Of a DNA stretch of 64,000 nucleotides, positions 1 to 64,000 are shown piece by piece. The translations under genes and the position numbers were made by a program. This DNA comes from an uncultured Verrucomicrobiota bacterium (GTDB taxonomy: Bacteria; Verrucomicrobiota; Kiritimatiellia; CAIQIC01; Lenti-01), in NCBI GenBank assembly GCA_937860055.1, contig CALMBO010000014.1, positions 25,132-89,131 of the forward strand, read 5' to 3'. Positions within the stretch are counted from its first letter, which is position 1. The number at the start of each line of letters is the position of its first letter. The notes below the pieces were generated by a model. The model saw only the letters and a list, made by a program, of their open reading frames with translations. It had not been told where the DNA came from and did not search any database.

Positions 1-1
1 G

Positions 2-364
2 GAGTTCATCGACAGTATGGCCGATATCTTTCGCACTTCCAGGCAGGCCGCCGCCATCCGTTTCATCCAGACCACAGCCGAACCCTGCGCCTTCGTCCTA
101 TTCAGACAAGGCAGATACGAGTGGTCCCTGAAGAGCGACAGTTTTGAATTCTTCATACGCGACGGGGTACCACACAGGTACACCGGCGTGTCGGAATTGC
201 TTCGGGGAAAATCCGGGATGACCGGACCCGCCCAAACGCCGGCTGGCGCTTGGCTGCAGGATCAGGATCCGGACGGGCGGGCTTCGCTCATGGAGGATGC
301 CCGAGTATTGCCGGAATATGGCGAGGCGTTTGCATTGCTGTGGATCAACGAGGAATTGGATTGA
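2..364 (+). CDS. hypothetical protein, 5'-truncated by window edge
   Basis: The reading frame is open from the first window codon with no upstream stop. Product is 115+ aa with no recognisable motif. Confidence 0.35.
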   Translation, partial: EFIDSMADIFRTSRQAAAIRFIQTTAEPCAFVLFRQGRYEWSLKSDSFEFFIRDGVPHRYTGVSELLRGKSGMTGPAQTPAGAWLQDQDPDGRASLMEDARVLPEYGEAFALLWINEELD

Positions 365-808
365 ACGGCGGCACCGCAGAGGGGGTAAGCATTTTGCGAC
401 GGCATCCGTCCCCGATTTGAACCATGTGATTCGTTTCTGGGGCAATTCTGACACTGGTGCCAAAATCGAGTTTGGGCGGCAGGCCGGTTTTCCGCGTGAC
501 GGACGAAGCCCCAATTCCCATCAGTTCACCCTTGGCATCTGGCGTAGTTCTTAGCTGAAAATCCAACGGTAAAGGGGGCGGGTACACTGAAACCGAAAAT
601 GGCCAGAGGGAAGGATGTCCATGGGGCTTTGCAGCGGCGGCTTTGTCGAGGGACTCCTGGGGCGCTTCTCGAAACCGACCGGGGTACAGTTCTCTTGGCG
701 GGGAACACTGTTTCAAATATGGACAATAGTAGGAAGTGTTGCTACTCCCCGCGACAATTTGAACCTCGCGGTTCAGATTGGACCAGATATGGCAGGCCTT
801 TTGTTGTG

Positions 809-1846
809 TTAAATGGAGAAGTGAGTATTAGGTTGCCATGACGGCACGGAAAGGGGGAACCCTTTCAATTGGTTGAAGGACATATTTAGAGGATCGACAT
901 TTGAGAGAAAGGCTTTCCTGAACAGGTTCTGATTCTGTTGCCCAAGAGAGTCGAACCAGTCCGGAGATAACGCAAGGTTTTCCGTTTGGCAGGCAACAAG
1001 CCATACAAGTGCGGAGGTGATGTCCGCTTGATTTATAAGGGATGCGACAAGGGTTGTTGGTGCCGAATTTGCCGTGTCAAGATGTGACAAAAGGGCAAAA
1101 CTGCCCGTGCTGGATGGGATAATCGTGATCATCAGGTGGCTGAGATCGACATCAACATTGTCGAAATCCTGGAGATCATTCCCGTTGAAATCGAAATCAG
1201 GCGCGTACAGAAAATTGCACACAAGCCCGGGTCTATCAGCAAACGGAATTATCGTAGTACAGAGGCGGCGCCAATCGTTTTGCTGGAATATCGAGTCCAT
1301 TTTAGCCTTCAGTCGCTCGATTTCCTCTGCGCCACGCAAAGATCCCGCTTGATGAAGAAGTGCGAAATCAGAGGGCTGCAGGTTCAATTCATCCGGCAAG
1401 TTGTGGATGGCCTTGATCGTTTCTGGCGAAGGCTGTGTTTCCGCCTGCTTGCGCTTCAGGTAGCATTCCTTAGCGACCGCTCTATAGGCGTGCAGGAAAC
1501 ATTGTTCGGGAGTACACATAAACGCTACGGTTTCAATTGGAGCAAATAGATCCCGATCATGTTTCGCGCAGAAACCATTGAACACGGAGGTGTCCCTAAT
1601 GCCTTTAAGGACAAGACGGGTTGCGCCATCTGCATTAGCGGTAAAAAGGTCCGTTTCCACGGCATAAACATGGCCGTCCCGTGCGATGGGCCGGAGCATA
1701 CTTTCGGCCGACAGAGTATGAGCGGATATTACAGGTCCCTGGCAGTCTTGCGTGGGGGCCATGCATTTCTTGGCACTAAATCGCTTCCGAAATGACCGGA
1801 TAAGGTCAGCTGCGGCCTTTGGATTTGGCAAATCACCAATGTTCAT
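809..1846 (-). CDS. hypothetical protein (345 aa)
   Basis: A 345-codon ORF is unlikely by chance at about 52% GC. It is the last gene of a long co-directional minus-strand gene string. No recognised domain; it contains a Cys/His segment (GFCAKHDRDLF). Confidence 0.55.
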   Translation of the reverse strand: MNIGDLPNPKAAADLIRSFRKRFSAKKCMAPTQDCQGPVISAHTLSAESMLRPIARDGHVYAVETDLFTANADGATRLVLKGIRDTSVFNGFCAKHDRDLFAPIETVAFMCTPEQCFLHAYRAVAKECYLKRKQAETQPSPETIKAIHNLPDELNLQPSDFALLHQAGSLRGAEEIERLKAKMDSIFQQNDWRRLCTTIIPFADRPGLVCNFLYAPDFDFNGNDLQDFDNVDVDLSHLMITIIPSSTGSFALLSHLDTANSAPTTLVASLINQADITSALVWLVACQTENLALSPDWFDSLGQQNQNLFRKAFLSNVDPLNMSFNQLKGFPLSVPSWQPNTHFSI

Positions 1847-2379
1847 ATATGAAACTAATCCAATGCCATTATTGGGCGAGGCTGATGGCCGGCATCGTCA
1901 GAAAAAGAAGTCCCCGTCCCTTTAGAGGCTGAGGGTTTCCTGATCCAGATGTCCGAGGACATCCTTTTCTACTCGTCTCTTTTTGGTTGCGCCGGCCTTT
2001 GCCTGTACATGTTGATCAAGCAGAGCCCTTGCCTTTCGATGCCGCGCTTTTCCGTTGCTTTGCTCGCCGACATTTACTCTGGGGCATGTTACAACATCTC
2101 GTTATCTGAAACCACAAAAAATCGCCAATTGTTTGCGGGAAAAATAGACGATTATAAGGTTGCTGGGCAGTGGCGGTGGCCGTGCGAACAAGGCAACTAT
2201 TATCAGTGAAAATGTGGCGAATGGGTGTCGGTTCAGACGTTCCGCCATGCGTTTGAGGGATTCGGATAGCCTTGTCAGCCCCTCGATGTCCCACAGCCCC
2301 CTCACGATGACCCGCGTGGCATCCGGGACGAGACGGACACCCATGGGGCCATCTCATACCCATGGTTCATCGCGGGCCG

Positions 2380-2919
2380 TTATGGGAACAGCGGTGGGGT
2401 GCCGTAGCTATCCTGCTGCCGGTTCAAACCGTAGCCATCATCGGCAGGCAAATCGGGCCGCTTGAGCAGTAGGGTAGAAAGTTCATCAGCCCGCTCGTTC
2501 TCTGGATGGCCTGCGTGACCCTTGACCCAGACAAATTCAACCTGGTGCTTGTCGCAGGCTGTCAGGAGCCGTTTCCATAGATCCGCGTTAAGCGCTTTCA
2601 CCTTCTTGGTCCGCCACCATCCCTTTCCCTCCCAACGGCGAACCCAACCCAATGACATCGCATCGACCAGATACTTGGAGTCGCTGTGGAGTCGGACGCG
2701 ACAGGGTACCTTCAGGGCCTCAAGCCCGGCGATGGCGGCAAACAGTTCCATCCGGTTGTTCGTCGTCAGGCGGAAGCCGCCATGCAGTTCCTTCCGAACA
2801 TCGCCGTGAATCAGGATGGCTCCATAGCCTCCAGCCCCCGGATTGGGTTCGCAGGCACCGTCGGTGTAGATCTCTACTGTTCCTGGAGCTTCATAACCTT
2901 TGGAATTATCGCGGTTCAT
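2380..2919 (-). CDS. rnhA: ribonuclease HI (RNase H type 1)
   Basis: Carries the conserved RNase HI blocks: EIYTDGAC..NPGx[25 protein letters not shown], and [21 protein letters not shown]. Start overlaps the upstream stop as ATGA. Confidence 0.85.
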
Positions 2920-3353
2920 AGAATTTCTTTCTTATCTTTCAGGTAATGTTCCAGTTTGTCATGGGAGAATACATCCGAGCCTCGGACTCCGCAGTTCAGA
3001 AACCTCAAATAGTAGTTTCGGGTATGCCGTTGATTTCTGGGAACGTTGTTCCAATTCCGCGTATGCAGATTGATTTCAACCGGCTGGACAACTATCTGGG
3101 AGTCATATTGAAATACCCGTCCGGAATAACTATTTGGCAGGCGGTGTCGTCGTTTATCGGCCTGAAGTCGTCGGTCACCCCGCGCTGAGCCGTCCCTTCC
3201 GGAATACGGCTTCCCGTCGATCATGCGCCGTCTATACTCGGCATTATGCGATGTGCTCGCAGGATCCTGGGATTTTCCGTTGATACCGCTCCATCGGATG
3301 CAGGTATAGTCCATGCTGGATGATGCATTATGGTCAGCTGTTTTCGTAGTCAT
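2916..3353 (-). CDS. hypothetical protein (145 aa, R/N/Q-rich)
   Basis: ORF is translationally coupled (ATGA) to the rnhA start. Composition is odd and there is no motif. An internal Met at 3314 would remove the overlap with the upstream gene. Confidence 0.3.
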
Positions 3354-3867
3354 GGTTGATTTCCTTTTCGCTATGGATGATTCGCAATGTGTCTTTAAAG
3401 GCTTCGGAATTCTCTAGCATCCACCACCCGAACACTCGCCTCCTTGGCCATCTACTTAAGTCATTCCGAGGATCGCGGATGTCGCATATTGAGCCGCCTA
3501 TAACCGCCACCCAATAATTGCTGAGGGTAACTATCAATCTGCCCATCGGTATGTCAGCCTCTTCCAAATACAATTTGCAAGCCCTTCCCCGTCGTCTAGG
3601 CGGATGCCAAACGAAACCCATGTTTTTCATGTAGTGGAGAAACTGGGCGTGGTTTGTGCATACCCCGTTCCTCGCTGTCTGCACTCCTGCGAGTCGGTGA
3701 TCAGGAAAGAATGTGCTGTAATAATTAGCATTCATTTCGGCACATTCTTTGTAGACCGCCTTGTATGGTCTTTTAGCTGCTATCGCGATTGCGCGGACTT
3801 CGCAGTCGCCGCAGTGACCTTTATAGCCTGCGGCCCTTCGCCCGCCATCTGTGAAAATTACCTCCAT
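3334..3867 (-). CDS. hypothetical protein (177 aa)
   Basis: Co-directional with the neighbouring minus-strand genes. No recognised domain. A competing plus-strand ORF at 3604-4095 looks like low-complexity antisense. Confidence 0.4.
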   Translation of the reverse strand: MEVIFTDGGRRAAGYKGHCGDCEVRAIAIAAKRPYKAVYKECAEMNANYYSTFFPDHRLAGVQTARNGVCTNHAQFLHYMKNMGFVWHPPRRRGRACKLYLEEADIPMGRLIVTLSNYWVAVIGGSICDIRDPRNDLSRWPRRRVFGWWMLENSEAFKDTLRIIHSEKEINHDYENS

Positions 3868-4109
3868 ATTGTCTCTCCTCTTGATGTCGTCATTTGTGGA
3901 TCTCGCAAATTGCCCATCATGCTGTCAGCCGTAACGATCATTTGCCCCGGCTCGTTCGCCGAATCGAACATCCCTCTGAGTCGGACGCCGATGCCTTTGC
4001 GAACAGGTCGAGGGCGGTGGGCGGGAGCATGTTTCCCGAGCAAACAACTTCCAGTTGAACTCTATCAGGGATTATTCCATATTTATGCCTCCTAGATGAT
4101 TCACCGCCC

Positions 4110-4724
4110 TCAGTAGATCCTAAATTCGCCCTTCGCCAACCAAGACGCAAAGGTTCGGAGAGCCTCGGCGCCCTCCAGGACGCGGGGATTCTGGTTCGTC
4201 TGGTCCTTGTCTTCCAGGCGATAGATGGAAGCGGCTACTTTGCAGGCCAATCCGGCCCGGTCCTCGGGTAATCCAATCGCGCCGCTCCTATCGAGTTCCG
4301 CGGCCGCCTGTTCGAGTGCGGCGGACATTCCCAGCGCATCTTCCGCCGCCACATATTGACCGTCGTTGCTCAAATACGACCCGCGCCAGTCGAGATTGCG
4401 GCGAGATGGGATGTCGATGGGATCGACGCCTCCCCATTGGGCGGAGTAAACCGCAAGCAGTTCCTCATAGGTCTGGCCGTTCCATCCGGTAGCGTGTTCG
4501 GCGAGTTCTTCCGGAGTCGTTCGATCATACAGCTCATCCATGTCCACGCTATAGACTGCGCCCTTCCCGGCGCCATATTGAAAACCAGCGGCATCCGGGG
4601 TTATGAAGTATTGGGTTCCCTTTGGAATCCATCCGAACCGCTCCATCGTACGCAATAACATAGACCATTGTCCCCCCATGTAGTAATCCTTCGCCTCTCC
4701 GTCCCTGCATAGTATGTAGCTCAT
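4110..4724 (-). CDS. hypothetical protein (204 aa)
   Basis: ORF with a 4-nt overlap to the upstream gene (operon-like). No recognised domain. Confidence 0.5.
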   Translation of the reverse strand: MSYILCRDGEAKDYYMGGQWSMLLRTMERFGWIPKGTQYFITPDAAGFQYGAGKGAVYSVDMDELYDRTTPEELAEHATGWNGQTYEELLAVYSAQWGGVDPIDIPSRRNLDWRGSYLSNDGQYVAAEDALGMSAALEQAAAELDRSGAIGLPEDRAGLACKVAASIYRLEDKDQTNQNPRVLEGAEALRTFASWLAKGEFRIY

Positions 4725-5491
4725 ATTGTTTCCTCCTTTGTTGCGGTTGCCTGATCTGAATGCAAATGGCCGTTATCCATCCCGCCATTGTTTTGCTCCG
4801 CATCTTTTGGAGAGAGCCTGATCTGTGCGCTGGATTCTGGAGCCGTTGGGTCCGACAACAGCGCCCCCATCTCCGCCGCCATGTCCACTTGGTCGTCGCC
4901 CTCCTTGGGAAGCGTCCATGTGATTTCGAACCCACCTTCTACACCTTTGACCCGGCATGAAGCGCTGGCCGCGCAGTCCCAGTCTAGTCTAAGGATGTCA
5001 GGGTCAAATGCGATGCGCGTAGGGCTCCAGTCGCCCATGTCCACATAGAGCCCGCCCTTGCCGAGTGCTTTCTGATCGTCAGCATCGTCGTCTTGAGTCC
5101 ACGGGATGTGCCTTTTGATTACCGCACCGCTCAGCAGGTAGATCACCCAATCCAAATCGAACGGCAGAAGCCTAACCATTCCAGTGAAACCGCCACCAAG
5201 GTGGCCTCTCGCTGACCACGGAGAGAAGTCCATTCCCGCTTTTTCCTCCTCTAGGTAATCCGCAAACGATTTCAAGGTGAAATGGGCGCGAATTAGGGAT
5301 TCACTCGACTCGGGGCTATCAAACGGGGGAGCGTCCTTGTCGAGGGCCCATAGGTACACCAGATTGACCCGGTCATAGAAGGGCTGGCCATTCGCATCGA
5401 CGAGAACTTCGCAGATGTCTTGGCATTCGAATGTGGCAATTGAGTAGTTGGAGTATCTTCGTAGTATTTCCAGTGCGGTTGTTTTTTTCAT
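4721..5491 (-). CDS. hypothetical protein (256 aa, acidic)
   Basis: ORF in the same operon. No recognised domain. Confidence 0.55.
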   Translation of the reverse strand: MKKTTALEILRRYSNYSIATFECQDICEVLVDANGQPFYDRVNLVYLWALDKDAPPFDSPESSESLIRAHFTLKSFADYLEEEKAGMDFSPWSARGHLGGGFTGMVRLLPFDLDWVIYLLSGAVIKRHIPWTQDDDADDQKALGKGGLYVDMGDWSPTRIAFDPDILRLDWDCAASASCRVKGVEGGFEITWTLPKEGDDQVDMAAEMGALLSDPTAPESSAQIRLSPKDAEQNNGGMDNGHLHSDQATATKEETI

Positions 5492-5494
5492 GGA

Positions 5495-6400
5495 TTAGTT
5501 CTCCTCTTGATTAAGACCCGTCTGCGGAACCTCGACGACGCTCGGCGGTTCTCCTGGCGTCCCGACATATTGCGCCTTGACGGAATCCCATTCGCCCATA
5601 CTGCGGTCGATACAGAGCCGACATTCCATACAGCGGATAGGCTTGCATTTGCCATTTCCCAGCGCGGGGCTCCCATTCTTGTTTTGCGCTATATAGATTT
5701 TGCTCTCATATGGACATACCAGAGCGCCGCCCAACCGTTCCAGAGTGCCGTTGTGAGGCATTCGTAGATTTCTGAAGACTAGATCAACGCCAGGGGGCGG
5801 AATGTCATCGTCAGTTTCGGCGAGGTAGGTGATCAGGCCGTTGCCAATTGGATTCGGCATCCCATATTTGGCCACCATGTCGCTGTCCGTCGAAAGGTTG
5901 ACCCTGACCATATTGTGTTTCCCAGCCAATTCCTCCAAGGTGGTTCGGAACGGCTCGTTCCGCCATGCTCGGGTGTAGATGAAGTAGTTGAGATTCGTCG
6001 TATCTTCGGTCGCCGAGACGATCTCTTCCCATTTGTTTAGGTATTCGACAGAGTAGAACTCTCCTTTTTCGTGCAAGGCCACGGACACCCGTTCGTCTGG
6101 ATGGTTCTCTGTGAACTGGACAATCTCGGTTGTGATTGTCTCGATGAATTCAGGCTTCGTTGTGAGGTCGTAATTCTCAGCGTATCGCTCATGGTGGAAA
6201 AGAAACTGCCCCGTCGAGGCATAGCAATATTGGCGGCATATTATCGAAGCAAACGGACACCTGTTGTTGGGCATCCCAATCGACCATGCCAGTACATTGC
6301 ATCCCTTCTTGCTTACGGTGTTGGATAGCCAACCTCTCCTGACCGTTCTCCTGACCGCTGGGCTTTCGCCCGCCATATTATCATTCGCTTGTATCTTCAT
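5495..6400 (-). CDS. hypothetical protein with Cys-rich C-terminus (301 aa)
   Basis: First gene of the minus-strand operon. Cys clusters CPFASIICRQYCYAS and CKPIRCMECRLC suggest metal binding. No family assignment. Confidence 0.55.
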   Translation of the reverse strand: MKIQANDNMAGESPAVRRTVRRGWLSNTVSKKGCNVLAWSIGMPNNRCPFASIICRQYCYASTGQFLFHHERYAENYDLTTKPEFIETITTEIVQFTENHPDERVSVALHEKGEFYSVEYLNKWEEIVSATEDTTNLNYFIYTRAWRNEPFRTTLEELAGKHNMVRVNLSTDSDMVAKYGMPNPIGNGLITYLAETDDDIPPPGVDLVFRNLRMPHNGTLERLGGALVCPYESKIYIAQNKNGSPALGNGKCKPIRCMECRLCIDRSMGEWDSVKAQYVGTPGEPPSVVEVPQTGLNQEEN

Positions 6401-6647
6401 TCTGATTCTCCTTTTGGATTATGAGAATCTTTATACATCGAAAAATGGCCGCCCTTAAAAAATGCGTAAAATAGTTATGCGGATGCGCGGGAAACAAAGA
6501 ATTCCCATGAAAACCCCAATAATTCTGCCGATCTGCCCCCTTCAGTATTTGTGAAATATCCCCCAAGAAATATTTTCGCTGGAAGGACAGGATAAATATT
6601 TGTGAGCACGGAATAACCAGTCATCCAACAAATAGGAGGACTGGAAA
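6401..6647. promoter_or_regulatory. AT-rich divergent intergenic region between the minus-strand cargo operon and the plus-strand RHH/primase operon
   Basis: A 247-bp non-coding AT-rich stretch lies between divergent first genes. An AGGAGG Shine-Dalgarno sequence sits just before the ATG at 6648. Confidence 0.4.
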
Positions 6648-6833
6648 ATGCGTACATCAGAAAGAATGAAGGGTAAAAGACCGGTGCAGGCTGTTGTCAG
6701 CGATGAACAATATCGGCGGTTGCGGATCAGAGCGGCCATGGAATTGACCAGCATCAGCGACTTGATTCGGATTCGACTGGCGGACATCATCGACCCCGAG
6801 GCGGACTTCGCGGCCATGACGGTTCCCCGCTAG
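6648..6833 (+). CDS. ribbon-helix-helix (CopG/MetJ-like) DNA-binding protein
   Basis: 61-aa protein with the pattern KRPVQAVVSDEQYRRLRIRAAMELTSISDLIRIRL, typical of an RHH beta-strand followed by two helices. It sits directly upstream of a primase gene. Confidence 0.6.
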   Translation: MRTSERMKGKRPVQAVVSDEQYRRLRIRAAMELTSISDLIRIRLADIIDPEADFAAMTVPR

Positions 6834-6950
6834 AAATAGAAAGGCCTCCCGCGCAAGAGAGGCCTGAATAGCAGAAACCAACCGGGAAACCGCCTTCGTA
6901 TAACTATTTCATCGTCAGAACATGGTTTCCCTTCTTCCCGGGGAAACAAA

Positions 6951-8684
6951 ATGGAACAAATATCAACCGACTACTCTGCCAAACTAAACGCGGACGCAAA
7001 TATGCTGAAGGAGTTCTTCAGCATGCTCTTTGACCCCGATGAATCCGTATTGATCGTCCCGGGGCTGAATACAGAGAGATTCAAGGCTCTCTGTGCAAAT
7101 CTCGAAGGCTGGCCAAAGGAGATTGGGGGAAGGGAAACCACCTACTTCAGCAAGAAACTAGGCCGCATCCAACCTCGCCGTTATCTCAATCCATTTTCCC
7201 GTTCCCCGACCTCCGCCTCGACCCGGAACCTCGTAGCCCTCCACGAAATAAACCGGCAGGGATACGACATCTATTTCGCCATCAATCCTATGTCCTGCCG
7301 CCGCAGATGTCAGAAGACGGTCACAATGGCGAAACACGTTCTAGTTGAATCGGACACCAGCGATATCGACGCCCAACTTCGCTTTCTGAAGGAATACGAA
7401 GCCAACATCATCTCGGCCGTCCAGTCCGGTGGCAAGTCCATCCACTGCCTTGTTCGCATAGAGCCTTCACGATTGCATCCAGGGGCTGTCGGATGGAGGG
7501 AGGCCTATAGACTTCCCAAAGGCGAGACCAAGGCTCCGTGGGCCGAATACAGGCAAATTGGGGACTACTGGATTGCTGAGGCTCATAAACATGGAATGGA
7601 AATCGACACCGCGGCGGCCCATGACCACTCAAGGGTATCGAGGGTTCCGGGGTTCCTGCATGGCAAAACAGGCCGGAGGGCTGAAGTTGTCAAAATGAAC
7701 CCTATGGCCTCCTGGGACTGGAGGGGATCTGTGAAATCTTCGATGCTTGTGAGGTCGTCGATATTGTCGATATCACCGAATCAAGATGATGATGATTCAT
7801 TTTCAATATTAAATCCGAAAACCGAGTCTTTTTGTGAACTATTGGGGACTTTTGGGGACTTGAAGGAGACTAGGGAGAATAGAGACCCCGCCACGACTAA
7901 TGTTGTGCGCATAATCGGCCCGTATAGCCAGTGCCAACATCATGGAACTAGTTTTCTGGATGTATTGGACGACTTCGGGCGCCTGCGAGAGAGCGGGCTG
8001 CCCGGCCGACATACAAGGCGAAGTATGCATCGAACGCTCTTCGAGGCGGCAAGGGTCTATCGGTGGTCGATTCTTCAGATGGCCAGAGAATGGAGGCGAA
8101 TAATCAAAAGAAATCCGAAAGCAACCGTTGAGTCCGTTAAAAGCGCGGGGAGAGACATGTTGCGGGCGTGGAAAGCAACAGATGGAGTTGGGATCTACCT
8201 GCCCGATGTGACCAAATTGCCAGATCTTGACGATGCTAAGCGGGCGGTGTTGCAGACCCGGCTGGTCGGAATGGGCTGCAATGAGCCAAGGAAAGCCGCC
8301 AGAATCATCGAGCGGGTCATCCTGCCTCTTATCAAGAGCCTGCCGCGCCAATGTCGACAGGGGACTGTAGGCATCAAATCCAGAGCGCTTCGAGAGGCCG
8401 CTCATATATGGGGCCATTCGAGGGATTACAGGCACTTGTGGGAATGGATGCAGAAGGTCGGAATTGTCACCTGCATGAACAGCGATTACGTGCCGGAGAG
8501 TAGAACCCGGCAGTATGGCGTTAACATTCTTCTGGTCATATGGCTCTGCGGCTTCCGCACGGAGGAACTGGTCTGGAACACGGTAGCCAGTAACATATGG
8601 CCAGAACTTGCCCGCATGCGCGTGATCAACGATGGTGCGGTGGACTTTGGGGCTACAGAGTCTGAATTGCATTCAACCGGTTAG
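6951..8684 (+). CDS. primase-polymerase (archaeo-eukaryotic primase superfamily, RepB'-like/PrimPol-like) with C-terminal extension; no helicase motifs
   Basis: N-terminal AEP motifs are present: YDIYFAINP, the acidic motif HVLVESDTSD, and SGGKSIHCLV (sGxG.H). There is no Walker A motif anywhere in the 577 aa. Confidence 0.65.
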   Translation: MEQISTDYSAKLNADANMLKEFFSMLFDPDESVLIVPGLNTERFKALCANLEGWPKEIGGRETTYFSKKLGRIQPRRYLNPFSRSPTSASTRNLVALHEINRQGYDIYFAINPMSCRRRCQKTVTMAKHVLVESDTSDIDAQLRFLKEYEANIISAVQSGGKSIHCLVRIEPSRLHPGAVGWREAYRLPKGETKAPWAEYRQIGDYWIAEAHKHGMEIDTAAAHDHSRVSRVPGFLHGKTGRRAEVVKMNPMASWDWRGSVKSSMLVRSSILSISPNQDDDDSFSILNPKTESFCELLGTFGDLKETRENRDPATTNVVRIIGPYSQCQHHGTSFLDVLDDFGRLRESGLPGRHTRRSMHRTLFEAARVYRWSILQMAREWRRIIKRNPKATVESVKSAGRDMLRAWKATDGVGIYLPDVTKLPDLDDAKRAVLQTRLVGMGCNEPRKAARIIERVILPLIKSLPRQCRQGTVGIKSRALREAAHIWGHSRDYRHLWEWMQKVGIVTCMNSDYVPESRTRQYGVNILLVIWLCGFRTEELVWNTVASNIWPELARMRVINDGAVDFGATESELHSTG

Positions 8685-8900
8685 GGAATCGCTTGATTTT
8701 TGTCCAAGTCCGCGCGCGAGTGGCAAGTTGATTGGGCAGGTGGGGGCGTCAGGGCGGAATGGCCTGAAGAGCGCGTCATGGGGCTTCGTGAGGCTGAAGG
8801 CTGTCAGATCCTAAACGCCCAGCCTTCTCCTGGCACCGAGAAACAGAACCTTCCAGATGTCTGGAAAGTTCGCCACAATGTCGGCATATTGTGGGATTAC

Positions 8901-9950
8901 CTATTCGAACTCGATCGAGTAGACATTCCCTTGCTTGATGGTGAAGAAGCCTTCCCTGCAAGACTTATTACGGGGTTTTCCTCGTTGTGCGGAAGCGATG
9001 ACCGCAAGGTCGAATCCGGCTTGAGCCTCAGTTTTGCTCGCGAAAATGCGATACATACTAAGAAGGGCTTGTTTGTGGATTCCGAGACGTTCCGAGGCGA
9101 TGATGTCCACCAATAAGCCGTAGCCAGACCCTGGGCGGAAGGGATTCTTTGGGTGACGGAGCAGGTTAGCCACAGGAGTTCCCTTGTATGAGCTTTCGGT
9201 GGGATTGCTTTTGGCTGGGATATTCTCGGCAACCGGCTTGGCCTTCTTGGCGGGAGCCATTCTCGCAGGCTTGGCGGGCGGGACCTTTTCCAAGTATTCC
9301 TGCACTGACGCTTTTATAGCGAACGATGCATTTGGATCAAAGATATCCCATCCGCATGCCGGAGGATGTCCATGTTTCTTCCAGTATTCCATGACGGAAA
9401 TCGGAATTTCGGTGGCAAGTCGATAATAGACATCCTTGCCGATGGCCATTTTCTCGACCACCGACCGCCAATTGTTGTCGGGATGCAAGGGGTTGGCCAC
9501 CACGCCAAAGGCCAGATAGAACATTGTAACATCTATTGTGCCGTTGGCACCCATAAGTGTCAGTTTATCAGATGTAAGATGACCATTATTAAGCAGTTCC
9601 CAAGTTCTGGCCGCCTCGGAATTTGGATGATCTAGGAAAGGGTTATTGGTGGCGAGGGGATGCGTTCCAGACTGTTTGGCTTTCACCGGAACTCTGGCTT
9701 TTTGTTTGTGCATATGTACAATCTCGAATGCACTCAATCCAATGTCAATCCTGAACGGAGCCCGCCTGTGATTTCTAAAACAAAACCTTCCCGTCATGAT
9801 TTGATGATAAGGGTGTATGCTGACATTCTTCGGGGCATCCACTATCGCCATGAGTTCGCCAGAAGGGATCCCGTCGTTAGAAATAAATGCGAGGGCATCA
9901 TTGACGCTCTGGGTTCTAATCATGAGTCCTTCTCGGCATTCGAGGCCCAA
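8901..9950 (-). CDS. hypothetical protein (up to 349 aa; true start may be an internal Met near 9797-9851)
   Basis: Long ORF with a Lys/Pro-rich central linker (KAKPV..PAKS). It overlaps plus-strand ORFs at both ends, so the strand assignment is uncertain. Confidence 0.4.
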   Translation of the reverse strand: MGLECREGLMIRTQSVNDALAFISNDGIPSGELMAIVDAPKNVSIHPYHQIMTGRFCFRNHRRAPFRIDIGLSAFEIVHMHKQKARVPVKAKQSGTHPLATNNPFLDHPNSEAARTWELLNNGHLTSDKLTLMGANGTIDVTMFYLAFGVVANPLHPDNNWRSVVEKMAIGKDVYYRLATEIPISVMEYWKKHGHPPACGWDIFDPNASFAIKASVQEYLEKVPPAKPARMAPAKKAKPVAENIPAKSNPTESSYKGTPVANLLRHPKNPFRPGSGYGLLVDIIASERLGIHKQALLSMYRIFASKTEAQAGFDLAVIASAQRGKPRNKSCREGFFTIKQGNVYSIEFE

Positions 9951-10670
9951 GACGGAAGCCTGTTGGTAGATATTCTGGCCAAGGCCTATCGAAAGGCCAA
10001 GAAGAATACGGACGGATCAAATATCCAAAAAGATCTCTCCGCATTTTTTATATCCTATGGAATATTGCCCATTGCACCATTGGGAAGGCCATTCTTAGGC
10101 GAGAACATTAGATTGAATCGGAAAACTGGAATACCGAGTCATAATTATGGAGAAAGCGACCATATTTGGCTGAAAATAGTTTGGAACAAGCTGTTGGCAT
10201 TTGAGATATTTGCTATGGCGGAATTCTCATTGCCTCATCCGATAATGATGCCGGTCCTGCCGCTATCATTGCCAACGACTAAAACAGGCAATAATGATCT
10301 TCGAGAGAATGTCGAGGTAACGCCAACCTCATTGCCTGTGTACATCAACATCCTACAGTCTCCCGAGGTGTTGGCGAACTACATTACTGCTTTTGCGGAG
10401 CAAGGAAGAGAGTCTCGCCTTTTGCAAATGCCAAAACAAGAGTCGGACTATAGAAGCGTTAAGACCGACGAGAGCAAATACGAGCGGTATCTTGATGCCC
10501 TTGATCTGGATTTGAAGTGCCAAGAAGGAGTACCATACGGCGATAAGTATGAATATTTTCAACGATACAACGACTTCCATAATCCAACTGGCGACGCCAT
10601 CATCACGTTTTACAAGGATTCAAGAAGATGTGCCCGGTTGTACCGTGATAAATACCGGCTAATTGTCTGA
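9660..10670 (+). CDS. hypothetical protein (up to 336 aa; alternative start at 9804)
   Basis: Long ORF co-directional with the plus-strand operon. It overlaps the 5' end of the minus-strand ORF at 8901-9950. No recognised domain. Confidence 0.35.
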   Translation: MRSRLFGFHRNSGFLFVHMYNLECTQSNVNPERSPPVISKTKPSRHDLMIRVYADILRGIHYRHEFARRDPVVRNKCEGIIDALGSNHESFSAFEAQDGSLLVDILAKAYRKAKKNTDGSNIQKDLSAFFISYGILPIAPLGRPFLGENIRLNRKTGIPSHNYGESDHIWLKIVWNKLLAFEIFAMAEFSLPHPIMMPVLPLSLPTTKTGNNDLRENVEVTPTSLPVYINILQSPEVLANYITAFAEQGRESRLLQMPKQESDYRSVKTDESKYERYLDALDLDLKCQEGVPYGDKYEYFQRYNDFHNPTGDAIITFYKDSRRCARLYRDKYRLIV

Positions 10671-10827
10671 TCGCCCGCATTTACTCCTGACTCTTTAAGT
10701 TTCCTGTTTCTCGCCTTGATTGTCCTCTCAGGGTGAAGCCAGACGTGTGCCCAATCTCCCCCTAGTGCCGGTCGCTTATGTAATATAGAGACATTAAATT
10801 AGCCACAGTTAACTAAAGGACTGTGGC

Positions 10828-11613
10828 ATGAAAAAGACATCCAAGACGGCGCCGGCAAAAATGGCCGGCAAGACATCTGAGCCCACCGGGCAGACGGCGA
10901 CCACGAAGCGCGCCCGCCAAGTAAAACCTTCTGGATGTCTGGAAGGTTCAGCCTCAAGCGGTCTGCCGAAGAAGAATGCCGACGACATCATCGCCATGCA
11001 TGGCGAAGAGGCCTACAAGTACTACTTCGACAGCGAGGACGGGAAGTATTCTATCGGAGCGGAAGCTGGCGGGGCTACAAAAGAATTGCGGGGGACCGAC
11101 GCGCGCGTACCCAATGAACTCTATGTCTGTCGGGCTCTCTCCCAGTACCTCCAGAAGAAAGGGATAAGGGATGTCTCGTCCTCGACGATCTATGACTGGA
11201 TGCGTTCCGATGAAACCCGCAAGGCGCTTGGCGGTAAAGGCAAGGCTCCCAAAATCTCTATCAGCTTCTATGTAGCCGTCAGCCGGGATGACATCCCAAT
11301 TGAGAAGCGGCGGGAACATCTCGAATATGCGATTAAACATTCACTGACAGTCGGGGGGCTCAAGGATCGTATCTTTGGGAGAGAGGGGGTAAGTGGGATC
11401 GGCGATGGCGATGCTGCAGGCGAGGGGGCCATATCGGACATCGCAACAGCCGAGCGGATTATCAGCGAATCCCGGTCGTTATTGTTGGGCCATTATGAAG
11501 AGTTTCGCTCAATCGATCCCGCGCAGAACAGTAGTTCCATCGCTCTGCTGGAAAACCTAGCAATCTATATCTGGCAACTGCGGGACGATATTGCCAACGG
11601 CGGACCTAAGTAG
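10828..11613 (+). CDS. hypothetical protein (261 aa)
   Basis: ORF preceded by an inverted repeat that embeds the RBS. No recognised domain. Confidence 0.55.
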   Translation: MKKTSKTAPAKMAGKTSEPTGQTATTKRARQVKPSGCLEGSASSGLPKKNADDIIAMHGEEAYKYYFDSEDGKYSIGAEAGGATKELRGTDARVPNELYVCRALSQYLQKKGIRDVSSSTIYDWMRSDETRKALGGKGKAPKISISFYVAVSRDDIPIEKRREHLEYAIKHSLTVGGLKDRIFGREGVSGIGDGDAAGEGAISDIATAERIISESRSLLLGHYEEFRSIDPAQNSSSIALLENLAIYIWQLRDDIANGGPK

Positions 11614-11624
11614 GGGGATGACGA

Positions 11625-12797
11625 ATGAAATCGCTGAAACACATTCCCGATGTATCGACGAAGAACATGGGCAACAAGGATAAGACCGGCGTCCAAGCCG
11701 ACGGCACCAAGAAATCTCTGCTGAAGGCCATTTCTGAAGCCATCGGCGATTGTCCCGAAGGAGTTATCGACCTGACCGCCGGGAGTCTTGCGGTATCCCT
11801 GCATCTGAATTCCATTTGCGGGAAGCGGGTAATCGCCAACGATTGTCGTAAGGCGTCATATTACACGGGGCTGGCCTTTTTCAACAGCGATGGGGTGGTT
11901 ATCGGGGCCAAAGATATCGAACTGCTCCAACATGGTGGTCTTGTCGCCGGTCCCGTAGTCAAACTGCTCGAGTCAGTCTTGGGCAAAAATAACGCAACGC
12001 AATTTGACCGGATCATCCGCAACCTGGGTTGTCTTGCCGGTGCCGGTGCCGAACAGAAGCGTATCATTGCGATAGCCGGCATCCTCCAGGCTATCTCCGG
12101 AGCCCTCAACGTCTACCATCTTCGGGGGGCCAACAGGGACTGCGGTGCCGCCGGGAACGAACATCTCAGGGATGCCGATCTTATCTCCGAATGGCGGGAA
12201 TGGGTCCTTGTCAAGCATCCGGAGATCGCCAAGGGGATTACCCTCGGTTGCGAAATCTACAACGAAGACGCCGTCTCGCTTATGCAGGATAAGAAGCCTT
12301 CAGCATCCTGCCTATATTTAGATCTTCCATACGGAATAGGAAATTATATTGCCGACCTTAAGGTCTTCGAGGACATCTGCAATCTTTGCGAGGGGAAACG
12401 GCCAGGCGACCCGGTATTCGGGCGCCCCGCTCAACCTAAACATCGGTTCGACAACCGCATCGACTACATTGGCAACCTGACGAAGCTGCTTCTGGGGTCC
12501 GACCATATCCCGCGCTGGGTGATTTCCATTAATACAAGTTCGCCCGTTAAGCCCGAAGAGATTGTCAGGATTGTCCGGTCTTTTGGCAGGAAATGCGAAA
12601 TCCGGCGTTACAAGGTCTCCCTGGCAACCAACCGCAAGAGGGCAACTCCCCTCGAAAATTATGAATGCTTGATCATATGTACGCCAGACGCCGAGCTTGA
12701 AAAACAAATTTCAGGCATTCGCAGTCGTTTCGAATCAATGGCCAGTTCCCGCCGTCTATTGTCTCCGAGTACGGGGAACAAACAGGAGCGCAAATGA
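11625..12797 (+). CDS. N6-adenine DNA methyltransferase, Dam-like (alpha-class) candidate
   Basis: An N-terminal AdoMet-binding-like block (VIDLTAGSLAVSLHLN) resembles Dam FxGxG. A downstream DPPY-type motif reads CLYLDLPYGIG. The motif order (FxGxG then DPPY) fits the D12/Dam class. Confidence 0.55.
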   Translation: MKSLKHIPDVSTKNMGNKDKTGVQADGTKKSLLKAISEAIGDCPEGVIDLTAGSLAVSLHLNSICGKRVIANDCRKASYYTGLAFFNSDGVVIGAKDIELLQHGGLVAGPVVKLLESVLGKNNATQFDRIIRNLGCLAGAGAEQKRIIAIAGILQAISGALNVYHLRGANRDCGAAGNEHLRDADLISEWREWVLVKHPEIAKGITLGCEIYNEDAVSLMQDKKPSASCLYLDLPYGIGNYIADLKVFEDICNLCEGKRPGDPVFGRPAQPKHRFDNRIDYIGNLTKLLLGSDHIPRWVISINTSSPVKPEEIVRIVRSFGRKCEIRRYKVSLATNRKRATPLENYECLIICTPDAELEKQISGIRSRFESMASSRRLLSPSTGNKQERK

Positions 12798-12906
12798 AAG
12801 GGTCGGGTCTGACAATCGATTTTCGCTTTGGCGAGTGTCCAAGAGCGATGGAAAGAAGAAACGCCCAATAGGGCATAGGCCGAATAACCAGAAGGACGAG
12901 GAAGAA

Positions 12907-13218
12907 ATGAAAAAGATACAAGACGGGCTCAAGTACGACACCGAAACGGCGACCCTTGTCGCAGAAGACTGCAACGGGCACGACCGTAGCAATTACAACT
13001 ACTGGACAGAGCAACTCTACCGCACACAGAACGGTCGGTGGTTCGTGTACAAGGCTGGCGGGGCCAACACCCAGTATATGGTCAAACTCTGCGATGGGCG
13101 AGGCTTCGGAGAGTCCATTGAAATCCTCGACGATGAGGCAGTCAAGGAGTGGCTCGAAGAGCACAACAAGGGCGAAGCATACGAGAAGTACTTCGGCAAC
13201 GAAATCAAGAATGCATAA
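12907..13218 (+). CDS. small hypothetical protein (103 aa)
   Basis: A good Shine-Dalgarno sequence (AGGACGAGGAAG) precedes the ATG at 12907. The longer 12697 start lacks an RBS. No motif. Confidence 0.4.
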   Translation: MKKIQDGLKYDTETATLVAEDCNGHDRSNYNYWTEQLYRTQNGRWFVYKAGGANTQYMVKLCDGRGFGESIEILDDEAVKEWLEEHNKGEAYEKYFGNEIKNA

Positions 13219-13281
13219 AGCAATAGGGGATACCTGCAGACAAGACTCCGCAGGGGTCTCCACTAAAACAAAGGCAATGAG

Positions 13282-14109
13282 ATGAAATCACATAATCAGA
13301 TCAAAGAATCGAAAGTACACCCCCGTCCCGCCAGCGGAACTGGCGAATGGGCAGAGGAAAACATCAACATTCAGACCGGCTGCAACCGGGACTGCAAATA
13401 TTGCTATGCCAAATGCATGGCGGTTCGGTTCCGCCGCGCGACACCAGAATCGTGGCCCGACCAGGTTGTTGATGAGGCCAAGGTAAAAAAGCATTACGGT
13501 AAGTCGAAAGGCCGGGTTATGTTTCCCTCGACCCACGACATCAGCCCCGAAAACATCCAAGACTGTCTGCAGGTCATGGATTGTTTGCTGAAGGCCGGTA
13601 ACGACATCCTCGTTGTCAGCAAGCCCGAACTAGCCTGCATCAAGAGCATCTGCGCCAGATTCATAAACAATAAGCGACAGATACTCTTCAGGTTCACCAT
13701 CGGTTCAGCGGACGATGCAATTCTCACAAAATGGGAGCCGAACGCATCCTCATTCGGCGAGAGGCTAAAATGTCTCAAGCACGCTTACGCATTAGGCTAC
13801 GGTACTTCAGTCTCCTGCGAACCGATGCTGGATGCCCAGGTTGGCAAAGTCATCAAAGCCGTATCGCCATTCGTCACCGACTCGATCTGGTTGGGTCGGA
13901 TCAATCGGCTCCGCCAGACAATCGCGATCAATTGTCCTGGCGACGAAAGCATCAAAGCGCTGGCGAACCAATTACTGGCAGAGCAGACCGACGACTGGAT
14001 TCTGGCTCTGTATAATAACTTCAAGAACAACCCAATTATTCGATTCAAGGACTCCATCAAGAAAGTGGTGGGTCTTATAAGGCCGACAATAAAAGGGTTG
14101 GACATATGA
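13282..14109 (+). CDS. radical SAM protein, SplB/COG1533-like (DNA repair photolyase-type)
   Basis: CxxxCxxC motif embedded as GCNRDCKYCYAKC, matching the GC...C.YCYA pattern of COG1533. Size is about 275 aa. Stop overlaps the next start. Confidence 0.6.
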   Translation: MKSHNQIKESKVHPRPASGTGEWAEENINIQTGCNRDCKYCYAKCMAVRFRRATPESWPDQVVDEAKVKKHYGKSKGRVMFPSTHDISPENIQDCLQVMDCLLKAGNDILVVSKPELACIKSICARFINNKRQILFRFTIGSADDAILTKWEPNASSFGERLKCLKHAYALGYGTSVSCEPMLDAQVGKVIKAVSPFVTDSIWLGRINRLRQTIAINCPGDESIKALANQLLAEQTDDWILALYNNFKNNPIIRFKDSIKKVVGLIRPTIKGLDI

Positions 14110-14957
14110 ATACTATGGACGGGAGAGATTCCCGGCAGGAGACAAGAAGCAAAACCTCTGACAACTCAGGGGATGACCAAAAGACAGAAAGAGAAGCCAT
14201 GAAAAAGAAAAATGCGAAAAAGATGAATAACTCAATGAACATCAAGAAACAGGAGGATGGTATGGGCAAGCAAGATGCGAATGGTGAACGCTTGGGTGAT
14301 TGGTTGAAGCGGGAAGAAGAATGTAAGCAGGCGTGGTATGCATTCATTGCAACCCACGAAATACCCGATGAAATTCCGACAAGACCAGACATGGTTTACG
14401 CCAACGAAGGATGGAAAGGCTGGCAAGATTGGCTGGTGTCGCCTGATTCGAAAGGAAATATGGCCAGAACGGTCAAGGAACCTAATCTGCCAACTCCCGA
14501 CGAGTGCTTCATCTCCGTAGTATTCGACGAATGGCTGAAGGACAGCCATTGCCTGGACTCCATGGAGGTGTGGGATGCCGACCCGAAAAGGCCGTTCCGT
14601 TTCAATGCAATCATAGAATTCACCACCCATCAGGGGCTTTCAAATGGCAGTGACCTTGGCTTTCTGATGGTTCAAGAGGCAATGAGTCGCATTATGGAAA
14701 TTGGCCATTCTGCCGGACTCTGTACCTGCTGCGTGGTTCAAGCGGTCGGACAGGTCAGTCTGAAGAAAAGCGACGGGAATGCCTTTGCGAAGGAACGCCT
14801 GGTTGACAACGGGATGGACGAGAAAGATGCCGAGGTGTTTCTCCGCAGCGTCTCGTTGTATCTCAATGTCATTAGCGACGAATGGCCGTTTAAGTATGTC
14901 GGCCCGAGCGAGACATCTGATGACAAGGCAATGGATTCTGATGGAGGCCATCCATGA
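14106..14957 (+). CDS. hypothetical protein, paralogue A of an unrecognised family (basic disordered N-terminus)
   Basis: Shares the blocks EWLKDSHCLD..WDADPKRPF.FN and EWPF.YVGPS..DD.A with the ORF at 15417-16127. Confidence 0.6.
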   Translation: MNTMDGRDSRQETRSKTSDNSGDDQKTEREAMKKKNAKKMNNSMNIKKQEDGMGKQDANGERLGDWLKREEECKQAWYAFIATHEIPDEIPTRPDMVYANEGWKGWQDWLVSPDSKGNMARTVKEPNLPTPDECFISVVFDEWLKDSHCLDSMEVWDADPKRPFRFNAIIEFTTHQGLSNGSDLGFLMVQEAMSRIMEIGHSAGLCTCCVVQAVGQVSLKKSDGNAFAKERLVDNGMDEKDAEVFLRSVSLYLNVISDEWPFKYVGPSETSDDKAMDSDGGHP

Positions 14958-15175
14958 GCGATAAGAAACTGATCTACAGGGCAACAAAGGCTTACTACCA
15001 GCATTGCCTCCGCAATGGACAAATATTCAGCCAGCCCGACAAGGGGCTCTCGGAGGTGGATGGCGACTATGTTGTTCTTCGCAACTGCGATGGAGTGCTG
15101 GCGTTGTATTGGATTACGGACAATGGACTTCATTTTGTCGAACACTCGGATTCGGAGGCTAAGGAATATGTTTGA
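14954..15175 (+). CDS. small hypothetical protein (73 aa)
   Basis: ATGA start/stop overlap with the upstream gene. Confidence 0.4.
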   Translation: MSDKKLIYRATKAYYQHCLRNGQIFSQPDKGLSEVDGDYVVLRNCDGVLALYWITDNGLHFVEHSDSEAKEYV

Positions 15176-15416
15176 GAAGGCAAGCAAGGTCTCCGAGGCC
15201 TTAAGCACCTCCAGCTCCCCATTGGGTCGTTGGCTCTGCAAAGATCTCGACTCAATGGGACCCCTAGGCCAACTGGCCTCTCCGCTGTTCAAGGCCGGCG
15301 CCTCTTCGCTGCCTATGCAAAGGACTTAGAAATCTATTAAGGCAGGAAAGCCAGCGAAAAGCCCAACAGCTCGCCCTCGGCACTCTGCATCGGTCTGCCA
15401 ATAGGTCAGAAAGAAA

Positions 15417-16127
15417 ATGAGGAGAAAAATGAAAAACAAAAAGAGCGCCAACATGGACTCGGGTGCAAAGACCGACATCAAAGCGATAAGAAAACCTAAA
15501 GACATTCATGCTGGAGTAGGAGAACTGGAAGAAAGACTTGAGCGTCTTCTTGGCTTGTTCCGGAATGTTCCAACGACATCTATTGGTTGCGGCGAAGAAA
15601 GCGCATTTCAAGCCGTCCAGAATGTGATTGATAGTCTAAAATATGCGCTTTCAACCTGTGAGGTTGTTGCAAATCAATGCTTCGTATCTGAGTTAATCAA
15701 CGAATGGCTGAAGGATAGCCATTGCCTCGATAACCAGGATGCGTGGGACGCTGATCCGAAAAGACCATTCCCATTCAATGAGGTTATGGCCTTCATTGAC
15801 AAACATGGGCCATTCGATAGCAAGGATCTCAGAACCTGGATGACCGGAGTGGCGCTCAGGCGCATGGTCGTCATTGGGCGCTCGGTGGATATCAGTAGAG
15901 CCCTTGGGCTGATTCGGGTGGTCGGACAAGTTAGTCATGGGAAAAGCCGGGAGATCTCCAAGGCGATGGATTATCTTGGCGAAGCTGGACTATGTGCCAG
16001 TGAGGCAGATGAGTACCTGCGTTGCGTTTCATTGTACCTCAAAGTCTGCCGTGGCGAGTGGCCGTTTGACTATGTCGGCCCGAGCCAGTCGGCAGACGAC
16101 GAGGCCAACTCAAGGTCTTCCCCATGA
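15417..16127 (+). CDS. hypothetical protein, paralogue B of the same unrecognised family
   Basis: Carries the same conserved blocks as 14106-14957 (EWLKDSHCLDNQDAWDADPKRPFPFN ... EWPFDYVGPSQSADDEA). It has a basic N-terminus. Confidence 0.6.
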   Translation: MRRKMKNKKSANMDSGAKTDIKAIRKPKDIHAGVGELEERLERLLGLFRNVPTTSIGCGEESAFQAVQNVIDSLKYALSTCEVVANQCFVSELINEWLKDSHCLDNQDAWDADPKRPFPFNEVMAFIDKHGPFDSKDLRTWMTGVALRRMVVIGRSVDISRALGLIRVVGQVSHGKSREISKAMDYLGEAGLCASEADEYLRCVSLYLKVCRGEWPFDYVGPSQSADDEANSRSSP

Positions 16128-16223
16128 ACCAACCCCTCCAGCCCAGCATTTCCCAGGCCATGTGCCGAGATATACAAAAATCTGTCGCTGTATAATGAGT
16201 CATCATCAAAAGGAGTAATTAAT

Positions 16224-16757
16224 ATGTCGAATGTATGTAGAAATCAAATACTAGTCGTAGGTCCTACCCCGGGCCTCGCCCGGTTCAAGCGGGAAGCCTG
16301 TAACTTCAAGTCCTACGACGATCCGCACGTCGATCTGCGCATGGACAAACTTATTCCACTGTCAGTCCTCTCAGCCAGAGAGCGCGAATGTTTTGGTTGC
16401 TACGGAGATGTCGGTGGTACCCGACTCAGGTTTAGAGATTCAAAGTCCGGCTTTGGCTGTCTGGACTTTAAATTCGACTCTTCGGATTGGGCACCAATTG
16501 AGTTCCTACAGAAGACATCTGAACTTTATCCAGATCTGGAATTTCATCTCATTCATACTGTAGGAGATTCTTGCCGTGCAGGAAAAGTCACATATTTGGC
16601 CGGGAAGCCAATAAATGAAGTCCGGGTGGCGTACATCGATCCCGATGACTGTCTCGATGAATACCTAGATCGACCCGGCCTGGTCCCATGGATGGAAGGC
16701 CTGTTCAAAAATCCAGATTCTCCTATGCCGAATCACAATGAGGGCGACCCTGAATGA
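16224..16757 (+). CDS. hypothetical protein, member 1 of a second paralogue pair
   Basis: Strong RBS (AAAGGAG). An upstream TGTATAAT extended -10 lies at 16189-16196. The N-terminal N.C.N.L.V.G block and the C-terminal YP.L.F.LI...G block are shared with 16920-17441. Confidence 0.55.
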   Translation: MSNVCRNQILVVGPTPGLARFKREACNFKSYDDPHVDLRMDKLIPLSVLSARERECFGCYGDVGGTRLRFRDSKSGFGCLDFKFDSSDWAPIEFLQKTSELYPDLEFHLIHTVGDSCRAGKVTYLAGKPINEVRVAYIDPDDCLDEYLDRPGLVPWMEGLFKNPDSPMPNHNEGDPE

Positions 16758-16816
16758 CCGTCCGCCTCCAGCATGATATGGCCATTGGGTTCGCCACCAG
16801 AAAGGCGTCCGCCTCG

Positions 16817-16850
16817 CGGCCACCTGACCCATACCCCCGCACCCTCCAGC
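16817..16850. repeat. about 33-bp intergenic motif GGCCACCTGACCCAT..CCGCACCCTCCAGCC (copy 1)
   Basis: Near-identical copy at 17448-17480. A shorter CCCCTCCAGCCC version occurs at about 16134-16145. Each copy lies just 3' of a cargo gene. Confidence 0.6.
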
Positions 16851-16919
16851 CAATCGGCCTCCAGAAGGCCCGAACCTATACGCGGTATAATCGAATAAGA
16901 AAACAAAAGGAGAAATATT

Positions 16920-17441
16920 ATGCCTAACTACTGCGAAAACCACTTAACCATCACAGGCCTTCGCAAGGACCTTGAAGTCTTTCGCGACAGCGCTGCTTTA
17001 CTAGAAGCGTCTTCCGAGGGTGATGAGGCTTCCCCCTTTTGCTTCAGCAAACTAGTGCCGGTCCCGGAACCCCTATTCGATATCAAGGATTATGAATACG
17101 ATTGGAAGGAGGAGCATTGGGGATGCCATCGGTCTGCAGAAGACGTCGATTGTTTCCTGTTCTGCGACGAAAATGGAAGAGGGCAGCTTGTCTATGAGTT
17201 CCTTACTCCCCGGTCGTGTCCTGTTAAGTTCATCGAGGGGATTTCGGCTAGATATCCGAACCTGACATTCTCCTTGATTGCCTTTATAGGGGAAGTCCAG
17301 TCTGCCGCGCTATATATCGCCCGTCGCGGCATCATATTTACCGAAATTGTGGGACATTACGAAGCGTCTCTGATGGATGATGCCTTTCAGGAAGGGCCGT
17401 ACACCTCATGGCGATTTATTCCGCCCCAGGAAGGCATCTAG
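16920..17441 (+). CDS. hypothetical protein, member 2 of the second paralogue pair
   Basis: RBS AAAGGAGAAA. An upstream GGTATAAT -10 lies at 16884-16891. Sequence blocks are shared with 16224-16757. Confidence 0.55.
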   Translation: MPNYCENHLTITGLRKDLEVFRDSAALLEASSEGDEASPFCFSKLVPVPEPLFDIKDYEYDWKEEHWGCHRSAEDVDCFLFCDENGRGQLVYEFLTPRSCPVKFIEGISARYPNLTFSLIAFIGEVQSAALYIARRGIIFTEIVGHYEASLMDDAFQEGPYTSWRFIPPQEGI

Positions 17442-17447
17442 CTGAAG

Positions 17448-17480
17448 GCCACCTGACCCATGCTCCGCACCCTCCAGCCC
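17448..17480. repeat. about 33-bp intergenic motif (copy 2)
   Basis: Matches 16817-16850 with a few mismatches and one indel. It starts 7 nt after the stop of the upstream gene. Confidence 0.6.
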
Positions 17481-17551
17481 CAAGCCCCCAGACGGACCTT
17501 TTCGAAAATCCACAACAGCGTTTAGGTGGTTCCGGAGGCTGAAAAAGGCCG

Positions 17552-19225
17552 TTGGCGACGGCTGCAGAAATGGACATGAAGAAAGGCAAAAAGAAGCGAG
17601 GCATTTGGCAGGACTTCCGCCCCTGTGACCCTGAGGGGAAGGCGTCGGCCGTCTACATTCGCATCTCCCGCGACGACGCCGGGGCGAAGAATCCCAAGGA
17701 GGCCAAGGAGTCCGCCCGGGTCCAGCAGTCGAAGTGCGAGGCCTACGCCAAGGAAAGGGGCTGGGCCGTCCGGCTCTATCAGGACATCAACCTTTCGGGC
17801 TTCGACGACGAGGGGCGTCCCGATTTCCAGCGGTTGCTTGCCGACATAAACGCAGGCCTCATCCACTCGGTCATCGTACTTGAGCCCAAGCGTCTAGCCC
17901 GCGACAACTCGATCATGGACGCGGTCGTCAAGGAATACCTCTATCCGAACGGGATCAAGCTCCATGGAGTAATGAGCCCGATCGACATCACGAACGATGA
18001 CGGGCTCTTCATGCTCGGCATCGAAATGGCCTTTTCCCGTAAGGCGATTTCGGAGCAGCGCAAGAAGTCCATGGCCTCCATCGACAGCCAACTGAAAGAA
18101 CACACCTTCATCCCCAGGCCATGCTACGGCTACCGGCGAGACGAGAAGGGGCGGATCCATGTGGTGGAGTCCGAAAAAGCGGTGATCCTGGAGATGTACC
18201 GGATGTGTCTCAAGGGCGACTCGATGAACGAGATCAGCGAATATTTCAACCGAGCCGGCGTCCCGGGCAAGCGGGGGGCTAGGTGGTGGACCCACCGGCA
18301 GATCAAGATCGTCCTGACCAACCCGGCCTACGTGGGCAAGATCCGCTACCGGGGCGTGCATGAGACCCGGTTGATCCCCAAGATGGTGACCAAGGAGACG
18401 CAGGACTCGGCGGCGGAGATGCTGGCCATCAGGTCCCACAAGCGGGCGCCATCCAAGCGGCACCTCTTGAGCGGGCTGGTGACCTGTTCATATTGCGCTG
18501 AAAAGGCGAGCAGGGGCGAACGGGCCTATCCGGCGATGGTCCTGAACATCCAGACGCAGGGCCCCAAGGGAGAGAAGAAGAAGTACGCCTATTTTTTCTG
18601 CCAGTCCCAGAACCGGGGTGTGTTCCATTGCGAGTCGCCCAGGGTTCCGGAAGCCGCCTTGGACGCCATTGTCGAAGGCACCATCGTCCCTTATGTCCTG
18701 GACAGGTATTCGAGGCAGATCGGCGCCGACTCGCACCAGGAGACCCTCAAGAGGCTGGAGGCGGCGAGGGGGCGGGTCCGTCTCGTCGAGTCACGCAACA
18801 AGGAGATCGAGGATTCGTTCGCCTCCGGGGAGATGGGGAAACTGGAATACCTTCGTCTGAGGGACAAGAACCAGGCGAAGTCGTCGGTTGCGAGAGAGGA
18901 GATATCCGTTTTGCTCCAGATGGCCGAGTCGGAAGACCCGAACAAGGTTCAAGAGGTCGTGGATGTCTTGCAAAGATGGCAGGAGATGCCCATGGAGAAA
19001 CGGCGGGACGCCATCCGCACCTTCATCGAGTCAATCGAGGTTTCCGCCGAGTGGGTGACCTTCCATATCAGGCCCGTCGGGGGCGACAAGTGGTCGTTCA
19101 ATGTCCGACTGGAAACCGTGCGGAGATACCAGGAGAAGCCCATAGGGGATCTGAAGAATCATATGGAATGGACGCTGGGGCAGGCGGGGTATGCTAACCA
19201 GGAACCTTGTCCCAATGTCGGTTGA
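17552..19225 (+). CDS. large serine recombinase (integrase)
   Basis: N-terminal resolvase-type catalytic region with the serine motif AVYIRISRDD, followed by a long recombinase domain and a C-terminal Cys-rich zinc ribbon (CSYCAEK...FFCQSQNRGVFHCESP). Length is 557 aa. It lies at the junction with host DNA. Alternative start at 17573. Confidence 0.85.
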   Translation: MATAAEMDMKKGKKKRGIWQDFRPCDPEGKASAVYIRISRDDAGAKNPKEAKESARVQQSKCEAYAKERGWAVRLYQDINLSGFDDEGRPDFQRLLADINAGLIHSVIVLEPKRLARDNSIMDAVVKEYLYPNGIKLHGVMSPIDITNDDGLFMLGIEMAFSRKAISEQRKKSMASIDSQLKEHTFIPRPCYGYRRDEKGRIHVVESEKAVILEMYRMCLKGDSMNEISEYFNRAGVPGKRGARWWTHRQIKIVLTNPAYVGKIRYRGVHETRLIPKMVTKETQDSAAEMLAIRSHKRAPSKRHLLSGLVTCSYCAEKASRGERAYPAMVLNIQTQGPKGEKKKYAYFFCQSQNRGVFHCESPRVPEAALDAIVEGTIVPYVLDRYSRQIGADSHQETLKRLEAARGRVRLVESRNKEIEDSFASGEMGKLEYLRLRDKNQAKSSVAREEISVLLQMAESEDPNKVQEVVDVLQRWQEMPMEKRRDAIRTFIESIEVSAEWVTFHIRPVGGDKWSFNVRLETVRRYQEKPIGDLKNHMEWTLGQAGYANQEPCPNVG

Positions 19226-19317
19226 CAGACCCCCTTCTGGGGCTTAATCTGCAATCACTCTATATAAGGTATAGACCACTCTAACCCCAATATGGCATCT
19301 AACACATAGAATTACCA

Positions 19318-20313
19318 ATGGGTTACAGTTTACACCACAGGGGATATTATTCCGACGTGAAGGGGCAGGAGTTCGCGCGTCGCGCGATCGAAGTGGCGGT
19401 GGCCGGTGGCCACAATATCCTCCTGGTGGGGCCGCCGGGCACGGGGAAATCCATGCTGGCCAAGCGGGTGCCGACGATCCTGCCGCCGCTGGGGCTGGAA
19501 GAGGCGCTGGAGACGACGAAGATCCACAGCATCGCGGGGGTGCTGCCGGCGCACCAGGCGGTGGTGGGGGGTCGGCCGTTCCGGTCGCCGCACCACACGA
19601 TTTCCGATGCGGGGCTGCTGGGCGGCGGCACGCATCCGCTGCCCGGCGAAGTCAGCCTGGCGCACAACGGGGTGCTGTTCCTTGACGAGCTGCCGGAGTT
19701 CCACCGCAACGTGCTGGAGGTGATGCGCCAGCCGCTGGAGGATGGCGTGGTGTCCATTGCGCGCGCGGCGGCTTCGGTGACGTTTCCGTGCCGGTTCATG
19801 CTGGTGGCGGCGATGAATCCGTGTCCGTGCGGGCATTTCGGGGATGCGAAGCGGGAATGCCGGTGCACGCCGGTCCAGATGCAGCGCTACCGAAACCGGA
19901 TTTCGGGGCCGCTGCTGGACCGCATCGACATCCACGTCGAGGTGCCGGCGATGGAATACCAGCAGCTGGCGTCGCTGGAGAAGGGGGAGTCCTCTTCGCA
20001 GATCCGGGAGCGGGTGGTGGCGTCGCGGGCGGTTCAGCGGGAGCGGTTCGCCAAGGGCCGGGGGGCGCATGCGATCCACTGCAACGCGGGGATGCGGGCC
20101 AAGGACGTGCACAAGCACTGCATGCTGGACGATGCGGCGCAAAGCCTGCTCAAGGCCGCGATGGCCGACCTGCACCTGAGCGCCCGCGCCTATGACCGGA
20201 TTTTGAAGGTAGCCCGGACGATCGCGGACCTGGCGGGGGAGGGCGACATTGCCGCCGACCATGTCGCCGAGGCCATCCAGTACCGCTCCCTGGACCGGCA
20301 ATACTGGACCTGA
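19318..20313 (+). pseudogene. comM: comM (Mg-chelatase-like AAA+ competence ATPase), 3' fragment; 5' part displaced by element insertion
   Basis: The 331-aa ORF aligns to the ComM/YifB C-terminal two-thirds only, beginning at [29 protein letters not shown] (Walker A). The N-terminal domain of about 170-190 aa is absent. The first codons are AT-rich junction DNA, and the GC switch occurs at about 19350. Confidence 0.75.
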
Positions 20314-20399
20314 GGCCGCACAGGCCGACAATCCTTGACAACAAGGGCCGCATTCGCTCCAATTCCGCGTTGGATATCCGATTACACAAGGAGGCCCCA

Positions 20400-21803
20400 A
20401 TGGCATTCAAGGTCAACATCGTCGGCATCGTGGCATGGGTTTTGGTGGTGGTTCTGGCCATCGCGGCGGGAGTGCTGGGATTTCTGGGCCAGCAACAGGC
20501 GGGCAAGGCGGCGGGATTGCGCGATGCGCTGGTGCAGGTGGCTGCGACGGCGGGGGTTCAGGAGTTGAAGCCGGCGGAAGCGGCGCCCGAAGCCGCTCCG
20601 GCGGAAGGAGAGGCGGCCGCCGCCCCGGCGGCGGCGCAGCCGCTGACGGCGGATGCGCTGAAGGACACGGCGGTGCTGGCAACCGCCGTGCAGCAATTGC
20701 AGACGGCCATCCAGGTGACGCAGCAGGAACTGGCGACCACGAAGGATTCCCTGACGGCTTCGCAGATGGAAGCTTCCAACGCCAAGACCGAATCGGCGGC
20801 CTTGTCCCAGAAAGTACAGAAACAGACGGCGGCGGCGGAGGCGGCAACCAAGGACCTGGCGGCGAAGGGCGAAGAAGTCGCGGCCGCCAAGGCGGCGGCG
20901 GAGAAGGCGGGCCAGGAATTGCAGGAAGCCAAGCAGTCCGCCGAAAAGCAGAAGGCTGAGATGGAAGCTTCCCTCGAGGACTTGAAGGCGCAGATGGCGG
21001 AGGAGACCGCCCGCCTCCAGGCGGAGCTGGAAGCGGCCCGGCAGGAGGCGCAAGCCACCACGGAACAGGCGGCGGCACCCGAAGCCGTCGAAGCCGCGGG
21101 AGAGGAAGGGGATGCCGTGGCCATGGAAGACGTGGTCATGGAAGAGGCCGTTGCCGCAGAGCCGGAGATGGCTGCCGAAGAGCCGGTGGCGGAGCCGGAA
21201 GCGGTAGAGGAAGAGAAGCCGGGCCGGGTGATCGGCCAGTCGCAGATGTTTTCGCTCATCCGTTATTCGGAGGAGGACCAGGGCTTGTTCCTCCGCTTGC
21301 TGGACGGGCAGACGTTGACCTATCGGGAGGTTCCTCGGGATGTCTATGACCAGCTGGTCGGCGCGGAGGACAAGCTGGACATGATCTACCGCTTCAAGAT
21401 CCAGGGCGCATTCAAGAGCCTGCCTCCGGACAGCACGGTGGTGCGCAAGTATTGGAAGGGACAGCGCTACAAGCCGGCGAAGAGCGATGTGCGCGTGATC
21501 GAGCCGGAGGCCCCGCTGGTCATCGTGGACGAGCAGCCTGCCGCCGAAGAGGCCGCTCCCGCCGAAGCCGTCGTGGCCGAGGCTCCCGCGGCGGAAGAAG
21601 CGGCTCCTGCCGCAGAGGCGGCCCCCGCAGAAGCTCCTGCCGAGACCCAGGCCCCCGTTGCGGAAGAGGCTGCTGCACCTGCTGCAGAGGAGGCTCCGGC
21701 GGCCGAGGCTCCTGTCGCAGAGGAGATCCCCGCCGAGACGTCTGCGCCGGAGGGGGAAGCCGCCCCGGCCCCTGCGGAGGAGGCGGTTCCGGCTTCGAAC
21801 TGA
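20400..21803 (+). CDS. membrane-anchored Ala/Glu-rich coiled-coil protein with KTSC-like domain
   Basis: AAGGAGG RBS before the ATG at 20400. N-terminal TM helix (IVGIVAWVLVVVLAIAAGVLGFL). Long A/E/K/Q-rich coiled-coil and PAEA repeats. A KTSC-like block reads FSLIRYSEEDQGLFLRLLDGQTLTYREVPRDVYDQL. Confidence 0.7.
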   Translation: MAFKVNIVGIVAWVLVVVLAIAAGVLGFLGQQQAGKAAGLRDALVQVAATAGVQELKPAEAAPEAAPAEGEAAAAPAAAQPLTADALKDTAVLATAVQQLQTAIQVTQQELATTKDSLTASQMEASNAKTESAALSQKVQKQTAAAEAATKDLAAKGEEVAAAKAAAEKAGQELQEAKQSAEKQKAEMEASLEDLKAQMAEETARLQAELEAARQEAQATTEQAAAPEAVEAAGEEGDAVAMEDVVMEEAVAAEPEMAAEEPVAEPEAVEEEKPGRVIGQSQMFSLIRYSEEDQGLFLRLLDGQTLTYREVPRDVYDQLVGAEDKLDMIYRFKIQGAFKSLPPDSTVVRKYWKGQRYKPAKSDVRVIEPEAPLVIVDEQPAAEEAAPAEAVVAEAPAAEEAAPAAEAAPAEAPAETQAPVAEEAAAPAAEEAPAAEAPVAEEIPAETSAPEGEAAPAPAEEAVPASN

Positions 21804-21928
21804 GAAGTCCTTGTTCCAGGACGCGGAAGGGCCGGGCATCGCCCGGCCCTTTTGGTTGGAGGTGGAAACGGATTGAACGGGGGAGCGGCTTCGGGTAAGA
21901 AAAGGGGGCTTTGCAAAGGAGTTGGGCG

Positions 21929-22237
21929 ATGAGCGACGAAAAACAGAATGGCGAGATGTTCCAGGGGCTTGTGATTTCGCTGGCCGCCGCCGTGATGCAG
22001 CATCTGGGCAAGACGCTGAATCCCGTCACGCACAAGATCGAGAAGAACCTGCCGGCGGCGCAGTCCGCGATCGACATGCTGGACATGCTGGAAGCCAAGA
22101 CGAAAGGCAACCTGAGCGATCCGGAGGCGAAGCTGCTCCGGGGAGTGCTGGCGGAGCTGAAACTGAACTATGTCGAGACGATGAACGAGAAGCCCTCCGA
22201 GCCTGCGCCCGAAAAGAAGCCGGAACAGGCCGGTTGA
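21929..22237 (+). CDS. DUF1844 family protein
   Basis: Pattern MSDE..FQGLVISLAAAVMQHLGKTLNPVT..IEKNLPAAQSAIDMLDMLEAKTKGNL is characteristic of DUF1844. Start taken at an internal Met. Confidence 0.6.
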   Translation: MSDEKQNGEMFQGLVISLAAAVMQHLGKTLNPVTHKIEKNLPAAQSAIDMLDMLEAKTKGNLSDPEAKLLRGVLAELKLNYVETMNEKPSEPAPEKKPEQAG

Positions 22238-22241
22238 GTCC

Positions 22242-23888
22242 ATGGGAGCGCGCTATCTCCGTCCCAAGCGGTTGCTGACGCTGGCCTTGCTGGCGGTTTC
22301 GGTGGCCGTGGCCATCTGGTGGGTGGGCTACATTCCGTACGATCCGCTGGCGATCTACCGGCCCATTCCGGCCTCGGCCACGCTGGTGGGGAGGCATCTG
22401 CAGCTGCCGGCGCGCTGGGGCGACCTGCTGGCGAATCCGCTGGCGCAGGCCCTGATGCGAACGGCTGGGATCGAGCCCGGGGATGCGGCGGAGCTGGCGA
22501 CGGACGCGGAATCGAGGAAATGGTTTGAGAAGCTGGCGGGCCGCGAGGGCACGCTGGCCTATCTTCCGGGGCGCATGGGGGGGCTGCCGGCTTGGATGGC
22601 GGTGAGCCATCTGGGCGGCGAAAGCCAGAAGCTGCGCTGGCAGCTCACGCTGTTCCGCGTGCCGGGATTCGAGCGGATGAAGGAATTCCCGGGCCGTTCG
22701 GTATGGCGAGTGGAATCCAGGGATCTGGAGCCCGGCCAGGTCCTGGCCATCGCCTTTGGAGAAGGCGTCATCATGGCCTGCCTGTCGGAGGATCCCCTGG
22801 CCATCGCGGAAGCCTTGGCCGCCTATGATGGCCGGGGCCGGCGCCTGCTGGAAGCGGAAGCATCGTTCGCCGAGATGGTTTCGGGCGACGACCGGAGCCT
22901 GCCGGACCGGCTGTGGATCCGCGACGAGAGCGCCTGGACGGTGACCGATTCGCCGGGAATCGTCGTGGATGTGCCGGTGCTTCGCGGCGACGCCATTTCG
23001 CTGTCGGCGACGAGCGAGGGGGTGCCGATGGTGCCGGCGGACCGTGCGGCGGCGTCGGACATCGGTCCGTTGGCGCGGTTGCTGGGAGATGCGCCGTGCG
23101 CGGCGGCGGCGGTGAAACGCGAGGCGCTGCTGCAGGTGCTCGTGCAGCCGGGCCTGCAGCGGGATGTCCGGCATGCGCTCCGGATGGCATTGGATGTGGC
23201 GACGTCCGACCGCGTGGTGGTGGCGGCCATGGACGGCGACCTGGGCGGGCGGCTGGCATGGGGCGCGATGGGATCCCTGGGATTGTCGGGGCTCCGGGTG
23301 CCGACACTGCTGGCGGCAGCGCCGGTAAAGGACGAGGCGGATGCCCGGGCGGCCATCCAGCGGGTGATGGATGCGAGCAATTCGCGCTACAAGGCGGCCT
23401 TCATCCTCCAACCGGTTTCCATGCCGCCTGCGACGATCTATGTGCTGGAAAGCGCCGGAGGCGACGAATGGGTGGATTCCCTGTCGGAATCCGACCGGCC
23501 GGCCTATGCGGTCCTGAACGGCTGGCTGCTGGCGTCGAGCAATCTCGACGCGCTGAAGAAGCTGGCGCAAAAGGCGGCTTCCGGAGAGGGGGCGGGGGGA
23601 ATGCCGGTCTGGGCGGCGCAGGTGGAGGGGTCGTCCGCCTTGTCGATCTGGCTGGATCTGGCGCGGAGCGGCAAGGTGGCGAAGGACGCCATCGCCACCT
23701 GGTCCATGGCGCAGATGTTCCTGAATGGCGGCAATTCCCAGGCCATTCGCGGACGGCTGAACGAGGCCAAGGCCTGGATCGACGCCCTGGCCCCGCTGGG
23801 GATGGCGCGGGCGCAGCTGGGGCGCCGGGGGGAGAAGACGACGGTGTCGGTGGATTTGGGGTTGTCCGGGGCTGTGCGGCCGGAGTAG
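22242..23888 (+). CDS. hypothetical membrane-anchored protein (548 aa)
   Basis: N-terminal TM segment (LLTLALLAVSVAVAIWWVGYI). Long ORF co-directional with its neighbours. The antisense 924-aa ORF is rejected as a GC artefact. Confidence 0.6.
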   Translation: MGARYLRPKRLLTLALLAVSVAVAIWWVGYIPYDPLAIYRPIPASATLVGRHLQLPARWGDLLANPLAQALMRTAGIEPGDAAELATDAESRKWFEKLAGREGTLAYLPGRMGGLPAWMAVSHLGGESQKLRWQLTLFRVPGFERMKEFPGRSVWRVESRDLEPGQVLAIAFGEGVIMACLSEDPLAIAEALAAYDGRGRRLLEAEASFAEMVSGDDRSLPDRLWIRDESAWTVTDSPGIVVDVPVLRGDAISLSATSEGVPMVPADRAAASDIGPLARLLGDAPCAAAAVKREALLQVLVQPGLQRDVRHALRMALDVATSDRVVVAAMDGDLGGRLAWGAMGSLGLSGLRVPTLLAAAPVKDEADARAAIQRVMDASNSRYKAAFILQPVSMPPATIYVLESAGGDEWVDSLSESDRPAYAVLNGWLLASSNLDALKKLAQKAASGEGAGGMPVWAAQVEGSSALSIWLDLARSGKVAKDAIATWSMAQMFLNGGNSQAIRGRLNEAKAWIDALAPLGMARAQLGRRGEKTTVSVDLGLSGAVRPE

Positions 23889-23900
23889 GATGATCCCACC

Positions 23901-24686
23901 ATGAGCGATACGCTGGTCATCATTCCGACGTACAACGAGAAAGAGAACGCGGCGGCCATCGCGAAGGCGGTTCTCGCGGCCTGTCCCGAGGCGGATATCC
24001 TGTTCGTGGACGACAACTCCCCCGATGGCACGGGGCAGCTGGCCGACCAGCTTTCCGCGGCGGAACCCCGCATCCATGTGATGCACCGGCAGCAGAAGCA
24101 AGGCCTGGGACGGGCCTATCTGGCGGGCTTCCGCTGGGCGCTGGAGCGGCCGGACTACCGGTTCATCATGGAAATGGACGCCGATTTCTCGCACGATCCG
24201 AAGGCGGTGCCGCAGCTTCGCGCGGCGGCGCAGCAGGCGGACCTGGTGCTGGGTTCGCGCTATGTGGGGGGGATCCGCGTCATCAACTGGCCGCTCAACC
24301 GGCTGATTCTGAGCACGGGCGCGGCGCTCTACGTGCGGTTGATCACGGGGATGCCGTTCAGCGACCCCACCGGGGGTTTCAAGTGCTTCCGTCGCGAGGT
24401 GCTGGCCTCGATGAACCTCGACGGGATCCATTCCAACGGCTATTCCTTCCAGATCGAGATGACGCACACGGCGTGGCATCTGGGCTTCCGGATCGTGGAG
24501 TCGCCGATCGTGTTCGAAGAGCGCCGCGAGGGACAGTCGAAGATGAGCGGGGGGATCATCAACGAGGCGCTGTGGATGGTGTGGAAGCTGCTGGCGCGCT
24601 GCGGATACCGCCGCCGTCCGCAAGCCGTGCATCCCCGGAGCGTGGCGGCTCCGAAGGCGCCGGAGGCGGGGGGAAGCGCCGGATGA
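23901..24686 (+). CDS. polyprenyl-phosphate glycosyltransferase (GT2; dolichol-phosphate mannose synthase-like)
   Basis: IIPTYNE..N, FVDDNSPDGT and EMDADFSH (DxD) motifs of GT2 Dpm1/GtrB-like enzymes. Stop overlaps the next start (ATGA). Confidence 0.8.
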   Translation: MSDTLVIIPTYNEKENAAAIAKAVLAACPEADILFVDDNSPDGTGQLADQLSAAEPRIHVMHRQQKQGLGRAYLAGFRWALERPDYRFIMEMDADFSHDPKAVPQLRAAAQQADLVLGSRYVGGIRVINWPLNRLILSTGAALYVRLITGMPFSDPTGGFKCFRREVLASMNLDGIHSNGYSFQIEMTHTAWHLGFRIVESPIVFEERREGQSKMSGGIINEALWMVWKLLARCGYRRRPQAVHPRSVAAPKAPEAGGSAG

Positions 24687-25567
24687 AGCAGCTCCGCACG
24701 CTGGTCCATCTGCTGCGGGTGAAGCAATGGACGAAGAACGCCGTCGTGTTCGCGGCCTTCGTCTTTGCGCTGGGAGACCAGAACCAGAACCTGGCCGCAT
24801 GGGAGCTGTGGAAGGTCTGCCTCGCCGCGCTGGCTTTTTCGTTCGTTTCGAGCGCCGTCTATATTTTCAACGATCTGCGGGATGCGCCGCAGGACCGGTT
24901 GCATCCCATCAAGCGCCACCGGCCCATTGCGTCGGGCGAAGCGAGTCCCCGGCTGGCCATCGGAGCGGGGGCGGTCCTGCTGGCGGCGGGACTCGGCGGC
25001 GCATGGAAATTGAGGGAGGAACTGCTGGCGGTCCTGGCGGGGTATCTGGCCTTGCAGGTGCTCTATACGCTTTGGCTGAAGCGGATTCCCCTTGTCGATG
25101 TGATCGTGATCTCCGTCGGGTTCGTGCTGCGCGCGCTGGCGGGGGCGGTGGTCATCCGCGTGCTGATCAGCCCGTGGCTGCTGCTGTGCGCGCTGCTGCT
25201 GGCGCTGTTCCTGGGGCTGTGCAAGCGGCGGCACGAGAAGGTGAACCTGGCGGGGATGGGCACCCGGGAAGCCCTGGATGGCTACGATGAACGCCTGCTC
25301 GACCTGCTGATCACGATGACGGGGGCCTCCGCGCTGGTTTGCTATTCGATCTACACGCTCTGGCCCGAAACGGTCGCCAAGTTCGGCACGGCCTGGCTGG
25401 GGGCGACCATCCCGTTCGTGGTATTCGGCCTGTTCCGCTACATGGACCTGGTCTACCGCCAGGACCAGGGCGACCGGCCCGAGCACATCCTGCTGACGGA
25501 CGGCCCGCTGATGGCCGATGTGGCCCTCTATGGCGCCAGCGTCCTGTGGATCCTCCTGGCCCGCTAA
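24683..25567 (+). CDS. UbiA-family prenyltransferase (decaprenyl-phosphate phosphoribosyltransferase-like)
   Basis: Polytopic membrane protein with VKQWTKN and NDLRD..D motifs typical of UbiA/DPPR synthase-like enzymes. Translationally coupled to the GT2 gene. Confidence 0.75.
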   Translation: MKQLRTLVHLLRVKQWTKNAVVFAAFVFALGDQNQNLAAWELWKVCLAALAFSFVSSAVYIFNDLRDAPQDRLHPIKRHRPIASGEASPRLAIGAGAVLLAAGLGGAWKLREELLAVLAGYLALQVLYTLWLKRIPLVDVIVISVGFVLRALAGAVVIRVLISPWLLLCALLLALFLGLCKRRHEKVNLAGMGTREALDGYDERLLDLLITMTGASALVCYSIYTLWPETVAKFGTAWLGATIPFVVFGLFRYMDLVYRQDQGDRPEHILLTDGPLMADVALYGASVLWILLAR

Positions 25568-25672
25568 AACGCTTTTCCTGGAGGGGGCCATTTGGTTTGA
25601 CGGAGAGGGGGCCTAAAGGCCAGACTTTCGGGCGTTTACGTACCCCTATTTTCCAAAAAGGAGCAGAGAAGC

Positions 25673-27151
25673 ATGAAAATCATTTCCAAAATCGACAAGA
25701 AGGTCCTCCAGCGGGCCGTCCAGCGCGCCAAGGAGCGCGGCGTCATCCTGCCGACCTTCGCCCAGCAGAAGGACCCCCGGAAGGTTCCGGCGAAGATCCA
25801 GGAGAAGCTCAAGAAGATCAAGCTGCAGGACGTCAATCCGCTGAACCTGTTCCGCATCACGTGGAAGAACGATCCCAAGACGGGCGGTTTCGGCGAGGGC
25901 AACTGGCTGGAGTTCCCGAAGGAGATCACGGGCGTGGACGCGCGGATCGTGGGCCTGATGGGGCGGTATTTCCCGACGGGCGCGCACAAGGTCGGCGCGG
26001 CCTACGGCTGCCTGGTGCCCCGCCTGGTGAGCGGCAACTTCGATCCGACGACGCAGAAGGCCGTTTGGCCCTCCACCGGCAACTACTGCCGCGGCGGCGC
26101 CTACGACTGCGCCCTGCTGGGCTGCCCGGCCATCGCCATCCTGCCGGAAGGCATGAGCCAGGAGCGCTTCCAGTGGCTCAAGAGCATCAAGACCGACGAG
26201 ATCATCGCGACGCCCGGCACCGAGTCGAACGTGAAGGAGATCTACGACATGTGCTGGAAGCTGCGCAAGGAGCGCGGCGACAAGATCGTGATCTTCAACC
26301 AGTTCGAGGAGTTCGGCAACTCGATCTGGCACTACAACATGACCGGCGGGATCATCGAGGAAATCTACGAGAACAACTTCAAGACCGCCAACAGCCGCCT
26401 GTCCGGCTACATCAGCGCAACGGGTTCCGCCGGCACGATCGCGGCGGGCGATTTCCTGCGCACGAAGCACCCGGGCATCCGCGTGGTGGCCACCGAGGCC
26501 CAGCAGTGCCCGACTCTCTACCAGTACGGTTTCGGCGCACACCGCATCGAAGGCATCGGCGACAAGCACATTCCGTGGATCCACAACGTGCGCAACACGG
26601 ATGCCGTCAGCGCCGTGGACGACGAGCAAGTCATGCAGCTCCTGCGCCTCTTCAACGAGAAGGCCGGCCAGGAATACCTGAAGAAGCAGGGCGTCAAGGC
26701 CGACGTGCTTTCGAAGCTGCCGGCGCTGGGCATCTCGGGCATCTGCAACCTCGTCAGCGCCATCTGGACGGCGCGCTACTTCGAGATGGACGGCCGGGAC
26801 GTGATCTTCCTGCCGATGACGGATTCGATGGACCTGTACGCCTCGCGCGTGGCCGAAATGGCCGAGCAGCACGGCCCCTACAACGCGGATCTGGCCTCCC
26901 GCCACTACGGCCGTTTCCTCGAGGGCTGCAACCCCACGACGTTCCGCGAACTGAACTACTTCGACCGGAAGGCGATCCACAACTTCAAGTATTTCACCTG
27001 GGTCGAGCAGCAGGGCAAGGACAGCGAAGAGCTGCGCCAGCTGTGGGACGAGGATTTCTGGAAGAGCGTCTTCGATCCCAAGCAGGTCGCCGAATGGGAT
27101 CAGCTCATCAACGAGTTCAACGCCGCCACCGGCCTGTTGAAATCCCTGTAA
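25673..27151 (+). CDS. PLP-dependent enzyme, tryptophan-synthase-beta/cysteine-synthase fold (492 aa, N-terminal extension)
   Basis: Fold-type II PLP enzyme features: a Lys-containing block (PTGAHKVGAAY) and a glycine-rich loop (SATGSAGTIAAG). Paired with a YgeY-type hydrolase. Confidence 0.65.
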   Translation: MKIISKIDKKVLQRAVQRAKERGVILPTFAQQKDPRKVPAKIQEKLKKIKLQDVNPLNLFRITWKNDPKTGGFGEGNWLEFPKEITGVDARIVGLMGRYFPTGAHKVGAAYGCLVPRLVSGNFDPTTQKAVWPSTGNYCRGGAYDCALLGCPAIAILPEGMSQERFQWLKSIKTDEIIATPGTESNVKEIYDMCWKLRKERGDKIVIFNQFEEFGNSIWHYNMTGGIIEEIYENNFKTANSRLSGYISATGSAGTIAAGDFLRTKHPGIRVVATEAQQCPTLYQYGFGAHRIEGIGDKHIPWIHNVRNTDAVSAVDDEQVMQLLRLFNEKAGQEYLKKQGVKADVLSKLPALGISGICNLVSAIWTARYFEMDGRDVIFLPMTDSMDLYASRVAEMAEQHGPYNADLASRHYGRFLEGCNPTTFRELNYFDRKAIHNFKYFTWVEQQGKDSEELRQLWDEDFWKSVFDPKQVAEWDQLINEFNAATGLLKSL

Positions 27152-27172
27152 CCAAGAAGGAGAAGAAGAAAA

Positions 27173-28390
27173 ATGAGTTCAAAACTGTACACCGAAGCCA
27201 AAAAGCGCGAAGGCGCGATCGCGAATTTCCTGAAGGACATCGTGAGCATTCCCTCCCTGAGCAGCCAGGAGGGCGACGTGGTCAAGTTCATGGCCGCCGC
27301 GATGAAGAAGCTGGGCTACGACGAGGTCGTCATCGACGGCATGGGCAATCTGCTCGGCCGCATCGGAAACGGGCCGCGCGTGATCGCCTTTGACGGCCAC
27401 TGCGACACGGTGGACATCGGCGACATCACCCTGTGGAACAAGGTCAAGCCCTATCCCGCCGTGATCCAGGACGGCAAGGTCTACGGCCGCGGCACCACGG
27501 ACCAGAAAGGCGGCATCGCCAGCTCCGTCTACGGCATCGCGATGCTGAAGGAACTGGGGATGGTGCCCAAGGATCTGACGATCTGGGTGGTCGCCAGCGT
27601 GCAGGAAGAGGACTGCGACGGACTGTGCTGGCAGTACATCGTCAAGGAAAGCAAGCTTCGCCCCGAGGTGGTCGTCTCGACGGAGCCGACGAGCCTGCAG
27701 ATCTACCACGGCCACCGCGGCCGAATGGAGATCGAGATCGAGACCAAGGGCGTCTCCTGCCACGGTTCGGCCCCCGAGCGCGGCGTGAACGCCGTCTACA
27801 AGATGGCCGACATCATCAAGGACATCGAGAAGCTCAACGAGCGCCTGCCGCCGACGAAGCCGTTGGGCAAGGGAACGGTGACCATCAGCCACATCCGTTC
27901 GACCTCGCCGAGCCTGTGCGCGGTGGCGGACAGCTGCACGATCCACCTCGACCGCCGCCTGACGACGGGCGAGAACGAGCAGACCAGCGTGGCCGAGCTC
28001 CAGGCGCTGCCGAGCGTGCAGAAGGCCGGCGCGACGGTCCGCGTGTTGGAGTATTCCGTTCCGAGCTGGACGGGCCTGGTGTATCCCACCAAGAAATACT
28101 ATCCCACCTGGCACATCGAGGAGGCGACTCCGCAGGTCACGAGCGCCGTCGCCGGCTACAAGGCCGCGCTGAACGAGGATCCGGTGGTGTCCTACTGGGT
28201 GTTCAGCACCAACGGCGTGTCCATCTGCGGCATGTACGGCATTCCGGTGATCGGCTTCGGGCCGGGCCACGAGAAGTTCGCCCACTTCCCGAACGAGGAA
28301 ATCGACATCGAGCACCTGACCCGCGCCGCCGCGTTCTACGCCGGTTTCGCGATCGAGTACGCGAAGACCCCCGTTCCCGCGAAGAAGTAA
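27173..28390 (+). CDS. M20-family metallohydrolase, YgeY-like
   Basis: M20 motifs are present: HCDTV, GRGTTDQKGG, and EEDCDG. Overall similarity to YgeY/ArgE/DapE-type hydrolases. Confidence 0.8.
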   Translation: MSSKLYTEAKKREGAIANFLKDIVSIPSLSSQEGDVVKFMAAAMKKLGYDEVVIDGMGNLLGRIGNGPRVIAFDGHCDTVDIGDITLWNKVKPYPAVIQDGKVYGRGTTDQKGGIASSVYGIAMLKELGMVPKDLTIWVVASVQEEDCDGLCWQYIVKESKLRPEVVVSTEPTSLQIYHGHRGRMEIEIETKGVSCHGSAPERGVNAVYKMADIIKDIEKLNERLPPTKPLGKGTVTISHIRSTSPSLCAVADSCTIHLDRRLTTGENEQTSVAELQALPSVQKAGATVRVLEYSVPSWTGLVYPTKKYYPTWHIEEATPQVTSAVAGYKAALNEDPVVSYWVFSTNGVSICGMYGIPVIGFGPGHEKFAHFPNEEIDIEHLTRAAAFYAGFAIEYAKTPVPAKK

Positions 28391-28468
28391 TCCGCGCCCC
28401 GCGGCGCGCCGCAACGCAAGGGAGCCTGCGCTCCCTTGCGTTTTTTTGCTGTCCGGGAGCCGACCGGC

Positions 28469-31090
28469 CTATGGCGCACCGAAGGATCCGCCGCGATCGA
28501 GGATGCCGATGAGGATCCAGTCACGGTTCCGGATGGGGGCGTAGGCCATCCAGTACGGTCCGGTTACGTGGCAGCGGCCGGGGCGGCACCGGCCATCCAG
28601 AATCCGGCGGACGAAGGTGGAGATTTCCGGGCCGGCTTTTTCGACGTCCACCATTTCCATGCGCGATTGCCAGTCTTCCGCGGAACGCCGGTAGAGGGTG
28701 TCCACCACGATGCGGTGGACGATCCGGGCCTTCCCCGTCCCGGCATCCGTTTCCTCGAAGGGCCGGATCAGGAGGGCCCGCCGCTTGCCCCCGATGGATT
28801 GGGAGAATTCCAGCAGCATCTTTTGCAGGGAGGCCAGCGTGACCTCCAGGCCGACGACGCCGACGTTGCGTCCGCCCGCGTGGATGCGGCACATGCAACT
28901 CATCAGGATCAGGCGGGTGGTGGCGTCGGCATAGGGGTTCCCCCAGACGGGCCGGTCATCGCCGGCTTGGATCGCCGCCAGGTACCAGGTGCGTTTTGTG
29001 GCGTCGTAGTCCGGCTTTTCCCGGTAGCGGCCGAAGCCGGGGAAGCCGACGAGGAGGCCCGCTTCCGAACCGGCGATGGACCATTGGATGTCGTCCCGGA
29101 GCCGGTGGAAATAGGAGAAAAGGGTGTTCAAGCGCCCGAGGCGGGCGGCCGCCTCTTCCACGGCGGGCCGGTGTTCCTCATCCCGCGCCCAGGGCGATCG
29201 GACGACGGTCGGATAGTCCATGGACAGCGGCGCATTGTAACGGGGTTTCTTTTCCAGAACGGCGGGACGGGTCTCGGGGGCGTAGAAGTCCTCGTCGAAA
29301 TAGTAACCATCCCGCCCGGCCGGAGTGGGATCGCGGAAGGGGAGGCGTTCGGCGGGGGCGGACATCAATTCGACCGCCGACAGCCGGTAGAGGGAGGCGA
29401 TCTGCTCGATTCCGGCCAGGAATTGCTCCAGCATCTGGGCCCGTCCGGCGACGGAGGCGGCGAACATGGTTTGTTCGCCTTGGACGGCGAGCGCGCGCTG
29501 GCGGGCGCTCATGGCCACGATGCCTGCGAGTCCGGCCAGGAAAAGCAGGAAGAGGGTGCCGGCGGCGGCCTTCCAGCCGCGTGCATGCCGGGCGGCGCGG
29601 TCGAGCTGGAGCTGCCGGTTGCCGATCTGCGCCGCGAGCTCCTGGCTCTGCGCTTCCACCTGCGCCGCCAGCCGCGAGTCGGCGCAGTCCGCCTTCATCT
29701 CCGCCAGCAGGCGGTGCTGCGCCCGGGCGAGCATCAGGTCGTCCTGCCGGATGGCCAGCTTGATTTGCAGCACGAAAGCGTCCAGCAGGCCGCGGCGGGC
29801 CTCCTGGTTTCCGGGCCACAGGCCGATGGCCTGGCGGAAACTGCCGATGCATTCCGAAAGTTTTCCGTAGCGGATGGCGGCAGCTTCCTTGTCCACCTCC
29901 TTCAAGGTGGCCGAGGCGCGGCCGCCGGCCAGGAGCTCCTGCCGGAGGGAGTCGAGCAGCTCGGAGGCGCGCCGGCACACGGCCATCGATTCGGAGTTGG
30001 CCAGGATCCCGCGAAGGTCCTGCTGGAACTCCGCCACGGTCGGGTAGCGGTCCGCCATGAGGGGCGCCAGGGCTTTTTGCACGATGCGGGAAAGGGCGGG
30101 AGTGATGTGAGGGGAACGGCTGATCTTCTCCGGAGGAGGCACGCCGCCCGTCGAGGCCTTCTTGAGCATCTCCATGACGGTGGCCCCGTCGTGGGGCGGC
30201 CGCCCGGTCAGGATTTCGTACAGGATGCCGCCCAGCAGGTAGATGTCGGTGGCGGGGCCCAACGCGGTCATTTCGCCGCGCACCATCTCCGGGGCCATGT
30301 AGTAGGGCGTTCCGGCCAGCTGGGGTTTCAATCCGGGGAAGCGCTTGTATTCGTTGCGCTCGTCAAAATACAGTGCCAGGCCCCAGTCCATGACATAGAC
30401 TTCGCCGTACTCCCCGAGCATGACGTTCTCCGGCTTGAGGTCGCGGTGGAGGATGGCCTTGCTGTGGGCGTAGGCCACGGCGTCGCAGACCTTCAGCAGG
30501 ATTTCGAGATGGTCCTTCCAGCCCATCTGGCGCGCCCGCGCCTCGACGGTCTCGCGGCGGGCCGGATCCTGGACCGCCTCGGGATGGAGCAGGTCCTTCC
30601 AGCTCGTGCCGGAAACCTTCTTCATGGCGAAGAACGGGCGGCCGTCCGCATCCTTGGCGAGGGCGTAGATGGGCACGACGCCGGGATGGTCCAGCCGAGC
30701 CGTCATGTAGGCCTCGTTGGTGAACTCGCCTGCCTCCTGCGTAGGGGCGGCGCTCGGCTGCAGCTCGACGCGGCAAATCTTCAGCGCCACCTCGCGCTTC
30801 AGTGTCTTTTCCTGGACGTTGTACACGATCCCCATCCCGCCCTCGCTGATCTTTCCGATCACTTCGTAGTGCGAGCGGTCTTCGGGCTGGATTTCGCGGA
30901 GGGAGCCGGTGGAGTCGATGAGGATGCGGTGCCCGCCGTGCGTAATGGTTTCCGTCGGGATCTGGCTGGGGTCGATGTCGTAGACGAGAAACCCCGGCGC
31001 CTGGCTTCGGATGGTCTGGTGGGGTTGGAGGCGGCGGTCGTCTGGAATCCAGTCTCCCGTCCGTGTCCCGCTGGCTGGTTTCGGCTCCAT
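28469..31090 (-). CDS. Ser/Thr protein kinase with TM segment and C-terminal extracytoplasmic Cache-like sensor domain
   Basis: Hanks kinase motifs HRDLKPENVML, DWGLA and GTPYYMAPE. A TM helix (LFLLFLAGLAGIVAMSA) is followed by about 350 aa of C-terminal sensor domain. Confidence 0.8.
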   Translation of the reverse strand: MEPKPASGTRTGDWIPDDRRLQPHQTIRSQAPGFLVYDIDPSQIPTETITHGGHRILIDSTGSLREIQPEDRSHYEVIGKISEGGMGIVYNVQEKTLKREVALKICRVELQPSAAPTQEAGEFTNEAYMTARLDHPGVVPIYALAKDADGRPFFAMKKVSGTSWKDLLHPEAVQDPARRETVEARARQMGWKDHLEILLKVCDAVAYAHSKAILHRDLKPENVMLGEYGEVYVMDWGLALYFDERNEYKRFPGLKPQLAGTPYYMAPEMVRGEMTALGPATDIYLLGGILYEILTGRPPHDGATVMEMLKKASTGGVPPPEKISRSPHITPALSRIVQKALAPLMADRYPTVAEFQQDLRGILANSESMAVCRRASELLDSLRQELLAGGRASATLKEVDKEAAAIRYGKLSECIGSFRQAIGLWPGNQEARRGLLDAFVLQIKLAIRQDDLMLARAQHRLLAEMKADCADSRLAAQVEAQSQELAAQIGNRQLQLDRAARHARGWKAAAGTLFLLFLAGLAGIVAMSARQRALAVQGEQTMFAASVAGRAQMLEQFLAGIEQIASLYRLSAVELMSAPAERLPFRDPTPAGRDGYYFDEDFYAPETRPAVLEKKPRYNAPLSMDYPTVVRSPWARDEEHRPAVEEAAARLGRLNTLFSYFHRLRDDIQWSIAGSEAGLLVGFPGFGRYREKPDYDATKRTWYLAAIQAGDDRPVWGNPYADATTRLILMSCMCRIHAGGRNVGVVGLEVTLASLQKMLLEFSQSIGGKRRALLIRPFEETDAGTGKARIVHRIVVDTLYRRSAEDWQSRMEMVDVEKAGPEISTFVRRILDGRCRPGRCHVTGPYWMAYAPIRNRDWILIGILDRGGSFGAP

Positions 31091-31261
31091 CGGATCCCTC
31101 TAGATACCGGAAGCCTAGCGGCATCCCCGCCGGAAAGGAAGGGGAAAACAGCGTGGACATAATCATCCGGAGGGCGCTTGGAGCGTTGACGGGGGCGGGG
31201 GCGCCCCCTACACTTCGGAGTGGAGAAACACGGTGCGCATCCGGCGGCAAGGAGATAGAAC

Positions 31262-31708
31262 ATGAGCACAACGGTCGGCGATCTGTTGCGGATCAAGGGC
31301 GCGAAGGTGGAGACCATCACGGCGGCGGAGCCGCTGCTGGAGGCGATCCGGCGCATGAGCGAGAAGCACATTGGATGCCTCGCGGTGGTGACCCAGGCGG
31401 GCAAGCTGTCGGGGATCCTGTCCGAGCGCGATGTCCTGTGGAAGGTGGTCGCCGCCGGGGGATCGCCCAAGACGCACCGGGTCAAGGATGCCATGACGCC
31501 GCTGAAGCAGATGCATACGGTGTCGCCCTCGCAGACGGTGGAGGAATGCATGGGGCTGATCACCGCCGGCCGGCACCGCCACCTGCCCGTCCTGGCGGAC
31601 GGGAAGCTGGCCGGGCTGATTTCCATCGGTGACGTGGTGAAATTCATGCTGGATGCCCAGCAGTCGACGATCGACAGCCTGGAAAAATACATCACGGGGA
31701 CCTTCTGA
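31262..31708 (+). CDS. CBS-pair domain protein (copy 1)
   Basis: 148 aa with two CBS motifs. About 88-90% identical to 39356-39802. Directly upstream of hoxF. Confidence 0.8.
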   Translation: MSTTVGDLLRIKGAKVETITAAEPLLEAIRRMSEKHIGCLAVVTQAGKLSGILSERDVLWKVVAAGGSPKTHRVKDAMTPLKQMHTVSPSQTVEECMGLITAGRHRHLPVLADGKLAGLISIGDVVKFMLDAQQSTIDSLEKYITGTF

Positions 31709-31736
31709 GGGAAGGGGAGCCGGCGGAGAGCCTTCC

Positions 31737-33539
31737 ATGTCCTCCAGCATTGCGCAAACGGTGAAGACGGTCGTCTCCCGGTACGGCGGAGATGCAACGA
31801 GGCTGATGGACGTTTTGATCGACGTCCAGGATGAACTGGGCTGCCTGAGCCACGTGACGACGGCGCGGATCGCCCACACGCTGGGCGTGCCGCAGGTGGA
31901 CGTGGAACAGACGGTTTCGTTCTACCATTTCTTCGCGCGCGAGCCGCGCGGGAAATTCGCGGTCTATCTCAACGACAGCGTAGTGGCGGAATTCTGCGGC
32001 CGCGGGGAAGTCGCGCGGGCCTTCGAGGAGGCCGCGGGGTGCCGGTTCGGGGAAGTGACGGCCGACGGCGTCGTCGGGCTGTTCCATACGGCGTGCATCG
32101 GAATGAGCGACCAGGAGCCGGCGGCGCTGGTCAACGGGCAGGTGTTTCCGGCGCTGACGCCGGACAAGGCCCGCGAACTGGTCGCGGGCATGCGCGCCGG
32201 GAAAACGGTCGAGGAGCTCAAGGGCGGCCGGACCGGCGATGGCCAGAACGCCCATCCCCTGGTCCGGGCGCTCGTGCATAACCACATCCGGCGCCGGGGG
32301 GTGATGGTGTTCGACCACTACCAGCCCGGCGAGGCGCTGCGGAAAGTGGTGGCGATGAGTTCCGGCGAGGTGATCGGCGTGGTCAAGGCCGCGAGCGTGC
32401 GGGGGCGGGGCGGCGCCGGATTCCCGACGGGCATGAAGTGGGATTTCGCCCGCCGGGCGGCCGGCGACGTGAAATATGTTTTTTGCAACGCGGACGAAGG
32501 CGAGCCGGGGACCTTCAAGGACCGCGTCATCCTGACGGAGCGGCCGCAGATGGTGATCGAAGGCATGGCGATTGCGGCCTATGCCGTCGGCGCGCAGCGG
32601 GGGATCCTGTACGTGCGGAACGAATACCGCTATCTGCGGTCCTATCTGGAGCACGTGCTGGAGGACATGCGCGCGCAGGGACTGCTGGGCGCCGCGATCT
32701 GCGGCCAGTCCGGATTCGATTTCGACGTCAGCCTGCAGTTCGGCGCGGGCGCCTACGTGTGCGGAGAGGAGTCGGCGCTGATCGAGTCCGCCGAGGGCAA
32801 GCGCGGCGAGCCCCGGGACCGGCCGCCCTTCCCGGTGGAGAAGGGCTATTTGCAGAAGCCGACGGTGGTCAACAACGTCGAAACGCTGTGTTCGGCGGTG
32901 CAGGTGATGCTGAAGGGGGCGGAGTGGTACAACCGGCTCGGCACCGAGAAATCCAAGGGTACCAAGGTGCTGTGCGTGTCGGGCGACTGCGACCGGCCGG
33001 GCATCTACGAGGTGGAATGGGGCTTTTCGGTCAACGACATCCTGCAGGAAGCCGGCGCGCGGGACGTGCAGGCGGTGCAGGTCGGTGGGCCGTCCGGTTC
33101 GTGCATCGGGCCCGGCGAATTCGGCCGCGTGCTGGCCTACGAGGATCTGGCGACGGGGGGATCGTTCATCATCATCGGCCAGCCGCGCGACCTGCTGAAA
33201 GACGTGGTGCTGAATTTCGCCCGGTTTTTCCGCGAGGAGTCGTGCGGGTCGTGCGTGCCGTGCCGGGCGCTGACGGGGATGGCGCAGGTCGTGCTGGAGA
33301 GGGTCATCGCGGGCCGGGGCACGGCGGAAGACGTGGAGCGGCTGCAATCCTGGCAGAAGATCATGAGGAACAACCGCTGCGGCCTGGGCCAGACCGCGCT
33401 GAACCCGGTTGTCAGCACGATCCGGAACTTCCGGCCGCTGTATGACGCGCGGCTGGCGCCGGGCGATCCGCGGTTCGTGCCGGGGTTCGACCTGTCGGCG
33501 GCGGTGAAGGACTACGAGGCGGCGGTCTCGAAAGGATAG
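31737..33539 (+). CDS. hoxF: NAD-reducing [NiFe] hydrogenase diaphorase subunit HoxF (NuoE-like N-terminal domain fused to NuoF-like FMN/NAD/[4Fe-4S] module)
   Basis: GRGGAGFPTGMKW and NADEGEPGTFKDR (NuoF FMN/NAD motifs) and ESCGSCVPCR ([4Fe-4S]). The N-terminal thioredoxin-like domain retains only 2 of the 4 NuoE cysteines. Confidence 0.85.
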   Translation: MSSSIAQTVKTVVSRYGGDATRLMDVLIDVQDELGCLSHVTTARIAHTLGVPQVDVEQTVSFYHFFAREPRGKFAVYLNDSVVAEFCGRGEVARAFEEAAGCRFGEVTADGVVGLFHTACIGMSDQEPAALVNGQVFPALTPDKARELVAGMRAGKTVEELKGGRTGDGQNAHPLVRALVHNHIRRRGVMVFDHYQPGEALRKVVAMSSGEVIGVVKAASVRGRGGAGFPTGMKWDFARRAAGDVKYVFCNADEGEPGTFKDRVILTERPQMVIEGMAIAAYAVGAQRGILYVRNEYRYLRSYLEHVLEDMRAQGLLGAAICGQSGFDFDVSLQFGAGAYVCGEESALIESAEGKRGEPRDRPPFPVEKGYLQKPTVVNNVETLCSAVQVMLKGAEWYNRLGTEKSKGTKVLCVSGDCDRPGIYEVEWGFSVNDILQEAGARDVQAVQVGGPSGSCIGPGEFGRVLAYEDLATGGSFIIIGQPRDLLKDVVLNFARFFREESCGSCVPCRALTGMAQVVLERVIAGRGTAEDVERLQSWQKIMRNNRCGLGQTALNPVVSTIRNFRPLYDARLAPGDPRFVPGFDLSAAVKDYEAAVSKG

Positions 33540-33552
33540 GGAGGAGCGAGCC

Positions 33553-34248
33553 ATGGCCAGCTTTGTCCGGTACACGCTTGACGGCAAGACCTGCCTGGCG
33601 GAGGAGGGCACGCAGCTGGTCGCGGCGGCGCGGGACTCGGGGGTGTACATTCCGACGCTGTGCAACCATCCCGGAATCCCTCCCAAGGGTTCGTGCCGCA
33701 TCTGCACGGTGCTGGTCAACGGGATTCCCCAGACCGCCTGCACGACGAAGGTGGTCGAAGACATGAACGTGACGACGGGCACGCCGGAGCTGGAGGCGTT
33801 CCGCAAGGCGGTTGTCGAGATCCTGTTCGCGGAGGGAAACCATCTGTGCCCGTCGTGCGAGCGCAGCGGCAACTGCGAGCTGCAGGCGCTGGCGTACCGC
33901 TACCGCGTGACGGTTCCGCACTTCCCCTATTTGTTTCCGAAGCGCGACGTGGAGGCGTGGCATCCGAAGCTCGTCAAGGACCACAACCGGTGCATCCAGT
34001 GCAAGCGCTGCATCCGCGGCATCCACAACGCGGAAGGCAAGGCCCTCTTCGCTTTTGGAAAGCGCGGCGACAAGGTGGTCATCAACATCGACCCGGACAC
34101 CTCGCGCGACATCGGCGACGAGCTGGCGCAGCAGGCGATGGACATCTGCCCCGTCGGGGCGATCCTGCGGAAGGGCAAGGGCTTCGACGTGCCCATTGGC
34201 CGGCGCCGGTACGACCGGGAGCCCATCGGGAGCGAGGTGAAGCCATGA
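33553..34248 (+). CDS. hoxU: hydrogenase diaphorase subunit HoxU ([2Fe-2S] plus [4Fe-4S] ferredoxin; NuoG N-terminal-like)
   Basis: CNHPGIPPKGSCRIC and CPSCERSGNCELQ, CIQCKRCIRG, and CPVGAI cluster motifs. Confidence 0.85.
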   Translation: MASFVRYTLDGKTCLAEEGTQLVAAARDSGVYIPTLCNHPGIPPKGSCRICTVLVNGIPQTACTTKVVEDMNVTTGTPELEAFRKAVVEILFAEGNHLCPSCERSGNCELQALAYRYRVTVPHFPYLFPKRDVEAWHPKLVKDHNRCIQCKRCIRGIHNAEGKALFAFGKRGDKVVINIDPDTSRDIGDELAQQAMDICPVGAILRKGKGFDVPIGRRRYDREPIGSEVKP

Positions 34249-34814
34249 CCGCGAAGGCGCCCCGGGCCAGGAAGATCGTCGCGACGACCTCGCTGGCCGG
34301 CTGCTTTGGCTGCCACATGTCGCTGCTCGACATCGACGAGCGGATCCTCGACCTGATCGAGCTGGTGGAATTCAACAAGTCGCCGATCGACGACATCAAG
34401 ACGTTCACCAAGGAATGCGACATCGGGCTGATCGAGGGGGGGTGCTGCAATGACGAGAACGTGCACGTGCTGACGGAATTCCGCCGGCACTGCAAGACGC
34501 TGGTGGCGTTCGGGGAGTGCGCGTTGATGGGCGGGCTGCCGGCGCTGCGCAACTTCCTTCCGCTGAAGGAATGCCTGGAGGAGGCGTACTTGAACGGGCC
34601 GACGGTGGCCGGCGAAAACCCGGGGAGGATCATCCCGCACGATCCCGACATCCCGAAGATCCTGAACCGCGTCTATCCCTGCCACGAGGTGGTGAAGATC
34701 GACTACTTCCTGCCCGGTTGCCCGCCGAGCGCGGACCTCATCTGGGACGCGCTGGTCGCCCTGGTGACCGGCAAGGAGCTGGAACCGCAATACCGGACCT
34801 TCAAATTCGACTGA
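34245..34814 (+). CDS. hoxY: [NiFe] hydrogenase small subunit HoxY
   Basis: ATGA overlap with hoxU. Small-subunit proximal-cluster cysteines present (GCFGCHMS, GGCCND, GECA..GG, and PGCPP). Confidence 0.85.
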   Translation: MTAKAPRARKIVATTSLAGCFGCHMSLLDIDERILDLIELVEFNKSPIDDIKTFTKECDIGLIEGGCCNDENVHVLTEFRRHCKTLVAFGECALMGGLPALRNFLPLKECLEEAYLNGPTVAGENPGRIIPHDPDIPKILNRVYPCHEVVKIDYFLPGCPPSADLIWDALVALVTGKELEPQYRTFKFD

Positions 34815-34822
34815 GAGCCGCC

Positions 34823-36277
34823 ATGACCCGCAAAATCGTCATCGAACCCGTCACGCGCGTCGAAGGCCATGGCAAGGTCACGATCCACCTCGACGACGAA
34901 GGGAATGTCGCGCAGAGCCGGTTCCACATCGTGGAATTCCGCGGCTTCGAGCGGTTCGTGCAGGGGCGGCCGTACTGGGAGGCGCCGGTGCTGGTGCAGC
35001 GCCTGTGCGGCATTTGTCCGGTCAGCCACCATCTGGCCGGGGCGAAGGCCATGGACGTCGTGGTCGGCGCGGGGACGGGGGAGGGGCTGACGCCCACCGC
35101 CGAGAAGATCCGCCGCCTCATGCACTACGGACAGATCTTCCAGTCCCACTCGCTGCATTTCTTCCACCTGGCCTCGCCCGATCTCCTGTTCGGCTACGAC
35201 TCCCCGCCCGAGACGCGCAACGTGATCGGCATCGCCATGGCGAACCGCGAACTGGCGACGCAGGCGGTCCTGATGCGCAAATACGGGCAGGAGGTCATTG
35301 CCGCCACCGCCGGCAAGAAGATCCATGGCACGGGCGCGGTTCCCGGCGGCGTGAACAAGAGCCTGACCGCCGAGGAGCGCGACCGCCTGCTCAAGGGGGA
35401 CGGCGGGCCGCTCAACGCCGGCCAGATGGTCGCCTGGGCGCAAGGCGCGCTGGAGCTCTTCAAGGATTACTACCGGAAGCACAAGGACTTCATCGACCGA
35501 TTCTCCTCCTTTCCCTCGAACCACCTGAGTCTGGTGCGCAAGGACGGCGCGCTCGACCTCTACCACGGCGTCCTGCGCGCCGTGGACGCGAACGGAAAGC
35601 GGATCCTGAACGACGTGGACTACCAGGAATACCTCCAGCATCTGCGCGAGGAGGTGAAGTCCTGGAGCTACATGAAGTTCCCGTTCCTGAAGGCGCTGGG
35701 GAGGGAGAACGGCTGGTACCGCGTGGGTCCGCTTGCGCGGCTCAACACGGCCGACTTCATCCCGACCCCGCTGGCGCAGAAGGAATTCGAGGGCTACAAG
35801 GCTGCCACGGGCGGCAAGCCCAACAACATGTGCATGCACACGCACTGGGCCCGGCTGATCGAGATCCTCCATGCCGCCGAAAAGATGCGCGAGCTGCTGC
35901 AGGATCCGGACATCCTGGGCGGCGACCTTGTCGTGAAGGGCCGGCGGCAGCCCGAGGGTGTTGGCATCATCGAGGCTCCGCGCGGCACGCTGATCCACCA
36001 CTTCAGGGTCGGCGAGGACGACCTGATCCAGATGGCGAACCTGATCGTCTCCACCACGCACAACAACGAGCCGATGAACCGCGCCGTGAACGGCGTCGCC
36101 CGCTCGATGCTGACGAAGGCCAGGGAAATCACCGAAGGCATGCTCAACGCCGTCGAAGTGGCGATCCGGGCCTACGATCCGTGCCTGAGCTGCGCCACCC
36201 ATGCCTACGGACGGATGCCGCTGGAGGTTTTGCTCTATGACGACCGGGGCCAGCTCCTCGCGCGCCGGCGGAAATAG
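34823..36277 (+). CDS. hoxH: [NiFe] hydrogenase large subunit HoxH
   Basis: N-terminal RVEGHG and RLCGICPVSH (RxCGxC), and C-terminal DPCLSCATH (DPCxxCxxH) Ni-Fe ligands. Confidence 0.9.
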   Translation: MTRKIVIEPVTRVEGHGKVTIHLDDEGNVAQSRFHIVEFRGFERFVQGRPYWEAPVLVQRLCGICPVSHHLAGAKAMDVVVGAGTGEGLTPTAEKIRRLMHYGQIFQSHSLHFFHLASPDLLFGYDSPPETRNVIGIAMANRELATQAVLMRKYGQEVIAATAGKKIHGTGAVPGGVNKSLTAEERDRLLKGDGGPLNAGQMVAWAQGALELFKDYYRKHKDFIDRFSSFPSNHLSLVRKDGALDLYHGVLRAVDANGKRILNDVDYQEYLQHLREEVKSWSYMKFPFLKALGRENGWYRVGPLARLNTADFIPTPLAQKEFEGYKAATGGKPNNMCMHTHWARLIEILHAAEKMRELLQDPDILGGDLVVKGRRQPEGVGIIEAPRGTLIHHFRVGEDDLIQMANLIVSTTHNNEPMNRAVNGVARSMLTKAREITEGMLNAVEVAIRAYDPCLSCATHAYGRMPLEVLLYDDRGQLLARRRK

Positions 36278-36728
36278 CGCGCGTCCGGTCCTGGTCTACG
36301 GCTACGGGAATCCGGGCCGGCAGGACGACGGGCTGGGCATCGCCCTCGTCGACCGCCTCGAAAGCTGGGCGGCGGCGGAGAAGATCGGCGGCCTTGTTTT
36401 CGATTCCAACTACCAGCTCAACGCCGAGGACGCCCTTGCCGTCGCGGAGAGCCGGGCCGTCGTATTCGTGGATGCCACGGGGGAAGGGGAGGGGCCGTTT
36501 GAATTCCGCCGTCTGGCGCCGCAGGCCGCGATCGCCTTTTCCACCCATGCCATGGCGCCGGAAGGAGTGCTGGCGTTCGCGGCCGAGCTCTACGGGGCGA
36601 GGACGCCGGCGTGGATGATGGCCATCCGCGGGCATGCGTGGGAACCGAACGAGCCGCCGACCGCCGCCGCCCTTCTGAACCTGGCGGCCGCGCAGGAATT
36701 CCTCCAATCCTGGCTGCGCGGAAGGTGA
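36237..36728 (+). CDS. hoxW: hydrogenase maturation endopeptidase (HoxW/HycI family)
   Basis: VLVYGYGNPGRQDDGLGIALVDRL motif of hydrogenase C-terminal proteases. The start is uncertain and overlaps the 3' end of hoxH. Confidence 0.7.
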   Translation: MTTGASSSRAGGNSARPVLVYGYGNPGRQDDGLGIALVDRLESWAAAEKIGGLVFDSNYQLNAEDALAVAESRAVVFVDATGEGEGPFEFRRLAPQAAIAFSTHAMAPEGVLAFAAELYGARTPAWMMAIRGHAWEPNEPPTAAALLNLAAAQEFLQSWLRGR

Positions 36729-36734
36729 GTGGAA

Positions 36735-39152
36735 TCAGGTGTCGAGGATCTGCCTCACCTTGGTGGACAATTCCAGCATGGTGAAGGGCTTCTGGATGAA
36801 GTTCACCCCGTCGTCGAGAACGCCATGGCGGGCGATGATGTCGGCGGTATAGCCGGAGATGAAGATGCACTTGAGATGGGGGTGGGTGGCGAGGACGTGT
36901 TCGGCGAGTTCGCGGCCATTCATCTCGGGCATGATCACATCGACCATCAGCAGGTGGATGGCTTCGGAGTGCTTCTGGGCCAGCTGGATGGCTTCGCCCG
37001 GAGTGGCGGCATCGAGGACCCGGTAGCCGAGCTTTTCCAGCATGCTCTTGCCGAGGGCGAGGATGGCGGGTTCGTCTTCCACCAGCAGGATGGTTTCCCG
37101 GCCCTCGGCCCGCCGGCCGGCCAGGCCATTGGGTTTCGGAGCTTCGGCTTCGACCGCATGCCGGGGCAGATAGATCCGGAAGGTGGAGCCATGGCCGGGT
37201 TCGCTGTCCACGTCGATATAGCCGTTGTTCTGCTTGACGATGCCGTAGACGGTGGCGAGGCCCAGGCCGGTTCCCTTGCCCATGGCCTTGGTGGTGAAGA
37301 AGGGTTCGAACAGCTTCCCGAGGGTGGTCTTGTCCATGCCTTCGCCGGTGTCGCAGACCGAGAGCATGACGTAGTCGCCCGGTTGGGAGCCGTGATGCGC
37401 GGCGCAGAAAGCTTCGTCGAAGCTGATGTTGGCCGTTTCGATGGTGATTTTCCCGACGCCGTGGATGGCATCGCGGGCATTGACGCACAGGTTGGTGAGG
37501 ATCTGGTCGATCTGGGAGGGGTCCGCCTTCACCGGGTCGAGATCCAGTCCCGGCCGCCAGACGAGATCGATGTTCTCCCCGATGAGGCGGCGGAGCATGT
37601 GGAGCATGCCGTCCACGGTGGTGTTCAAGTCGAGCACACGGGCGAGGATGGTCTGCTTGCGGGCGAACGCCAGCAACTGGCGGGTCAGGTCCGCGGAGCG
37701 TTCGGCGGCCTTGCGGATTTCCTTGAGTTCGGCGTGGTGGGGCTGGCCCAGGCCGGTATCCTCCAGCAGCAGCTCCGTGTAGCCGAGGATGGCGCCCAGC
37801 ATGTTGTTGAAGTCGTGGGCGACTCCGCCTGCCAGCCGGCCGACCAGTTCCATCTTCTGGGCCTGCGCCAGCTGGGCCTGGAGGCGGTCCTGCTCCTCCT
37901 CGGCCCGCTTGAGGCTGGTGATGTCGGTGTGCAGGCCGACCAGCCCCAGGATGCGGCCTTCGGGATTCTGGATGGCGTAGGCCCTCAGGAGGATGTCCAG
38001 GATGGTCTTGTCCTTCTTGAACATTTTGACTTCGCCCTGCCAGTTTCTTCCCGCCTTGATCGCGGCGAAGACCTGGTGTCCGACTTCGGGGTCCACATAG
38101 GCGGTTTCGCAAGGGTTTTCGCCGACGTCGCCGAACAGGTTGCCGAAGGCCCGGTTCTGGTAGAAGTGCTTTCCGGCGGGTGTGGCCATCCCGATGGCGT
38201 CGGAGGAGTCCTCCACCAGTGCCTTGAACAGGTGCAGTTCCTCGTTCCGCGCCTTGAGCTCGCGCGTTCGGAGGGCCACCTGGCGTTTCAGCAGGAGGCT
38301 GCCGAGGAGGCTCAGCAGCAGGAGGGCGGCGAGCAGGGGGCCGGCAACCTTGAGCCAGGCGGGGAAAATGAATTCCAGCTCTTCGGAGGTCCATCGCTGC
38401 AGGGAAAGATAGTACACGGAAGACCGGTCGCGCTTCATCTCCGCCAGGTGCTGGTCGAGGGCGTTGAGGAGGAAGCGGCGGCCCGTCTTGGGCGTTGCGA
38501 AGTACAGGCGCGTAGGGCTGAAGATGATCGCGGTGTCCTCCAGCGGGCCGCCCCGGGGCTGGATGGCGCCATAGAAGCGGTTGGCGACCACCGCGTCCAC
38601 CTCGCCCTTGGTTACGGCGGCAAAGGCGGACGGATAGTCCGGCATCGGCACGACGACGACGTTCAGCTCGAAGCCGCTGGCCATGTTTTCGAAGACGGAC
38701 TGCTGGATCGAGCCTTCGAGCACGGCCAGCCGCTTGCCGTCCAGGTCCACCAGGGACCGGATGCCGCACCCGCGCCGCGCATAGATCTGGAACCAGTCCG
38801 ACAGCACCGGTTCGTGATGGAAGGCATAGCGGGTTTCGCGTTCGACCGTGAACGCGACATCGGGCATGAGATCGATTTCACCCTTGGCCAGCCGATCCAG
38901 GCATTCGACCCAGGTTCCCGGCACGTATTCGATCGCCCAGCTCTCCTTCGCCGCGATGTCCTCGATCAGGTCGACAAAGATGCCGAGAGGGCGCCCGGAT
39001 TCGGACCAGGCCACCTTGGGGATGTTCTGGTAGAGGCCCACGCGGATGGGGGTCTTGACGTTCTGGGCGTAGACGGAGAAACATGCCAACCCGGCCAGGA
39101 GGCTGAATCCGCCAATCGAAGCCCATGCGAACTTCTTCAAACGAGTGCCCAT
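36735..39152 (-). CDS. hybrid sensor histidine kinase: periplasmic solute-binding-protein-like domain, TM, PAS, HisKA, HATPase_c, C-terminal REC
   Basis: H-box [15 protein letters not shown] boxes ([15 protein letters not shown]). A receiver block (ILLVEDEP...[11 protein letters not shown]...K). The N-terminal SBP_bac_3-like region lies between a signal/TM segment and a second TM. Confidence 0.85.
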
Positions 39153-39355
39153 TTCATGGAAGAGGTTATCGCAAACCGATGGAGGAAACAAGTCGGGAGA
39201 AGACCTTGTTGCATTTTATCCGGAGGCCCTCCGCCGGGTGCTCTTTCCTCCCTTCTGGGGCGGGAAATGGGGCGTTGACGGAAACAGGGGGAGGGGAATA
39301 AAGTTCCCCACGGCGAATTATCATCTGCGAATCCCAACCGGAGGAAGAAGCGATC

Positions 39356-39802
39356 ATGAGCACGACAGTCGGCGATCTGTTGCGGATCAAGGGTGCGAAG
39401 GTGGAGACCATCTCGGCGTCGGAGACGATCCTGGAGGCGATCCGGCGCATGAGCGAGAAGCACATCGGCTGCCTTGCGGTGGTGACCCGGGCGGGCAAGC
39501 TGTCGGGGATCCTGTCCGAGCGCGATGTCCTGTGGAAGGTGATCGCCGCGGCGAAGTCGCCGAAGACGAACCGGGTGAAGGACGCGATGACGCCGCTGAA
39601 GCAGATGAAGACGGTATCCCCGTCCCAGACGGTGGAGGAGTGCATGGCGCTGATGACGGGGCGGCGGCATCGCCACCTGCCGGTGCTGGCGGACGGGAAG
39701 CTGGCGGGGCTGATTTCCATCGGCGATGTGGTGAAATTCATGCTGGATGCCCAGCAAGCGACGATCCAGAGCCTGGAAAAGTACATCACAGGGACGTTCT
39801 AG
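39356..39802 (+). CDS. CBS-pair domain protein (copy 2)
   Basis: About 88-90% amino-acid identity and about 90% nucleotide identity to 31262-31708. Directly upstream of the [FeFe] hydrogenase genes. Confidence 0.8.
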   Translation: MSTTVGDLLRIKGAKVETISASETILEAIRRMSEKHIGCLAVVTRAGKLSGILSERDVLWKVIAAAKSPKTNRVKDAMTPLKQMKTVSPSQTVEECMALMTGRRHRHLPVLADGKLAGLISIGDVVKFMLDAQQATIQSLEKYITGTF

Positions 39803-39805
39803 GCG

Positions 39806-40384
39806 ATGTCGGCGGCGGGGGGAAGCGGGGAAACGGGAGACGGAGCGATGACGAAGACCTGCACGTGCGCCTGCGCGGAAGCCGCGCCGGACGAAAAAGA
39901 GCTGATGGGACGGCTGGAGGAAGTTCTGGCCGAGCAGAAAGACAAGCCGGGCGGATTGATTCCGGCGCTGCAGACGGCGCAGGCCATTTTTGGATATCTG
40001 CCGGAAAATGCGCTGCGGCGGGTGGCGCAGGCCTTCGACAAGTCGCACAGCGAGGTGGCGGGGGTGGTCTCGTTCTACTCGTTCTTCTCGACGGTGCCGC
40101 GCGGCAAGTACCTCGTCCGCGTCTGTCTGGGCACGGCATGCTATGTGCGCGGCGGCAACGAAGTGCTGCGGGCGATGAAGGACAAGCTGGGGATCGACGT
40201 GGGCGGGACGACGCCGGACCGCCAGTTTTCGCTGGAAGTGGGCCGTTGCTTCGGCGCCTGCGGCATGGCGCCGGTGCTGATGGTCAACGACGACCTGCAC
40301 CAGCGCGTCAAGCCGGCGAAGCTGGGCGAATTGCTGGAGAAATACCGCGCGCAGGCGGTGCCGGCGCAGGAGGCCAAGCCGTGA
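39806..40384 (+). CDS. hydC: NuoE-like thioredoxin-fold [2Fe-2S] subunit of [FeFe] hydrogenase (HydC/HndA-like)
   Basis: All four NuoE cysteines are present (CLGTACYVRG ... CFGACGMAP). The alternative start at 39848 has a better RBS. Confidence 0.8.
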   Translation: MSAAGGSGETGDGAMTKTCTCACAEAAPDEKELMGRLEEVLAEQKDKPGGLIPALQTAQAIFGYLPENALRRVAQAFDKSHSEVAGVVSFYSFFSTVPRGKYLVRVCLGTACYVRGGNEVLRAMKDKLGIDVGGTTPDRQFSLEVGRCFGACGMAPVLMVNDDLHQRVKPAKLGELLEKYRAQAVPAQEAKP

Positions 40385-43300
40385 CCAGGCATCTGAAGAA
40401 GATCGAATCGGGCGAAGCGCTGGCGGCCTGGCGGGACCAGCTGCGCAAGGCGGAAAAAACCGCGCAGGAAGTGCGGATCTGCATGGGCGGCAGCTGCCTG
40501 GCGTCGGGCGCGCCGGAGATTGCGGCGGCGTTCCGGAAGGAGCTGGCGGCGGCCGGGCTGGCGGAAACGGTCGCGGTGCGCGCGGCCGGCTGCATGGGGC
40601 CCTGCGTGCGCGGGCCGGTGCTGCGGCTCGGCGATGGAACCTTCTACCAGGGCGTGAAGCCCGAAGACGCGGCGGAAATCGTCCGCGAGCATCTGGCCGG
40701 CGGTCGCGTCGTGGACCGGCTGATCGCCCATGACGAGGCCGGCGGCAAGCCGCAGGCGACCGACGGCGAGATTCCCTTTTTCACGAAGCAGACGCAGATC
40801 GTGCTGCGCAACTGCGGGCACATCGATCCGGAACGGATCGAGGAGTACGTCGCGCGCGACGGCTACGCGGCGCTGGCGAAGGTGCTGGGCGGGCTGAAGC
40901 CCGAACAGGTGGTCGAGGAGATGAAGGGCTCCGGCCTGCGGGGGCGCGGCGGCGCCGGTTTCCCGACCTTCATGAAGTGGGAGTTCACCCGGCGGGCGCC
41001 GGGCGAGACGAAATACGTGCTGTGCAACGCCGATGAAGGCGATCCGGGCGCCTACATGGACCGCAGCGTGCTGGAGGGCGATCCGCACAGCGTGATCGAA
41101 GGCATGGCGATCGCGGCTTTCACCATCGGAGCGGTGCAGGGCTATGTCTACGTGCGCGCGGAGTATCCGCTGGCCGTGGCGCGGCTGAAGAAGGCGATCG
41201 AGCAGGCCCGCGCGTGCGGGTTCCTGGGCAAGCACGTGCTGGGAACGGATTTCCATTTCGATCTCGACATCCGGATGGGCTCCGGCGCGTTTGTCTGCGG
41301 CGAGGAGACGGCGCTGATCGCGTCCATCGAGGGATTGCGGGGCGAGCCGCGGCCGCGGCCGCCGTTTCCGGCGCAGAAGGGGCTGTGGGGCAAGCCGACG
41401 GTGCTCAACAACGTGGAAACCTACGCCAACGTGCCGGCGATCCTGCTGAACGGCGCGGCCTGGTATGCGAAGTGGGGAACCCCCAAGAGCAAGGGGACGA
41501 AAGTCTTCGCGCTGGCCGGCTGCGTGAAGAACACGGGGCTGGTGGAGGTGCCGGTGGGAACCTCGCTGGGCGAACTGATTTACGACATCGGCGGCGGCAT
41601 CCGGGGCGACAAGGCCTACAAGGCGGCGCAGATCGGCGGGCCGTCGGGCGGCTGCATTCCGAAGCAGAACCTGAACGTGCCGCTGGACTACGAAAGCCTG
41701 CAGGAGCTGGGCGCGATCATGGGTTCGGGCGGCCTGATCGTGATGGACGAAGACACCTGCATGGTGGACGTGGCGCGGTTCTTCATCGAGTTCGTGCAGG
41801 AGGAATCCTGCGGCAAGTGCGTGCCGTGCCGGGTGGGCACGAAGCGCATGGGCGAGATCCTGCAGCGCATCTGCGACGGCGACGGGGAGATGGCGGACAT
41901 CGAGCGCCTCGAGAAGCTGGGGGCGTTCATCAAGGAGTCGTCGCTGTGCGGGCTGGGGCAGACGGCGCCGAACCCGGTGCTGTCGACGATCCGGCATTTC
42001 CGCGAGGAATACGTGCAGCACATCCGCGACAAGCATTGCGCGGCGGGCGTGTGTCCGGCGCTGGTGCTGGCGCCGTGCCTGAGCGCATGCCCGGCGGGAG
42101 TGCAGGTGCCGGGATTCGTCTCGCTGGTGGGGGAGGGCCGCTACGCGGAGGCGCTGAAGCTGCACCGCGAGCGCAATCCGTTCGCGGCCATCTGCGCGCG
42201 GGTGTGCTTCCACACCTGCGAAGACCACTGCCGGCGCAGCTCGCTGGACGCGCCGGTCGCGATCCGCGGCATCAAGCGCTTCATGGTGGACCAGGAAGTG
42301 ACGATCGTGAAGCCCGCGGTGCTCGAGAACGCGGCCAACGCGGCGCGCAAGGTGGCGATCGTCGGCGCGGGTCCGGCGGGGCTGACCTGCGCGTATTTCC
42401 TGGCGCGGCTGGGATACAAGCCGGTCGTCTACGAGGCCGAGCCGCGGCCGGGCGGCATGCTGGTGCAGGCCATTCCGGCCTACCGGCTGCCCCGCGAGAC
42501 GCTGGCGCGCGAGATCCGCATGATCGAATCGCTGGGCGTCGAGATCAAGACCCTCCAGCGGCTCGGCAAGGATTTCACGCTGCCGAAGCTGCGGGAGGAC
42601 GGTTGCGAGGCCGTTTTCCTGGCGGTGGGCGCGCCCGAGGGGCTGGGACTGGAGCTGCCGGGCAGCGATGCCAAGGGCGTGGTGGATTCGATGGATTTCC
42701 TGCGGCAGTACAACATCCGCGGTTCGGCGCCGGTGGGCAAGGACGTCGTGGTGATCGGCGGCGGCAACGCGGCGATCGACGCGGCGCGGACGGCGCTGCG
42801 GCTGGGGGCGGAGCGCGTCACGGTGGTCTATCGCCGCACGCGCGAGCAGATGCCGGCCTATGCCGAGGAAATCGAGGAGGCGCAGCAGGAAGGCGTGCAC
42901 CTGCGGACGCTGTGCGCCCCCGAGAAATTCGAGGTTGAAGGCGGGAAGATCACCGGGCTGGTTTGCCGGCGGATGACGCTGGGCGATTTCGACCGCAGCG
43001 GGCGGCGCAAGGCGCAGGCCGGGGACGATTCGGCGATGGAGACGATCCCCTGCGACCAGGCGATCCTGGCGATCGGGCAGCGGCTCGACGCGAAGGCGGT
43101 GCTGGGCAAGGTCGAGGCGGCGGTGGCCGGCGGCTGGATCCAGGCCGATCCGACGACGGGCCGGACGGCGGTGCCGTGGCTGTTCGCGGGCGGCGACGCG
43201 GTCACGGGGCCGTCGTCGGTGGTGGAAGCCATCGCCGCGGGCGAACGCGCGGCGGTCGGCATCGATGCGATGCTGACGGGCGCGGAGCATGCCTTCTGGC

Positions 43301-43515
43301 GCGGCTATCCCGACGTGCCGACGGACTACGATCCGGAGGCGGATCCGGTGCCGTATCCGCGCGAGGATCCCAACCTGATCGAACTGGAGCGGCGGAAGAA
43401 CAACTTCGACGAGGTCGAGCAGCCGTGGAACGAAGCCACGGCGCGGCGGCAGGCGCGGCGGTGCCTGCGGTGCGACTACGGCAAGACCGGCAAGGTGAGG
43501 GGAGCGGCGACATGA
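40381..43515 (+). CDS. hydB: NuoF-like flavoprotein subunit (HydB) fused to a C-terminal GltD/NfnB-like FAD-NAD(P)H oxidoreductase domain
   Basis: GTG start overlaps the hydC stop. N-terminal thioredoxin-like domain. NuoF motifs GRGGAGFPTFMKW, NADEGDPGAYMDR and ESCGKCVPCR. Two extra [4Fe-4S] sites (CPALVLAPCLSACP, CARVCFHTCEDHC). Two Rossmann sites (VAIVGAGPAGL, VVVIGGGNAAID). Length about 1044 aa. Confidence 0.85.
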   Translation: MTRHLKKIESGEALAAWRDQLRKAEKTAQEVRICMGGSCLASGAPEIAAAFRKELAAAGLAETVAVRAAGCMGPCVRGPVLRLGDGTFYQGVKPEDAAEIVREHLAGGRVVDRLIAHDEAGGKPQATDGEIPFFTKQTQIVLRNCGHIDPERIEEYVARDGYAALAKVLGGLKPEQVVEEMKGSGLRGRGGAGFPTFMKWEFTRRAPGETKYVLCNADEGDPGAYMDRSVLEGDPHSVIEGMAIAAFTIGAVQGYVYVRAEYPLAVARLKKAIEQARACGFLGKHVLGTDFHFDLDIRMGSGAFVCGEETALIASIEGLRGEPRPRPPFPAQKGLWGKPTVLNNVETYANVPAILLNGAAWYAKWGTPKSKGTKVFALAGCVKNTGLVEVPVGTSLGELIYDIGGGIRGDKAYKAAQIGGPSGGCIPKQNLNVPLDYESLQELGAIMGSGGLIVMDEDTCMVDVARFFIEFVQEESCGKCVPCRVGTKRMGEILQRICDGDGEMADIERLEKLGAFIKESSLCGLGQTAPNPVLSTIRHFREEYVQHIRDKHCAAGVCPALVLAPCLSACPAGVQVPGFVSLVGEGRYAEALKLHRERNPFAAICARVCFHTCEDHCRRSSLDAPVAIRGIKRFMVDQEVTIVKPAVLENAANAARKVAIVGAGPAGLTCAYFLARLGYKPVVYEAEPRPGGMLVQAIPAYRLPRETLAREIRMIESLGVEIKTLQRLGKDFTLPKLREDGCEAVFLAVGAPEGLGLELPGSDAKGVVDSMDFLRQYNIRGSAPVGKDVVVIGGGNAAIDAARTALRLGAERVTVVYRRTREQMPAYAEEIEEAQQEGVHLRTLCAPEKFEVEGGKITGLVCRRMTLGDFDRSGRRKAQAGDDSAMETIPCDQAILAIGQRLDAKAVLGKVEAAVAGGWIQADPTTGRTAVPWLFAGGDAVTGPSSVVEAIAAGERAAVGIDAMLTGAEHAFWRGYPDVPTDYDPEADPVPYPREDPNLIELERRKNNFDEVEQPWNEATARRQARRCLRCDYGKTGKVRGAAT

Positions 43516-45287
43516 TCCACGTCACGATCAACGGCAAGGCGATCGAGGTTGCCGAAGGGTCCACGATCCTGCAGGCGGCGAAATCGGCGGGCATCCAGAT
43601 CCCGACGCTGTGCTTCCTGGAGAAGCGCGAACCCGTCGGCGCGTGCCGGGTGTGCCTGGTGGAGGTGGAGGGGGCGCGGACGCTGGTGGCGTCGTGCTCG
43701 ACGCCCTGCACGGAAGGCCAGGTGGTGCATGTCAACAGCCCCAAGGCGCGCGCGGCGCGCAAGCAGGTGGTCGAGCTGCTGCTGTCCGAGCACGACGGCG
43801 ACTGCCAGACCTGCGAGCGCAACGAGGACTGCGAGCTGCGGAAGCTGGCCAGCGACATGGGGATCCGGACGGTGACCTACGGCGGGAAGCGCGCGGCGGC
43901 GCATCTGGACGAGAGCACGCCGGGGCTGGTGCGCGACAATTCCAAGTGCATCAAATGCCGCCGGTGCGTAACGGTCTGCAACCAGGTGCAGGGCGTCGGC
44001 GCGCTGTTTCCTCAGGGCCGCGGCTTTTCCACGGTGATCGGGCCCGCGTTCGCGGCCGACCTGGCGGGCGTGACCTGCGTGCAGTGCGGCCAGTGCGCGG
44101 CGATCTGCCCGGTGGGGGCGATCACCGAGCGCAGCGCCATCGACGCCGTGTGGGCGGCGCTGGACGATCCGTCCAAGACGGTGGTGGTCCAGACCGCGCC
44201 GGCGATCCGCGCGGCGCTGGGCGAGGAATTCGGCTATCCGCCCGGCACGCGCGTGACGGGCAAGATGACGACGGCCCTGCGCCAGATGGGGTTCGACGCG
44301 GTGTTCGACACGAATTTCGCGGCCGACCTGACCATCATGGAGGAAGGCACGGAGCTGCTGACCCGCCTGAAACGGGCCCTGGTGGACAAGGACAAGACGG
44401 CGGCGCTGCCGATGTTCACGAGCTGCTCGCCGGGGTGGATCCAGTTTGCGGAGTACTACTATCCGAACTTCCTCGACCATCTGTCCACCTGCAAGTCGCC
44501 GCAGCAGATGTTCGGCGCGGTGGCCAAGACGTTCTACGCGCAGAAGATCGGCAAGAAGCCGGAAGACCTCGTGGTGGTGTCGGTGATGCCGTGCACGGCG
44601 AAGAAGTTCGAGGCGCAGCGGCCCGAGATGAACGCCAGCGGCGCACGCGACGTCGATCATGTCCTCACCACGCGCGAGCTGGCGCGGATGATCCGGCAGG
44701 CGAACCTGGCATTCACGGAGCTGCCGGACGGCGAGATGGACGCGCCGCTGGGTCTCTCCACGGGCGCGGCGGACATCTTCGCGAACACGGGCGGGGTGAT
44801 GGAAGCGGCGTTGCGCACGGCCTACGAGATCGTGACGGGGCGGGAGCTGCCGGTCGAGAACCTGCATGTGAAGCCCATCGAGGGGCTCGACGGCATCAAG
44901 GAGGCGTCGCTCAAGATCGAGCGGACGCAGCCGGCGTGGTCGTTCCTGGAAGGAGTCGAGCTGAAGGTGGCGGTGTCGCACGGGCTGGGCAACACGCGGA
45001 AACTGCTGGAAAAAATCCGGTCCGGCGATGCGAGCTACCATTTCATCGAAGTGATGACGTGTCCCGGCGGCTGCATCGGCGGCGGCGGTCAGCCGCGGTT
45101 CACGGACGACAGCGTCCGCCTGAAGCGCATCTCGGCGATTTATGCGGAGGACGAGTCCAAGAAGCTGCGCAAGTCGCACGACAATCCGGCGGTGCAGGAG
45201 CTCTACAGGGAATTCCTCGGCAAGCCGCTGGGGCACCGGTCGCACGAACTGCTGCACACGGGCTACCGCGCGAAAGAGCGCCGCTGA
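43512..45287 (+). CDS. hydA: [FeFe] hydrogenase catalytic subunit HydA (M3-type: [2Fe-2S], His-ligated [4Fe-4S], 2x[4Fe-4S] ferredoxin, H-domain)
   Basis: H-cluster motifs L2 MPCTAKKFE and L3 EVMTCPGGCIGGGGQP are canonical. L1 reads TSCSPGW instead of TSCCPxW. N-terminal ferredoxin clusters present. ATGA overlap with hydB. Confidence 0.9.
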   Translation: MIHVTINGKAIEVAEGSTILQAAKSAGIQIPTLCFLEKREPVGACRVCLVEVEGARTLVASCSTPCTEGQVVHVNSPKARAARKQVVELLLSEHDGDCQTCERNEDCELRKLASDMGIRTVTYGGKRAAAHLDESTPGLVRDNSKCIKCRRCVTVCNQVQGVGALFPQGRGFSTVIGPAFAADLAGVTCVQCGQCAAICPVGAITERSAIDAVWAALDDPSKTVVVQTAPAIRAALGEEFGYPPGTRVTGKMTTALRQMGFDAVFDTNFAADLTIMEEGTELLTRLKRALVDKDKTAALPMFTSCSPGWIQFAEYYYPNFLDHLSTCKSPQQMFGAVAKTFYAQKIGKKPEDLVVVSVMPCTAKKFEAQRPEMNASGARDVDHVLTTRELARMIRQANLAFTELPDGEMDAPLGLSTGAADIFANTGGVMEAALRTAYEIVTGRELPVENLHVKPIEGLDGIKEASLKIERTQPAWSFLEGVELKVAVSHGLGNTRKLLEKIRSGDASYHFIEVMTCPGGCIGGGGQPRFTDDSVRLKRISAIYAEDESKKLRKSHDNPAVQELYREFLGKPLGHRSHELLHTGYRAKERR

Positions 45288-45322
45288 TCATTTCCGGCGC
45301 AGAGCCGGCGGCGGGAATCCGT

Positions 45323-45715
45323 TCAGGCGGGGGGAAGCTTCCCGATCCGGCGCAGCACGGTTTCGATCCGGTTCTTCAGCTCCAGGATATCCACCGGCTT
45401 CTCGATGTATTCCTCGCCATACTGGTAGTTGCACTCCTTCTTGGTGGATTCGTCCAGCAGGGCGGAGAGCATGACCACGGGAATGTCGGAGAGGGGATAC
45501 TTCCCCTTCAGGGCGCGGAGGACCTCGATGCCGTCCATCTTGGGCATCCGGATGTCCAGCAGGATGAGGTCCGGCTCCCAGCGCCTGGCCATCTGGATGC
45601 CCTCCTTGCCGGAAGTCGAAAACGCCACCTCGAAGTCGCCGACGATTTCCAATCCCTGCTTCACGGCCTGGCAGAGCCGTTCCTCGTCGTCGATCAACAG
45701 TATCTTGAATTTCAT
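45323..45715 (-). CDS. single-domain response regulator (CheY-like receiver)
   Basis: ILLIDDEE..D...LILLDIRMP..DG...K blocks of a REC domain. Start overlaps the stop of the upstream kinase. Confidence 0.75.
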   Translation of the reverse strand: MKFKILLIDDEERLCQAVKQGLEIVGDFEVAFSTSGKEGIQMARRWEPDLILLDIRMPKMDGIEVLRALKGKYPLSDIPVVMLSALLDESTKKECNYQYGEEYIEKPVDILELKNRIETVLRRIGKLPPA

Positions 45716-48621
45716 GTTCCATCTCCTGTCGGGGTTTTGGGATGGCCGCTCCGGGCCATGGGGAGCCAAAGCGTGAAGGTGGTTCCGGCACGGGGTTTGC
45801 TTTCAAAGCCGATTTCGCCTTCGTGGGCCTTGAGGATGGCGTAGCAGACGGGCAGTCCGAGCCCGGATCCGTCCTCCTTGGTGGTGAAGAACGGATCAAA
45901 GATCGATTTCTGGGCCTCTTCCGAGATGCCGATGCCGGTATCCCGGAAGTCCAATCTCAACCGTCCATTCACCAGGGCGGTGGAGACGGAAAGGGTGCCG
46001 CCGTCCGGCATGGCCTCTCTCGCGTTATTGATCAGGTTCATGAACACTTCCTGCATCTGCGGTTCATCGATGGAGACGGGGGGGAGGTGTTCCGCATAGG
46101 CCCGCTGGATCTCGACATGGCTCCACTTCAGCTGCGGTTCCATCATGCCCACGACCATCTCGAGGCTGGCATTGATGTCGACTTCCCGTGTCTGGCCTTT
46201 GCTGGGCGCGGAGAAGCGCAGCAGCCGCTTCAGGATCGCCTTGGCCCGCTGGCATTCGTCGCCGATGATGCGGAGCTTGTCGCCGGCTTCCCTCGCCCCG
46301 ATCTCCGGCATCAAGGCCAGCTGGGCGTTGCAGGAGATGATCATCAGCGGATTGCTGATTTCGTGGGCCACCTCCGAGATGAGTTTGCCCAGGGAGGCCA
46401 GCTTCTCGGAGCGCATGAGGGCGGTCTGGGCGCGTTTCAGTTCCGCGATATGCTGTTCCAGCTCCTGCCGGATCTGGTTGTTCTCGGCCAGCAGATGGGC
46501 GAGGGCCTCGCGGGATTCCAGCGTTTCCCGCAGGCGGGCCTTCAGGTTTTCCGACTGTTCGGCCAGCTGGCGGCCGGTTTCCTTGCGCATGCGGATGTTC
46601 ACCAGCAGTTCGGCGAAGACCTTCAGCAGGTTCTGGTCCTGTTCGGAATAGCCGCGGCGCTGGCGGACGGAATCGAAACCGACAAAGCCGATGCAGCGAT
46701 TCGCCTCCATGAGCGGGACGGCGACGAGGCTTTGGATCGACTGCCGTTCGAGCTCCTCCCGCTGCGGGCCGGGGGGCAGGGCCTGGACATCCGGCACATG
46801 GACGGGCCGGCCGGCTCGATGGGCCTCCAGCCAGTCCGGCATGAGCGACAGGGGGATTTCCTGCAGGCGGTCGATATGGGGTTCGATGCCGGGGGCGCAC
46901 CATTCGTGGATGTTGGTGCAGATCTGCCGCGGAAAATCGTAGACGAACACGTAGGCCCGGTCCGCTTCGCTGAATTCCGCCAGGTTCCGGAGGGAATCCG
47001 AGACGGCCTCGTCGACGGTTTCGAGGGGACGGTTGACGAAGGACGAGGAAATCTGGATGAGCAGCTGCTGGGCGCGGGACTGCCGGCCCAGCTCCTGGCG
47101 GGCGTGTTTTTCGTCCTCGAGGATGCCCAGGAGCGCCTGCCGGGCCCGGTTGCTCTCCTCCAGCAGGGCATGCACCCGGTCCTCGGCACGCTTCCGCCCG
47201 GTGATGTCGGTGGAAATGGTGGCGAACCGGCCGCCTCCCAGGGCGACGGCCGAGATGAAGAAATACCTGCCCATGGGGGCGTAGAAGGTCTCGAAATGGC
47301 AGGGGGTTCCGGAAACCGCCGTCTGGGCATATACATCAAGATAGGGTGCGCTGGCGGTGCCATACACCTCGGTGGCGCATTTGCCGAGGAGATCTTCCTT
47401 TTTTTTTCCAATCAGGCGGGCAAACGCGGCGTTGCATTCGATCAGCCGGTAGTCGACCGCCTTCCTTTTCCCGTCGAAGACCAGTTCGTGGATCACGGCG
47501 ATCTCGCCCATGGAATCGAAGAGGGCGCCCAGCTTCGCCTCGCTCGCTCGCCGGGCGTCTTCGGCCTGTTTGCGCTTGGTGATGTCGGTGCTGGTTCCCC
47601 GGTACCCGCAGAGGGAGCCGTCGCGGTTCTGCTGGGGGATGGCGTTGGTGGAGAGCCAGACCATGCGGCCATCCCGGGTCTGCGCCTGGCTTTCGAAATC
47701 CACGAACGGCTCCTGACTTCCGAACGCACGGAGGATGTCCTGCCGGAACGCCTCGCGTTCCGCCGCGGGGTGCAGATCATGGAGGTGCATCTGTCCCACG
47801 AGTTCATCGGGGCGGTAGCCGAGGACGGTTTCGGAGACGGGGCTGGCAAGGGTGAAGAGGCCCTGGGCATCCACTTCCCAGACGAAGGTCCGGCTTTGGG
47901 CGGCGAGCTGGGCGAAGCGCCCCTCGCTTTCCTCCAGTTCCGCCTGCCGCATGCGGATGTCGCGGCGGTTCTGGAGGAGGAAGAAGGCGAGCAGGCCCAG
48001 CAGGACGGCAATGGCCGCCAGGGCCGACGGGAGGGAGGCGAGGAAGGCGACCGTTTGTTTCCAGTCCCGGGCGTCGATATCCATGCCCAGGAGGACGGGG
48101 TGGCCTCCCTCCTCCGGCCTGAACAGGGGCACCAGGGCGCTGATCCATGTGCCCCAGCGGTCCTGCTGCGGCCCCTCCACGATTTCCTGTCCTGTTTCAA
48201 GCGCGGCGAGCAGCAGATCCGTTGCTTCGCCATACACCTGGCCGGGAGGGGAATAGTCTTCGGAGGATTCCGGCTCGCTGTCCACGAGAAACACCGCGGA
48301 GCCGTCGGGTTTCCGGGTTATGAGATAGACGAAACGGCATTGGGGATTGGCCGACCGGATGGCGATGAGGCGGTCCTTGAGCCTCCGGTAGGCGGGACGG
48401 TCGAGGTCGGTTCCGGAGGCGGAAAGCATGGAGGCTTCTTCTCTGCCGAGCGCCTGCGCGACCATGCGCACCTGCCGGAGAAAATCGGCGCGGTGCTGGC
48501 GGTCGGCGTAGCGGCCGGCGTAGACCGTGGCGGCGGCGATCAGCGCCAGGGAAGCCAGAACAGGCAGGAGGCGGAGGGCGGCGGACGCCTGGCGGATTCC
48601 GCTGGCGGGGGGGAGAGTCAT
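45712..48621 (-). CDS. sensor histidine kinase with N-terminal periplasmic sensor, TM, multiple PAS and GAF domains, HisKA and HATPase_c
   Basis: H-box EVAHEISNPL. N/G boxes NLINNAREAM and GSGLGL. PAS repeats. 969 aa. Translationally coupled to the upstream PAS protein and the downstream REC. Confidence 0.8.
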   Translation of the reverse strand: MTLPPASGIRQASAALRLLPVLASLALIAAATVYAGRYADRQHRADFLRQVRMVAQALGREEASMLSASGTDLDRPAYRRLKDRLIAIRSANPQCRFVYLITRKPDGSAVFLVDSEPESSEDYSPPGQVYGEATDLLLAALETGQEIVEGPQQDRWGTWISALVPLFRPEEGGHPVLLGMDIDARDWKQTVAFLASLPSALAAIAVLLGLLAFFLLQNRRDIRMRQAELEESEGRFAQLAAQSRTFVWEVDAQGLFTLASPVSETVLGYRPDELVGQMHLHDLHPAAEREAFRQDILRAFGSQEPFVDFESQAQTRDGRMVWLSTNAIPQQNRDGSLCGYRGTSTDITKRKQAEDARRASEAKLGALFDSMGEIAVIHELVFDGKRKAVDYRLIECNAAFARLIGKKKEDLLGKCATEVYGTASAPYLDVYAQTAVSGTPCHFETFYAPMGRYFFISAVALGGGRFATISTDITGRKRAEDRVHALLEESNRARQALLGILEDEKHARQELGRQSRAQQLLIQISSSFVNRPLETVDEAVSDSLRNLAEFSEADRAYVFVYDFPRQICTNIHEWCAPGIEPHIDRLQEIPLSLMPDWLEAHRAGRPVHVPDVQALPPGPQREELERQSIQSLVAVPLMEANRCIGFVGFDSVRQRRGYSEQDQNLLKVFAELLVNIRMRKETGRQLAEQSENLKARLRETLESREALAHLLAENNQIRQELEQHIAELKRAQTALMRSEKLASLGKLISEVAHEISNPLMIISCNAQLALMPEIGAREAGDKLRIIGDECQRAKAILKRLLRFSAPSKGQTREVDINASLEMVVGMMEPQLKWSHVEIQRAYAEHLPPVSIDEPQMQEVFMNLINNAREAMPDGGTLSVSTALVNGRLRLDFRDTGIGISEEAQKSIFDPFFTTKEDGSGLGLPVCYAILKAHEGEIGFESKPRAGTTFTLWLPMARSGHPKTPTGDGT

Positions 48622-50849
48622 CAGGCCTTCTCCCGGTCGCCGGTGTTTTCCACCGCGACATAGGGCGGGGGTTGGCCGAGGCGGATTGCCAGGGCATTGA
48701 CCTCGCGCTTCAATTCCGCGATCCGGTCTTCGCGGCCAAGGGTCACGGAGTGCCAGCGGCGGAGCTCATCCATCTGCCGGGCCATTTCCTCCTCGGTCTG
48801 CCTGCGTTCGGTGACGTCGCGGACGCTGACGATGACCCCTTTCACGGCGGGTTCCGCGAGGAAGCTCTGCCCGACGATTTCCACGGGCACCCATCCCCGG
48901 GTCTTGTGGATGTGGCGGCATTGGACGCGATGGGTCTTTTCCGGATGGGCGATGGTTTCGCGGAAGGCGAGGAGGGTCCGTTCCATGTCCTCGGGGTGGA
49001 TGATTTCGCCGATGGATTTGCCGGTCAGTTCCGCGGATGAGAACCCGCTGACGGATTCCTCGGCGGGGCTGACGTATTTGACGATCCCGTCGACGTCGAT
49101 GACGGCGATGATGTCGGAGGAATTCTTGACCAGCAGGCGGAAGCGCTCCTCGCTTTCGCGCCGGGATTCCTCGGCGCGCTTCTGCTCGGAGATGTCGAGC
49201 AGGACGCCGTTCCAGAGGATGCGGCCATCCGGGAGGCGCCGGGGGTTGGCGGAGCCGCGCAGCCATTTGGTCTTGCCGTCCGGCGTGGCGATGCGGAATT
49301 CGAGGCTCCAGCGCTCCATCTGGTTGGCGGCGGCATCGATGGAGTGCTCGAACAGGGCGCGGTCGCCGAAATGCATGTGGTTGAAAAGGAGTCCGGCGAA
49401 GTCCAGGTTGGCGACGGGGCGTTCGAAGAGGGCTTCGCAGCCGGAGCTCATGTAGGGGACTTCGAGCGAGCCGGTGCGGCCGGTCCGGAGCTGGTAGATG
49501 ACGCCGGGGATGTTGGAGGCGACGTCGCGGAACTGCTCGGTGCTGGCGCGCAGCTTTTCCTCGGCCTGCTTGCGTTCGGTGATGTCGCCGAGGCTGGAGA
49601 GGATGCAGGTTTCGGAGCCGAGCTGGATCAGCTGGGCGGAGAAGAGACCGGTGAGGATCCGGCCGTTCCTGGCCCGGAACCTCAATTCCATGCCGGCCAC
49701 GGGCCGCCCTTCGTTGAGGGTTCCGACCACCTGCTGCCGGTCCTCCTCGCGGAGCCACAGGCCGAGGCCGAGGGTCGTGTTGGCGAGGGCCTCCTGCCGG
49801 GAGAACCCCGTGATGGAGGTGAATGCGTCGTTGACATCGATGAAGCGGCCGTCCGCCGCCCGGGTGATGAGGATGGCGTAGGGGGAGGTTTGGAAGGCCT
49901 TTTCGAATTTCTCCTCGCTGCGGCGCAGCGCCTCTTCGGCCTGCCGGCGGTCGGAGATGTCGATGGTGTAGCCGGCCAGGAGGGTTGTTCCCTGCCGGAC
50001 GATCGGGAACTTGATCGTGACGTAGTAGTGGCCATCCAGTTCCTCGTCCTGCTTCAGCACCTCGCCCTTGGACACGACGGCCCAGTCGTCGGCGGAGATC
50101 TTGGCGGCGAATTCGGGGGGGAACAGCTCCTCCATGGTCTTGCCCCGCATTTCCGATCCGGGGATGCCGACCATGTCCTTGAAATTGTCGCTGGCCATCA
50201 GGACCCGGCTTTCCGTGGCCGAGACTTCCTTGATGAAGGTATAGATGGGGGAATGGTGCATGAACAGGGAGAACAGGGCATGGCTTTCCTTCAAGGCCTG
50301 TTCAATCTGCTTGCGCCGGGTGACATCGCGGACATAGCCGCCCACGCCCGTGCGTCCGCCGGGGAGGGGGACGGGGAACTTGAGGGTCTGGTAGATTTTT
50401 CCGCCGACGGCCTCTTCGGTGGAGAGGCCTGTTCCCTGGCGAAGGACTTCCTGGTCGCTGTCCCGGCAACGCGCAGCATTTTCCTGCGGCATGAGGTCGA
50501 AATCCGTGCGGCCGATCACGTCCGCCTCGGGCCGGCCCAGGAAGGCGTTGTTGGCGCGGTTGCTGATGAGGTAGCGGAAGGATTCGTCCTTCAGGAACAC
50601 CAGGTCGGTGGAGGCGTCGATGAAGGTCCTGTAGCGCATCTCGCTTGCGCGGAGGTCGGTGTTGGTCTGGACCAATTCCTCGGAGCTCAGTTCCAGGGAG
50701 CGTTCCAGGAGGTTGCGGTCCTTGTCGAATTCGCGATAGGCGTTGTCGACGGCCTGCAGGAAAGGCATCCAGTCGGCCGGCAGGTCCTCGGGGCCTTTCC
50801 GGAAGCGCTTCAACTGCCGGACAAGCATGCTATGCAGGGATTCCGGCAT
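48621..50849 (-). CDS. multi-PAS-domain protein without recognisable output domain
   Basis: At least four PAS/PAC-like repeats separated by RKQAEE-type linkers. No kinase or GGDEF/EAL motifs. Shares one nucleotide with the start of the downstream kinase. Confidence 0.7.
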   Translation of the reverse strand: MPESLHSMLVRQLKRFRKGPEDLPADWMPFLQAVDNAYREFDKDRNLLERSLELSSEELVQTNTDLRASEMRYRTFIDASTDLVFLKDESFRYLISNRANNAFLGRPEADVIGRTDFDLMPQENAARCRDSDQEVLRQGTGLSTEEAVGGKIYQTLKFPVPLPGGRTGVGGYVRDVTRRKQIEQALKESHALFSLFMHHSPIYTFIKEVSATESRVLMASDNFKDMVGIPGSEMRGKTMEELFPPEFAAKISADDWAVVSKGEVLKQDEELDGHYYVTIKFPIVRQGTTLLAGYTIDISDRRQAEEALRRSEEKFEKAFQTSPYAILITRAADGRFIDVNDAFTSITGFSRQEALANTTLGLGLWLREEDRQQVVGTLNEGRPVAGMELRFRARNGRILTGLFSAQLIQLGSETCILSSLGDITERKQAEEKLRASTEQFRDVASNIPGVIYQLRTGRTGSLEVPYMSSGCEALFERPVANLDFAGLLFNHMHFGDRALFEHSIDAAANQMERWSLEFRIATPDGKTKWLRGSANPRRLPDGRILWNGVLLDISEQKRAEESRRESEERFRLLVKNSSDIIAVIDVDGIVKYVSPAEESVSGFSSAELTGKSIGEIIHPEDMERTLLAFRETIAHPEKTHRVQCRHIHKTRGWVPVEIVGQSFLAEPAVKGVIVSVRDVTERRQTEEEMARQMDELRRWHSVTLGREDRIAELKREVNALAIRLGQPPPYVAVENTGDREKA

Positions 50850-50852
50850 GGA

Positions 50853-51995
50853 TCAGGTTTCCCGGAAGGTGGTGATGGTCATGGTCTGGTTGTGCAGTTC
50901 GCACTGGTTCGTCGGAGCGAAGGGGCCGATCTCGCCGTAGGAATAGAAGCCGGCCAGGAGGGTGGCGGGTCCCAGCGCTTCCGCCACGCCTTCGATTTCC
51001 TCTTCGACCCGCTGGCCCAGCACCATTTTGCGGCCGATGCAGCTGATCAGCACGGCCAGGTCGGGCGCGGGGGCGCCCTCGCCGGTCCGGCAACTTTGGG
51101 CGGCGCCCACCGCCCCGTCGATCAGCCGGTCGAAGTTGGCCTTCATGAAGCGGGCATAGGCGCCTTCCGGGACGTCGCCGGCAAACGTCATGCTCTGCTC
51201 CTCCTCGCTGACGGCCAGGATGGTGCGGGTCAAGCCGGGCTTGCCTTCCTTCGACCGCAGTTCCAAGGGGAAGAGCAGACCCGTCGCGGGCAGGCCGGCC
51301 GCGTATTCCCCCAGGTATTTCTTGTACAGGGACAGGGCGGATTTCCCGTCCAGTTCATAGAGCACGTTCCCCTTGGAGCGGGTGATCAGGCGTTCGCTGC
51401 CGAACGGATCCCAGCCGCCCATGGAGCCGTGGCCGATCCGGATCCGGTTCCCGTAGAAGCCGACGGCGGCGATCATGCCGGATTCCATCTGCCGATCCCA
51501 CAGCACCAGCGTTTTTCCAAAGGCCGCGCCGTCGCCCGCCATGCCGCCGGTGAGGGAGACATGGGGCGGGAGGGCGCCGGTCAGGCCCTTGACCAGGGCG
51601 CTGCCGTTGACCGCCAGTCCGTCGGAAAGCACGAAGACATGGGCCAGATCCTTGGCTTCGAGATCCTTCGCCAGTTGTTGTCCGGCCTGGAAGCTGTCTG
51701 GAACGTCGCGCATCCGGACGGCCGCGCCCGCCACGGTGGAGTGTTCCAGGTGGATGGCGGTGGCCACCAGCGTATCGTCCCTGACCGTTTTCCCGCGGAT
51801 TTCCCCGGCCGTGGAGCAGCCCAGGAAACGGGCATGGGGGTAGGCCCGTCTCAATTCCTCCAGGGGGGTTCCCTGTTCCAAGAGGGCCCGGTTCCCGAAC
51901 AGGAGGACCAGCTGGGCGGATCCGGCCAGCCGTCCAGGGGGAGGCGCATCCCAGGTTCGGGTACTTCCGGTCCACGTGATCTGTTCGCTTTTCAT
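50853..51995 (-). CDS. FIST-domain sensor protein
   Basis: FIST N and C domain architecture (380 aa). First gene of the FIST / PAS / kinase / REC string. Confidence 0.7.
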   Translation of the reverse strand: MKSEQITWTGSTRTWDAPPPGRLAGSAQLVLLFGNRALLEQGTPLEELRRAYPHARFLGCSTAGEIRGKTVRDDTLVATAIHLEHSTVAGAAVRMRDVPDSFQAGQQLAKDLEAKDLAHVFVLSDGLAVNGSALVKGLTGALPPHVSLTGGMAGDGAAFGKTLVLWDRQMESGMIAAVGFYGNRIRIGHGSMGGWDPFGSERLITRSKGNVLYELDGKSALSLYKKYLGEYAAGLPATGLLFPLELRSKEGKPGLTRTILAVSEEEQSMTFAGDVPEGAYARFMKANFDRLIDGAVGAAQSCRTGEGAPAPDLAVLISCIGRKMVLGQRVEEEIEGVAEALGPATLLAGFYSYGEIGPFAPTNQCELHNQTMTITTFRET

Positions 51996-52123
51996 GTCCT
52001 TGTCCTATGGCACGGCGCAGACGTTTATTCAGATCCGATTGGGCCCCCATTGGGCCCCAAGGTCAATGGAAAAAATCCTTTTCAATCAAATAACAGGGGC
52101 GGCGGGCCGCAGGGGGGGCGGAA

Positions 52124-54475
52124 CTAGTTGGCGGAGCCGAGCAGGTGGTAGAGGAGATTGTTGGCGACGGCCTGGGGCAGGAGCAGGATGGAGCGGAAAA
52201 GCGGCGTTCCGTCGGGGCCTTCGGTGAAGTCGGCGGCTTCGGAATCGATGCGGAGGGTTCCCTCGCCCTTGAAGGTGCGGTGGGAGACGCGCACATCCCC
52301 CTTTTCGGGAATGGCGCGGCCGGTGACGAAGTCCATGACCTGGTTGACGGGGGAGAAGGACATCGGGGAGGCCTGGAGGGGGGGCGCGGGTTTTTCGTCG
52401 ATGAGCTGGACGGCGACGAGCTGATCCTCGCAATCGGTGATGAGGCGCAGGGTGGGATAGGGAGGCTGGCCGGGGCCGATGGCGCCGAGGCGTCCGGCAT
52501 GGAAGGTGTGCAGGAAGAAACCGCCATAGGGGAAGGGGGCGCCTTCGATGGGGATGCGGGGTTCCGCGGGTTTGACGCCCAGGGCGCGGCAGGCGTCGGC
52601 GAGGGGCATGAGCCAGGTGAGGGGGCCGTGGATGTACAGGCCGGCTTGTGCGCGGGTGTCGGGGCTGGATTCGGCGATGGCGGAGAGGAGGAAGATGAAT
52701 TCGGAGGTTTCGGGGCGGTCGACGGGGGCGGGGAGGGTGTCCCAGGCATAGCCGAATTGCATGTGGCGCGGGGCGAAGCTGTCGGCGGGATCGAAGGCCG
52801 GCGTGGGATAGGGGGCGAGGGTGGGATGGCGTTTCTTGGGGGCGAGGGCGAAGAGGTTCTTCTTGTCCTTGAGCGTCAGGCGGGCGCGGCGGGCATCGTT
52901 GGCGAGCTGGTAGCATTGGTTGGCGTAGAGGGCGATGGGGACGTTGCGGGGGGCCTGGGGGCGGATGGTTTCGAAGAGGAGCGCGGCGTATTGGGCGTCG
53001 GAAACGATGGCGACAAGGCCGGGATCCTGCGGGTCGGGGGTCTTGAGATGGGACTGGTAGGCGGCCAAGGTCTGGTTGAAAAGGTTGGCGGCCTGGATGA
53101 AGCCCGGATGGTTCCATGCGCCGGGCGTGACGGTGTTGGCGCTGGCGGAGAGCGGTTCGGGCTCGGGCGGGAGCCCGGGTTCGGCGGCGGTGGCGGATGC
53201 CGGAGTGGTTGCGGCGGCGGCCGTGGCCGTGGAGGAAGCCGCGGTGGTTTCTCCCGCCTCGTGGACGGTGCCGCCAATGATGGGTGCGGGGACCTGGCGA
53301 CCCGGCCGGACCGGCTTGCCGGAGAAGGCGGCCTTGATCTGGGCGACGCGCTCGGGATGGCTCCTGAAGGCGAAGAACCACAGGGCGGCAAGCACGCCGG
53401 CCAGGAACAGAAGGAAGAACAGGAAATGCAGGAAACCCCCGCCGCCGGACGAGGCGGCGGCCGAGGCGGAGGGCCGCTTGGTCTTGCCGATGAGGGCTTC
53501 CGAACCGGAGAGGGTGATGGCCTTTTTGGCGGCGGCGGAGAGGTTGAGGGTGTTGGCGCGGGCGCCGGGCCGATGGCGGGGGTTGAGGAGGATCGTGCTC
53601 TCGTCATCGGCGGGATAGGGCGGAAGGGGGGATTTGCCGGACTGGATCTGGTGGATGTCCTTGAGGACGTCCGTCCAGGAGACGGGACGCTTGGCGGGAT
53701 CCTTGGCGGTCATCTTGGCGAGGAGCCAGCCATAGGAGACGGGCAGGTGGGGGAGGATTTCGCAGGGGTCGGGGAGGTAGTCGGTCTGCTGGGCGTCGAG
53801 GATGGCGTCGAGCGAGCGGCCCTCGAAGGGGGGCGTTCCGGTGAGGAGATGGTAGATGGTGAGACCGAGGGAATAGATGTCGGTCCGGCAATCGGGTTCG
53901 CGGCCTTCGATCTGCTCGGGGGCGATGTAGGTGGGAGTGCCTTCGATGCTTTCGGAGGGTTCGCGGGTGGCGGCGGAACCGGCGATGCGGGCGAGGCCCA
54001 GGTCGGTCAGCTTGACGGCGCCGTCGGCGCCGAGAAGGATGTTTCCGGGCTTGATGTCGCAGTGGATCAGCGAGGTTTCGCGCCAGACGGTGTCGAGGGC
54101 GCCGGCGATGATGCCGGCCAGCTTGAGGACCTGCCCATGGGCCATGCGCTGGTTCCGGGCGAGCCAGTCGGCGAGATTGGTGCCGTCGACGTATTCCATG
54201 ACGTAGTAGAGCGTGCCCTCGTGCTCGCCGAAGTCGAGGATGCCGACGATGGCGGGGTGGGAGAGGCGGGCCGCGGCGCGGGCCTCCTTCTGGAACTGGA
54301 CGCGCGCCGCCTCGTCGGCAAGAAGGGTGTGCGAAAGGATCTTGATGGCGACGACGCGGTCGAGGGAGATCTGCCGGGCGAGCCAGACGGTGGAGGTGCC
54401 GCCGGCGCCGAGGGGGCGCAGGATTTCGTAGCCGGGCAAGGCGGGGGGCGCCGATGGACGGATCGCTTTTTCCAT
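52124..54475 (-). CDS. Ser/Thr protein kinase with TM segment and large C-terminal domain of unknown function
   Basis: HCDIKPGNILL, DLGLA and GTPTYIAPE Hanks motifs. TM helix (FLHFLFFLLFLAGVLAALWFFAF). Start at an internal Met; the longer ORF to 54781 has a low-complexity N-terminus. Confidence 0.8.
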   Translation of the reverse strand: MEKAIRPSAPPALPGYEILRPLGAGGTSTVWLARQISLDRVVAIKILSHTLLADEAARVQFQKEARAAARLSHPAIVGILDFGEHEGTLYYVMEYVDGTNLADWLARNQRMAHGQVLKLAGIIAGALDTVWRETSLIHCDIKPGNILLGADGAVKLTDLGLARIAGSAATREPSESIEGTPTYIAPEQIEGREPDCRTDIYSLGLTIYHLLTGTPPFEGRSLDAILDAQQTDYLPDPCEILPHLPVSYGWLLAKMTAKDPAKRPVSWTDVLKDIHQIQSGKSPLPPYPADDESTILLNPRHRPGARANTLNLSAAAKKAITLSGSEALIGKTKRPSASAAASSGGGGFLHFLFFLLFLAGVLAALWFFAFRSHPERVAQIKAAFSGKPVRPGRQVPAPIIGGTVHEAGETTAASSTATAAAATTPASATAAEPGLPPEPEPLSASANTVTPGAWNHPGFIQAANLFNQTLAAYQSHLKTPDPQDPGLVAIVSDAQYAALLFETIRPQAPRNVPIALYANQCYQLANDARRARLTLKDKKNLFALAPKKRHPTLAPYPTPAFDPADSFAPRHMQFGYAWDTLPAPVDRPETSEFIFLLSAIAESSPDTRAQAGLYIHGPLTWLMPLADACRALGVKPAEPRIPIEGAPFPYGGFFLHTFHAGRLGAIGPGQPPYPTLRLITDCEDQLVAVQLIDEKPAPPLQASPMSFSPVNQVMDFVTGRAIPEKGDVRVSHRTFKGEGTLRIDSEAADFTEGPDGTPLFRSILLLPQAVANNLLYHLLGSAN

Positions 54476-54566
54476 AGAAATCCATTTTGGACGAAATGCG
54501 CCGGAAAGGAAACTGCTAAATTGAGCGCTTGCCAAGGGGGGCGGTTTTCGGTGTGGTAGGCGGGCG

Positions 54567-55010
54567 ATGGACCGGATCACACGACAGGTCGAGACGAATT
54601 CGGCGGCGGAGACGCAGGCGCTGGCGGCGGAACTGGCGGCGGAAATGCCGCCGGGGACGGTGCTGTGCCTGCATGGCGACCTGGGCGCGGGGAAGACGTG
54701 CTTCGTGCAGGGGCTTGCGCGGGCGCTGGGGGTCCGGCGCCCGGTGGGGAGCCCGACGTTCACGCTGATCAACGAGTACAAGGGAAAGAAGCCGCTGGCG
54801 CATATCGACCTCTACCGCGTCCGGGGCGCCGGCGATGCGTTCGGGCTGGGGCTGGAGGACTACCTCTTCCATTTCGACGGCGTGGTGGCCATCGAATGGG
54901 CGGAGCGGGTGGCGGAGCTGCTGCCCGAAGAGTGCTGGCATGTGCGGCTGGAAGCGGGGACGGGCGAGGAGTCGCGGAGGGTAACGGTGGACCGCCCGGC
55001 GGCGGGATGA
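54567..55010 (+). CDS. tsaE: tRNA threonylcarbamoyladenosine biosynthesis ATPase TsaE (YjeE)
   Basis: LHGDLGAGKT Walker A and TFTLINEY blocks typical of TsaE. Length 147 aa. Confidence 0.8.
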   Translation: MDRITRQVETNSAAETQALAAELAAEMPPGTVLCLHGDLGAGKTCFVQGLARALGVRRPVGSPTFTLINEYKGKKPLAHIDLYRVRGAGDAFGLGLEDYLFHFDGVVAIEWAERVAELLPEECWHVRLEAGTGEESRRVTVDRPAAG

Positions 55011-55029
55011 GACACGGCAGGGGCCGGGA

Positions 55030-55419
55030 CTAGTCCTGGCCGGCGGCGGAATCCAGCCACTTCAGGGCTTCGGCGACGGAGCGGAAGACGGCGTGCTCGA
55101 CGGGATGGTCCTTGCCTTCGGCCATGGCCTCGTACATGCGTCCGAGCCCGAAGCCGACATCGCCGGGGAGGACGAGGGCGGATCTGCCGCCTTTGCGGAG
55201 ATGGGCGTAGCTTCTCGCGACGACAAGAATGGAGGAGAGCTGCTCCATGCGGGCGGCGGAAAGATCGCAGTCGGAAAAATTCCAGATGGTGTTGAGAGTG
55301 GGGGAGGCGCCGTAGAATTCCTTCAGGGCGCCGATGACTTCTTCGGGCGCGACCTTCCCGGAAAAGACCAGCGTGGTGAGGTCCCGGTCGGAGTCGATGA
55401 TTTTCTTGATTTGAGCCAT
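55030..55419 (-). CDS. hypothetical protein (129 aa)
   Basis: ORF with plausible globular composition. No confident family. Confidence 0.45.
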   Translation of the reverse strand: MAQIKKIIDSDRDLTTLVFSGKVAPEEVIGALKEFYGASPTLNTIWNFSDCDLSAARMEQLSSILVVARSYAHLRKGGRSALVLPGDVGFGLGRMYEAMAEGKDHPVEHAVFRSVAEALKWLDSAAGQD

Positions 55420-55666
55420 GGTCCCAATGCGAGGTTGAAATCAGGGAACCCAACGCTACGCCGGAGGAAAGCGGGAAGTCAAGGCCGCGGTGGCGGTTTT
55501 TCCGCGGGAGGGAGGCTTTAGGGCATTTTCGCTTTTATTGCCGCCGCAGGATCCCGATGCAGGCCGGGTGCCCTCACCCGGCGAAATCCCGCCCGGTCAG
55601 GGGACCGGGCCTACAACCCGGAATTCAATCGATATGCTGAACGGCTGCAGAACATCCGAATCCGAT

Positions 55667-56656
55667 CTAGGCCCAGGGGTTTTTCCGGGCGGCGAGGCGG
55701 GCCGCCCAATCGAGGGCGGCGCGGGTGCTGGAGGGATCGGCGACGCCTTTCCCGGCGATATCGAAGGCGGTGCCGTGGTCGGGGGAGGTGCGGATGATGG
55801 GAAGGCCGAGCGTGAGATTCACGCCGCTTTCGAAGGAGAGCATCTTCATGGGGCCGAGGCCCTGGTCGTGGTACATGGCGACGACGGCGTCGTACATTCC
55901 GGCGAGGTGCTGGTGGAAGATGGCGTCGGCGGGAATGGGGCCGGCGACGTTCCAGCCGCGGCGGCGGCAGCGGGCGATGGCGGGGGCGATGACGGTCTGC
56001 TCCTCGGTGCCGAGGGCGCCGCCGTCGCCGGCGTGGGGATTGAGCCCGCAGATGCCGATGCGTGCGCGCCGGAAGCCCATCCAGGGCAGGGCGAGGGCGA
56101 GCATTTCGACGGCTTCGACGATGGAATCGACAGTGAGGGCGTCGGGAACCTTGCGCAGGGGCAGGTGGCGCGTGGCGAGGACGACGCGGATCCGGTTGCC
56201 GAAGAGCATCATGGCGTAGCGGCGGGTGCCCGTGAGGCGGGCGAGGAGCTCGGTGTGGCCCGGCTCGCGGATGCCGGCGAGATGGAAGGCCTCCTTGCTG
56301 ATGGGGGCGGTGACGATGGCGTCCAGGCGGCGGTTCTGCGCGGCGGCGGCGGCGGAGAGGATGTAGGCGTAGGCGGCGCGTGCGGCATCGGCGCGGACGT
56401 GGCCCGGACGGTAAAGGGGCGGCGGGGCCATGTCGGGATCCCAGGTGCAGCGGCGCGGAAGCGGGGGCTCGAGGGTCGGCACCTCGGGAGGAAGGGCGCG
56501 GCCGATCTGCCGGGCGGCGCGCTCCCAGACGGCGCGATGGCCGATGAGGACGATCCGGCGGCAGGCGGGCTGCGGTTGCAACGCGGCCCGGAGGGCGACT
56601 TCAGGGCCGATGCCGTTGGGGTCGCCGGCGGTGAGTCCGATGGCGAGGGTCTTCAT
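55667..56656 (-). CDS. pdxA: 4-hydroxythreonine-4-phosphate dehydrogenase PdxA
   Basis: LAIGLTAGDPNGIGPE N-terminus, HTELL and GLNPHAGDGG blocks of PdxA. Start at an internal Met of a longer artefactual ORF. Confidence 0.85.
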   Translation of the reverse strand: MKTLAIGLTAGDPNGIGPEVALRAALQPQPACRRIVLIGHRAVWERAARQIGRALPPEVPTLEPPLPRRCTWDPDMAPPPLYRPGHVRADAARAAYAYILSAAAAAQNRRLDAIVTAPISKEAFHLAGIREPGHTELLARLTGTRRYAMMLFGNRIRVVLATRHLPLRKVPDALTVDSIVEAVEMLALALPWMGFRRARIGICGLNPHAGDGGALGTEEQTVIAPAIARCRRRGWNVAGPIPADAIFHQHLAGMYDAVVAMYHDQGLGPMKMLSFESGVNLTLGLPIIRTSPDHGTAFDIAGKGVADPSSTRAALDWAARLAARKNPWA

Positions 56657-56664
56657 GCGCAGGC

Positions 56665-57642
56665 TCAGCTGAACAGATTGTGGGCGAAGACCTGGATGTA
56701 GTACTTGGAACGGAGGGAATCGATCCAGACCTTGTTGAGGCGCTCGAATTCGGCCTTGCGGATTTCCTTTTCGATCTGGGGGGCGACCTCGTTGAAGGGG
56801 CGCACGCGGGCCTCCTGGCGTTCGACGAGCTGGACGAGGTAGAGGTGGTCGCCGATCTCGACGGGCCCGGAAATGTCCCCCGGGGCGAGGCCCGCGATGG
56901 CGGCGCGAAGGGTCTCGTTGAGGCTGGCGGAGTCGATGAACTCGAGGTCGTCCTGGAGGGCGGCGCCCTCGGGGGCGGAGGTCTCGAAGGCCCCTTCGCC
57001 GGCCAGGAGGCGGCCGCGGTGGGCTTCTGCCTTTTCGCGGATGTCCTGGCGTTCCTTCTTCGTGTCGCCGCGGCCGAAATCGAGGGTGCGGAGGCGGACG
57101 CGCTCGGGGAGGGAATAGGCGTCGCGCCGGGCATCGTAGGCCTTCTGCATGTCGAGGGGGGTGATGAGGATCTTGGAGGAGACCTCCTTCTGCCGCATGA
57201 TCTGGACGATGAGCTGGTCCTTCATCTGCTTGCGCCATTCGGCGAAGGTGAGGCGCTCGGCGGCGAGGGCCTTGAGAAAGGCGGTGCGGTCGTTCTGGAA
57301 CTTGTCGTGGATGACGGAATTGACGTGGTCCTCGACCGCGCGGTCGGGGAGGGTGCCGCCCTGCATCTCGAAATCGAGGAGGATGAGCTCGGATTCGATG
57401 AGGTTGTCGCGGACGACATCGTACTCCTCGAGGATCTTCTGCTCGAGCTCGTTGCCGTCGTACTGGGTGGCGAGGCGTTCCTGGACGGGCTGGAGCACGG
57501 CCAGGACGTCGCCGACGGTGATGACCTTCCCGTTGACGATGGCGGCATAGCTGTCGAGGAGGATGCCGGAGGCCGGAAGGGCCTGCGCCAAGGACGTCGA
57601 GGCCGAGAGAATCAAGATCAACGGAAGGATGAACCGGTTCAT
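56665..57642 (-). CDS. surA: SurA-like periplasmic chaperone (SurA N-terminal domain family)
   Basis: Signal peptide (MNRFILPLILILSASTSLAQA) and a SurA N-domain-like sequence. Lies immediately upstream of pdxA, as in the surA-pdxA arrangement of other bacteria. Confidence 0.65.
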   Translation of the reverse strand: MNRFILPLILILSASTSLAQALPASGILLDSYAAIVNGKVITVGDVLAVLQPVQERLATQYDGNELEQKILEEYDVVRDNLIESELILLDFEMQGGTLPDRAVEDHVNSVIHDKFQNDRTAFLKALAAERLTFAEWRKQMKDQLIVQIMRQKEVSSKILITPLDMQKAYDARRDAYSLPERVRLRTLDFGRGDTKKERQDIREKAEAHRGRLLAGEGAFETSAPEGAALQDDLEFIDSASLNETLRAAIAGLAPGDISGPVEIGDHLYLVQLVERQEARVRPFNEVAPQIEKEIRKAEFERLNKVWIDSLRSKYYIQVFAHNLFS

Positions 57643-57743
57643 GCGGGGCATGATAGGACAAGGGGCCGCGCGGATGCAAGGATGCGGATTGAAAAGCGGC
57701 GGGGGATGCCGTAGGGTCGCGGTCGATGAGGACATGCGAGGTC

Positions 57744-58877
57744 ATGCGGGCGGCGTGGATCGGCCTGCTCGGGTGGGCGATGTGCGCACCGGGGCGGGAA
57801 ATCCCCGTCTATCGCGAGTACACCTTGCCCATTTCCTTCTACGACGAGGAGGGGATGCCGACGGCCGCGCCGGACCGGGAAGCGGTCCAATCGCTGCGGG
57901 ATTCGAAGGCGCAGGAAGCGTTAATGGGCAAGGAGGCGGTGCTGACGCTGACCCTGACGGGGGGGAGTTCCGTATTTGGGACGCCTGCGCCCGTGACCGG
58001 CAAGATGACGCCGATGACGGCCGGCGGAGAGGACAACCGCCGCCGCCAGAAGGGCGAATCGGGCCGGAACTGGCTGGCCAAGAGCCTGTCCCTGCCCAGC
58101 CTGGGGCAGACGTCGAGCAATGCGGCGGCCTCGGCGATTTCCGCCGGATCCTCGGAATCCAGCTGGGGCTGGCTGGCCGACGAGGTGGCGGAAGGAGGGG
58201 ACCGCCTGCTGGAGGAGGAAATCGATCCATTGGCCGCCCAGGAGGCCATGATTTCGGGAGGTGTTTCTCCGTATGAAACGGCGCGCGCCGCCGACCGGCC
58301 GGAGGGAGATCCGGTCCGCTCCTCCGCCATGCCTTCGGATCGGGACGGCCGGGAGCAGAAATCGTCGGATTCCCTCCTTGCCCGGAACGATTCCGCCGCC
58401 CGGGATCTGGTGGGCGAAGACCGGGCCGTGGCCGCCGGGAAGAGCTATCGAACGGCGCCGGCCATGGCGGAAATGAGCCAGACCCGCCAGATGATTTCCG
58501 AATGGTCCGCCGGCGCCCGTCCGGATCTTTCCTCCTGGAAGGAGGCCCTTGGGGGTGCGTCTGCGGAATCCGGCGGGGCCATGGCGGTTCCGGGCGGTTC
58601 GTCGGGATTGGATTTGTCTTCCCTTGCAGGTAAAACTTCCGACCGGGGCATGCTTGGCAACCGGTCTTCCGGCGATTGGGGATCAATGGCCGCGCCGGCG
58701 GTTTCCTCGTGGCAGGGGAATTGGAACGCATCGGCCGCGGCCAACGGAGAGGGAGGGCTCTCCTCGCGCTTCGCGGCCCCTTCCGATCCCGTTCCTCTGC
58801 CGGTGGTTCCGGCCTCCTCCCGCGAGGGGGGGCGGCCCCCGTTCTCCAGCGGGGGGTACAAGCCTGCCTGGTACTAG
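57744..58877 (+). CDS. hypothetical secreted Ser/Ala/Gly-rich low-complexity protein
   Basis: Signal-peptide-like N-terminus (MRAAWIGLLGWAMCAPG). Rest of the sequence is low complexity. May be spurious in GC-rich DNA. Confidence 0.3.
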   Translation: MRAAWIGLLGWAMCAPGREIPVYREYTLPISFYDEEGMPTAAPDREAVQSLRDSKAQEALMGKEAVLTLTLTGGSSVFGTPAPVTGKMTPMTAGGEDNRRRQKGESGRNWLAKSLSLPSLGQTSSNAAASAISAGSSESSWGWLADEVAEGGDRLLEEEIDPLAAQEAMISGGVSPYETARAADRPEGDPVRSSAMPSDRDGREQKSSDSLLARNDSAARDLVGEDRAVAAGKSYRTAPAMAEMSQTRQMISEWSAGARPDLSSWKEALGGASAESGGAMAVPGGSSGLDLSSLAGKTSDRGMLGNRSSGDWGSMAAPAVSSWQGNWNASAAANGEGGLSSRFAAPSDPVPLPVVPASSREGGRPPFSSGGYKPAWY

Positions 58878-59031
58878 GATTGCGGCGCCGAAAACCCGGT
58901 TTTTCGCAAAAATCCTCCATTTCCGGCCATCCGGGGCTTGACGGCCCTCCTTTTCCCGCTCACACTTCAAAGGTGGAAACCGATGCGCAAAATGGTTTTG
59001 GCGCCGCGGGTTCCGACCTGAGGAACGATGG

Positions 59032-59716
59032 CATGAAACAAACAGCCTGGGGATTGGTGATGGCCGCGGGGAAGGCCGAGCAGATCTCGTCGGAGATCGA
59101 GACGGCTTTTTTGTATCTGAACGACCGGCCCGTCCTGGCCTATTCCCTGGCGGCGTTCATGCAGTGCCCGGACATCGACGGCATCGTCGTGGTGGTCAGC
59201 CGCGAGCGGGCGGAGAGCGTGCTGGGAATGGTGCAGATGTTCGGATTTTCGAAGGTCCGGAAGATCGTGGTGGGCGGCGCGCGGCGGGCGGCCTCGATGG
59301 CCGCCGGCCTCGAGCACATCGCCGACGACGTCGAATGGATATGCGTGCACGATGCGTCGCGCCCGATGGTGAAGCCCGACCTGATCTCGGAAACGGTGAA
59401 GAGCGCGCGTCGCCATGGATCGGGCGTGGCCGCGATGGAGATTCCGGACGCGGTGGTGTCCGCGAAGAAGGGCGTGCTGGATTCGCGGCTGGACGCGGAA
59501 GGGCGGCTGTGGACGGTGGTTTCGCCGCAGACGTGGCCGCGCGCGGCACTGGCGAAGGCCTATCCGAAGGCAGCGAAGAGCCGGAAGAACTACGAGGACG
59601 ACCTGGAAGCCATGCTGGATGCGAAAATCGTTCCGCGGCTGGTGCCGACCTCCGCGATTTCGCTGCGCATCCGTTCGGCGGACGACCTCGCGCCGGTACT
59701 TGCGCTGATGAAGTGA
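59032..59716 (+). CDS. ispD: 2-C-methyl-D-erythritol 4-phosphate cytidylyltransferase IspD
   Basis: The GLVMAAGKAEQIS nucleotide-binding block aligns with the IspD AAG.G.R motif. Size (228 aa) and overall similarity fit IspD. Confidence 0.75.
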
Positions 59717-59865
59717 ACGCGCCCGCGGCGCGAATATTTTTCCGCAAAAAACAGTGGAATAGTATTGCATTTCCACGCCGTTTGACGCATAAACACGAAC
59801 CAGATTGGGAATCTGAACGGAAAAACCCATCTCGAAAAGAAACAGAAGAACAAGGAGTACTGGTT

Positions 59866-60153
59866 ATGGCGAAGGCGATGACGAAGAGTCAGATTGTGGC
59901 CGCGGTTGCGGAAAAGTCCGAGATCACGAAGAAGCAGGCTGGCATTGCGTTGGAAGCCCTCTCGGCTTTGGCGTACAAGAATGCGAAGAACGGTTTCACC
60001 GTTCCCGGCCTGGGCAAGCTCGTCCTGGTGAACCGCAAGGCTCGCATGGGCCGCAATCCCGCGACCGGCGAAGTGATCCAGATCAAGGCCAAGAAGGTCG
60101 TCAAGTTCCGCGTGGCCAAGGCTGCGAAGGACGCGATCCTCGGCGCCAAGTAA
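59866..60153 (+). CDS. hup: HU-family DNA-binding protein
   Basis: 95 aa. MTKSQIVAAVAEKSEITKKQA...GFTVPGLGKL...RMGRNPATGE..I.A. is the canonical HU/IHF fold sequence. Confidence 0.9.
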   Translation: MAKAMTKSQIVAAVAEKSEITKKQAGIALEALSALAYKNAKNGFTVPGLGKLVLVNRKARMGRNPATGEVIQIKAKKVVKFRVAKAAKDAILGAK

Positions 60154-60176
60154 TTCATCCATTCGGATGATCCCCC

Positions 60177-60212
60177 AAGCCGCGGCAAATTTGCCGCGGC
60201 TTTTTTTTGTTT
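60177..60212 (+). terminator. rho-independent terminator after the HU gene
   Basis: GCCGCGGCA aattt TGCCGCGGC perfect 9-bp stem followed by TTTTTTTTGTTTT. Confidence 0.75.
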
Positions 60213-60453
60213 TAGGCGGGAGAATGAGGGGATTCGGCTAGATCCTCCTCCGACAAAGGGGCAAGAGGCGCAACATGAAGCCGCAATGGGGGTTCTGCGC
60301 AATTTCCGAAAATTCTGGTCAATATGCCTTCCAGCGCCTTAATACCAATATAACATGATCGGAATTTTCTTTTAACTGTATATAGTTTGATGATAAGGGG
60401 ATAGGCGGATAGCATGGGACTCTCAGGAAAGAAGCGTTTTTCTTTCCATAATT

Positions 60454-63400
60454 ATGGAGAGTCGACAAGCCAGCCGAAATGGGTTTTCCCGCCTAGCCTT
60501 GCTCTGTATTTACACAGGCTGGGCGGCGGCAGGGTTGCCGTCCGCCTTTGCGCAGGCTTCGTTGCGGATCGAGGTCATTGCCGCATACAACCTGGTGGTG
60601 GATTCGAACGTGGAGTCGCCCTCGACCTACGCGCCGCGCGCGGCGTATCTGGGCGCGACCTACCACAACGACGGGACGAATCCGTTGACGGACGTGTGGG
60701 CGTACATCGGGGATTACACGGCCGGCACGCCGGGAACCTATCCAAGCCGGGCGCATCCGCCACTGGACGGCCCGCTGCCGGGCGATGAATTCGCGCTGAC
60801 GCACGAGGGCGGGGCGCTGGGGACGGCGGACGCGACGCGGTATCTGGGGACGATTGACCCCGGCGAAAGCGTGACGGTCTACTGGCTGGTGAGCTATCCG
60901 AACGTCGACGACAACGGCGACGCGGTGTGGGGGCCGAGCGTGAAGCCGGACGACGACCTGTGGCTGGAATACGACGTGTGGGGCACCGCGCGGGACGGGG
61001 CGGCGCCGCTGGAGGCGGTTGAATCGCGCACGGTGACGATGCGCAACGAGATTTCGGCGATGGCCAACAAGATCTTCCCGAACGGCGCCAACAAGGTGCC
61101 GGACGAGTACAAGGCGCTGCTGGAAATCTACACGCCGTCCTGGACGAACACGGCGGAGGACGGCACGCCGGGCACGCTGATCTCGACCGAAGGCATCTGG
61201 TACGATCTTGGCAACGTGGGGGCGGGGTTCGACAACAACGGCGACCTGATTCCCGACCGCAACGCGTGGCTGCAGCCGGTGGGCGACGCGGACCTGTTCG
61301 ACCCGTCCTGCTTCCGCCTGGTCCACACCTATGCGCTGGTGATCGTGAAGCTCAACGACGGGACGGAACGGATCTACAACGTGGAGGACCAGCTCTACTT
61401 CGAGAACATTCCCGAAAACAACAACGGGGCCGTCGGGTACGTCCGCTACGAGTTCCTGAGCCTGCGCGGAGGCTGCTCCAGCACGCTGACCCCGTACCAG
61501 GAAGTGGCGTCGGGCGACGACAACGAGAAATTCAACGGCGACTACGGGGCGACGCTGGGGCAGGGGCTGTCGAGCGGCACGACGGCGGTGCAGATCGCCA
61601 AGTCGGCGAGTCCCGCCTCGACGGTGGCCGGAGGCACGGTCAATTATGCGATCGGTTTCACCAACGCCGGGACAGTGGCGGTGGGGCATCCGGAGATCTT
61701 CCTTCCGCTGGTGGTGCAGGATTCCATCCCGACGGGAACGGTCTACGTGGCAGGCAGCGCCACCAACGCCAACGTCCTGCCGGCGGGCGTGACGAACTAC
61801 ACCGTGTACTATTCGACGAACCACGGCGGAAGCTGGACGACGACGGAACCGGCGGCGGCAGCGAATGTGACCGACCTGCAGTGGTGGCTGAGCGGCTCCT
61901 TCGAGCCGGGAACGACCGGTCTGGTGGGCTTTGCGGTCGCGGTGGATTCGCCCTACACGAACGCCAGTCCCGTCGTGCCGAACGTGGCGGGGCTGAGCCT
62001 GGGCGGCGCGATCCCGTTCCTGACCGACGAAGCCAGCACGCTGGTGCAGGGCGTCAACGCGCTGGGCGACACGGTCTGGCGCGACGATGGCACGGGAGGC
62101 GGATGGCTGGGCAACCAGGCGCAGGATGGGTCCGAGGCGGGCCTCGCGGGCGTCGCCGTGCGGCTCTACTACGACCTCGACACCAACGGCGTGGTCGACG
62201 GGGCCGACTTCCTCCTGGCCTTGACCAACACGGATGCGGCCGGCACCTACGTTTTCACCAACCTGCCGGACGGCCAGTATGTCGTGCAGGTGGAGGCTTT
62301 GGACGCGGATATCCCCTTCGGCTTCACGCCCACCACGCCCACGAACTGCTCCCTCGCGCTCGATGCGGCCCGGACGAACGCCAATGCCGTGACGAATCTG
62401 ACGGCGGACTTCGGCTTCGCGCCGGCCCTGACGCTGACCAAGGCGCTGGCGAGCACCAACGCCTTCCGCGAGGGACAGTACGCGACCTATACCCTGACCG
62501 TTTCCAACAGCCTCCCCGGCGATGGCAGCGGGAACGGTTCGCCGGCCAGCTACTACGCCTGGGCCACCAGCGGCGTGGCCGGCGCGACGGAATGGATCAA
62601 CTACCCTGCGGTGTATACGCCGCCGGGGCCCGACGGCATCCACGCCTCCAACAAGTTTTCCGCCGCCTCGAAGACCTTCGTCCTGTCGAACTTCCCCGTC
62701 GGCGTGCAGGTGGGCGGAATATCCAACGTGTCGCTGCTGCTGCCCATCGTGACGTCGCCGAACCTCACGCCCTCCGGCACGCTGCAGGTCGATGTCCAGC
62801 GCCGTTCGCCGGCGGCGACGATGTATTCGTCGGTCTACAGCATCACCAGCCTGGTCAGCGGCACGTGGACGATCCCGATGACGGGTACGTTCGCCTGGAC
62901 GTGGGCGGATTTCGCCACGAACTACACGGTGACGCTGACGGCGAACAAGGGCGGCGGCGCGGCCGGAACCGGCTATCTGCAGCTGGACGCCGTCGGGTTC
63001 AAGATCCTGGGCACCGAACTGACGGGCGAAGCGAGCGGCACCACGACGCTGGACCCGGTGCCGCTGACGGATCAATACGATGCGGATCTGATGCAGTATG
63101 TCGGCGCGGTGCCGGCCCCCGCCTCCGCGACCACCAACGGGACGGCCCCCGATTCGGTGGGAAGCCTTTACTGGGGCGACATCGGGCCCATCTATCCCGG
63201 CGGCACCTCGACGGTGGCGGTGACCTTCAAGCTGCTGGAGCCGCCGAACAGCGCCGAAACGGAGTCGGCGAACACGGTCTGGACGACGAACGCCCAGATC
63301 CAGGCCGGATTGCCCGTCAACGCGGCGACGAGCACCGCCACGGAGATCCTGCTTCCGGCGGCCACGCTGGGCAACTACGTGTGGCGCGACCTGAACGGCG

Positions 63401-64000
63401 ATGGAGTCCAGAACGAAACCAACATGGGCATCGCCAGCGTGGCGGTGTCCCTCACGCCGCCGGCGGGCATCGACCTCGGTTCCGGCGCGGGAGTGCCGGT
63501 CACGAATTGGACGGATGCGGCGGGCTACTACCTGTTCGAGTCGATTCCCGCGACGGGCGTCTACACGGTGCGGGTGGTGGCGGCGACGCTGCCGGGCGGC
63601 GCGGGCGCCAGCACCTACGACGAATCCGGCGCCTACGACGGCGTCGCGGCCGTCTATCTGGATCCCGCCGCCGCGCCGGGCCACACCAACAACGTGCACC
63701 TGACGGCGGACTTCGGCTACCAGACGCAGACGACCATCGAAGGCACGATCTGGCACGACTGGGACCGGGGCGCCGAGACCAACCGCGAATCCGGCGAGGA
63801 TTGGCTGACGAACGTGGTCGTCTATCTGTGCGCAAGCCCGTCGCCATGCGGTCCGGGGGCATCCCTCGCCACGAACGCGACGGCGACCAACGGCAGTTTC
63901 CGCTTCGTGGGTAGCTACACGGGCGCCTACACCATCCTGGTGGCGACCAACACGGGCATGATGACCAACCGCGCCTGGAACCTGTCGTGGGACACCGACG
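60454..64000 (+). CDS. giant secreted adhesin-like protein (signal peptide, DUF11 conserved-repeat domain, multiple SdrD-B / Cna-B-type repeats), 3'-truncated by window edge
   Basis: Reading frame +1 is open from the ATG at 60454 to the window end. The six-frame track does not list it because no stop lies inside the window. Signal peptide (LALLCIYTGWAAAGLPSAFAQA). DUF11 block (QIAKSASPASTVAGGTVNYAIGFTNAG). Repeats of GDTVWRDDGTGGG...YVF.NLP.G.Y.V.V. Confidence 0.75.
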   Translation, partial: MESRQASRNGFSRLALLCIYTGWAAAGLPSAFAQASLRIEVIAAYNLVVDSNVESPSTYAPRAAYLGATYHNDGTNPLTDVWAYIGDYTAGTPGTYPSRAHPPLDGPLPGDEFALTHEGGALGTADATRYLGTIDPGESVTVYWLVSYPNVDDNGDAVWGPSVKPDDDLWLEYDVWGTARDGAAPLEAVESRTVTMRNEISAMANKIFPNGANKVPDEYKALLEIYTPSWTNTAEDGTPGTLISTEGIWYDLGNVGAGFDNNGDLIPDRNAWLQPVGDADLFDPSCFRLVHTYALVIVKLNDGTERIYNVEDQLYFENIPENNNGAVGYVRYEFLSLRGGCSSTLTPYQEVASGDDNEKFNGDYGATLGQGLSSGTTAVQIAKSASPASTVAGGTVNYAIGFTNAGTVAVGHPEIFLPLVVQDSIPTGTVYVAGSATNANVLPAGVTNYTVYYSTNHGGSWTTTEPAAAANVTDLQWWLSGSFEPGTTGLVGFAVAVDSPYTNASPVVPNVAGLSLGGAIPFLTDEASTLVQGVNALGDTVWRDDGTGGGWLGNQAQDGSEAGLAGVAVRLYYDLDTNGVVDGADFLLALTNTDAAGTYVFTNLPDGQYVVQVEALDADIPFGFTPTTPTNCSLALDAARTNANAVTNLTADFGFAPALTLTKALASTNAFREGQYATYTLTVSNSLPGDGSGNGSPASYYAWATSGVAGATEWINYPAVYTPPGPDGIHASNKFSAASKTFVLSNFPVGVQVGGISNVSLLLPIVTSPNLTPSGTLQVDVQRRSPAATMYSSVYSITSLVSGTWTIPMTGTFAWTWADFATNYTVTLTANKGGGAAGTGYLQLDAVGFKILGTELTGEASGTTTLDPVPLTDQYDADLMQYVGAVPAPASATTNGTAPDSVGSLYWGDIGPIYPGGTSTVAVTFKLLEPPNSAETESANTVWTTNAQIQAGLPVNAATSTATEILLPAATLGNYVWRDLNGDGVQNETNMGIASVAVSLTPPAGIDLGSGAGVPVTNWTDAAGYYLFESIPATGVYTVRVVAATLPGGAGASTYDESGAYDGVAAVYLDPAAAPGHTNNVHLTADFGYQTQTTIEGTIWHDWDRGAETNRESGEDWLTNVVVYLCASPSPCGPGASLATNATATNGSFRFVGSYTGAYTILVATNTGMMTNRAWNLSWDTD

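Follow-up and report, generated by a model that had tools for sequence, protein, structure and literature searches.

Two CBS-domain genes each head a hydrogenase operon

The window, a 64-kb stretch of DNA from an uncultured Kiritimatiellia-like (PVC) bacterium, contains two plus-strand genes at 31262-31708 (copy 1) and 39356-39802 (copy 2), and translation bore out the proposal of the first-pass annotation that each encodes a 148-aa protein with a pair of CBS motifs. Pfam family PF00571 matched two stretches in each copy (E = 2.6e-23 and 8.9e-26; 82.5 and 90.4 bits, cut-off 24), and an exact-sequence look-up with both proteins returned no record. The genes differ at 52 of 447 nucleotides (11, 6 and 35 at codon positions 1, 2 and 3), an identity of 88.4% that is close to the ~90% first estimated, and their products differ at 16 residues rather than the ~17 first counted. 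This strong similarity is confined to the coding sequence and drops at its borders. The two genes form the strongest direct repeat of the window, and their start-to-start spacing of 8094 nt agrees with the earlier figure of ~8.1 kb.

Copy 1 (the hox-linked paralogue) is followed after 28 nt by hoxF and by a cluster with the composition of a Hox-type NAD(P)-linked bidirectional [NiFe] hydrogenase operon, all on the plus strand and in an order kept in more than 20 loci. It encodes a HoxF-like diaphorase subunit (31737-33539; Pfam 2Fe-2S_thioredx, Complex1_51K and NADH_4Fe-4S; NCBIfam nuoF_fam, E = 2.8e-115), in which a NuoE-like 2Fe-2S domain is fused with a NuoF-like FMN/NADH domain; a HoxU-like Fe-S subunit (33553-34248; Fer2_4, NADH-G_4Fe-4S_3 and Fer4_Nqo3); a HoxY-like [NiFe] small subunit (34245-34814; Oxidored_q6); and a HoxH-like [NiFe] large subunit (34823-36277; NiFeSe_Hases, with NCBIfam matches), the start codons of the last two having been checked. 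The last gene encodes a HoxW-like maturation protease (36237-36728), which matched NCBIfam TIGR00072 (53.6 bits, cut-off 47.45) and no Pfam family.

Copy 2 (the hyd-linked paralogue) precedes hydC, hydB and hydA, also on the plus strand, which together encode the components of a trimeric HydABC-type [FeFe] hydrogenase: a NuoE-like HydC, a NuoF-like HydB and a HydA with the H-cluster. HydC is a 2Fe-2S subunit (39848-40384; 2Fe-2S_thioredx, E = 2.1e-47) whose start we take from conservation; it probably lies at 39848, at a conserved MTKTCTCAC 45 nt past the copy 2 stop codon, and not at 39806 as initially annotated. HydB (40381-43515; Complex1_51K, NADH_4Fe-4S, Fer4_20 and Pyr_redox_2; NCBIfam nuoF_fam and PRK12771) reaches ~1044 aa because a GltD/NfnB-like NAD(P)H-FAD module, which canonical HydB lacks, is fused at its C-terminus. 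HydA, the [FeFe] catalytic subunit (43512-45287), matched Fe_hyd_lg_C (E = 1.2e-96), Fe_hyd_SSU and NCBIfam NF040763 (881 bits, cut-off 765). The Pfam and NCBIfam matches thus sustain the earlier assignment of hoxFUYH-hoxW to copy 1 and of hydC-hydB-hydA to copy 2. The domain matches, and repeats D2 and D4 of the window, place homologous NuoE/NuoF domains in HoxF and in HydC plus HydB.

Two kinase genes lie on the minus strand near these operons. A Ser/Thr protein kinase with a Cache-like sensor region (28469-31090; Pkinase, E = 2.1e-36, and dCache/MCP-like PDC) is divergent from copy 1. A hybrid sensor kinase with SBP_bac_3, PAS, HisKA, HATPase and REC domains in Pfam (36735-39191) sits between the operons, as first described. 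It falls outside the conserved unit: at five loci (L002, L005, L011, L035 and L049) copy 2 stands immediately behind hoxW, and the kinase is missing from this position where the operons adjoin. The part of the window from 45.7 to 54.8 kb is rich in PAS, GAF, FIST and kinase genes.

The two copies share a promoter arrangement

The upstream regions, previously described as unrelated, proved to be collinear when aligned to one another or to those of relatives. Both carry GCGTTGACGG at the -35 position and, after 17-18 nt, TAnAnT at the -10 position, ~50 nt (48-52) 5' of the ATG. In a promoter scan, the predicted sigma-70-like promoter of copy 1 and hox (31186-31214, plus strand) consists of TTGACG, 17 nt and TACACT, and that of copy 2 and hyd (39275-39304, plus strand) of TTGACG, 18 nt and TAAAGT. 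The boxes of the former are invariant in hox-type loci, the latter is conserved in hyd-type loci, and the scan placed no other sigma-70-like site on the plus strand within 15 kb. A scan of window positions 30900-46000 against Rfam gave nothing at the gathering threshold, and a hairpin element at locus L006 gave one sub-threshold chance match to Rfam.

The linkage to hydrogenase genes is conserved

Among the 56 homologous copies with 55-93% identity that were fetched with enough downstream sequence, 51 have hoxF (25) or hydC (26) directly behind them, while none of 43 homologues below 55% identity directly precedes either gene. Both copies occur in ten other genomes, in three of which one contig carries the two operons side by side. 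Every copy is exactly 148 aa long with zero indels, and 47 positions are invariant across all hox- and hyd-linked copies. Purifying selection acts on both copies (dN/dS ~0.18, range 0.12-0.26). The CBS-first hydrogenase arrangement is an old, conserved feature of an uncultured Kiritimatiellia-like lineage, and these data fit the earlier proposal that a small CBS protein was duplicated to serve both H2-metabolizing complexes.

Exceptions were also found. Locus L015 has a single CBS gene for hox plus hyd, locus L055 has a hox operon with no CBS gene, and an orphan clade (~70-73% identity; L022 and L057-L060) stands alone beside lpxK. Because this orphan clade stands beside lpxK and no homologue below 55% identity was linked to a hydrogenase, the CBS family is not intrinsically a hydrogenase component. 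A Rosetta-stone search of ten longer representatives that match CBS strongly yielded no fusion to a NuoE/F or hydrogenase domain; their added domains were only CBS, CheC/CheX, GGDEF or DUF835. We found no literature on a CBS-hydrogenase linkage, and a paper on the Hydrogenedentota Bfu mentions neither CBS nor GltD.

Predicted fold and ligand motifs

The AlphaFold2 model of the CBS protein (pLDDT 88.8) has the beta-alpha-beta-beta-alpha unit twice, and its predicted fold is a single Bateman module followed by a long C-terminal helix. All top Foldseek matches of the model were CBS pairs (probability 1.00, rmsd 1.5-2 Å). The motif G-h-h-S/T-x-x-D, which we take to define the ribose-phosphate site, is present twice, once behind the final strand of each CBS motif. 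The sequences GILSERD (51-57) and GLISIGD (118-124) and a basic RHRH (104-107) are the same in both window copies, and every hox- and hyd-linked copy keeps G51, E55-D57, G118, S121-D124, R104, R106 and H107. Hox-linked and hyd-linked copies are best told apart by residues 14, 90-91, 135 and 138, which are located in loops and in the C-terminal helix, and such paralogue-specific positions are only partly diagnostic (mutual information 0.26-0.51 bits).

The closest PDB entry was 4FRY (BamMC406_4587; E = 1.8e-30 in phmmer over the full length, query 1-147 aligned to 5-151; Foldseek rmsd 1.5 Å), which places the window proteins in the subfamily that it forms with 2RC3 (NE2398; E = 6e-20) and 3FHM (Atu1752; E = 6e-18). 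These three are stand-alone proteins that fall in the same length class and have two CBS motifs, at 36-45% identity and 1.5-1.9 Å. An MSTTV N-terminus is common to 4FRY and the window proteins. The C-terminal motif TIxxLExYIxG, conserved in all copies, can be aligned with 4FRY and, less well, with 3FHM, and the 2RC3 chain stops at about residue 132. A Cys39 (IGCL) that is invariant in the window clade is missing from all three. None of the three has a known link to hydrogenases, nor were equally distant homologues linked in the loci examined; their functions are uncharacterized, and they therefore account for the fold but not for the role. NAD+ molecules are reported to be bound in 2RC3 and 4FRY (bioRxiv 10.1101/2020.07.07.192161). 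CBS pairs accept a wide range of ligands, and the NAD+ in two crystals from structural genomics, whose proteins are 45%-identical homologues, does not fix the physiological ligand.

Other single Bateman modules resemble the window proteins at only 22-33% identity. Plant CBSX1 and CBSX2, cyanobacterial CBS-CP12, CbpB/DarB and AcuB bind adenylates or c-di-AMP and regulate a partner by direct contact; none is known to be hydrogenase-linked, and AcuB is likewise encoded within the operon of the enzymes on which it acts. Such modules recur among the structural neighbors (4GQY, 3SL7, 5NMU and 9S4x entries with AMP, ADP or Ap4A). Orthology to CbpB/DarB was considered and rejected, as NCBIfam NF041630 gave 32.4 and 37.2 bits, where the cut-off is 125, and matched half of the protein only. 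Hypoxic response protein 1 of Mycobacterium tuberculosis (Rv2626c; 1XKF/1Y5H), which is induced in low-oxygen, reductive conditions, is of comparable size and likewise a stand-alone CBS pair (phmmer E = 2.3e-9, Foldseek rmsd ~2 Å, 25% identity); it lacks both the C-terminal helix motif and the hydrogenase operon context.

A functional parallel may be found in HoxI of Ralstonia eutropha, a small operon-encoded accessory protein of a HoxFUYH-type enzyme. HoxI binds nucleotides and gives the enzyme an NADPH binding site; it has a cyclic-nucleotide-binding-like fold, and its gene lies at the operon end, after hoxW. To our knowledge, no HoxI accompanies an [FeFe] enzyme. The window proteins are instead CBS pairs encoded upstream of hoxF, and their relation to HoxI is one of analogy only. 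In the soluble NAD+-reducing [NiFe] hydrogenase of R. eutropha, the accessory subunit is present in two copies (HoxI2), is loosely bound and has no Complex I counterpart (PMC3189943).

Proposed role of the CBS proteins

From the sequence evidence, we give an even chance to the proposal that each CBS protein senses NAD(H) or an adenylate and serves, for its own operon, as an accessory subunit or regulator of the NuoE/F-like module common to both enzymes. Beyond gene anatomy and conservation, we infer co-transcription, ligand identity, physical docking and regulatory effect as follows. Each copy, as the promoter-proximal first gene, would be co-transcribed with its own hydrogenase. Its product would bind a dinucleotide or adenylate in the canonical CBS clefts, with NAD(H) as the leading candidate. 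A CBS dimer would then dock on the NADH-flavin NuoE/NuoF-like part, either HoxF or HydC plus HydB, and tune H2 production or uptake to the redox or energy state, while a few paralogue-specific residues outside the ligand motifs may confer partner specificity. A narrower version, which we hold only tentatively, is that the paralogues are NAD(H)-sensing allosteric subunits of the Hox [NiFe] and HydABC-GltD [FeFe] enzymes that dock on the flavin module, gate H2 evolution or uptake (or bifurcation) by the NADH/NAD+ ratio and are kept matched by episodic gene conversion or by re-duplication of a cassette made up of promoter and CBS gene. If this were true, such a subunit would represent a class of hydrogenase regulatory subunit with no earlier description.

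The kinases around the two operons could instead indicate that the CBS proteins are signaling adaptors, working with the neighboring Ser/Thr, hybrid histidine and PAS-GAF kinases to control hydrogenase transcription without binding the enzymes. The divergent Ser/Thr kinase is found by tblastn upstream of CBS-hox at three other loci (L014, L025 and L056) and downstream of it at L052; homologues of the hybrid kinase (48-51% identity) adjoin hyd at L039 and L046 and hox at L054; the stretch behind hydA is dense in signaling genes; and stand-alone CBS proteins like CbpB/DarB work through binding other regulators. However, neither kinase lies beside the CBS gene at most loci, while linkage to hoxF or hydC is near-universal, and neither a DNA-binding nor a receiver domain is present in the CBS protein. 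Being first in a structural operon twice over would also fit better with a subunit, or with a regulator acting at the enzyme level, and we consider the adaptor role unlikely.

Age of the pair and gene conversion

The first-pass annotation had also viewed the pair as a recent duplication or a product of gene conversion. If the pair were recent or freshly converted, its chief significance could be as a recombination substrate through which the [NiFe] operon is deleted. The window pair is indeed the most alike of ten within-genome pairs, with 50 differences (60-83 in the others), a dN of 0.061 (0.088-0.111) and up to 52 nt of unbroken identity (22-41). Of 7 diagnostic sites, the window hox copy has 3 in the hyd state, and at about nt 335-360 both window copies are alike and unlike their nearest orthologues.

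Against recent duplication stand the ten other genomes with both copies and the closest-clade tree, in which copies cluster mainly by operon context (subclade bootstrap 74-100). The window pair has a dS of 0.33, with 27 synonymous codon differences. As a clock, dS was set aside because it is weakly informative here: GC3 is ~0.89, and within-clade values for paralogues (0.33-0.78) overlap those for orthologues (0.33-0.65). With the fraction of codon-usage saturation as the gauge of age in its place, the synonymous differences of the pair stand at ~47% of saturation for local codon usage. The window copies also keep their context-specific C-terminal residues (S135/D138 versus A135/Q138).

The evidence on gene conversion was mixed. 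No significant tract emerged from a Sawyer-type maximal-run permutation test on the window pair (P = 0.12) or from 3SEQ-like triplet tests run with ten choices of parents (all p > 0.05). On longer timescales, copies from the same lineage are more alike than copies of the same context elsewhere, and this co-variation suggests episodic homogenization by conversion, or re-duplication.

Deletion of the 8.1 kb between the repeats, as predicted earlier, is mechanistically possible given the 52-nt identical run and 88% overall identity, but ~60 loci contained no unambiguous product. Locus L016, where a hox-type promoter is followed by a CBS gene and hydCBA, is compatible with such a deletion, although it is ambiguous; a blastn comparison of its 7.9-kb upstream region with all other loci found no shared flank. 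From these data, a recent or freshly converted pair that matters mainly for recombination seems quite improbable.

We judge it more improbable still that the protein is a housekeeping nucleotide sensor placed here by promoter sharing or drift, or an assembly factor for the flavin/Fe-S module: the wider 4FRY-like family (40-50% identity, ~145-150 aa) is widespread and not hydrogenase-linked and a related lineage has an orphan copy, but two paralogues are, across 56-93% identity, each retained as the first gene of a separate hydrogenase operon, with context-associated residues and strong purifying selection, and the sequence gives no hint of chaperone or cofactor-insertion activity.

Implications for hydrogenase regulation

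Under the proposal of accessory subunits or regulators of the NuoE/F-like module, the CBS genes point to a protein, accessory or regulatory and not described before, that acts with NAD(P)H-linked hydrogenases, a suggestion drawn from gene content and conservation. The organisms that carry this CBS-hydrogenase arrangement are uncultured. Enzyme-level regulation of NAD(P)H-linked and of electron-bifurcating hydrogenases is little known, and the CBS protein would be a concrete candidate for a regulator or extra subunit. As the hydrogenase complex may be incomplete without it, the CBS gene would be relevant to heterologous expression and structural work. In evolutionary terms, one small module and its promoter have been duplicated to head two non-homologous catalytic systems, [NiFe] and [FeFe], which here have only the NADH-flavin module in common.

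Two near-identical CBS genes head separate hydrogenase operons

The window encodes two 148-residue CBS-pair proteins, copy 1 (CBS1, 31262-31708, + strand) and copy 2 (CBS2, 39356-39802, + strand), whose ORF translations each match Pfam CBS twice. As the first-pass annotation had recognized, the genes are near-identical direct repeats, and they form the top-ranked direct repeat across the whole 64-kb window, at a spacing of 8094 nt. Its figures of about 17 residue differences and about 90% nucleotide identity needed small corrections, to 16 residues and 88.4% (52 of 447 nt differ, 35 of them at third codon positions). Strong similarity is bounded by the ATG and the stop codon.

Domain matches in both operons confirmed that CBS1 lies ahead of hoxFUYH plus a maturation protease gene and CBS2 ahead of hydC-hydB-hydA. 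The five genes after copy 1, which begin following a 28-nt gap, encode HoxF (31737-33539; NuoE-like and NuoF-like parts within a single protein), HoxU (between HoxF and HoxY), HoxY (34245-34814), HoxH (34823-36277) and the terminal maturation protease, which was detected by TIGR00072 only. The three genes after copy 2 encode HydC (conserved start MTKTCTCAC at 39848, 45 nt past the CBS2 stop), HydB (40381-43515, ~1044 residues) and HydA (881 bits with NCBIfam NF040763, cut-off 765). HydB combines a NuoF-like part with a C-terminal Fer4_20 and Pyr_redox_2 (GltD/NfnB-like) module, and all CBS-linked hyd loci, to a CBS identity as low as 56%, carry this fusion to an NAD(P)H-FAD module. The fusion is reminiscent of Stn transhydrogenases with their GltD module (PMC10482914); in the present case the module's partner is the HydB of a true [FeFe] hydrogenase, and the enzyme may be an NADPH-coupled HydABC variant.

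Linkage of the CBS gene to hydrogenase operons is conserved

A word-indexed protein search returned thousands of CBS homologues; the best 120 were 84-93% identical, and the named sources among them were Kiritimatiellia or Verrucomicrobia MAGs. Using the window's proteins in tblastn, we annotated 34 homologous loci (L numbers below) from a scan of species-representative genomes and 80 from a metagenome scan. Among the 56 CBS copies with at least 55% identity and at least 400 nt of downstream sequence, hoxF followed directly in 25 and hydC in 26, counted over loci that were not de-replicated and of which several are identical. The five exceptions belong to a single orphan clade (L022 and L057-L060, L057 and L058 being the same sequence). 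Linkage was still present at 56-62% CBS identity (L064, L065, L067); below 55%, none of 43 homologues adjoined a hydrogenase gene. The orphan copies (L022, 10001-10444; L057-L060), at ~70-73% identity, are solitary and without hydrogenase linkage, with lpxK, polysaccharide deacetylase, phosphoribosyltransferase and housekeeping genes as neighbours.

Both copies occurred in ten genomes. The order CBS-hoxFUYHW-CBS-hydCBA, with no kinase gene between the operons, was found in three of them (L002, L005, L011) and also on the metagenome contigs L035 and L049; in the remaining two-copy genomes the hox and hyd operons were split over separate contigs. Two variants were seen, a single CBS gene ahead of hox plus hyd (L015) and a CBS-less hox operon followed by CBS-hyd (L055). 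Two loci from one JGI metagenome, L070 and L038, were 99-100% identical to the window, and L038 has a kinase gene upstream of CBS2. Contigs Ga0172375_10032609 and Ga0172375_10162625 belong to the sample series of the source metagenome. L070 (Ga0172375_10032609), 100% identical to the window's hox operon, begins partway through CBS1, at residue 91. The CBS repeat is probably a point where assemblies break, and such breaks could mask rearrangements in MAGs or imitate them.

The first-pass annotation had predicted an 8.1-kb deletion between the repeats. Homologous recombination between 88%-identical repeats with a maximal identical run of 52 nt is possible in principle. The two-copy arrangement was kept wherever both operons were seen. 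In L016, a hox-type promoter (-10 TACACT, AAAATGC box) precedes CBS and hydCBA, the layout that a CBS-CBS deletion would leave; comparison of the L016 flanks with other loci found nothing in common, and the 8.1-kb deletion itself is hypothetical.

The duplication is old and probably included the promoter

All CBS copies are 148 residues long, with zero indels. In a neighbour-joining tree of the closest clade, copies grouped mainly by operon context (bootstrap 93-100 for hox subclades, 74-100 for hyd subclades), and the two window copies paired together weakly (bootstrap <60). The window pair gave Nei-Gojobori values of dN 0.061, dS 0.333 and dN/dS 0.185, against 0.088-0.111, 0.35-0.78 and 0.12-0.26 for nine other within-genome pairs. 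As dS is a poor clock at a GC3 of ~0.89, we set the synonymous codon differences seen in each pair against those expected when synonymous codons are drawn from local codon usage. By this measure the window pair has reached 47% of synonymous saturation (27/57), compared with 48-80% for other paralogue pairs, 30-63% for orthologue pairs and at least 100% for deep comparisons. Judged from these sequence comparisons, the duplication is therefore not recent, contrary to what near-identity had first suggested.

The window pair is the closest of the ten within-genome pairs (50 differences vs 60-83; longest identical run 52 nt), and CBS1 carries the hyd state at three of seven diagnostic sites. Tests for gene conversion in this pair were not significant (maximal-run permutation P=0.12; triplet tests all p>0.05). 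In the crown clade, hox-linked and hyd-linked copies are 84.9% identical, and deeper copies of either context are equidistant, within 2%, from crown hox-linked and hyd-linked copies. This pattern suggests that the copies were homogenised episodically, or that a promoter-plus-CBS cassette was re-duplicated more than once.

The upstream regions, previously described as unrelated, align collinearly with each other and with those of relatives. Both hold a -35 context of GCGTTGACGG and a TAnAnT -10 box at equal distance from the ATG. Only two of the three sigma-70-like sites within 15 kb are on the + strand, and these sit 48-52 nt before the CBS1 and CBS2 start codons. The promoter was therefore probably part of the ancestral unit that was duplicated. 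Hox-type upstream regions, and not hyd-type ones, also contain a conserved A-rich, partly palindromic box, ACAAAATGCG(TTTTG), ~25 nt upstream of the -35 (for example L005 4260-4280 and L009 8925-8945), which could be an activator site or UP element; the window has a degenerate form of it (GAAAACAGCG, about 31145-31155).

In L006 (10475-10552), L010, L012, L013 and L018, the gap separating the CBS stop from hydC contains a conserved element of ~125 nt. When folded, it gives a long hairpin with imperfect pairing (-52 kcal/mol, z -3.7). The element was not found in the window, L002 or L017 and matched no Rfam family; L005 and L011, inspected by eye, have other GC-rich sequences in its place. A REP/MITE-like insertion is one possible reading, and a signal for attenuation or transcript processing is another.

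Elsewhere in the window, GC content is 0.49-0.55 over 1-18 kb and then rises sharply to 0.61-0.70, with GC3 going from ~0.6 to ~0.85. At this boundary lie a large serine recombinase gene (17552-19225) and a 5'-truncated ComM/YifB-like Mg-chelatase gene (19318-20313). Most ORFs on the low-GC side are unknown, and a phage GP88-like gene and a radical-SAM gene are also found there. Positions 1-20313 have the look of an integrative element or prophage that entered comM.

A candidate accessory or regulatory subunit

In an AF2 model (pLDDT 88.8), a Bateman module is followed by a helix spanning residues 122-145. Among solved proteins, 4FRY (E 1.8e-30, full length, 45% identity, rmsd 1.5 Å), 2RC3 and 3FHM come closest; the three were deposited by structural genomics and have no assigned function. 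NAD+ is bound in 2RC3 and 4FRY, according to a preprint survey of NAD+ conformations in the PDB (bioRxiv 10.1101/2020.07.07.192161). The ribose-binding motifs and a basic RHRH stretch are the same in CBS1 and CBS2, and core residues are invariant across all copies. All 16 CBS1-CBS2 differences fall outside the ligand motifs, as do the positions that best separate hox-linked from hyd-linked copies (14, 90-91, 135, 138). Every hydrogenase-linked copy has the cysteines C39 and C96 (31376-31378 and 31547-31549 in copy 1, with the same residues in copy 2), and Cys39 (IGCL) is missing in 4FRY, 2RC3 and 3FHM. These cysteines could conceivably serve as a redox switch. Orthology to CbpB/DarB was ruled out by score (32-37 bits vs a cut-off of 125).

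Structural neighbours of the model include CBSX, CBS-CP12, DarB and AcuB, stand-alone CBS regulators that act on partner proteins. The only part common to the Hox and Hyd enzymes is the NuoE/NuoF-like NADH-flavin module. In the simplest model, drawn from conservation and homology, each CBS paralogue would be co-expressed with its own hydrogenase, would sense NAD(H) or adenylates, and would act as an accessory subunit or allosteric regulator by binding the NuoE/NuoF-like module. Precedents are the stand-alone CBS regulators named above and, in the soluble hydrogenase of R. eutropha, the accessory subunit HoxI2, which is loosely bound (PMC3189943).

A possible rival reading is that the CBS proteins act in signalling, together with neighbouring kinases. 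A hybrid sensor kinase gene (36735-39191, - strand; periplasmic SBP_bac_3-PAS-HisKA-HATPase-REC) lies between the two operons; it is missing from that position in L002, L005, L011, L035 and L049, where hoxW is followed directly by CBS2, and its homologues (48-51% identity) sit immediately after hyd in L039 and L046 and after hox in L054. A divergent gene upstream of CBS1 encodes a Ser/Thr kinase with a Cache-like domain (28469-31090) and is syntenic in L014, L025, L056 and L052. Signalling genes are frequent around the operons (28469-31090 and 45712-54781), those downstream of hydA (45712-54781) encoding a PAS-GAF histidine kinase and a second Ser/Thr kinase along with a FIST protein and a multi-PAS protein. 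Also possible, as rivals to the accessory or regulatory model, are a role in assembly and an unrelated housekeeping role.

Our literature search found no report that connects hox or hyd operons with a CBS protein. A ligand-sensing CBS protein as an enzyme partner is of an already known kind.

Follow-up and report, generated by a model that had tools for sequence, protein, structure and literature searches.

Gene structure of the locus

The analyzed stretch of DNA (further referred to as the window; 64,000 nucleotides) comes from a Kiritimatiellia genome and contains a translationally coupled hydC-hydB-hydA operon with hydB::gltD as the middle gene. This gene has a GTG start overlapping the hydC stop codon, and its own stop codon overlaps the hydA ATG at position 43512. 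The features are listed below with the supporting evidence in brackets.

39806..40384, + strand: hydC, NuoE-like subunit with the [2Fe-2S] cluster C1, 192 aa (Pfam 2Fe-2S_thioredx, 2e-47)
40381..43515, + strand: hydB::gltD fusion gene, 1044 aa (ORF, domain matches, homologues)
40444..40725, + strand: N-terminal thioredoxin-like [2Fe-2S] domain, 'B5' cluster, Cys 34, 39, 71, 75 (Pfam 2Fe-2S_thioredx, aa 22–103)
40822..42024, + strand: NuoF-type core with the FMN/NADH site, SLBB and the four-helix bundle carrying the [4Fe-4S] cluster 'B1', Cys 477, 480, 483, 523 (nuoF_fam, aa 148–548)
42019..42066, + strand: hinge with the zinc ('B2') site, H547, C553, C558 with C460, C498 (alignment to 7t2r_B)
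42070..42300, + strand: Fe-S domain of the GltD-like module, Cys 566, 570, 605, 609, 613, 617 and Lys 632 (Pfam Fer4_20, aa 557–639)
42343..43284, + strand: putative FAD and NADPH Rossmann domains with VAIVGAGPAGL, VVVIGGGNAAID and YRRT 817–820 (Pfam Pyr_redox_2, aa 657–954)
43387..43485, + strand: C-terminal tail 'ERRKNNFDEVEQPW...RRCLRCD', which gives Cys 1028 and 1031 to the Fe-S domain of the module (alignment to StnC, NfnA, NfnB)
43512..45287, + strand: hydA, catalytic subunit of [FeFe] hydrogenase, 591 aa (Pfam matches)

The original prediction of a single 1044-aa HydB-GltD polypeptide was borne out: the translation is free of stops and all quoted motifs are present, namely GRGGAGFPTFMKW (aa 188–200), NADEGDPGAYMDR (aa 216–228) and ESCGKCVPCR (aa 475–484) in the HydB half, and VAIVGAGPAGL (aa 658–668) and VVVIGGGNAAID (aa 789–800) in the module half. 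The fusion is not an assembly or frameshift artefact, since there are more than 120 full-length homologues (70–93% identity, 1039–1064 aa, a single one of 1027 aa) and the identical protein is recorded on nine contigs (NCBI/ENA). The best solved relatives of HydC are C subunits of bifurcating enzymes (7t2r_C, 8a6t_C, 7q4v_C). HydA matches Fer2_4, NADH-G_4Fe-4S_3, Fer4, Fe_hyd_lg_C (1e-96) and Fe_hyd_SSU in Pfam, and scores 633 bits with A. woodii HydA1 (7q4v_A) and 611 bits with T. kivui HydA1.

HydB core and the domain swap

Residues 1–562 are, judging by sequence similarity, a core of the bifurcating HydB/BfuB type. Residues 30–562 score 612–786 bits with the HydB/BfuB chains of every solved bifurcating Bfu enzyme, 382–420 bits with beta subunits of NAD-dependent formate dehydrogenases, and 406 bits with complex I Nqo1. 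The top-scoring solved relative is the bifurcating [NiFe] HydABCSL of Acetomicrobium mobile (7t2r; 786 bits for the NuoF core, 145 bits for HydC), whose catalytic partner is [NiFe] rather than [FeFe] and whose HydB has the B3/B4 ferredoxin domain. Pfam domains of the HydB half are 2Fe-2S_thioredx (22–103), which is the thioredoxin-like domain already proposed, Complex1_51K (182–352, 2e-45), SLBB (376–424) and NADH_4Fe-4S (463–547, 4e-36); nuoF_fam from NCBIfam covers residues 148–548 (1e-149). The N-terminal [2Fe-2S], the FMN/NADH site, the FMN-adjacent [4Fe-4S] and the Cys/His zinc site are all retained. A complete NuoF module had been claimed; this holds for the core and its motifs, but the HydB part as such is incomplete, as its C-terminal ferredoxin domain is missing.

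The zinc-site ligands were mapped by alignment to 7t2r_B using the ligand list from PMC9304861 and the reassignment of the 'B2' site to zinc in PMC11829005. C553 and C558 fall into this site together with C460, C498 and H547. The 'two extra ferredoxin-type Cys clusters' do not form an additional ferredoxin domain and were misassigned: they are zinc-site ligands and [4Fe-4S] ligands of the GltD-like module. The zinc-site His is reported to be missing from non-bifurcating homologues. All three Losey signatures of bifurcating enzymes (GDPGAYMDR, GSGAFVCGEE, GGPSG) are present in the core. In the alignment of 70 fused sequences (69 loci and the window) A-x-M is retained in 66, F in 67 and GGPSG in 68. 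A HoxF-like protein encoded in the same window has the non-bifurcating T-x-K and Y at the first two signatures, yet contains GGPSG.

The alignment with bifurcating HydBs ends at residue 562, and the swap point lies seven residues past the last zinc-site Cys. Comparison of the junctions demonstrates that past the hinge unfused HydBs have CxxCxxCxxxCP...CxxCxxCxxxC before their C-terminus, whereas in the fused proteins the PCxxxCPAG of the GltD module follows. The 2x[4Fe-4S] tail (B3, B4) with which canonical HydB docks ferredoxin is missing in every fused member compared, and its place is occupied by a module of about 480 aa with predicted NADPH, FAD and 2x[4Fe-4S] sites. Hence, we are highly confident that the protein is the beta subunit of an [FeFe] hydrogenase of the HydABC type (Bfu family), in which a module of the Stn/NfnABC type has replaced the B3/B4 domain at the zinc-site hinge. 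The complex therefore has predicted FMN/NADH and FAD/NADPH sites and no recognisable ferredoxin site.

GltD-like module

The domain search of the C-terminal half, on which the original prediction depended, found a GltD-type dinucleotide-binding module in both Pfam (Fer4_20, 557–639, 5e-21; Pyr_redox_2, 657–954, 3e-32) and NCBIfam (PRK12771 'NAD(P)-binding protein', 518–1031, 4e-143; GltD-like small subunit, 537–1033, 2e-122). Pyr_redox_2 with VAIVGAGPAGL and VVVIGGGNAAID agrees with the two GltD-like Rossmann dinucleotide sites anticipated there. The module had been described as GltD/NfnB-like, and it is of the GltD/NfnL type with FAD and NAD(P)H sites, but its nearest relative is the Stn/NfnABC insert and not NfnB or GltD: residues 564–1032 score 383 bits with Csac NfnA (9bov_A, 102–567), 334 bits with StnC (8oh5_C, 102–566), 262 bits with NfnB and 186 bits with GltD. 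By these scores, the GltD-like insert of StnC and the NfnA subunit of NfnABC are the closest relatives. The alignments indicate a circular permutation: the tail, aligned to residues ~540–567 of StnC/NfnA and to residues 14–43 of NfnB, is C-terminal in the fusion, StnC and NfnA, and its equivalent is N-terminal in NfnB and GltD.

C566, C570, C605, C609, C613, C617, C1028 and C1031 along with K632 constitute the two [4Fe-4S] sites of the module. K632 matches K170 of StnC (the Stn-type Lys ligand), where NfnB has Glu. The YRR motif, common to the NADPH-dependent StnC, NfnA and NfnL, is retained in 59 of the 61 fused loci with sequence extending to the motif position; motifs of this kind suggest the NADP or NAD specificity of each site. 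In the AlphaFold model pLDDT is below 50 exactly in residues 563–639 and 988–1044, and therefore no geometry of the module can be read from it.

Distribution and comparison with known systems

Species genomes with the fused subunit number at least 69 and belong to more than 12 phyla. The 22 metal ligands are unchanged in 121 close homologues with one exception at Cys 34 (120 of 121); Cys 39, 71 and 75 of the same cluster, as well as Cys 1028 and 1031 of the tail, are invariant. The partners of the fused subunit are [FeFe] hydrogenases (32 loci), [NiFe] hydrogenases (about 11, including HydABCSL-type operons, e.g. L043, L050, L057, L058), formate dehydrogenases (about 8) and also GltB-like proteins. 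No solved structure spanning both the HydB and GltD-like halves was found, nor any biochemical or structural study of this enzyme type in the literature. The architecture itself was noted in a 2018 genome paper (PMC6163223), which lists an 'Enlarged beta-subunit with a GltD binding domain' in Vallitalea guaymasensis L81 (peg.3894-3896). This is a genome-annotation remark, free of enzymology, structure or family survey, linked by its authors to glutamate metabolism; we liken the two proteins by the published description.

The gene set HydC/HydB/HydA is that of HydABC enzymes (A. woodii 7q4v/8a5e, T. kivui 8a6t, T. maritima 7p5h; HydDB group A3), and HydA from the window has the same TSCSPGW / S-C-KSP variant as that of A. 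woodii. Residues 30–562 are collinear with the HydBs and have in common with them the N-terminal [2Fe-2S], the FMN site, B1, the zinc site and the bifurcating signatures, but the B3/B4 domain, which is the route to ferredoxin, has given way to the 480-aa FAD/NADPH module. The HydDB rule 'NuoF present = A3' would call the enzyme ferredoxin/NAD bifurcating; thus, a widespread enzyme type is filed as ordinary group A3.

In StnABC/NfnABC (Nfn-Bfu; S. ovata 8oh5, C. saccharolyticus 9bov, T. sibiricus 9n5u), the same BfuBC-type core is likewise found together with an NADPH/FAD/2x[4Fe-4S] module of this kind, which has the identical circular permutation, the Lys ligand of the cluster and the arginine of IPxYRLP. 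However, their A subunit carries the module as an insertion and B keeps the ferredoxin domain, whereas in the window it resides on B in place of that domain. Moreover, their A subunit is an inactive Fdh-like scaffold and not an active-type hydrogenase, and StnC and Csac NfnA have Ile at the position of Cys 605.

The same junction of the four-helix bundle (B1) and GltD, with the Lys and RR motifs, is found in beta subunits of about 650 aa (PRK12771) of the NADP-dependent formate dehydrogenase/SfrB type, which, going by their source names, would be equivalent to SfrB and Moorella FdhB. Unlike the fusion, they have neither the FMN/NADH domain, and thus have a single nucleotide site, nor the N-terminal [2Fe-2S], and most lack the zinc ligands. 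Their names in the records are 'formate dehydrogenase beta subunit' or 'GltD-like oxidoreductase'.

Possible mechanism and alternatives

A hydrogenase with two pyridine-nucleotide sites, as originally suggested, is supported by the fusion of the module to a genuine HydB inside the HydC-HydB-HydA operon, and the enzyme probably links H2 to both NADH and NADPH without ferredoxin. The suggested substitution of NADPH for ferredoxin gains specific support from the replacement of the ferredoxin-docking 2x[4Fe-4S] at the same hinge. We consider it fairly likely that NADP(H) serves as a substrate instead of ferredoxin; strict energetic coupling of the reaction by confurcation is a more tentative proposal. 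As a whole, replacement of ferredoxin by NADP(H) in a HydABC-type hydrogenase is the best explanation, to which we give an even chance.

Under this explanation, electrons would pass reversibly between NADPH, FAD, the proximal [4Fe-4S] and the distal [4Fe-4S]. The latter would lie at the B3 position adjoining the hinge and exchange electrons with the mobile [2Fe-2S] of HydC (C1) and the B1-FMN-C1 centre; NADH would exchange hydride with FMN, and the cluster chain of HydA would connect B1 to the H-cluster. The net reversible reaction would be NADH + NADPH + 2 H+ <-> 2 H2 + NAD+ + NADP+. Taking −280 mV (NADH) and −370 to −380 mV (NADPH) as approximate potentials in the cell (PMC9304861 Table 1 and PMC6288185), the Nernst calculation yields a balance at about 100–150 Pa H2 for NADH plus NADPH, about 3 Pa for NADH alone and about 0.15 bar for NADH plus ferredoxin. 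From these pressures, a fermenter could discharge both nucleotide pools as H2 when the H2 pressure is moderate, and an H2 oxidiser could make NADH and NADPH together, both ferredoxin-free. The partner reactions also count in favor, since canonical Bfu enzymes use NADH plus ferredoxin to drive precisely these low-potential third reactions. So does the model of PMC11829005, where the low-potential arm leads from C1 to B3/B4 on the mobile domain at the BfuB C-terminus and on to ferredoxin.

In the short relatives (aligned to residues 425–1031), which keep the B1 cysteines, the GltD clusters, Lys and RR and mostly lack the zinc-site ligands, the module must pass electrons directly to B1; with such a geometry here, NADPH would enter on the mid-potential path and not on the ferredoxin arm. 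Moreover, the Stn-type FAD has been shown to be non-bifurcating and carries mid-potential electrons, and non-bifurcating NADH-dependent HydAB(C) enzymes exist (PMC7311640). The first two observations speak against the best explanation, and all three for an uncoupled dual-entry hydrogenase, in which the FAD module feeds B1 directly, NADPH (via FAD) and NADH (via FMN) each donate or accept electrons independently along one wire to the H-cluster, no bifurcation takes place, and HydC, B5 and the zinc site persist as structural relics. We regard such an enzyme as rather unlikely, given that the three bifurcating signatures and the zinc-site His are kept across phyla and partner types, and an ungated wire between the two nucleotide sites would short-circuit the pools of NADPH and NADH. 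A short beta subunit would do if NADPH alone were enough, as in NADP-dependent formate dehydrogenase.

Loss of the docking domain in every member also bears on the possibility that ferredoxin is still a substrate of a four-substrate enzyme, HydABC plus Nfn-like, equilibrating H2, NAD(H), NADP(H) and ferredoxin. Ferredoxin could dock elsewhere, e.g. on HydA or at the module's distal [4Fe-4S], by analogy with NfnSL, where the proposed ferredoxin-binding site is close to the distal cluster of the homologous subunit (PMC5861303). The module keeps the extra Cys 605 of the NfnL/GltD type, and according to PMC5148204 the fermenters in this clade employ Rnf and ferredoxin. Nevertheless, we find this improbable: besides the lost domain, the proximal-cluster ligand is the Stn-type Lys and not the Glu tied to the low-potential NfnL cluster, and no ferredoxin gene was found within the operon.

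Finally, a true glutamate-synthase small subunit passing H2- or NADH-derived electrons to a GltB-type large subunit for ammonia assimilation, the idea that underlies the HydDB label of group A2, is very improbable: Glu_synthase-domain proteins are encoded downstream in four fused loci (L026, L059, L060, L063; L059 also has a glutamate dehydrogenase gene) and HydDB describes group A2 as 'glutamate synthase-linked', but no GltB-like gene was found near the operon, the module resembles NfnA and StnC (383 and 334 bits) far more than real GltD (186 bits), and the downstream gene here encodes a complete HydA.

The fused gene and its operon

The fused gene lies between two others, with which it is translationally coupled, in the order hydC-hydB-hydA:

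39806–40384, + strand: hydC, NuoE-like; its stop codon overlaps the GTG of the fused gene
40381–43515, + strand: hydB::gltD fusion, 1044 aa, GTG start, open throughout
43512–45287, + strand: hydA, complete [FeFe]-hydrogenase; its ATG overlaps the stop codon of the fused gene

The operon was scanned for promoter and terminator consensus sequences, and nothing above chance was found. The Pfam domains of the fused protein are, in order, 2Fe-2S_thioredx (residues 22–103), Complex1_51K (182–352), SLBB (376–424), NADH_4Fe-4S (463–547), Fer4_20 (557–639) and Pyr_redox_2 (657–954). The NCBIfam matches are nuoF_fam (148–548, 1e-149) and, at residues 518–1033, PRK12771 "NAD(P)-binding protein" together with GltD-like models. 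All five motifs quoted in the original prediction are present (residues 188–200, 216–228, 475–484, 658–668 and 789–800), and the GltD-type dinucleotide-binding module proposed there for the C-terminal part is recognized both by Pfam (Fer4_20, Pyr_redox_2) and by the GltD-like models of NCBIfam.

A fusion created by a frameshift or misassembly is ruled out by more than 120 full-length homologues (70–93% identity), by the occurrence of the architecture in at least 69 species genomes, and by the invariance of the junction and ligands. The identical protein is recorded on nine contigs. Proteins clustered with it carry the labels Kiritimatiellia or Lentisphaerae, and their database names are only "NuoF" or "FAD-dependent oxidoreductase".

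The N-terminal half is a core of the bifurcating type

Residues 30–562 can be aligned over their full length with the B subunits of all solved bifurcating enzymes of the Bfu family, which includes HydABC. The scores are 786 bits with the A. mobile NiFe-HydB, 748 bits with the A. woodii HydB, and 612–687 bits with Csac NfnB, StnB, and the HydB subunits of T. kivui and T. maritima, versus 382–420 bits with the beta subunits of NAD-dependent formate dehydrogenases and 406 bits with Nqo1 of respiratory complex I. The domain set of BfuB includes IPR011538, IPR019554 and IPR019575, that is, the NuoF FMN/NADH domain, SLBB, and the NuoF [4Fe-4S] domain (PMC9304861); their Pfam counterparts Complex1_51K, SLBB and NADH_4Fe-4S are all present. 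The N-terminal [2Fe-2S] domain (cluster B5) is present as well, and the gene adjoins those for BfuC, with its [2Fe-2S] cluster C1, and BfuA. Cysteines 477, 480, 483 and 523, assigned to the NuoF [4Fe-4S] cluster near FMN (B1), are invariant.

The B2 site is nowadays considered a zinc site (PMC11829005), and its histidine is reported missing in non-bifurcating homologues (PMC9304861). The ligands C438, C476, H525, C531 and C536 of the A. mobile enzyme (PMC9304861) were transferred through the core alignment and correspond to C460, C498, H547, C553 and C558 of the fused protein, all of them invariant. The signatures of Losey et al. (A/E-x-M, Phe near FMN, and GGPSG) are found as GDPGAYMDR, GSGAFVCGEE and GGPSG. 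The HoxF-like protein encoded 8 kb upstream in the window was used as an internal control and has the non-bifurcating T-x-K plus Tyr pattern.

The partner subunits are of the same type. The closest solved relatives of HydC are C subunits of bifurcating enzymes. HydA scores 633 bits with the A subunit of the A. woodii bifurcating hydrogenase and 611 bits with that of T. kivui, and it has the Fe_hyd_lg_C (1e-96) and Fe_hyd_SSU domains, the N-terminal NuoG-like cluster domains, and the cysteine motifs TSCSPGW, MPCTAKKFE and EVMTCPGGCIGGGGQP. The first H-cluster motif of HydA (residues ~304–331) is TSCSPGW instead of the usual TSCCPxW, with a compensating cysteine in "STCKSP". This pair also occurs in A. 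woodii HydA1 and is absent from T. kivui HydA1 and CpI; since the A. woodii enzyme is active, a defect of the H-cluster is ruled out.

The ferredoxin domain is replaced by a GltD-like module

The C-terminal domain that holds a pair of [4Fe-4S] clusters (IPR017896; B3 and B4) is absent. The fused protein contains no CxxCxxCxxxCP pair and no Pfam Fer4 match, and its alignments with all solved HydB and BfuB chains end at residue 562. In unfused HydBs from other genomes, the zinc-site stretch C-P-A-G-V-C-x-x-L is followed by the ferredoxin domain CxxCxxCxxxCP...CxxCxxCxxxC, and then the protein ends; the fused proteins turn to P-C-x-x-x-C-P-A-G seven residues past the last zinc-site cysteine. In the current model, the canonical B3/B4 domain is a mobile arm that passes low-potential electrons from the C1 cluster of HydC to ferredoxin (PMC11829005).

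The module (residues 564–1032) scores 383 bits with the NfnL-like insert of C. saccharolyticus NfnA (102–567), 334 bits with the GltD-like insert of S. ovata StnC (102–566), 262 bits with NfnB, and 186 bits with real GltD. It comprises the Fer4_20 Fe-S domain and two Rossmann domains (for FAD and NADPH), and carries both the YRR(T) motif common to the NADPH-dependent StnC, NfnA and NfnL and the arginine of IPxYRLP. Like StnC and NfnA, with which the alignment is contiguous, it shows a circular permutation when compared to NfnB and GltD: it starts with PCxxxCP and closes with NNFDEV...RRCLRC, the latter stretch being N-terminal in NfnB and its RCLxC part being so in NfnL too. Lysine 632, invariant in close homologues, corresponds to K170 of StnC, the unusual lysine ligand of the FAD-proximal cluster, where NfnB has glutamate. 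Cysteine 605 is shared with NfnL and GltD and is replaced by isoleucine in StnC and NfnA. Judging from these sequence features, the donor module belongs with those of Stn/NfnABC. The location differs: in Stn/NfnABC transhydrogenases the module is an insert in the A subunit (NuoG/Fdh-like), whereas here it forms the C-terminal half of the B subunit, and HydA contains no GltD-like insert. A bifurcating FAD of the NfnSL type is disfavoured by the lysine in place of glutamate, the permuted order, the lower score than with Stn/NfnABC, and the absence from the operon of a gene for a PyrK-like NfnS/NfnA partner.

The original prediction listed two extra ferredoxin-type clusters. Those cysteines are ligands of the zinc site and of the two [4Fe-4S] sites of the GltD-like module itself; this, together with the absence of the HydB ferredoxin domain, rules out the anatomy proposed there, namely, an ordinary HydB with an added ferredoxin domain and GltD. 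The reading was otherwise essentially right, and is sharpened here to a domain replacement within a bifurcating-type core, the ferredoxin arm giving way to a putative NADPH arm.

The AlphaFold model of the fused protein has a mean pLDDT of 79.5; it is confident in the NuoF core and the Rossmann domains, and falls below 50 in residues 563–639 (Fe-S domain) and 988–1044 (C-terminal tail). A Foldseek search of PDB produced no chain spanning both halves. The top query-normalised TM-score was 0.52, obtained with HydB-type chains; the other half, the module, was matched by chains of NfnA and StnC.

Conservation and distribution

Apart from one substitution at C34, the 22 ligand residues show no variation among the protein from the window and its 120 closest cluster representatives. 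Among 1.84 billion cluster representatives searched, about a dozen clusters (50% identity) have the fused architecture; the same search also yielded proteins of about 650 aa matching residues 425–1031 only. Genomes, one per species, were scanned with the junction region (residues 440–760) as a query. Both halves were carried by 69 of the 80 best loci, representing at least 69 species genomes. The labels of the carriers include Verrucomicrobiota, Lentisphaerae, Hydrogenedentota, Acidobacteriota, Thermoleophilia, Spirochaetes, Atribacteria, Chloroflexota, Clostridia (among them Pelotomaculum terephthalicicum JT, a cultured organism, locus L030), Desulfobacterota, Armatimonadota, Balneolales, Gemmatimonadaceae and Cloacimonadota, and, among Archaea, Thermoplasmatales and Theionarchaea. 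Labels of MAGs can be inaccurate, but the range of groups is plainly wide.

HydC is encoded upstream of the fused gene almost everywhere. Of the 69 loci, 32 have a true HydA as the downstream partner, approximately 11 a HydABCSL-type [NiFe] hydrogenase (e.g. L043), approximately 8 a full formate-dehydrogenase A subunit (e.g. L045), and 4 a small A subunit with a GltB-like protein; in the remaining 14 the contig ends. The ligands, the lysine (histidine in some NiFe-linked members), the bifurcating signatures and YRR are kept across these partner contexts. The [NiFe] operons with the fused subunit include those of Desulfobacterota MAGs (L043, L050, L057, L058), and it adjoins full-length formate-dehydrogenase A subunits in L045, L048 and L053. 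Since the same fused core is found with [NiFe] hydrogenases and formate dehydrogenases, it is modular rather than [FeFe]-specific.

In four loci (L026, L059, L060, L063; two belong to archaea) the gene of the fused subunit precedes those of a small 2Fe-2S/4Fe-4S protein and a protein with the Glu_synthase domain, in this order; L059 also contains a glutamate dehydrogenase gene. This set may represent a NuoF-containing complex similar to glutamate synthase. Remoter NuoF-GltD fusions (37–41% identity) without the N-terminal [2Fe-2S] domain were observed in L003 (protein P0128), next to a response regulator and a histidine kinase, and in L004 (P0164, Desulfobaccales), next to a molybdopterin oxidoreductase and a 4Fe-4S protein. 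In some of the remoter fusions glutamate replaces lysine at position 632.

The short relatives (P0220, P0237, P0241, P0253, P0257, P0258 and P0268, all from outside the window) have about 650 aa and are named "formate dehydrogenase beta subunit" or "GltD-like oxidoreductase" in the source databases. Of NuoF they keep only the four-helix bundle with the B1 cysteines, and besides it the GltD clusters, the lysine and the RR motif; the zinc-site ligands are lost in most of them.

In a tree of NuoF cores, a crude neighbor-joining tree built on a biased sample, unfused HydBs are nested among the fused ones with no clean split, and such a tree does not support a single ancient fusion clade.

Possible mechanism

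The complex encoded in the window is predicted to combine an FMN/NADH site with a site of the FAD/NADPH type; it lacks a ferredoxin-docking domain. We prefer the reading in which NADP(H) would take the place of ferredoxin. It is favoured because the module hangs on the same hinge as the ferredoxin domain; because both termini of the module adjoin this hinge, as its distal cluster would if the StnC insert is a guide; because all features specific to the bifurcating core are kept under strong constraint; and because canonical Bfu enzymes use NADH and ferredoxin to drive those same low-potential reactions (H2, formate) that its partner subunits carry out.

The principal alternative is that NADPH and NADH each enter the same wire at a point of their own, so that bifurcation is not needed. 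In the short relatives, which keep the B1 cysteines and the GltD clusters mostly without the zinc-site ligands, the module must feed B1 directly, and the same geometry in the fused protein would yield such a dual entry. This alternative leaves unexplained the conserved bifurcating signatures, B5, HydC and the zinc site, as well as the way in which a transhydrogenase short circuit is avoided. An enzyme with four substrates still using ferredoxin, for which the docking domain is missing, is less likely, and so is a glutamate-synthase role, real GltD giving the lowest of the module's scores.

To assess the replacement of ferredoxin by NADP(H) thermodynamically, we used cellular potentials of about −280 mV for NADH and about −370 to −380 mV for NADPH (PMC9304861, PMC6288185). 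By our own Nernst estimate, H2 at equilibrium would be about 100–150 Pa with NADH plus NADPH, about 3 Pa with NADH alone, and about 0.15 bar with NADH plus ferredoxin. Given these values, the reaction would be feasible either way in habitats where H2 is scavenged.

In its broadest form the proposal is a tentative one, which we consider possible rather than probable: the fused subunit might define an unrecognised branch of Bfu, in which the low-potential arm would lead to a two-electron FAD/NADP+ site and not to ferredoxin. This would give a ferredoxin-independent, energetically coupled confurcation of NADH and NADPH (or a co-reduction of NAD+ and NADP+ driven by H2 or formate). Across more than 12 phyla, archaea among them, one and the same core would have been reused with [FeFe] hydrogenases, [NiFe] hydrogenases and formate dehydrogenases.

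Relation to existing classifications

The definition of the BfuB family demands the ferredoxin-type domain IPR017896 (PMC9304861). As the fused protein lacks it, the fused branch may have been left out of that survey, where neither GltD nor fusions are mentioned; and as the B3/B4 domain is a defining feature of BfuB, the fused enzyme should be regarded as a variant of HydABC/Bfu, not a plain member. The HydDB rule assigns a hydrogenase whose neighbour protein has a GltD/GltA domain "but not NuoF" to group A2 ("glutamate synthase-linked"), and any with NuoF to A3. The protein neighbouring HydA has both domains, so group A2 does not apply and HydDB would call the enzyme a standard bifurcating A3.

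The Vallitalea guaymasensis genome paper (2018, PMC6163223) described an "enlarged beta-subunit with a GltD binding domain" in place of the two-[4Fe-4S] domain, and its authors proposed an additional site for NAD(P)H. This remark is the sole explicit earlier mention that we found in the full-text literature open without subscription, which yielded neither enzymology nor a structure of the fused subunit. The architecture was already visible in databases and had been remarked upon once; the ferredoxin-independent chemistry with two nucleotides is what the sequence would imply in addition.

Genome models of fermentation, syntrophy, and H2 cycling in the gut and sediments use HydABC-type hydrogenases, and take reduced ferredoxin plus NADH as needed by every NuoF-linked [FeFe] hydrogenase. 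For a subfamily with no ferredoxin domain and with a putative NADPH site, the H2 threshold, the redox partners and the place in NADPH balancing would differ from what annotation pipelines assume. If the confurcation reading is true, many A3 "ferredoxin/NAD bifurcating" hydrogenases are misassigned, and the stated "absolute conservation" of the BfuBC cofactors is contradicted. The fused subunit also provides a natural experiment on the disputed mechanism of Bfu bifurcation, in which a hydride-accepting flavin module stands in for the mobile arm and the enzyme still has the zinc hinge, B5 and the B1-FMN-C1 centre. Coupling, if kept, would constrain the gating of the low-potential electron; if lost, it would reveal which parts are dispensable. 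The question is directly testable, given the cultured carriers Pelotomaculum terephthalicicum JT and, according to the literature, Vallitalea guaymasensis L81.

Genomic surroundings in the window

A Hox-type operon of an NAD-linked [NiFe] hydrogenase (31262–36728) lies directly upstream. Besides the two genes listed below, it contains those for a CBS protein and for both hydrogenase subunits, small and large, together with a 175-aa ORF that matches no Pfam family.

31653–33539: HoxF-like NuoE+NuoF fusion, with the non-bifurcating T-x-K/Tyr signature
33553–34248: HoxU-like protein of the Hox-type operon

A NiFe hydrogenase is found upstream of the fused operon also in L007, a locus of a Lentisphaeraceae relative. 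Both hydrogenase operons of the window sit among sensory genes (28469–31090, 36735–39191, 45712–50849 and 52124–54781, all on the − strand), which encode a hybrid histidine kinase that carries a periplasmic binding domain, a histidine kinase of the PAS/GAF type, a protein with multiple PAS domains, and two Ser/Thr kinases, of which one has a Cache-like sensor domain.

The beginning of the window (1–19225) differs in composition, its first ~18 kb having 49–55% G+C compared to 63–70% in the remainder. This stretch contains genes for a phage GP88-like protein (5495–6400), a weak match to a D12 methyltransferase, and a radical-SAM protein, and ends with a recombinase:

17552–19225: large serine recombinase gene, at the end of the low-GC stretch
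19318–20313: ComM/Mg-chelatase-like ORF directly after the recombinase, its N-terminus apparently missing

The low-GC stretch is probably a mobile element or prophage integrated in the comM-like gene. No tRNA or tmRNA genes were detected in the whole 64-kb window, and the cumulative GC skew rises near-monotonically from position 1 to 64000.

Follow-up and report, generated by a model that had tools for sequence, protein, structure and literature searches.

The window analysed in this study is a stretch of 64,000 nucleotides from an uncultured Verrucomicrobiota bacterium (CALMBO010000014.1:25132-89131). It carries the [FeFe]-hydrogenase gene hydA (bfuA), the last gene of a tightly packed plus-strand set made up of a CBS-pair protein gene, hydC, hydB and hydA (Table 1). 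The putative GTG start of hydB overlaps the stop codon of hydC, and the ATG of hydA overlaps the stop codon of hydB. A few kilobases upstream lies a cluster for an NAD-linked Hox-type [NiFe]-hydrogenase, with a fused HoxE/F-like gene, a HoxU-like gene, a small subunit gene (Oxidored_q6) and a large subunit gene (NiFeSe_Hases). A hybrid SBP-PAS-kinase-REC gene separates the [NiFe] and [FeFe] clusters. The first ~18 kb of the window has a GC content of 50-53%, compared with 63-70% in the remaining part. This low-GC part contains a GP88-like gene, a D12-type methyltransferase gene and a radical SAM gene, and ends with a large serine recombinase gene beside a Mg-chelatase/ComM-like gene; a phage-like or mobile element has probably integrated here. 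The maturase genes hydE, hydF and hydG were not found among the window ORFs scanned.

Table 1. Positions of the hydrogenase operon, the motifs and cluster ligands of HydA, and other features of the window.
Feature	Position	Strand	Basis or remark
Low-GC part	1-19225		
Large serine recombinase gene	17552-19225		end of low-GC part
Mg-chelatase/ComM-like gene	19318-20313		
Ser/Thr protein kinase gene	28469-31090	-	
Hox-type [NiFe]-hydrogenase cluster	31653-36277	+	
Hybrid SBP-PAS-kinase-REC gene	36735-39191	-	
Promoter-like site	39275-39304		upstream of CBS-pair gene; weak consensus match only (promoter scan)
CBS-pair protein gene	39356-39802	+	Pfam CBS 9e-26; probably first operon gene
hydC (bfuC), NuoE-like thioredoxin-like [2Fe-2S] subunit	39806-40384	+	Pfam 2Fe-2S_thioredx 2e-47
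hydB (bfuB) fused to GltD-like module	about 40381-43515	+	Pfam, NCBIfam, translation; putative GTG start
hydA (bfuA), M3-type [FeFe]-hydrogenase catalytic subunit	43512-45287	+	591-aa ORF
L1/P1 motif TSCSPGW	44418-44438	+	in-frame translation of hydA
Cys305 codon TGC	44424-44426	+	ungapped alignment to CpI
Ser306 codon TCG	44427-44429	+	[4Fe-4S]H ligand position; alignment
L2 motif MPCTAKKFE	44586-44612	+	M359, Cys361 ligand
L3 motif EVMTCPGGCIGGGGQP	45048-45095	+	M515, Cys517 ligand, bridging Cys521
[2Fe-2S] ligands of HydA	C34/45/48/62		
His-ligated [4Fe-4S] ligands of HydA	H94/C98/101/107		
Ligands of two [4Fe-4S] clusters of HydA	C146-C199		followed by H-domain and small-subunit-like tail
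Ser/Thr protein kinase gene	52124-54781	-	

The domains Fer2_4, NADH-G_4Fe-4S_3, Fer4_7, Fe_hyd_lg_C and Fe_hyd_SSU were detected in HydA with Pfam, which corresponds to the full M3 architecture. As in group A catalytic subunits, the H-domain (PF02906, 6e-97) is accompanied by a small-subunit-like C-terminus (PF02256, 1e-25). The score against TIGR02512 was 527 bits (cutoff 406), and that against NCBIfam NF040763 (NADH-dependent [FeFe] hydrogenase, group A6) was 881.2 bits (curated cutoff 765); the NCBI records of HydA orthologues bear the NF040763 name. The best PDB match was 7q4v_A, HydA1 of A. woodii (5.5e-189, 50% identity over the full length), and the top Foldseek matches, 8a6t_A and 7q4w_A, are HydA subunits of HydABC complexes. 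The AF2 model is of moderate confidence (pLDDT 71) and confirms the fold only, holding no cofactors or metal geometry. Every F-cluster ligand and every remaining H-cluster residue is intact. HydA retains the relay Cys305, the proton-path residues E278, E281, R285 and S325, and also M359 and M515. The L2 and L3 motifs are canonical, as the preliminary description of this DNA had stated, and the flanks ALPMF and IQFAEYYYP were found as it gave them.

In the frame of hydA, the codons acg agc tgc tcg ccg ggg tgg encode T303-S304-C305-S306-P307-G308-W309. The motif TSCSPGW had been read correctly from the codons, and the coordinates first assigned to it, 44410-44430, overlap the motif but are shifted 8 nt upstream of the true 44418-44438. 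Against PDB sequences (phmmer), the stretch from PMF to the Trp is gap-free in the pairwise alignments with CpI, T. kivui HydA1 and A. woodii HydA1. The region reads LPMFTSCSPGW in HydA, FPMFTSCCPGW in CpI, FPMFTSCCPSW in T. kivui HydA1 and LPMITSCSPGW in A. woodii HydA1. Cys305 is the equivalent of CpI Cys299, whose role as proton relay is summarised in the literature (PMC11376134). Ser306 falls in the column of CpI Cys300, T. kivui HydA1 Cys299, A. woodii HydA1 Ser301 and CrHydA1 C115, and the numbering of Ser301 and Cys299 obtained from the alignment agrees with the published one (PMC10021017). The ungapped alignment to CpI Cys300 confirms the earlier placement of the Ser at the cubane-ligand position, and the underlying assignment of roles, with the first Cys as proton relay and the second as cubane ligand, is in agreement with the literature. 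HydA has a variant of the L1 consensus TSCCPxW, which we counted as an L1 motif; the published P1 definition xTSCxPxW admits TSCSPGW (PMC11406978).

The survey of orthologues showed that the Ser is kept throughout, and no Cys was found in its place. In the public assembly collection, 12 contigs, each from a separate assembly, encode a protein identical to HydA. TSCSPGW was present in all of the 120 closest database proteins (74-94% identity), and [TS]SCSPGW was present at 80 of 80 orthologous loci in species-representative genomes (67-94% identity). It was also present in L001, a source-type contig with the identical protein that was counted apart from the 80 loci. These loci span about ten phyla, including Kiritimatiellia, Verrucomicrobiota, Lentisphaerae, Planctomycetota, Fibrobacterota and Omnitrophota, and they also include Myxococcota, Hydrogenedentota, Thermoleophilia, Bacteroidales and Spirochaetota. 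Among 28 aligned orthologues the L1 motif was invariant, with both Cys305 and Ser306 conserved. Five kinds of Ser codon (TCG, TCT, TCC, TCA and AGC) were used at the 80 orthologous loci. The identical protein on 12 contigs, the complete retention of Ser in proteins and loci, and the synonymous codon variation together indicate purifying selection on the Ser. In place of the first cubane Cys, Ser306 is a natural alternative that has become fixed under selection.

The TSCSPGW variant is already known, common, conserved and ordinary. Di Rienzi et al. (2013) mentioned TSCSPGW for Melainabacteria, and a literature search on TSCSP returned only this passing remark. According to Kertess et al. (2017), Ser occupies the position of CrHydA1 C115 in about 20% of putative HydA sequences (PMC5855289). 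According to a 2024 report in mSystems, four of the five BfuA sub-types commonly have Ser as the fifth residue of P1 (PMC11406978). Katsyv et al. (2023) reported that Ser301 replaces the Cys ligand of the A1 cluster (Cys299Tk) in A. woodii HydA1 (PMC10021017). In this study, the frequency was tallied among HydA representatives of 50%-identity clusters, where xSCSPxW occurred in 27/129 (21%) by motif search and in 21/128 (16%) by alignment. About one in five HydA families has the variant, and published mentions of it go back to at least 2013-2017. One entry of the representative library, P0121, has a predicted length of 4122 aa and seven H-domains; the first six repeat every 444 aa, and the last is offset from this spacing and diverges more. 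Its L1 motif is TSCCA[SG]W, with Pro replaced by Ala. P0121 represents a giant polyprotein or tandem-array gene call, if it is not an artefact of assembly.

The A. woodii enzyme with TSCSPGW has normal FTIR signatures, and its activity is similar to that of the Cys-type T. kivui enzyme; the O-ligation by Ser301 comes from the cryo-EM model and not from cubane spectroscopy (PMC10021017). In the engineered CrHydA1 variants C115S, C115A and C115D, most of the [4Fe-4S] cluster was lost and the activity was gone; C115S had a low [4Fe-4S] occupancy, no 2Fe insertion and less than 1 U/mg (PMC5855289). The puzzle is that natural Ser enzymes build an active H-cluster, whereas engineered CrHydA1 C115S does not. 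Given the inactive C115S variant, tolerance of the Ser therefore depends on context. Cys327 (the CpI 321 position, in LSTCKSPQQ) was considered as a compensating ligand and rejected, because it accompanies TSCCP as well as TSCSP, and Ala stands there in several TSCSP families. Among 128 H-domains, no second-sphere column co-varied strongly with the Ser/Cys state. The best was Val248 (CpI~242 by the L1 offset), with a frequency difference of 0.44, closely followed by a Gly preference at position 302. On a crude NJ tree, Fitch parsimony needed 18 state changes to account for 22 Ser tips. The tree is too rough for counting origins; it only suggests that the Ser families do not form one clean clade.

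The NuoF-like hydB and the NuoE-like hydC are adjacent to hydA, as in trimeric HydABC systems of the T. maritima, A. woodii and T. kivui type. At its N-terminus HydB has a thioredoxin-like [2Fe-2S] domain; a NuoF core (FMN/NAD site, SLBB and [4Fe-4S]), Fer4_20 and Pyr_redox_2 follow. The last two, with two [4Fe-4S] clusters and an FAD/NAD(P)H site respectively, form a GltD-like module, which replaces the C-terminal 2x[4Fe-4S] ferredoxin domain (B3/B4) of canonical HydABC. HydB residues 30-562 match 7t2r_B and 7q4v_B in the PDB, and matches of HydB type stop at about residue 562. The best PDB matches of residues 564-1032 are 9bov_A, 8oh5_C and 9n5u_A, where the matching NADP(H) module belongs to the A subunits of Stn and Nfn-Bfu transhydrogenases. 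The closeness of the GltD part to these modules speaks in favour of NADP(H). The loop at the FMN site, CNADEGDPGA, is of the ADEGDPG type, which is associated with NAD use. The order hydC, hydB::gltD, hydA was kept at every orthologous locus with enough upstream DNA, across about ten phyla. The CBS-pair gene adjoins hydC in about 18/80 loci; its product shares 71-89% identity with those of the closest relatives and 41-50% with those of about ten distant loci of Kiritimatiellia, Verrucomicrobia and Lentisphaerae type. The CBS-pair protein may serve the hydrogenase operon as a nucleotide-sensing accessory. The GltD-fused HydB is more interesting than the Ser and has already been described bioinformatically. 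The HydB::GltD complex is widespread across phyla and known from genomes alone, and a literature search on Bfu, GltD and HydABC together returned no match.

Directly downstream of hydA lie FIST, PAS, PAS-GAF-kinase and REC genes, on the minus strand and convergent with hydA. These genes had been taken as a hint of a regulatory context. The linkage was tested with tblastn on 81 loci (80 orthologous loci and L001), and 47 of the 80 hold at least 12 kb. A FIST gene next to hydA was found at 0 of the 80 orthologous loci, including the 47 with at least 12 kb, and a match to the PAS protein near hydA was found at a single orthologous locus, L010. The small REC gene recurs near hydA only in relatives with at least 91% identity. 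Of the genes tested, FIST, PAS and the PAS-GAF kinase are not conserved beside the hydrogenase operon. Linkage of hydA to the FIST/PAS/kinase genes was therefore rejected, and the regulatory context fails with it: the gene set is present, but convergent and not conserved at orthologous loci. The neighbourhood is rich in signalling genes, since the window also contains two large Ser/Thr protein kinase genes (one encoding Cache/PDC sensor domains) besides several PAS, GAF and FIST genes. Four loci, from Omnitrophota and unclassified MAGs, carry a second gene of HydA type (L1 motif TTCCPSW) ~5.5 kb downstream of the TSCSPGW hydA (L047 at 9254, L055 at 13417, L058 at 13721 and L072 at 13397). Its product could be a HydS-like partner.

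Based on sequence, we consider it highly probable that the hydA product is a catalytically competent subunit of a cytoplasmic multimeric [FeFe]-hydrogenase of the HydABC/BfuABC type (group A3; 'A6' in NCBIfam) with an H-cluster bound by Ser306, in a Kiritimatiellia-like PVC bacterium. The H-cluster would be held by Ser306 as an O-ligand, Cys361, Cys517 and the bridging Cys521. Cys305 would stay the proton relay, and H2 would be split or formed at the H-cluster. By analogy with A. woodii HydA1, the H-cluster with Ser306 is presumably normal both spectroscopically and catalytically. Electrons would pass from the F-clusters of HydA to HydC and to HydB with its GltD-like 2x[4Fe-4S]/FAD/NAD(P)H module. 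NAD(H) would react at the FMN site of HydB, and NADP(H) probably at the GltD-like FAD. Because HydB carries the GltD-like module, the complex would couple H2/H+ to pyridine nucleotides.

Other explanations of the Ser have to be weighed against this assignment. That the codon is a sequencing or assembly artefact has practically no chance of being right. Nothing speaks for it except that the motif is rare in textbook alignments, and it is refuted by the identical protein on separate contigs and by the Ser in every orthologue surveyed, written with five codons. The preliminary description had itself argued that the change is no trivial error, TCG being two substitutions from a Cys codon (TGC or TGT), and both the argument and the codon distance hold. 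It is improbable that Ser306 is no metal ligand, so that Cys305 binds the cubane with a Ser or water relay, or three Cys bind it with an open or water-bound fourth site. Kertess et al. did suggest that Cys114 may substitute in CrHydA1 C115A, natural Ser ligation of a [4Fe-4S] cluster was then unknown according to the same authors (PMC5855289), and the cryo-EM resolution limits the certainty on the O-Fe bond. However, the A. woodii model assigns Ser301 as a ligand (PMC10021017), and the normal FTIR states of that enzyme, including HoxH and Hhyd, as well as its activity, need a working relay Cys. Relay mutants of the C299S type are inactive or abnormal in standard enzymes, and the orthologues keep Cys305 and Ser306 together without exception.

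A sensory or non-catalytic protein, or one with a strongly shifted bias, tied to the adjacent FIST/PAS/kinase/REC genes, is very improbable. Sensory HydS proteins (groups C/D) have a C-terminal PAS or signalling domain, and they have lost the relay Cys and the Met residues near the 2Fe site. HydA has M3 architecture, in which Pfam detected no PAS or other sensor domain, and the relay Cys305, the proton path, M359 and M515 are all kept. The signalling genes do lie directly downstream of hydA, and engineered ligand changes in CrHydA1 do shift the catalytic bias (PMC5855289). Against this, FIST is missing from all other orthologous loci, and the signalling genes lie on the strand opposite to that of hydA. 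hydA itself is coupled in translation to hydB and hydC, with which it forms an operon that is conserved across phyla. The identical motif also works in the active bifurcating A. woodii enzyme. The sensory or non-catalytic role proposed earlier thus finds no footing in the retained residues. As for the altered H-cluster proposed with it, the O-ligation matches the A. woodii cryo-EM model, but an altered cluster with a shifted bias is unsupported, FTIR and activity of the A. woodii enzyme being normal. The Ser variant matters little: it occurs often, is conserved and documented by structure, and proved functionally benign in the single enzyme tested.

Returning to a competent, Ser306-bound HydA, a further idea is that the Ser ligand adaptively tunes the [4Fe-4S]H potential of multimeric NAD(P)H-linked hydrogenases. 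It would act via second-sphere features absent from algal HydA1, in a complex whose GltD-like module would couple H2 to NAD(H) and NADP(H) without ferredoxin. We regard this idea as speculative and rather unlikely. If it is true, the complex would be a hydrogenase-transhydrogenase hybrid with two flavin centres that does not need ferredoxin.

The system can be compared with several known ones. HydA1 and HydABC of A. woodii (PDB 7Q4V, 7Q4W, 8A5E; PMC10021017) share the TSCSPGW motif, the M3 architecture, 50% identity, and a NuoF-like HydB with a NuoE-like HydC. The A. woodii HydB ends in a 2x[4Fe-4S] ferredoxin domain, whereas HydB here ends in the GltD-like FAD/NAD(P)H module, and the two organisms belong to different phyla. 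CpI of C. pasteurianum, the M3 prototype, has the same fold, F-clusters, L2/L3 motifs and proton pathway at about 41% identity; it has Cys300 where HydA has Ser306, and it is monomeric and ferredoxin-dependent. CrHydA1 C115S (PMC5855289) carries the same Cys-to-Ser exchange at the same position and is inactive, whereas the natural Ser enzymes are conserved, and active in A. woodii. Stn and NfnABC (Nfn-Bfu; PDB 8OH5, 9BOV, 9N5U) share the BfuB/BfuC-type core and the GltD-like NADP(H) module, but they are without an H-cluster, and their module is in the A subunit instead of at the C-terminus of HydB. Sub-type I BfuABC (PMC11406978) likewise has a BfuB with DPD_II and an FAD/NAD(P) domain in place of B3/B4, an M3a-type BfuA, and Ser commonly in P1. 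Its reported taxa, Kiritimatiellota, Verrucomicrobiota, Planctomycetota and Spirochaetota (PMC11406978), are those of the orthologous loci, and its published gene order is likewise hydC, hydB::gltD, hydA. There is no evident difference from this sub-type, which is known from genomics only; the locus described here is without BfuD and has a CBS-pair gene upstream.
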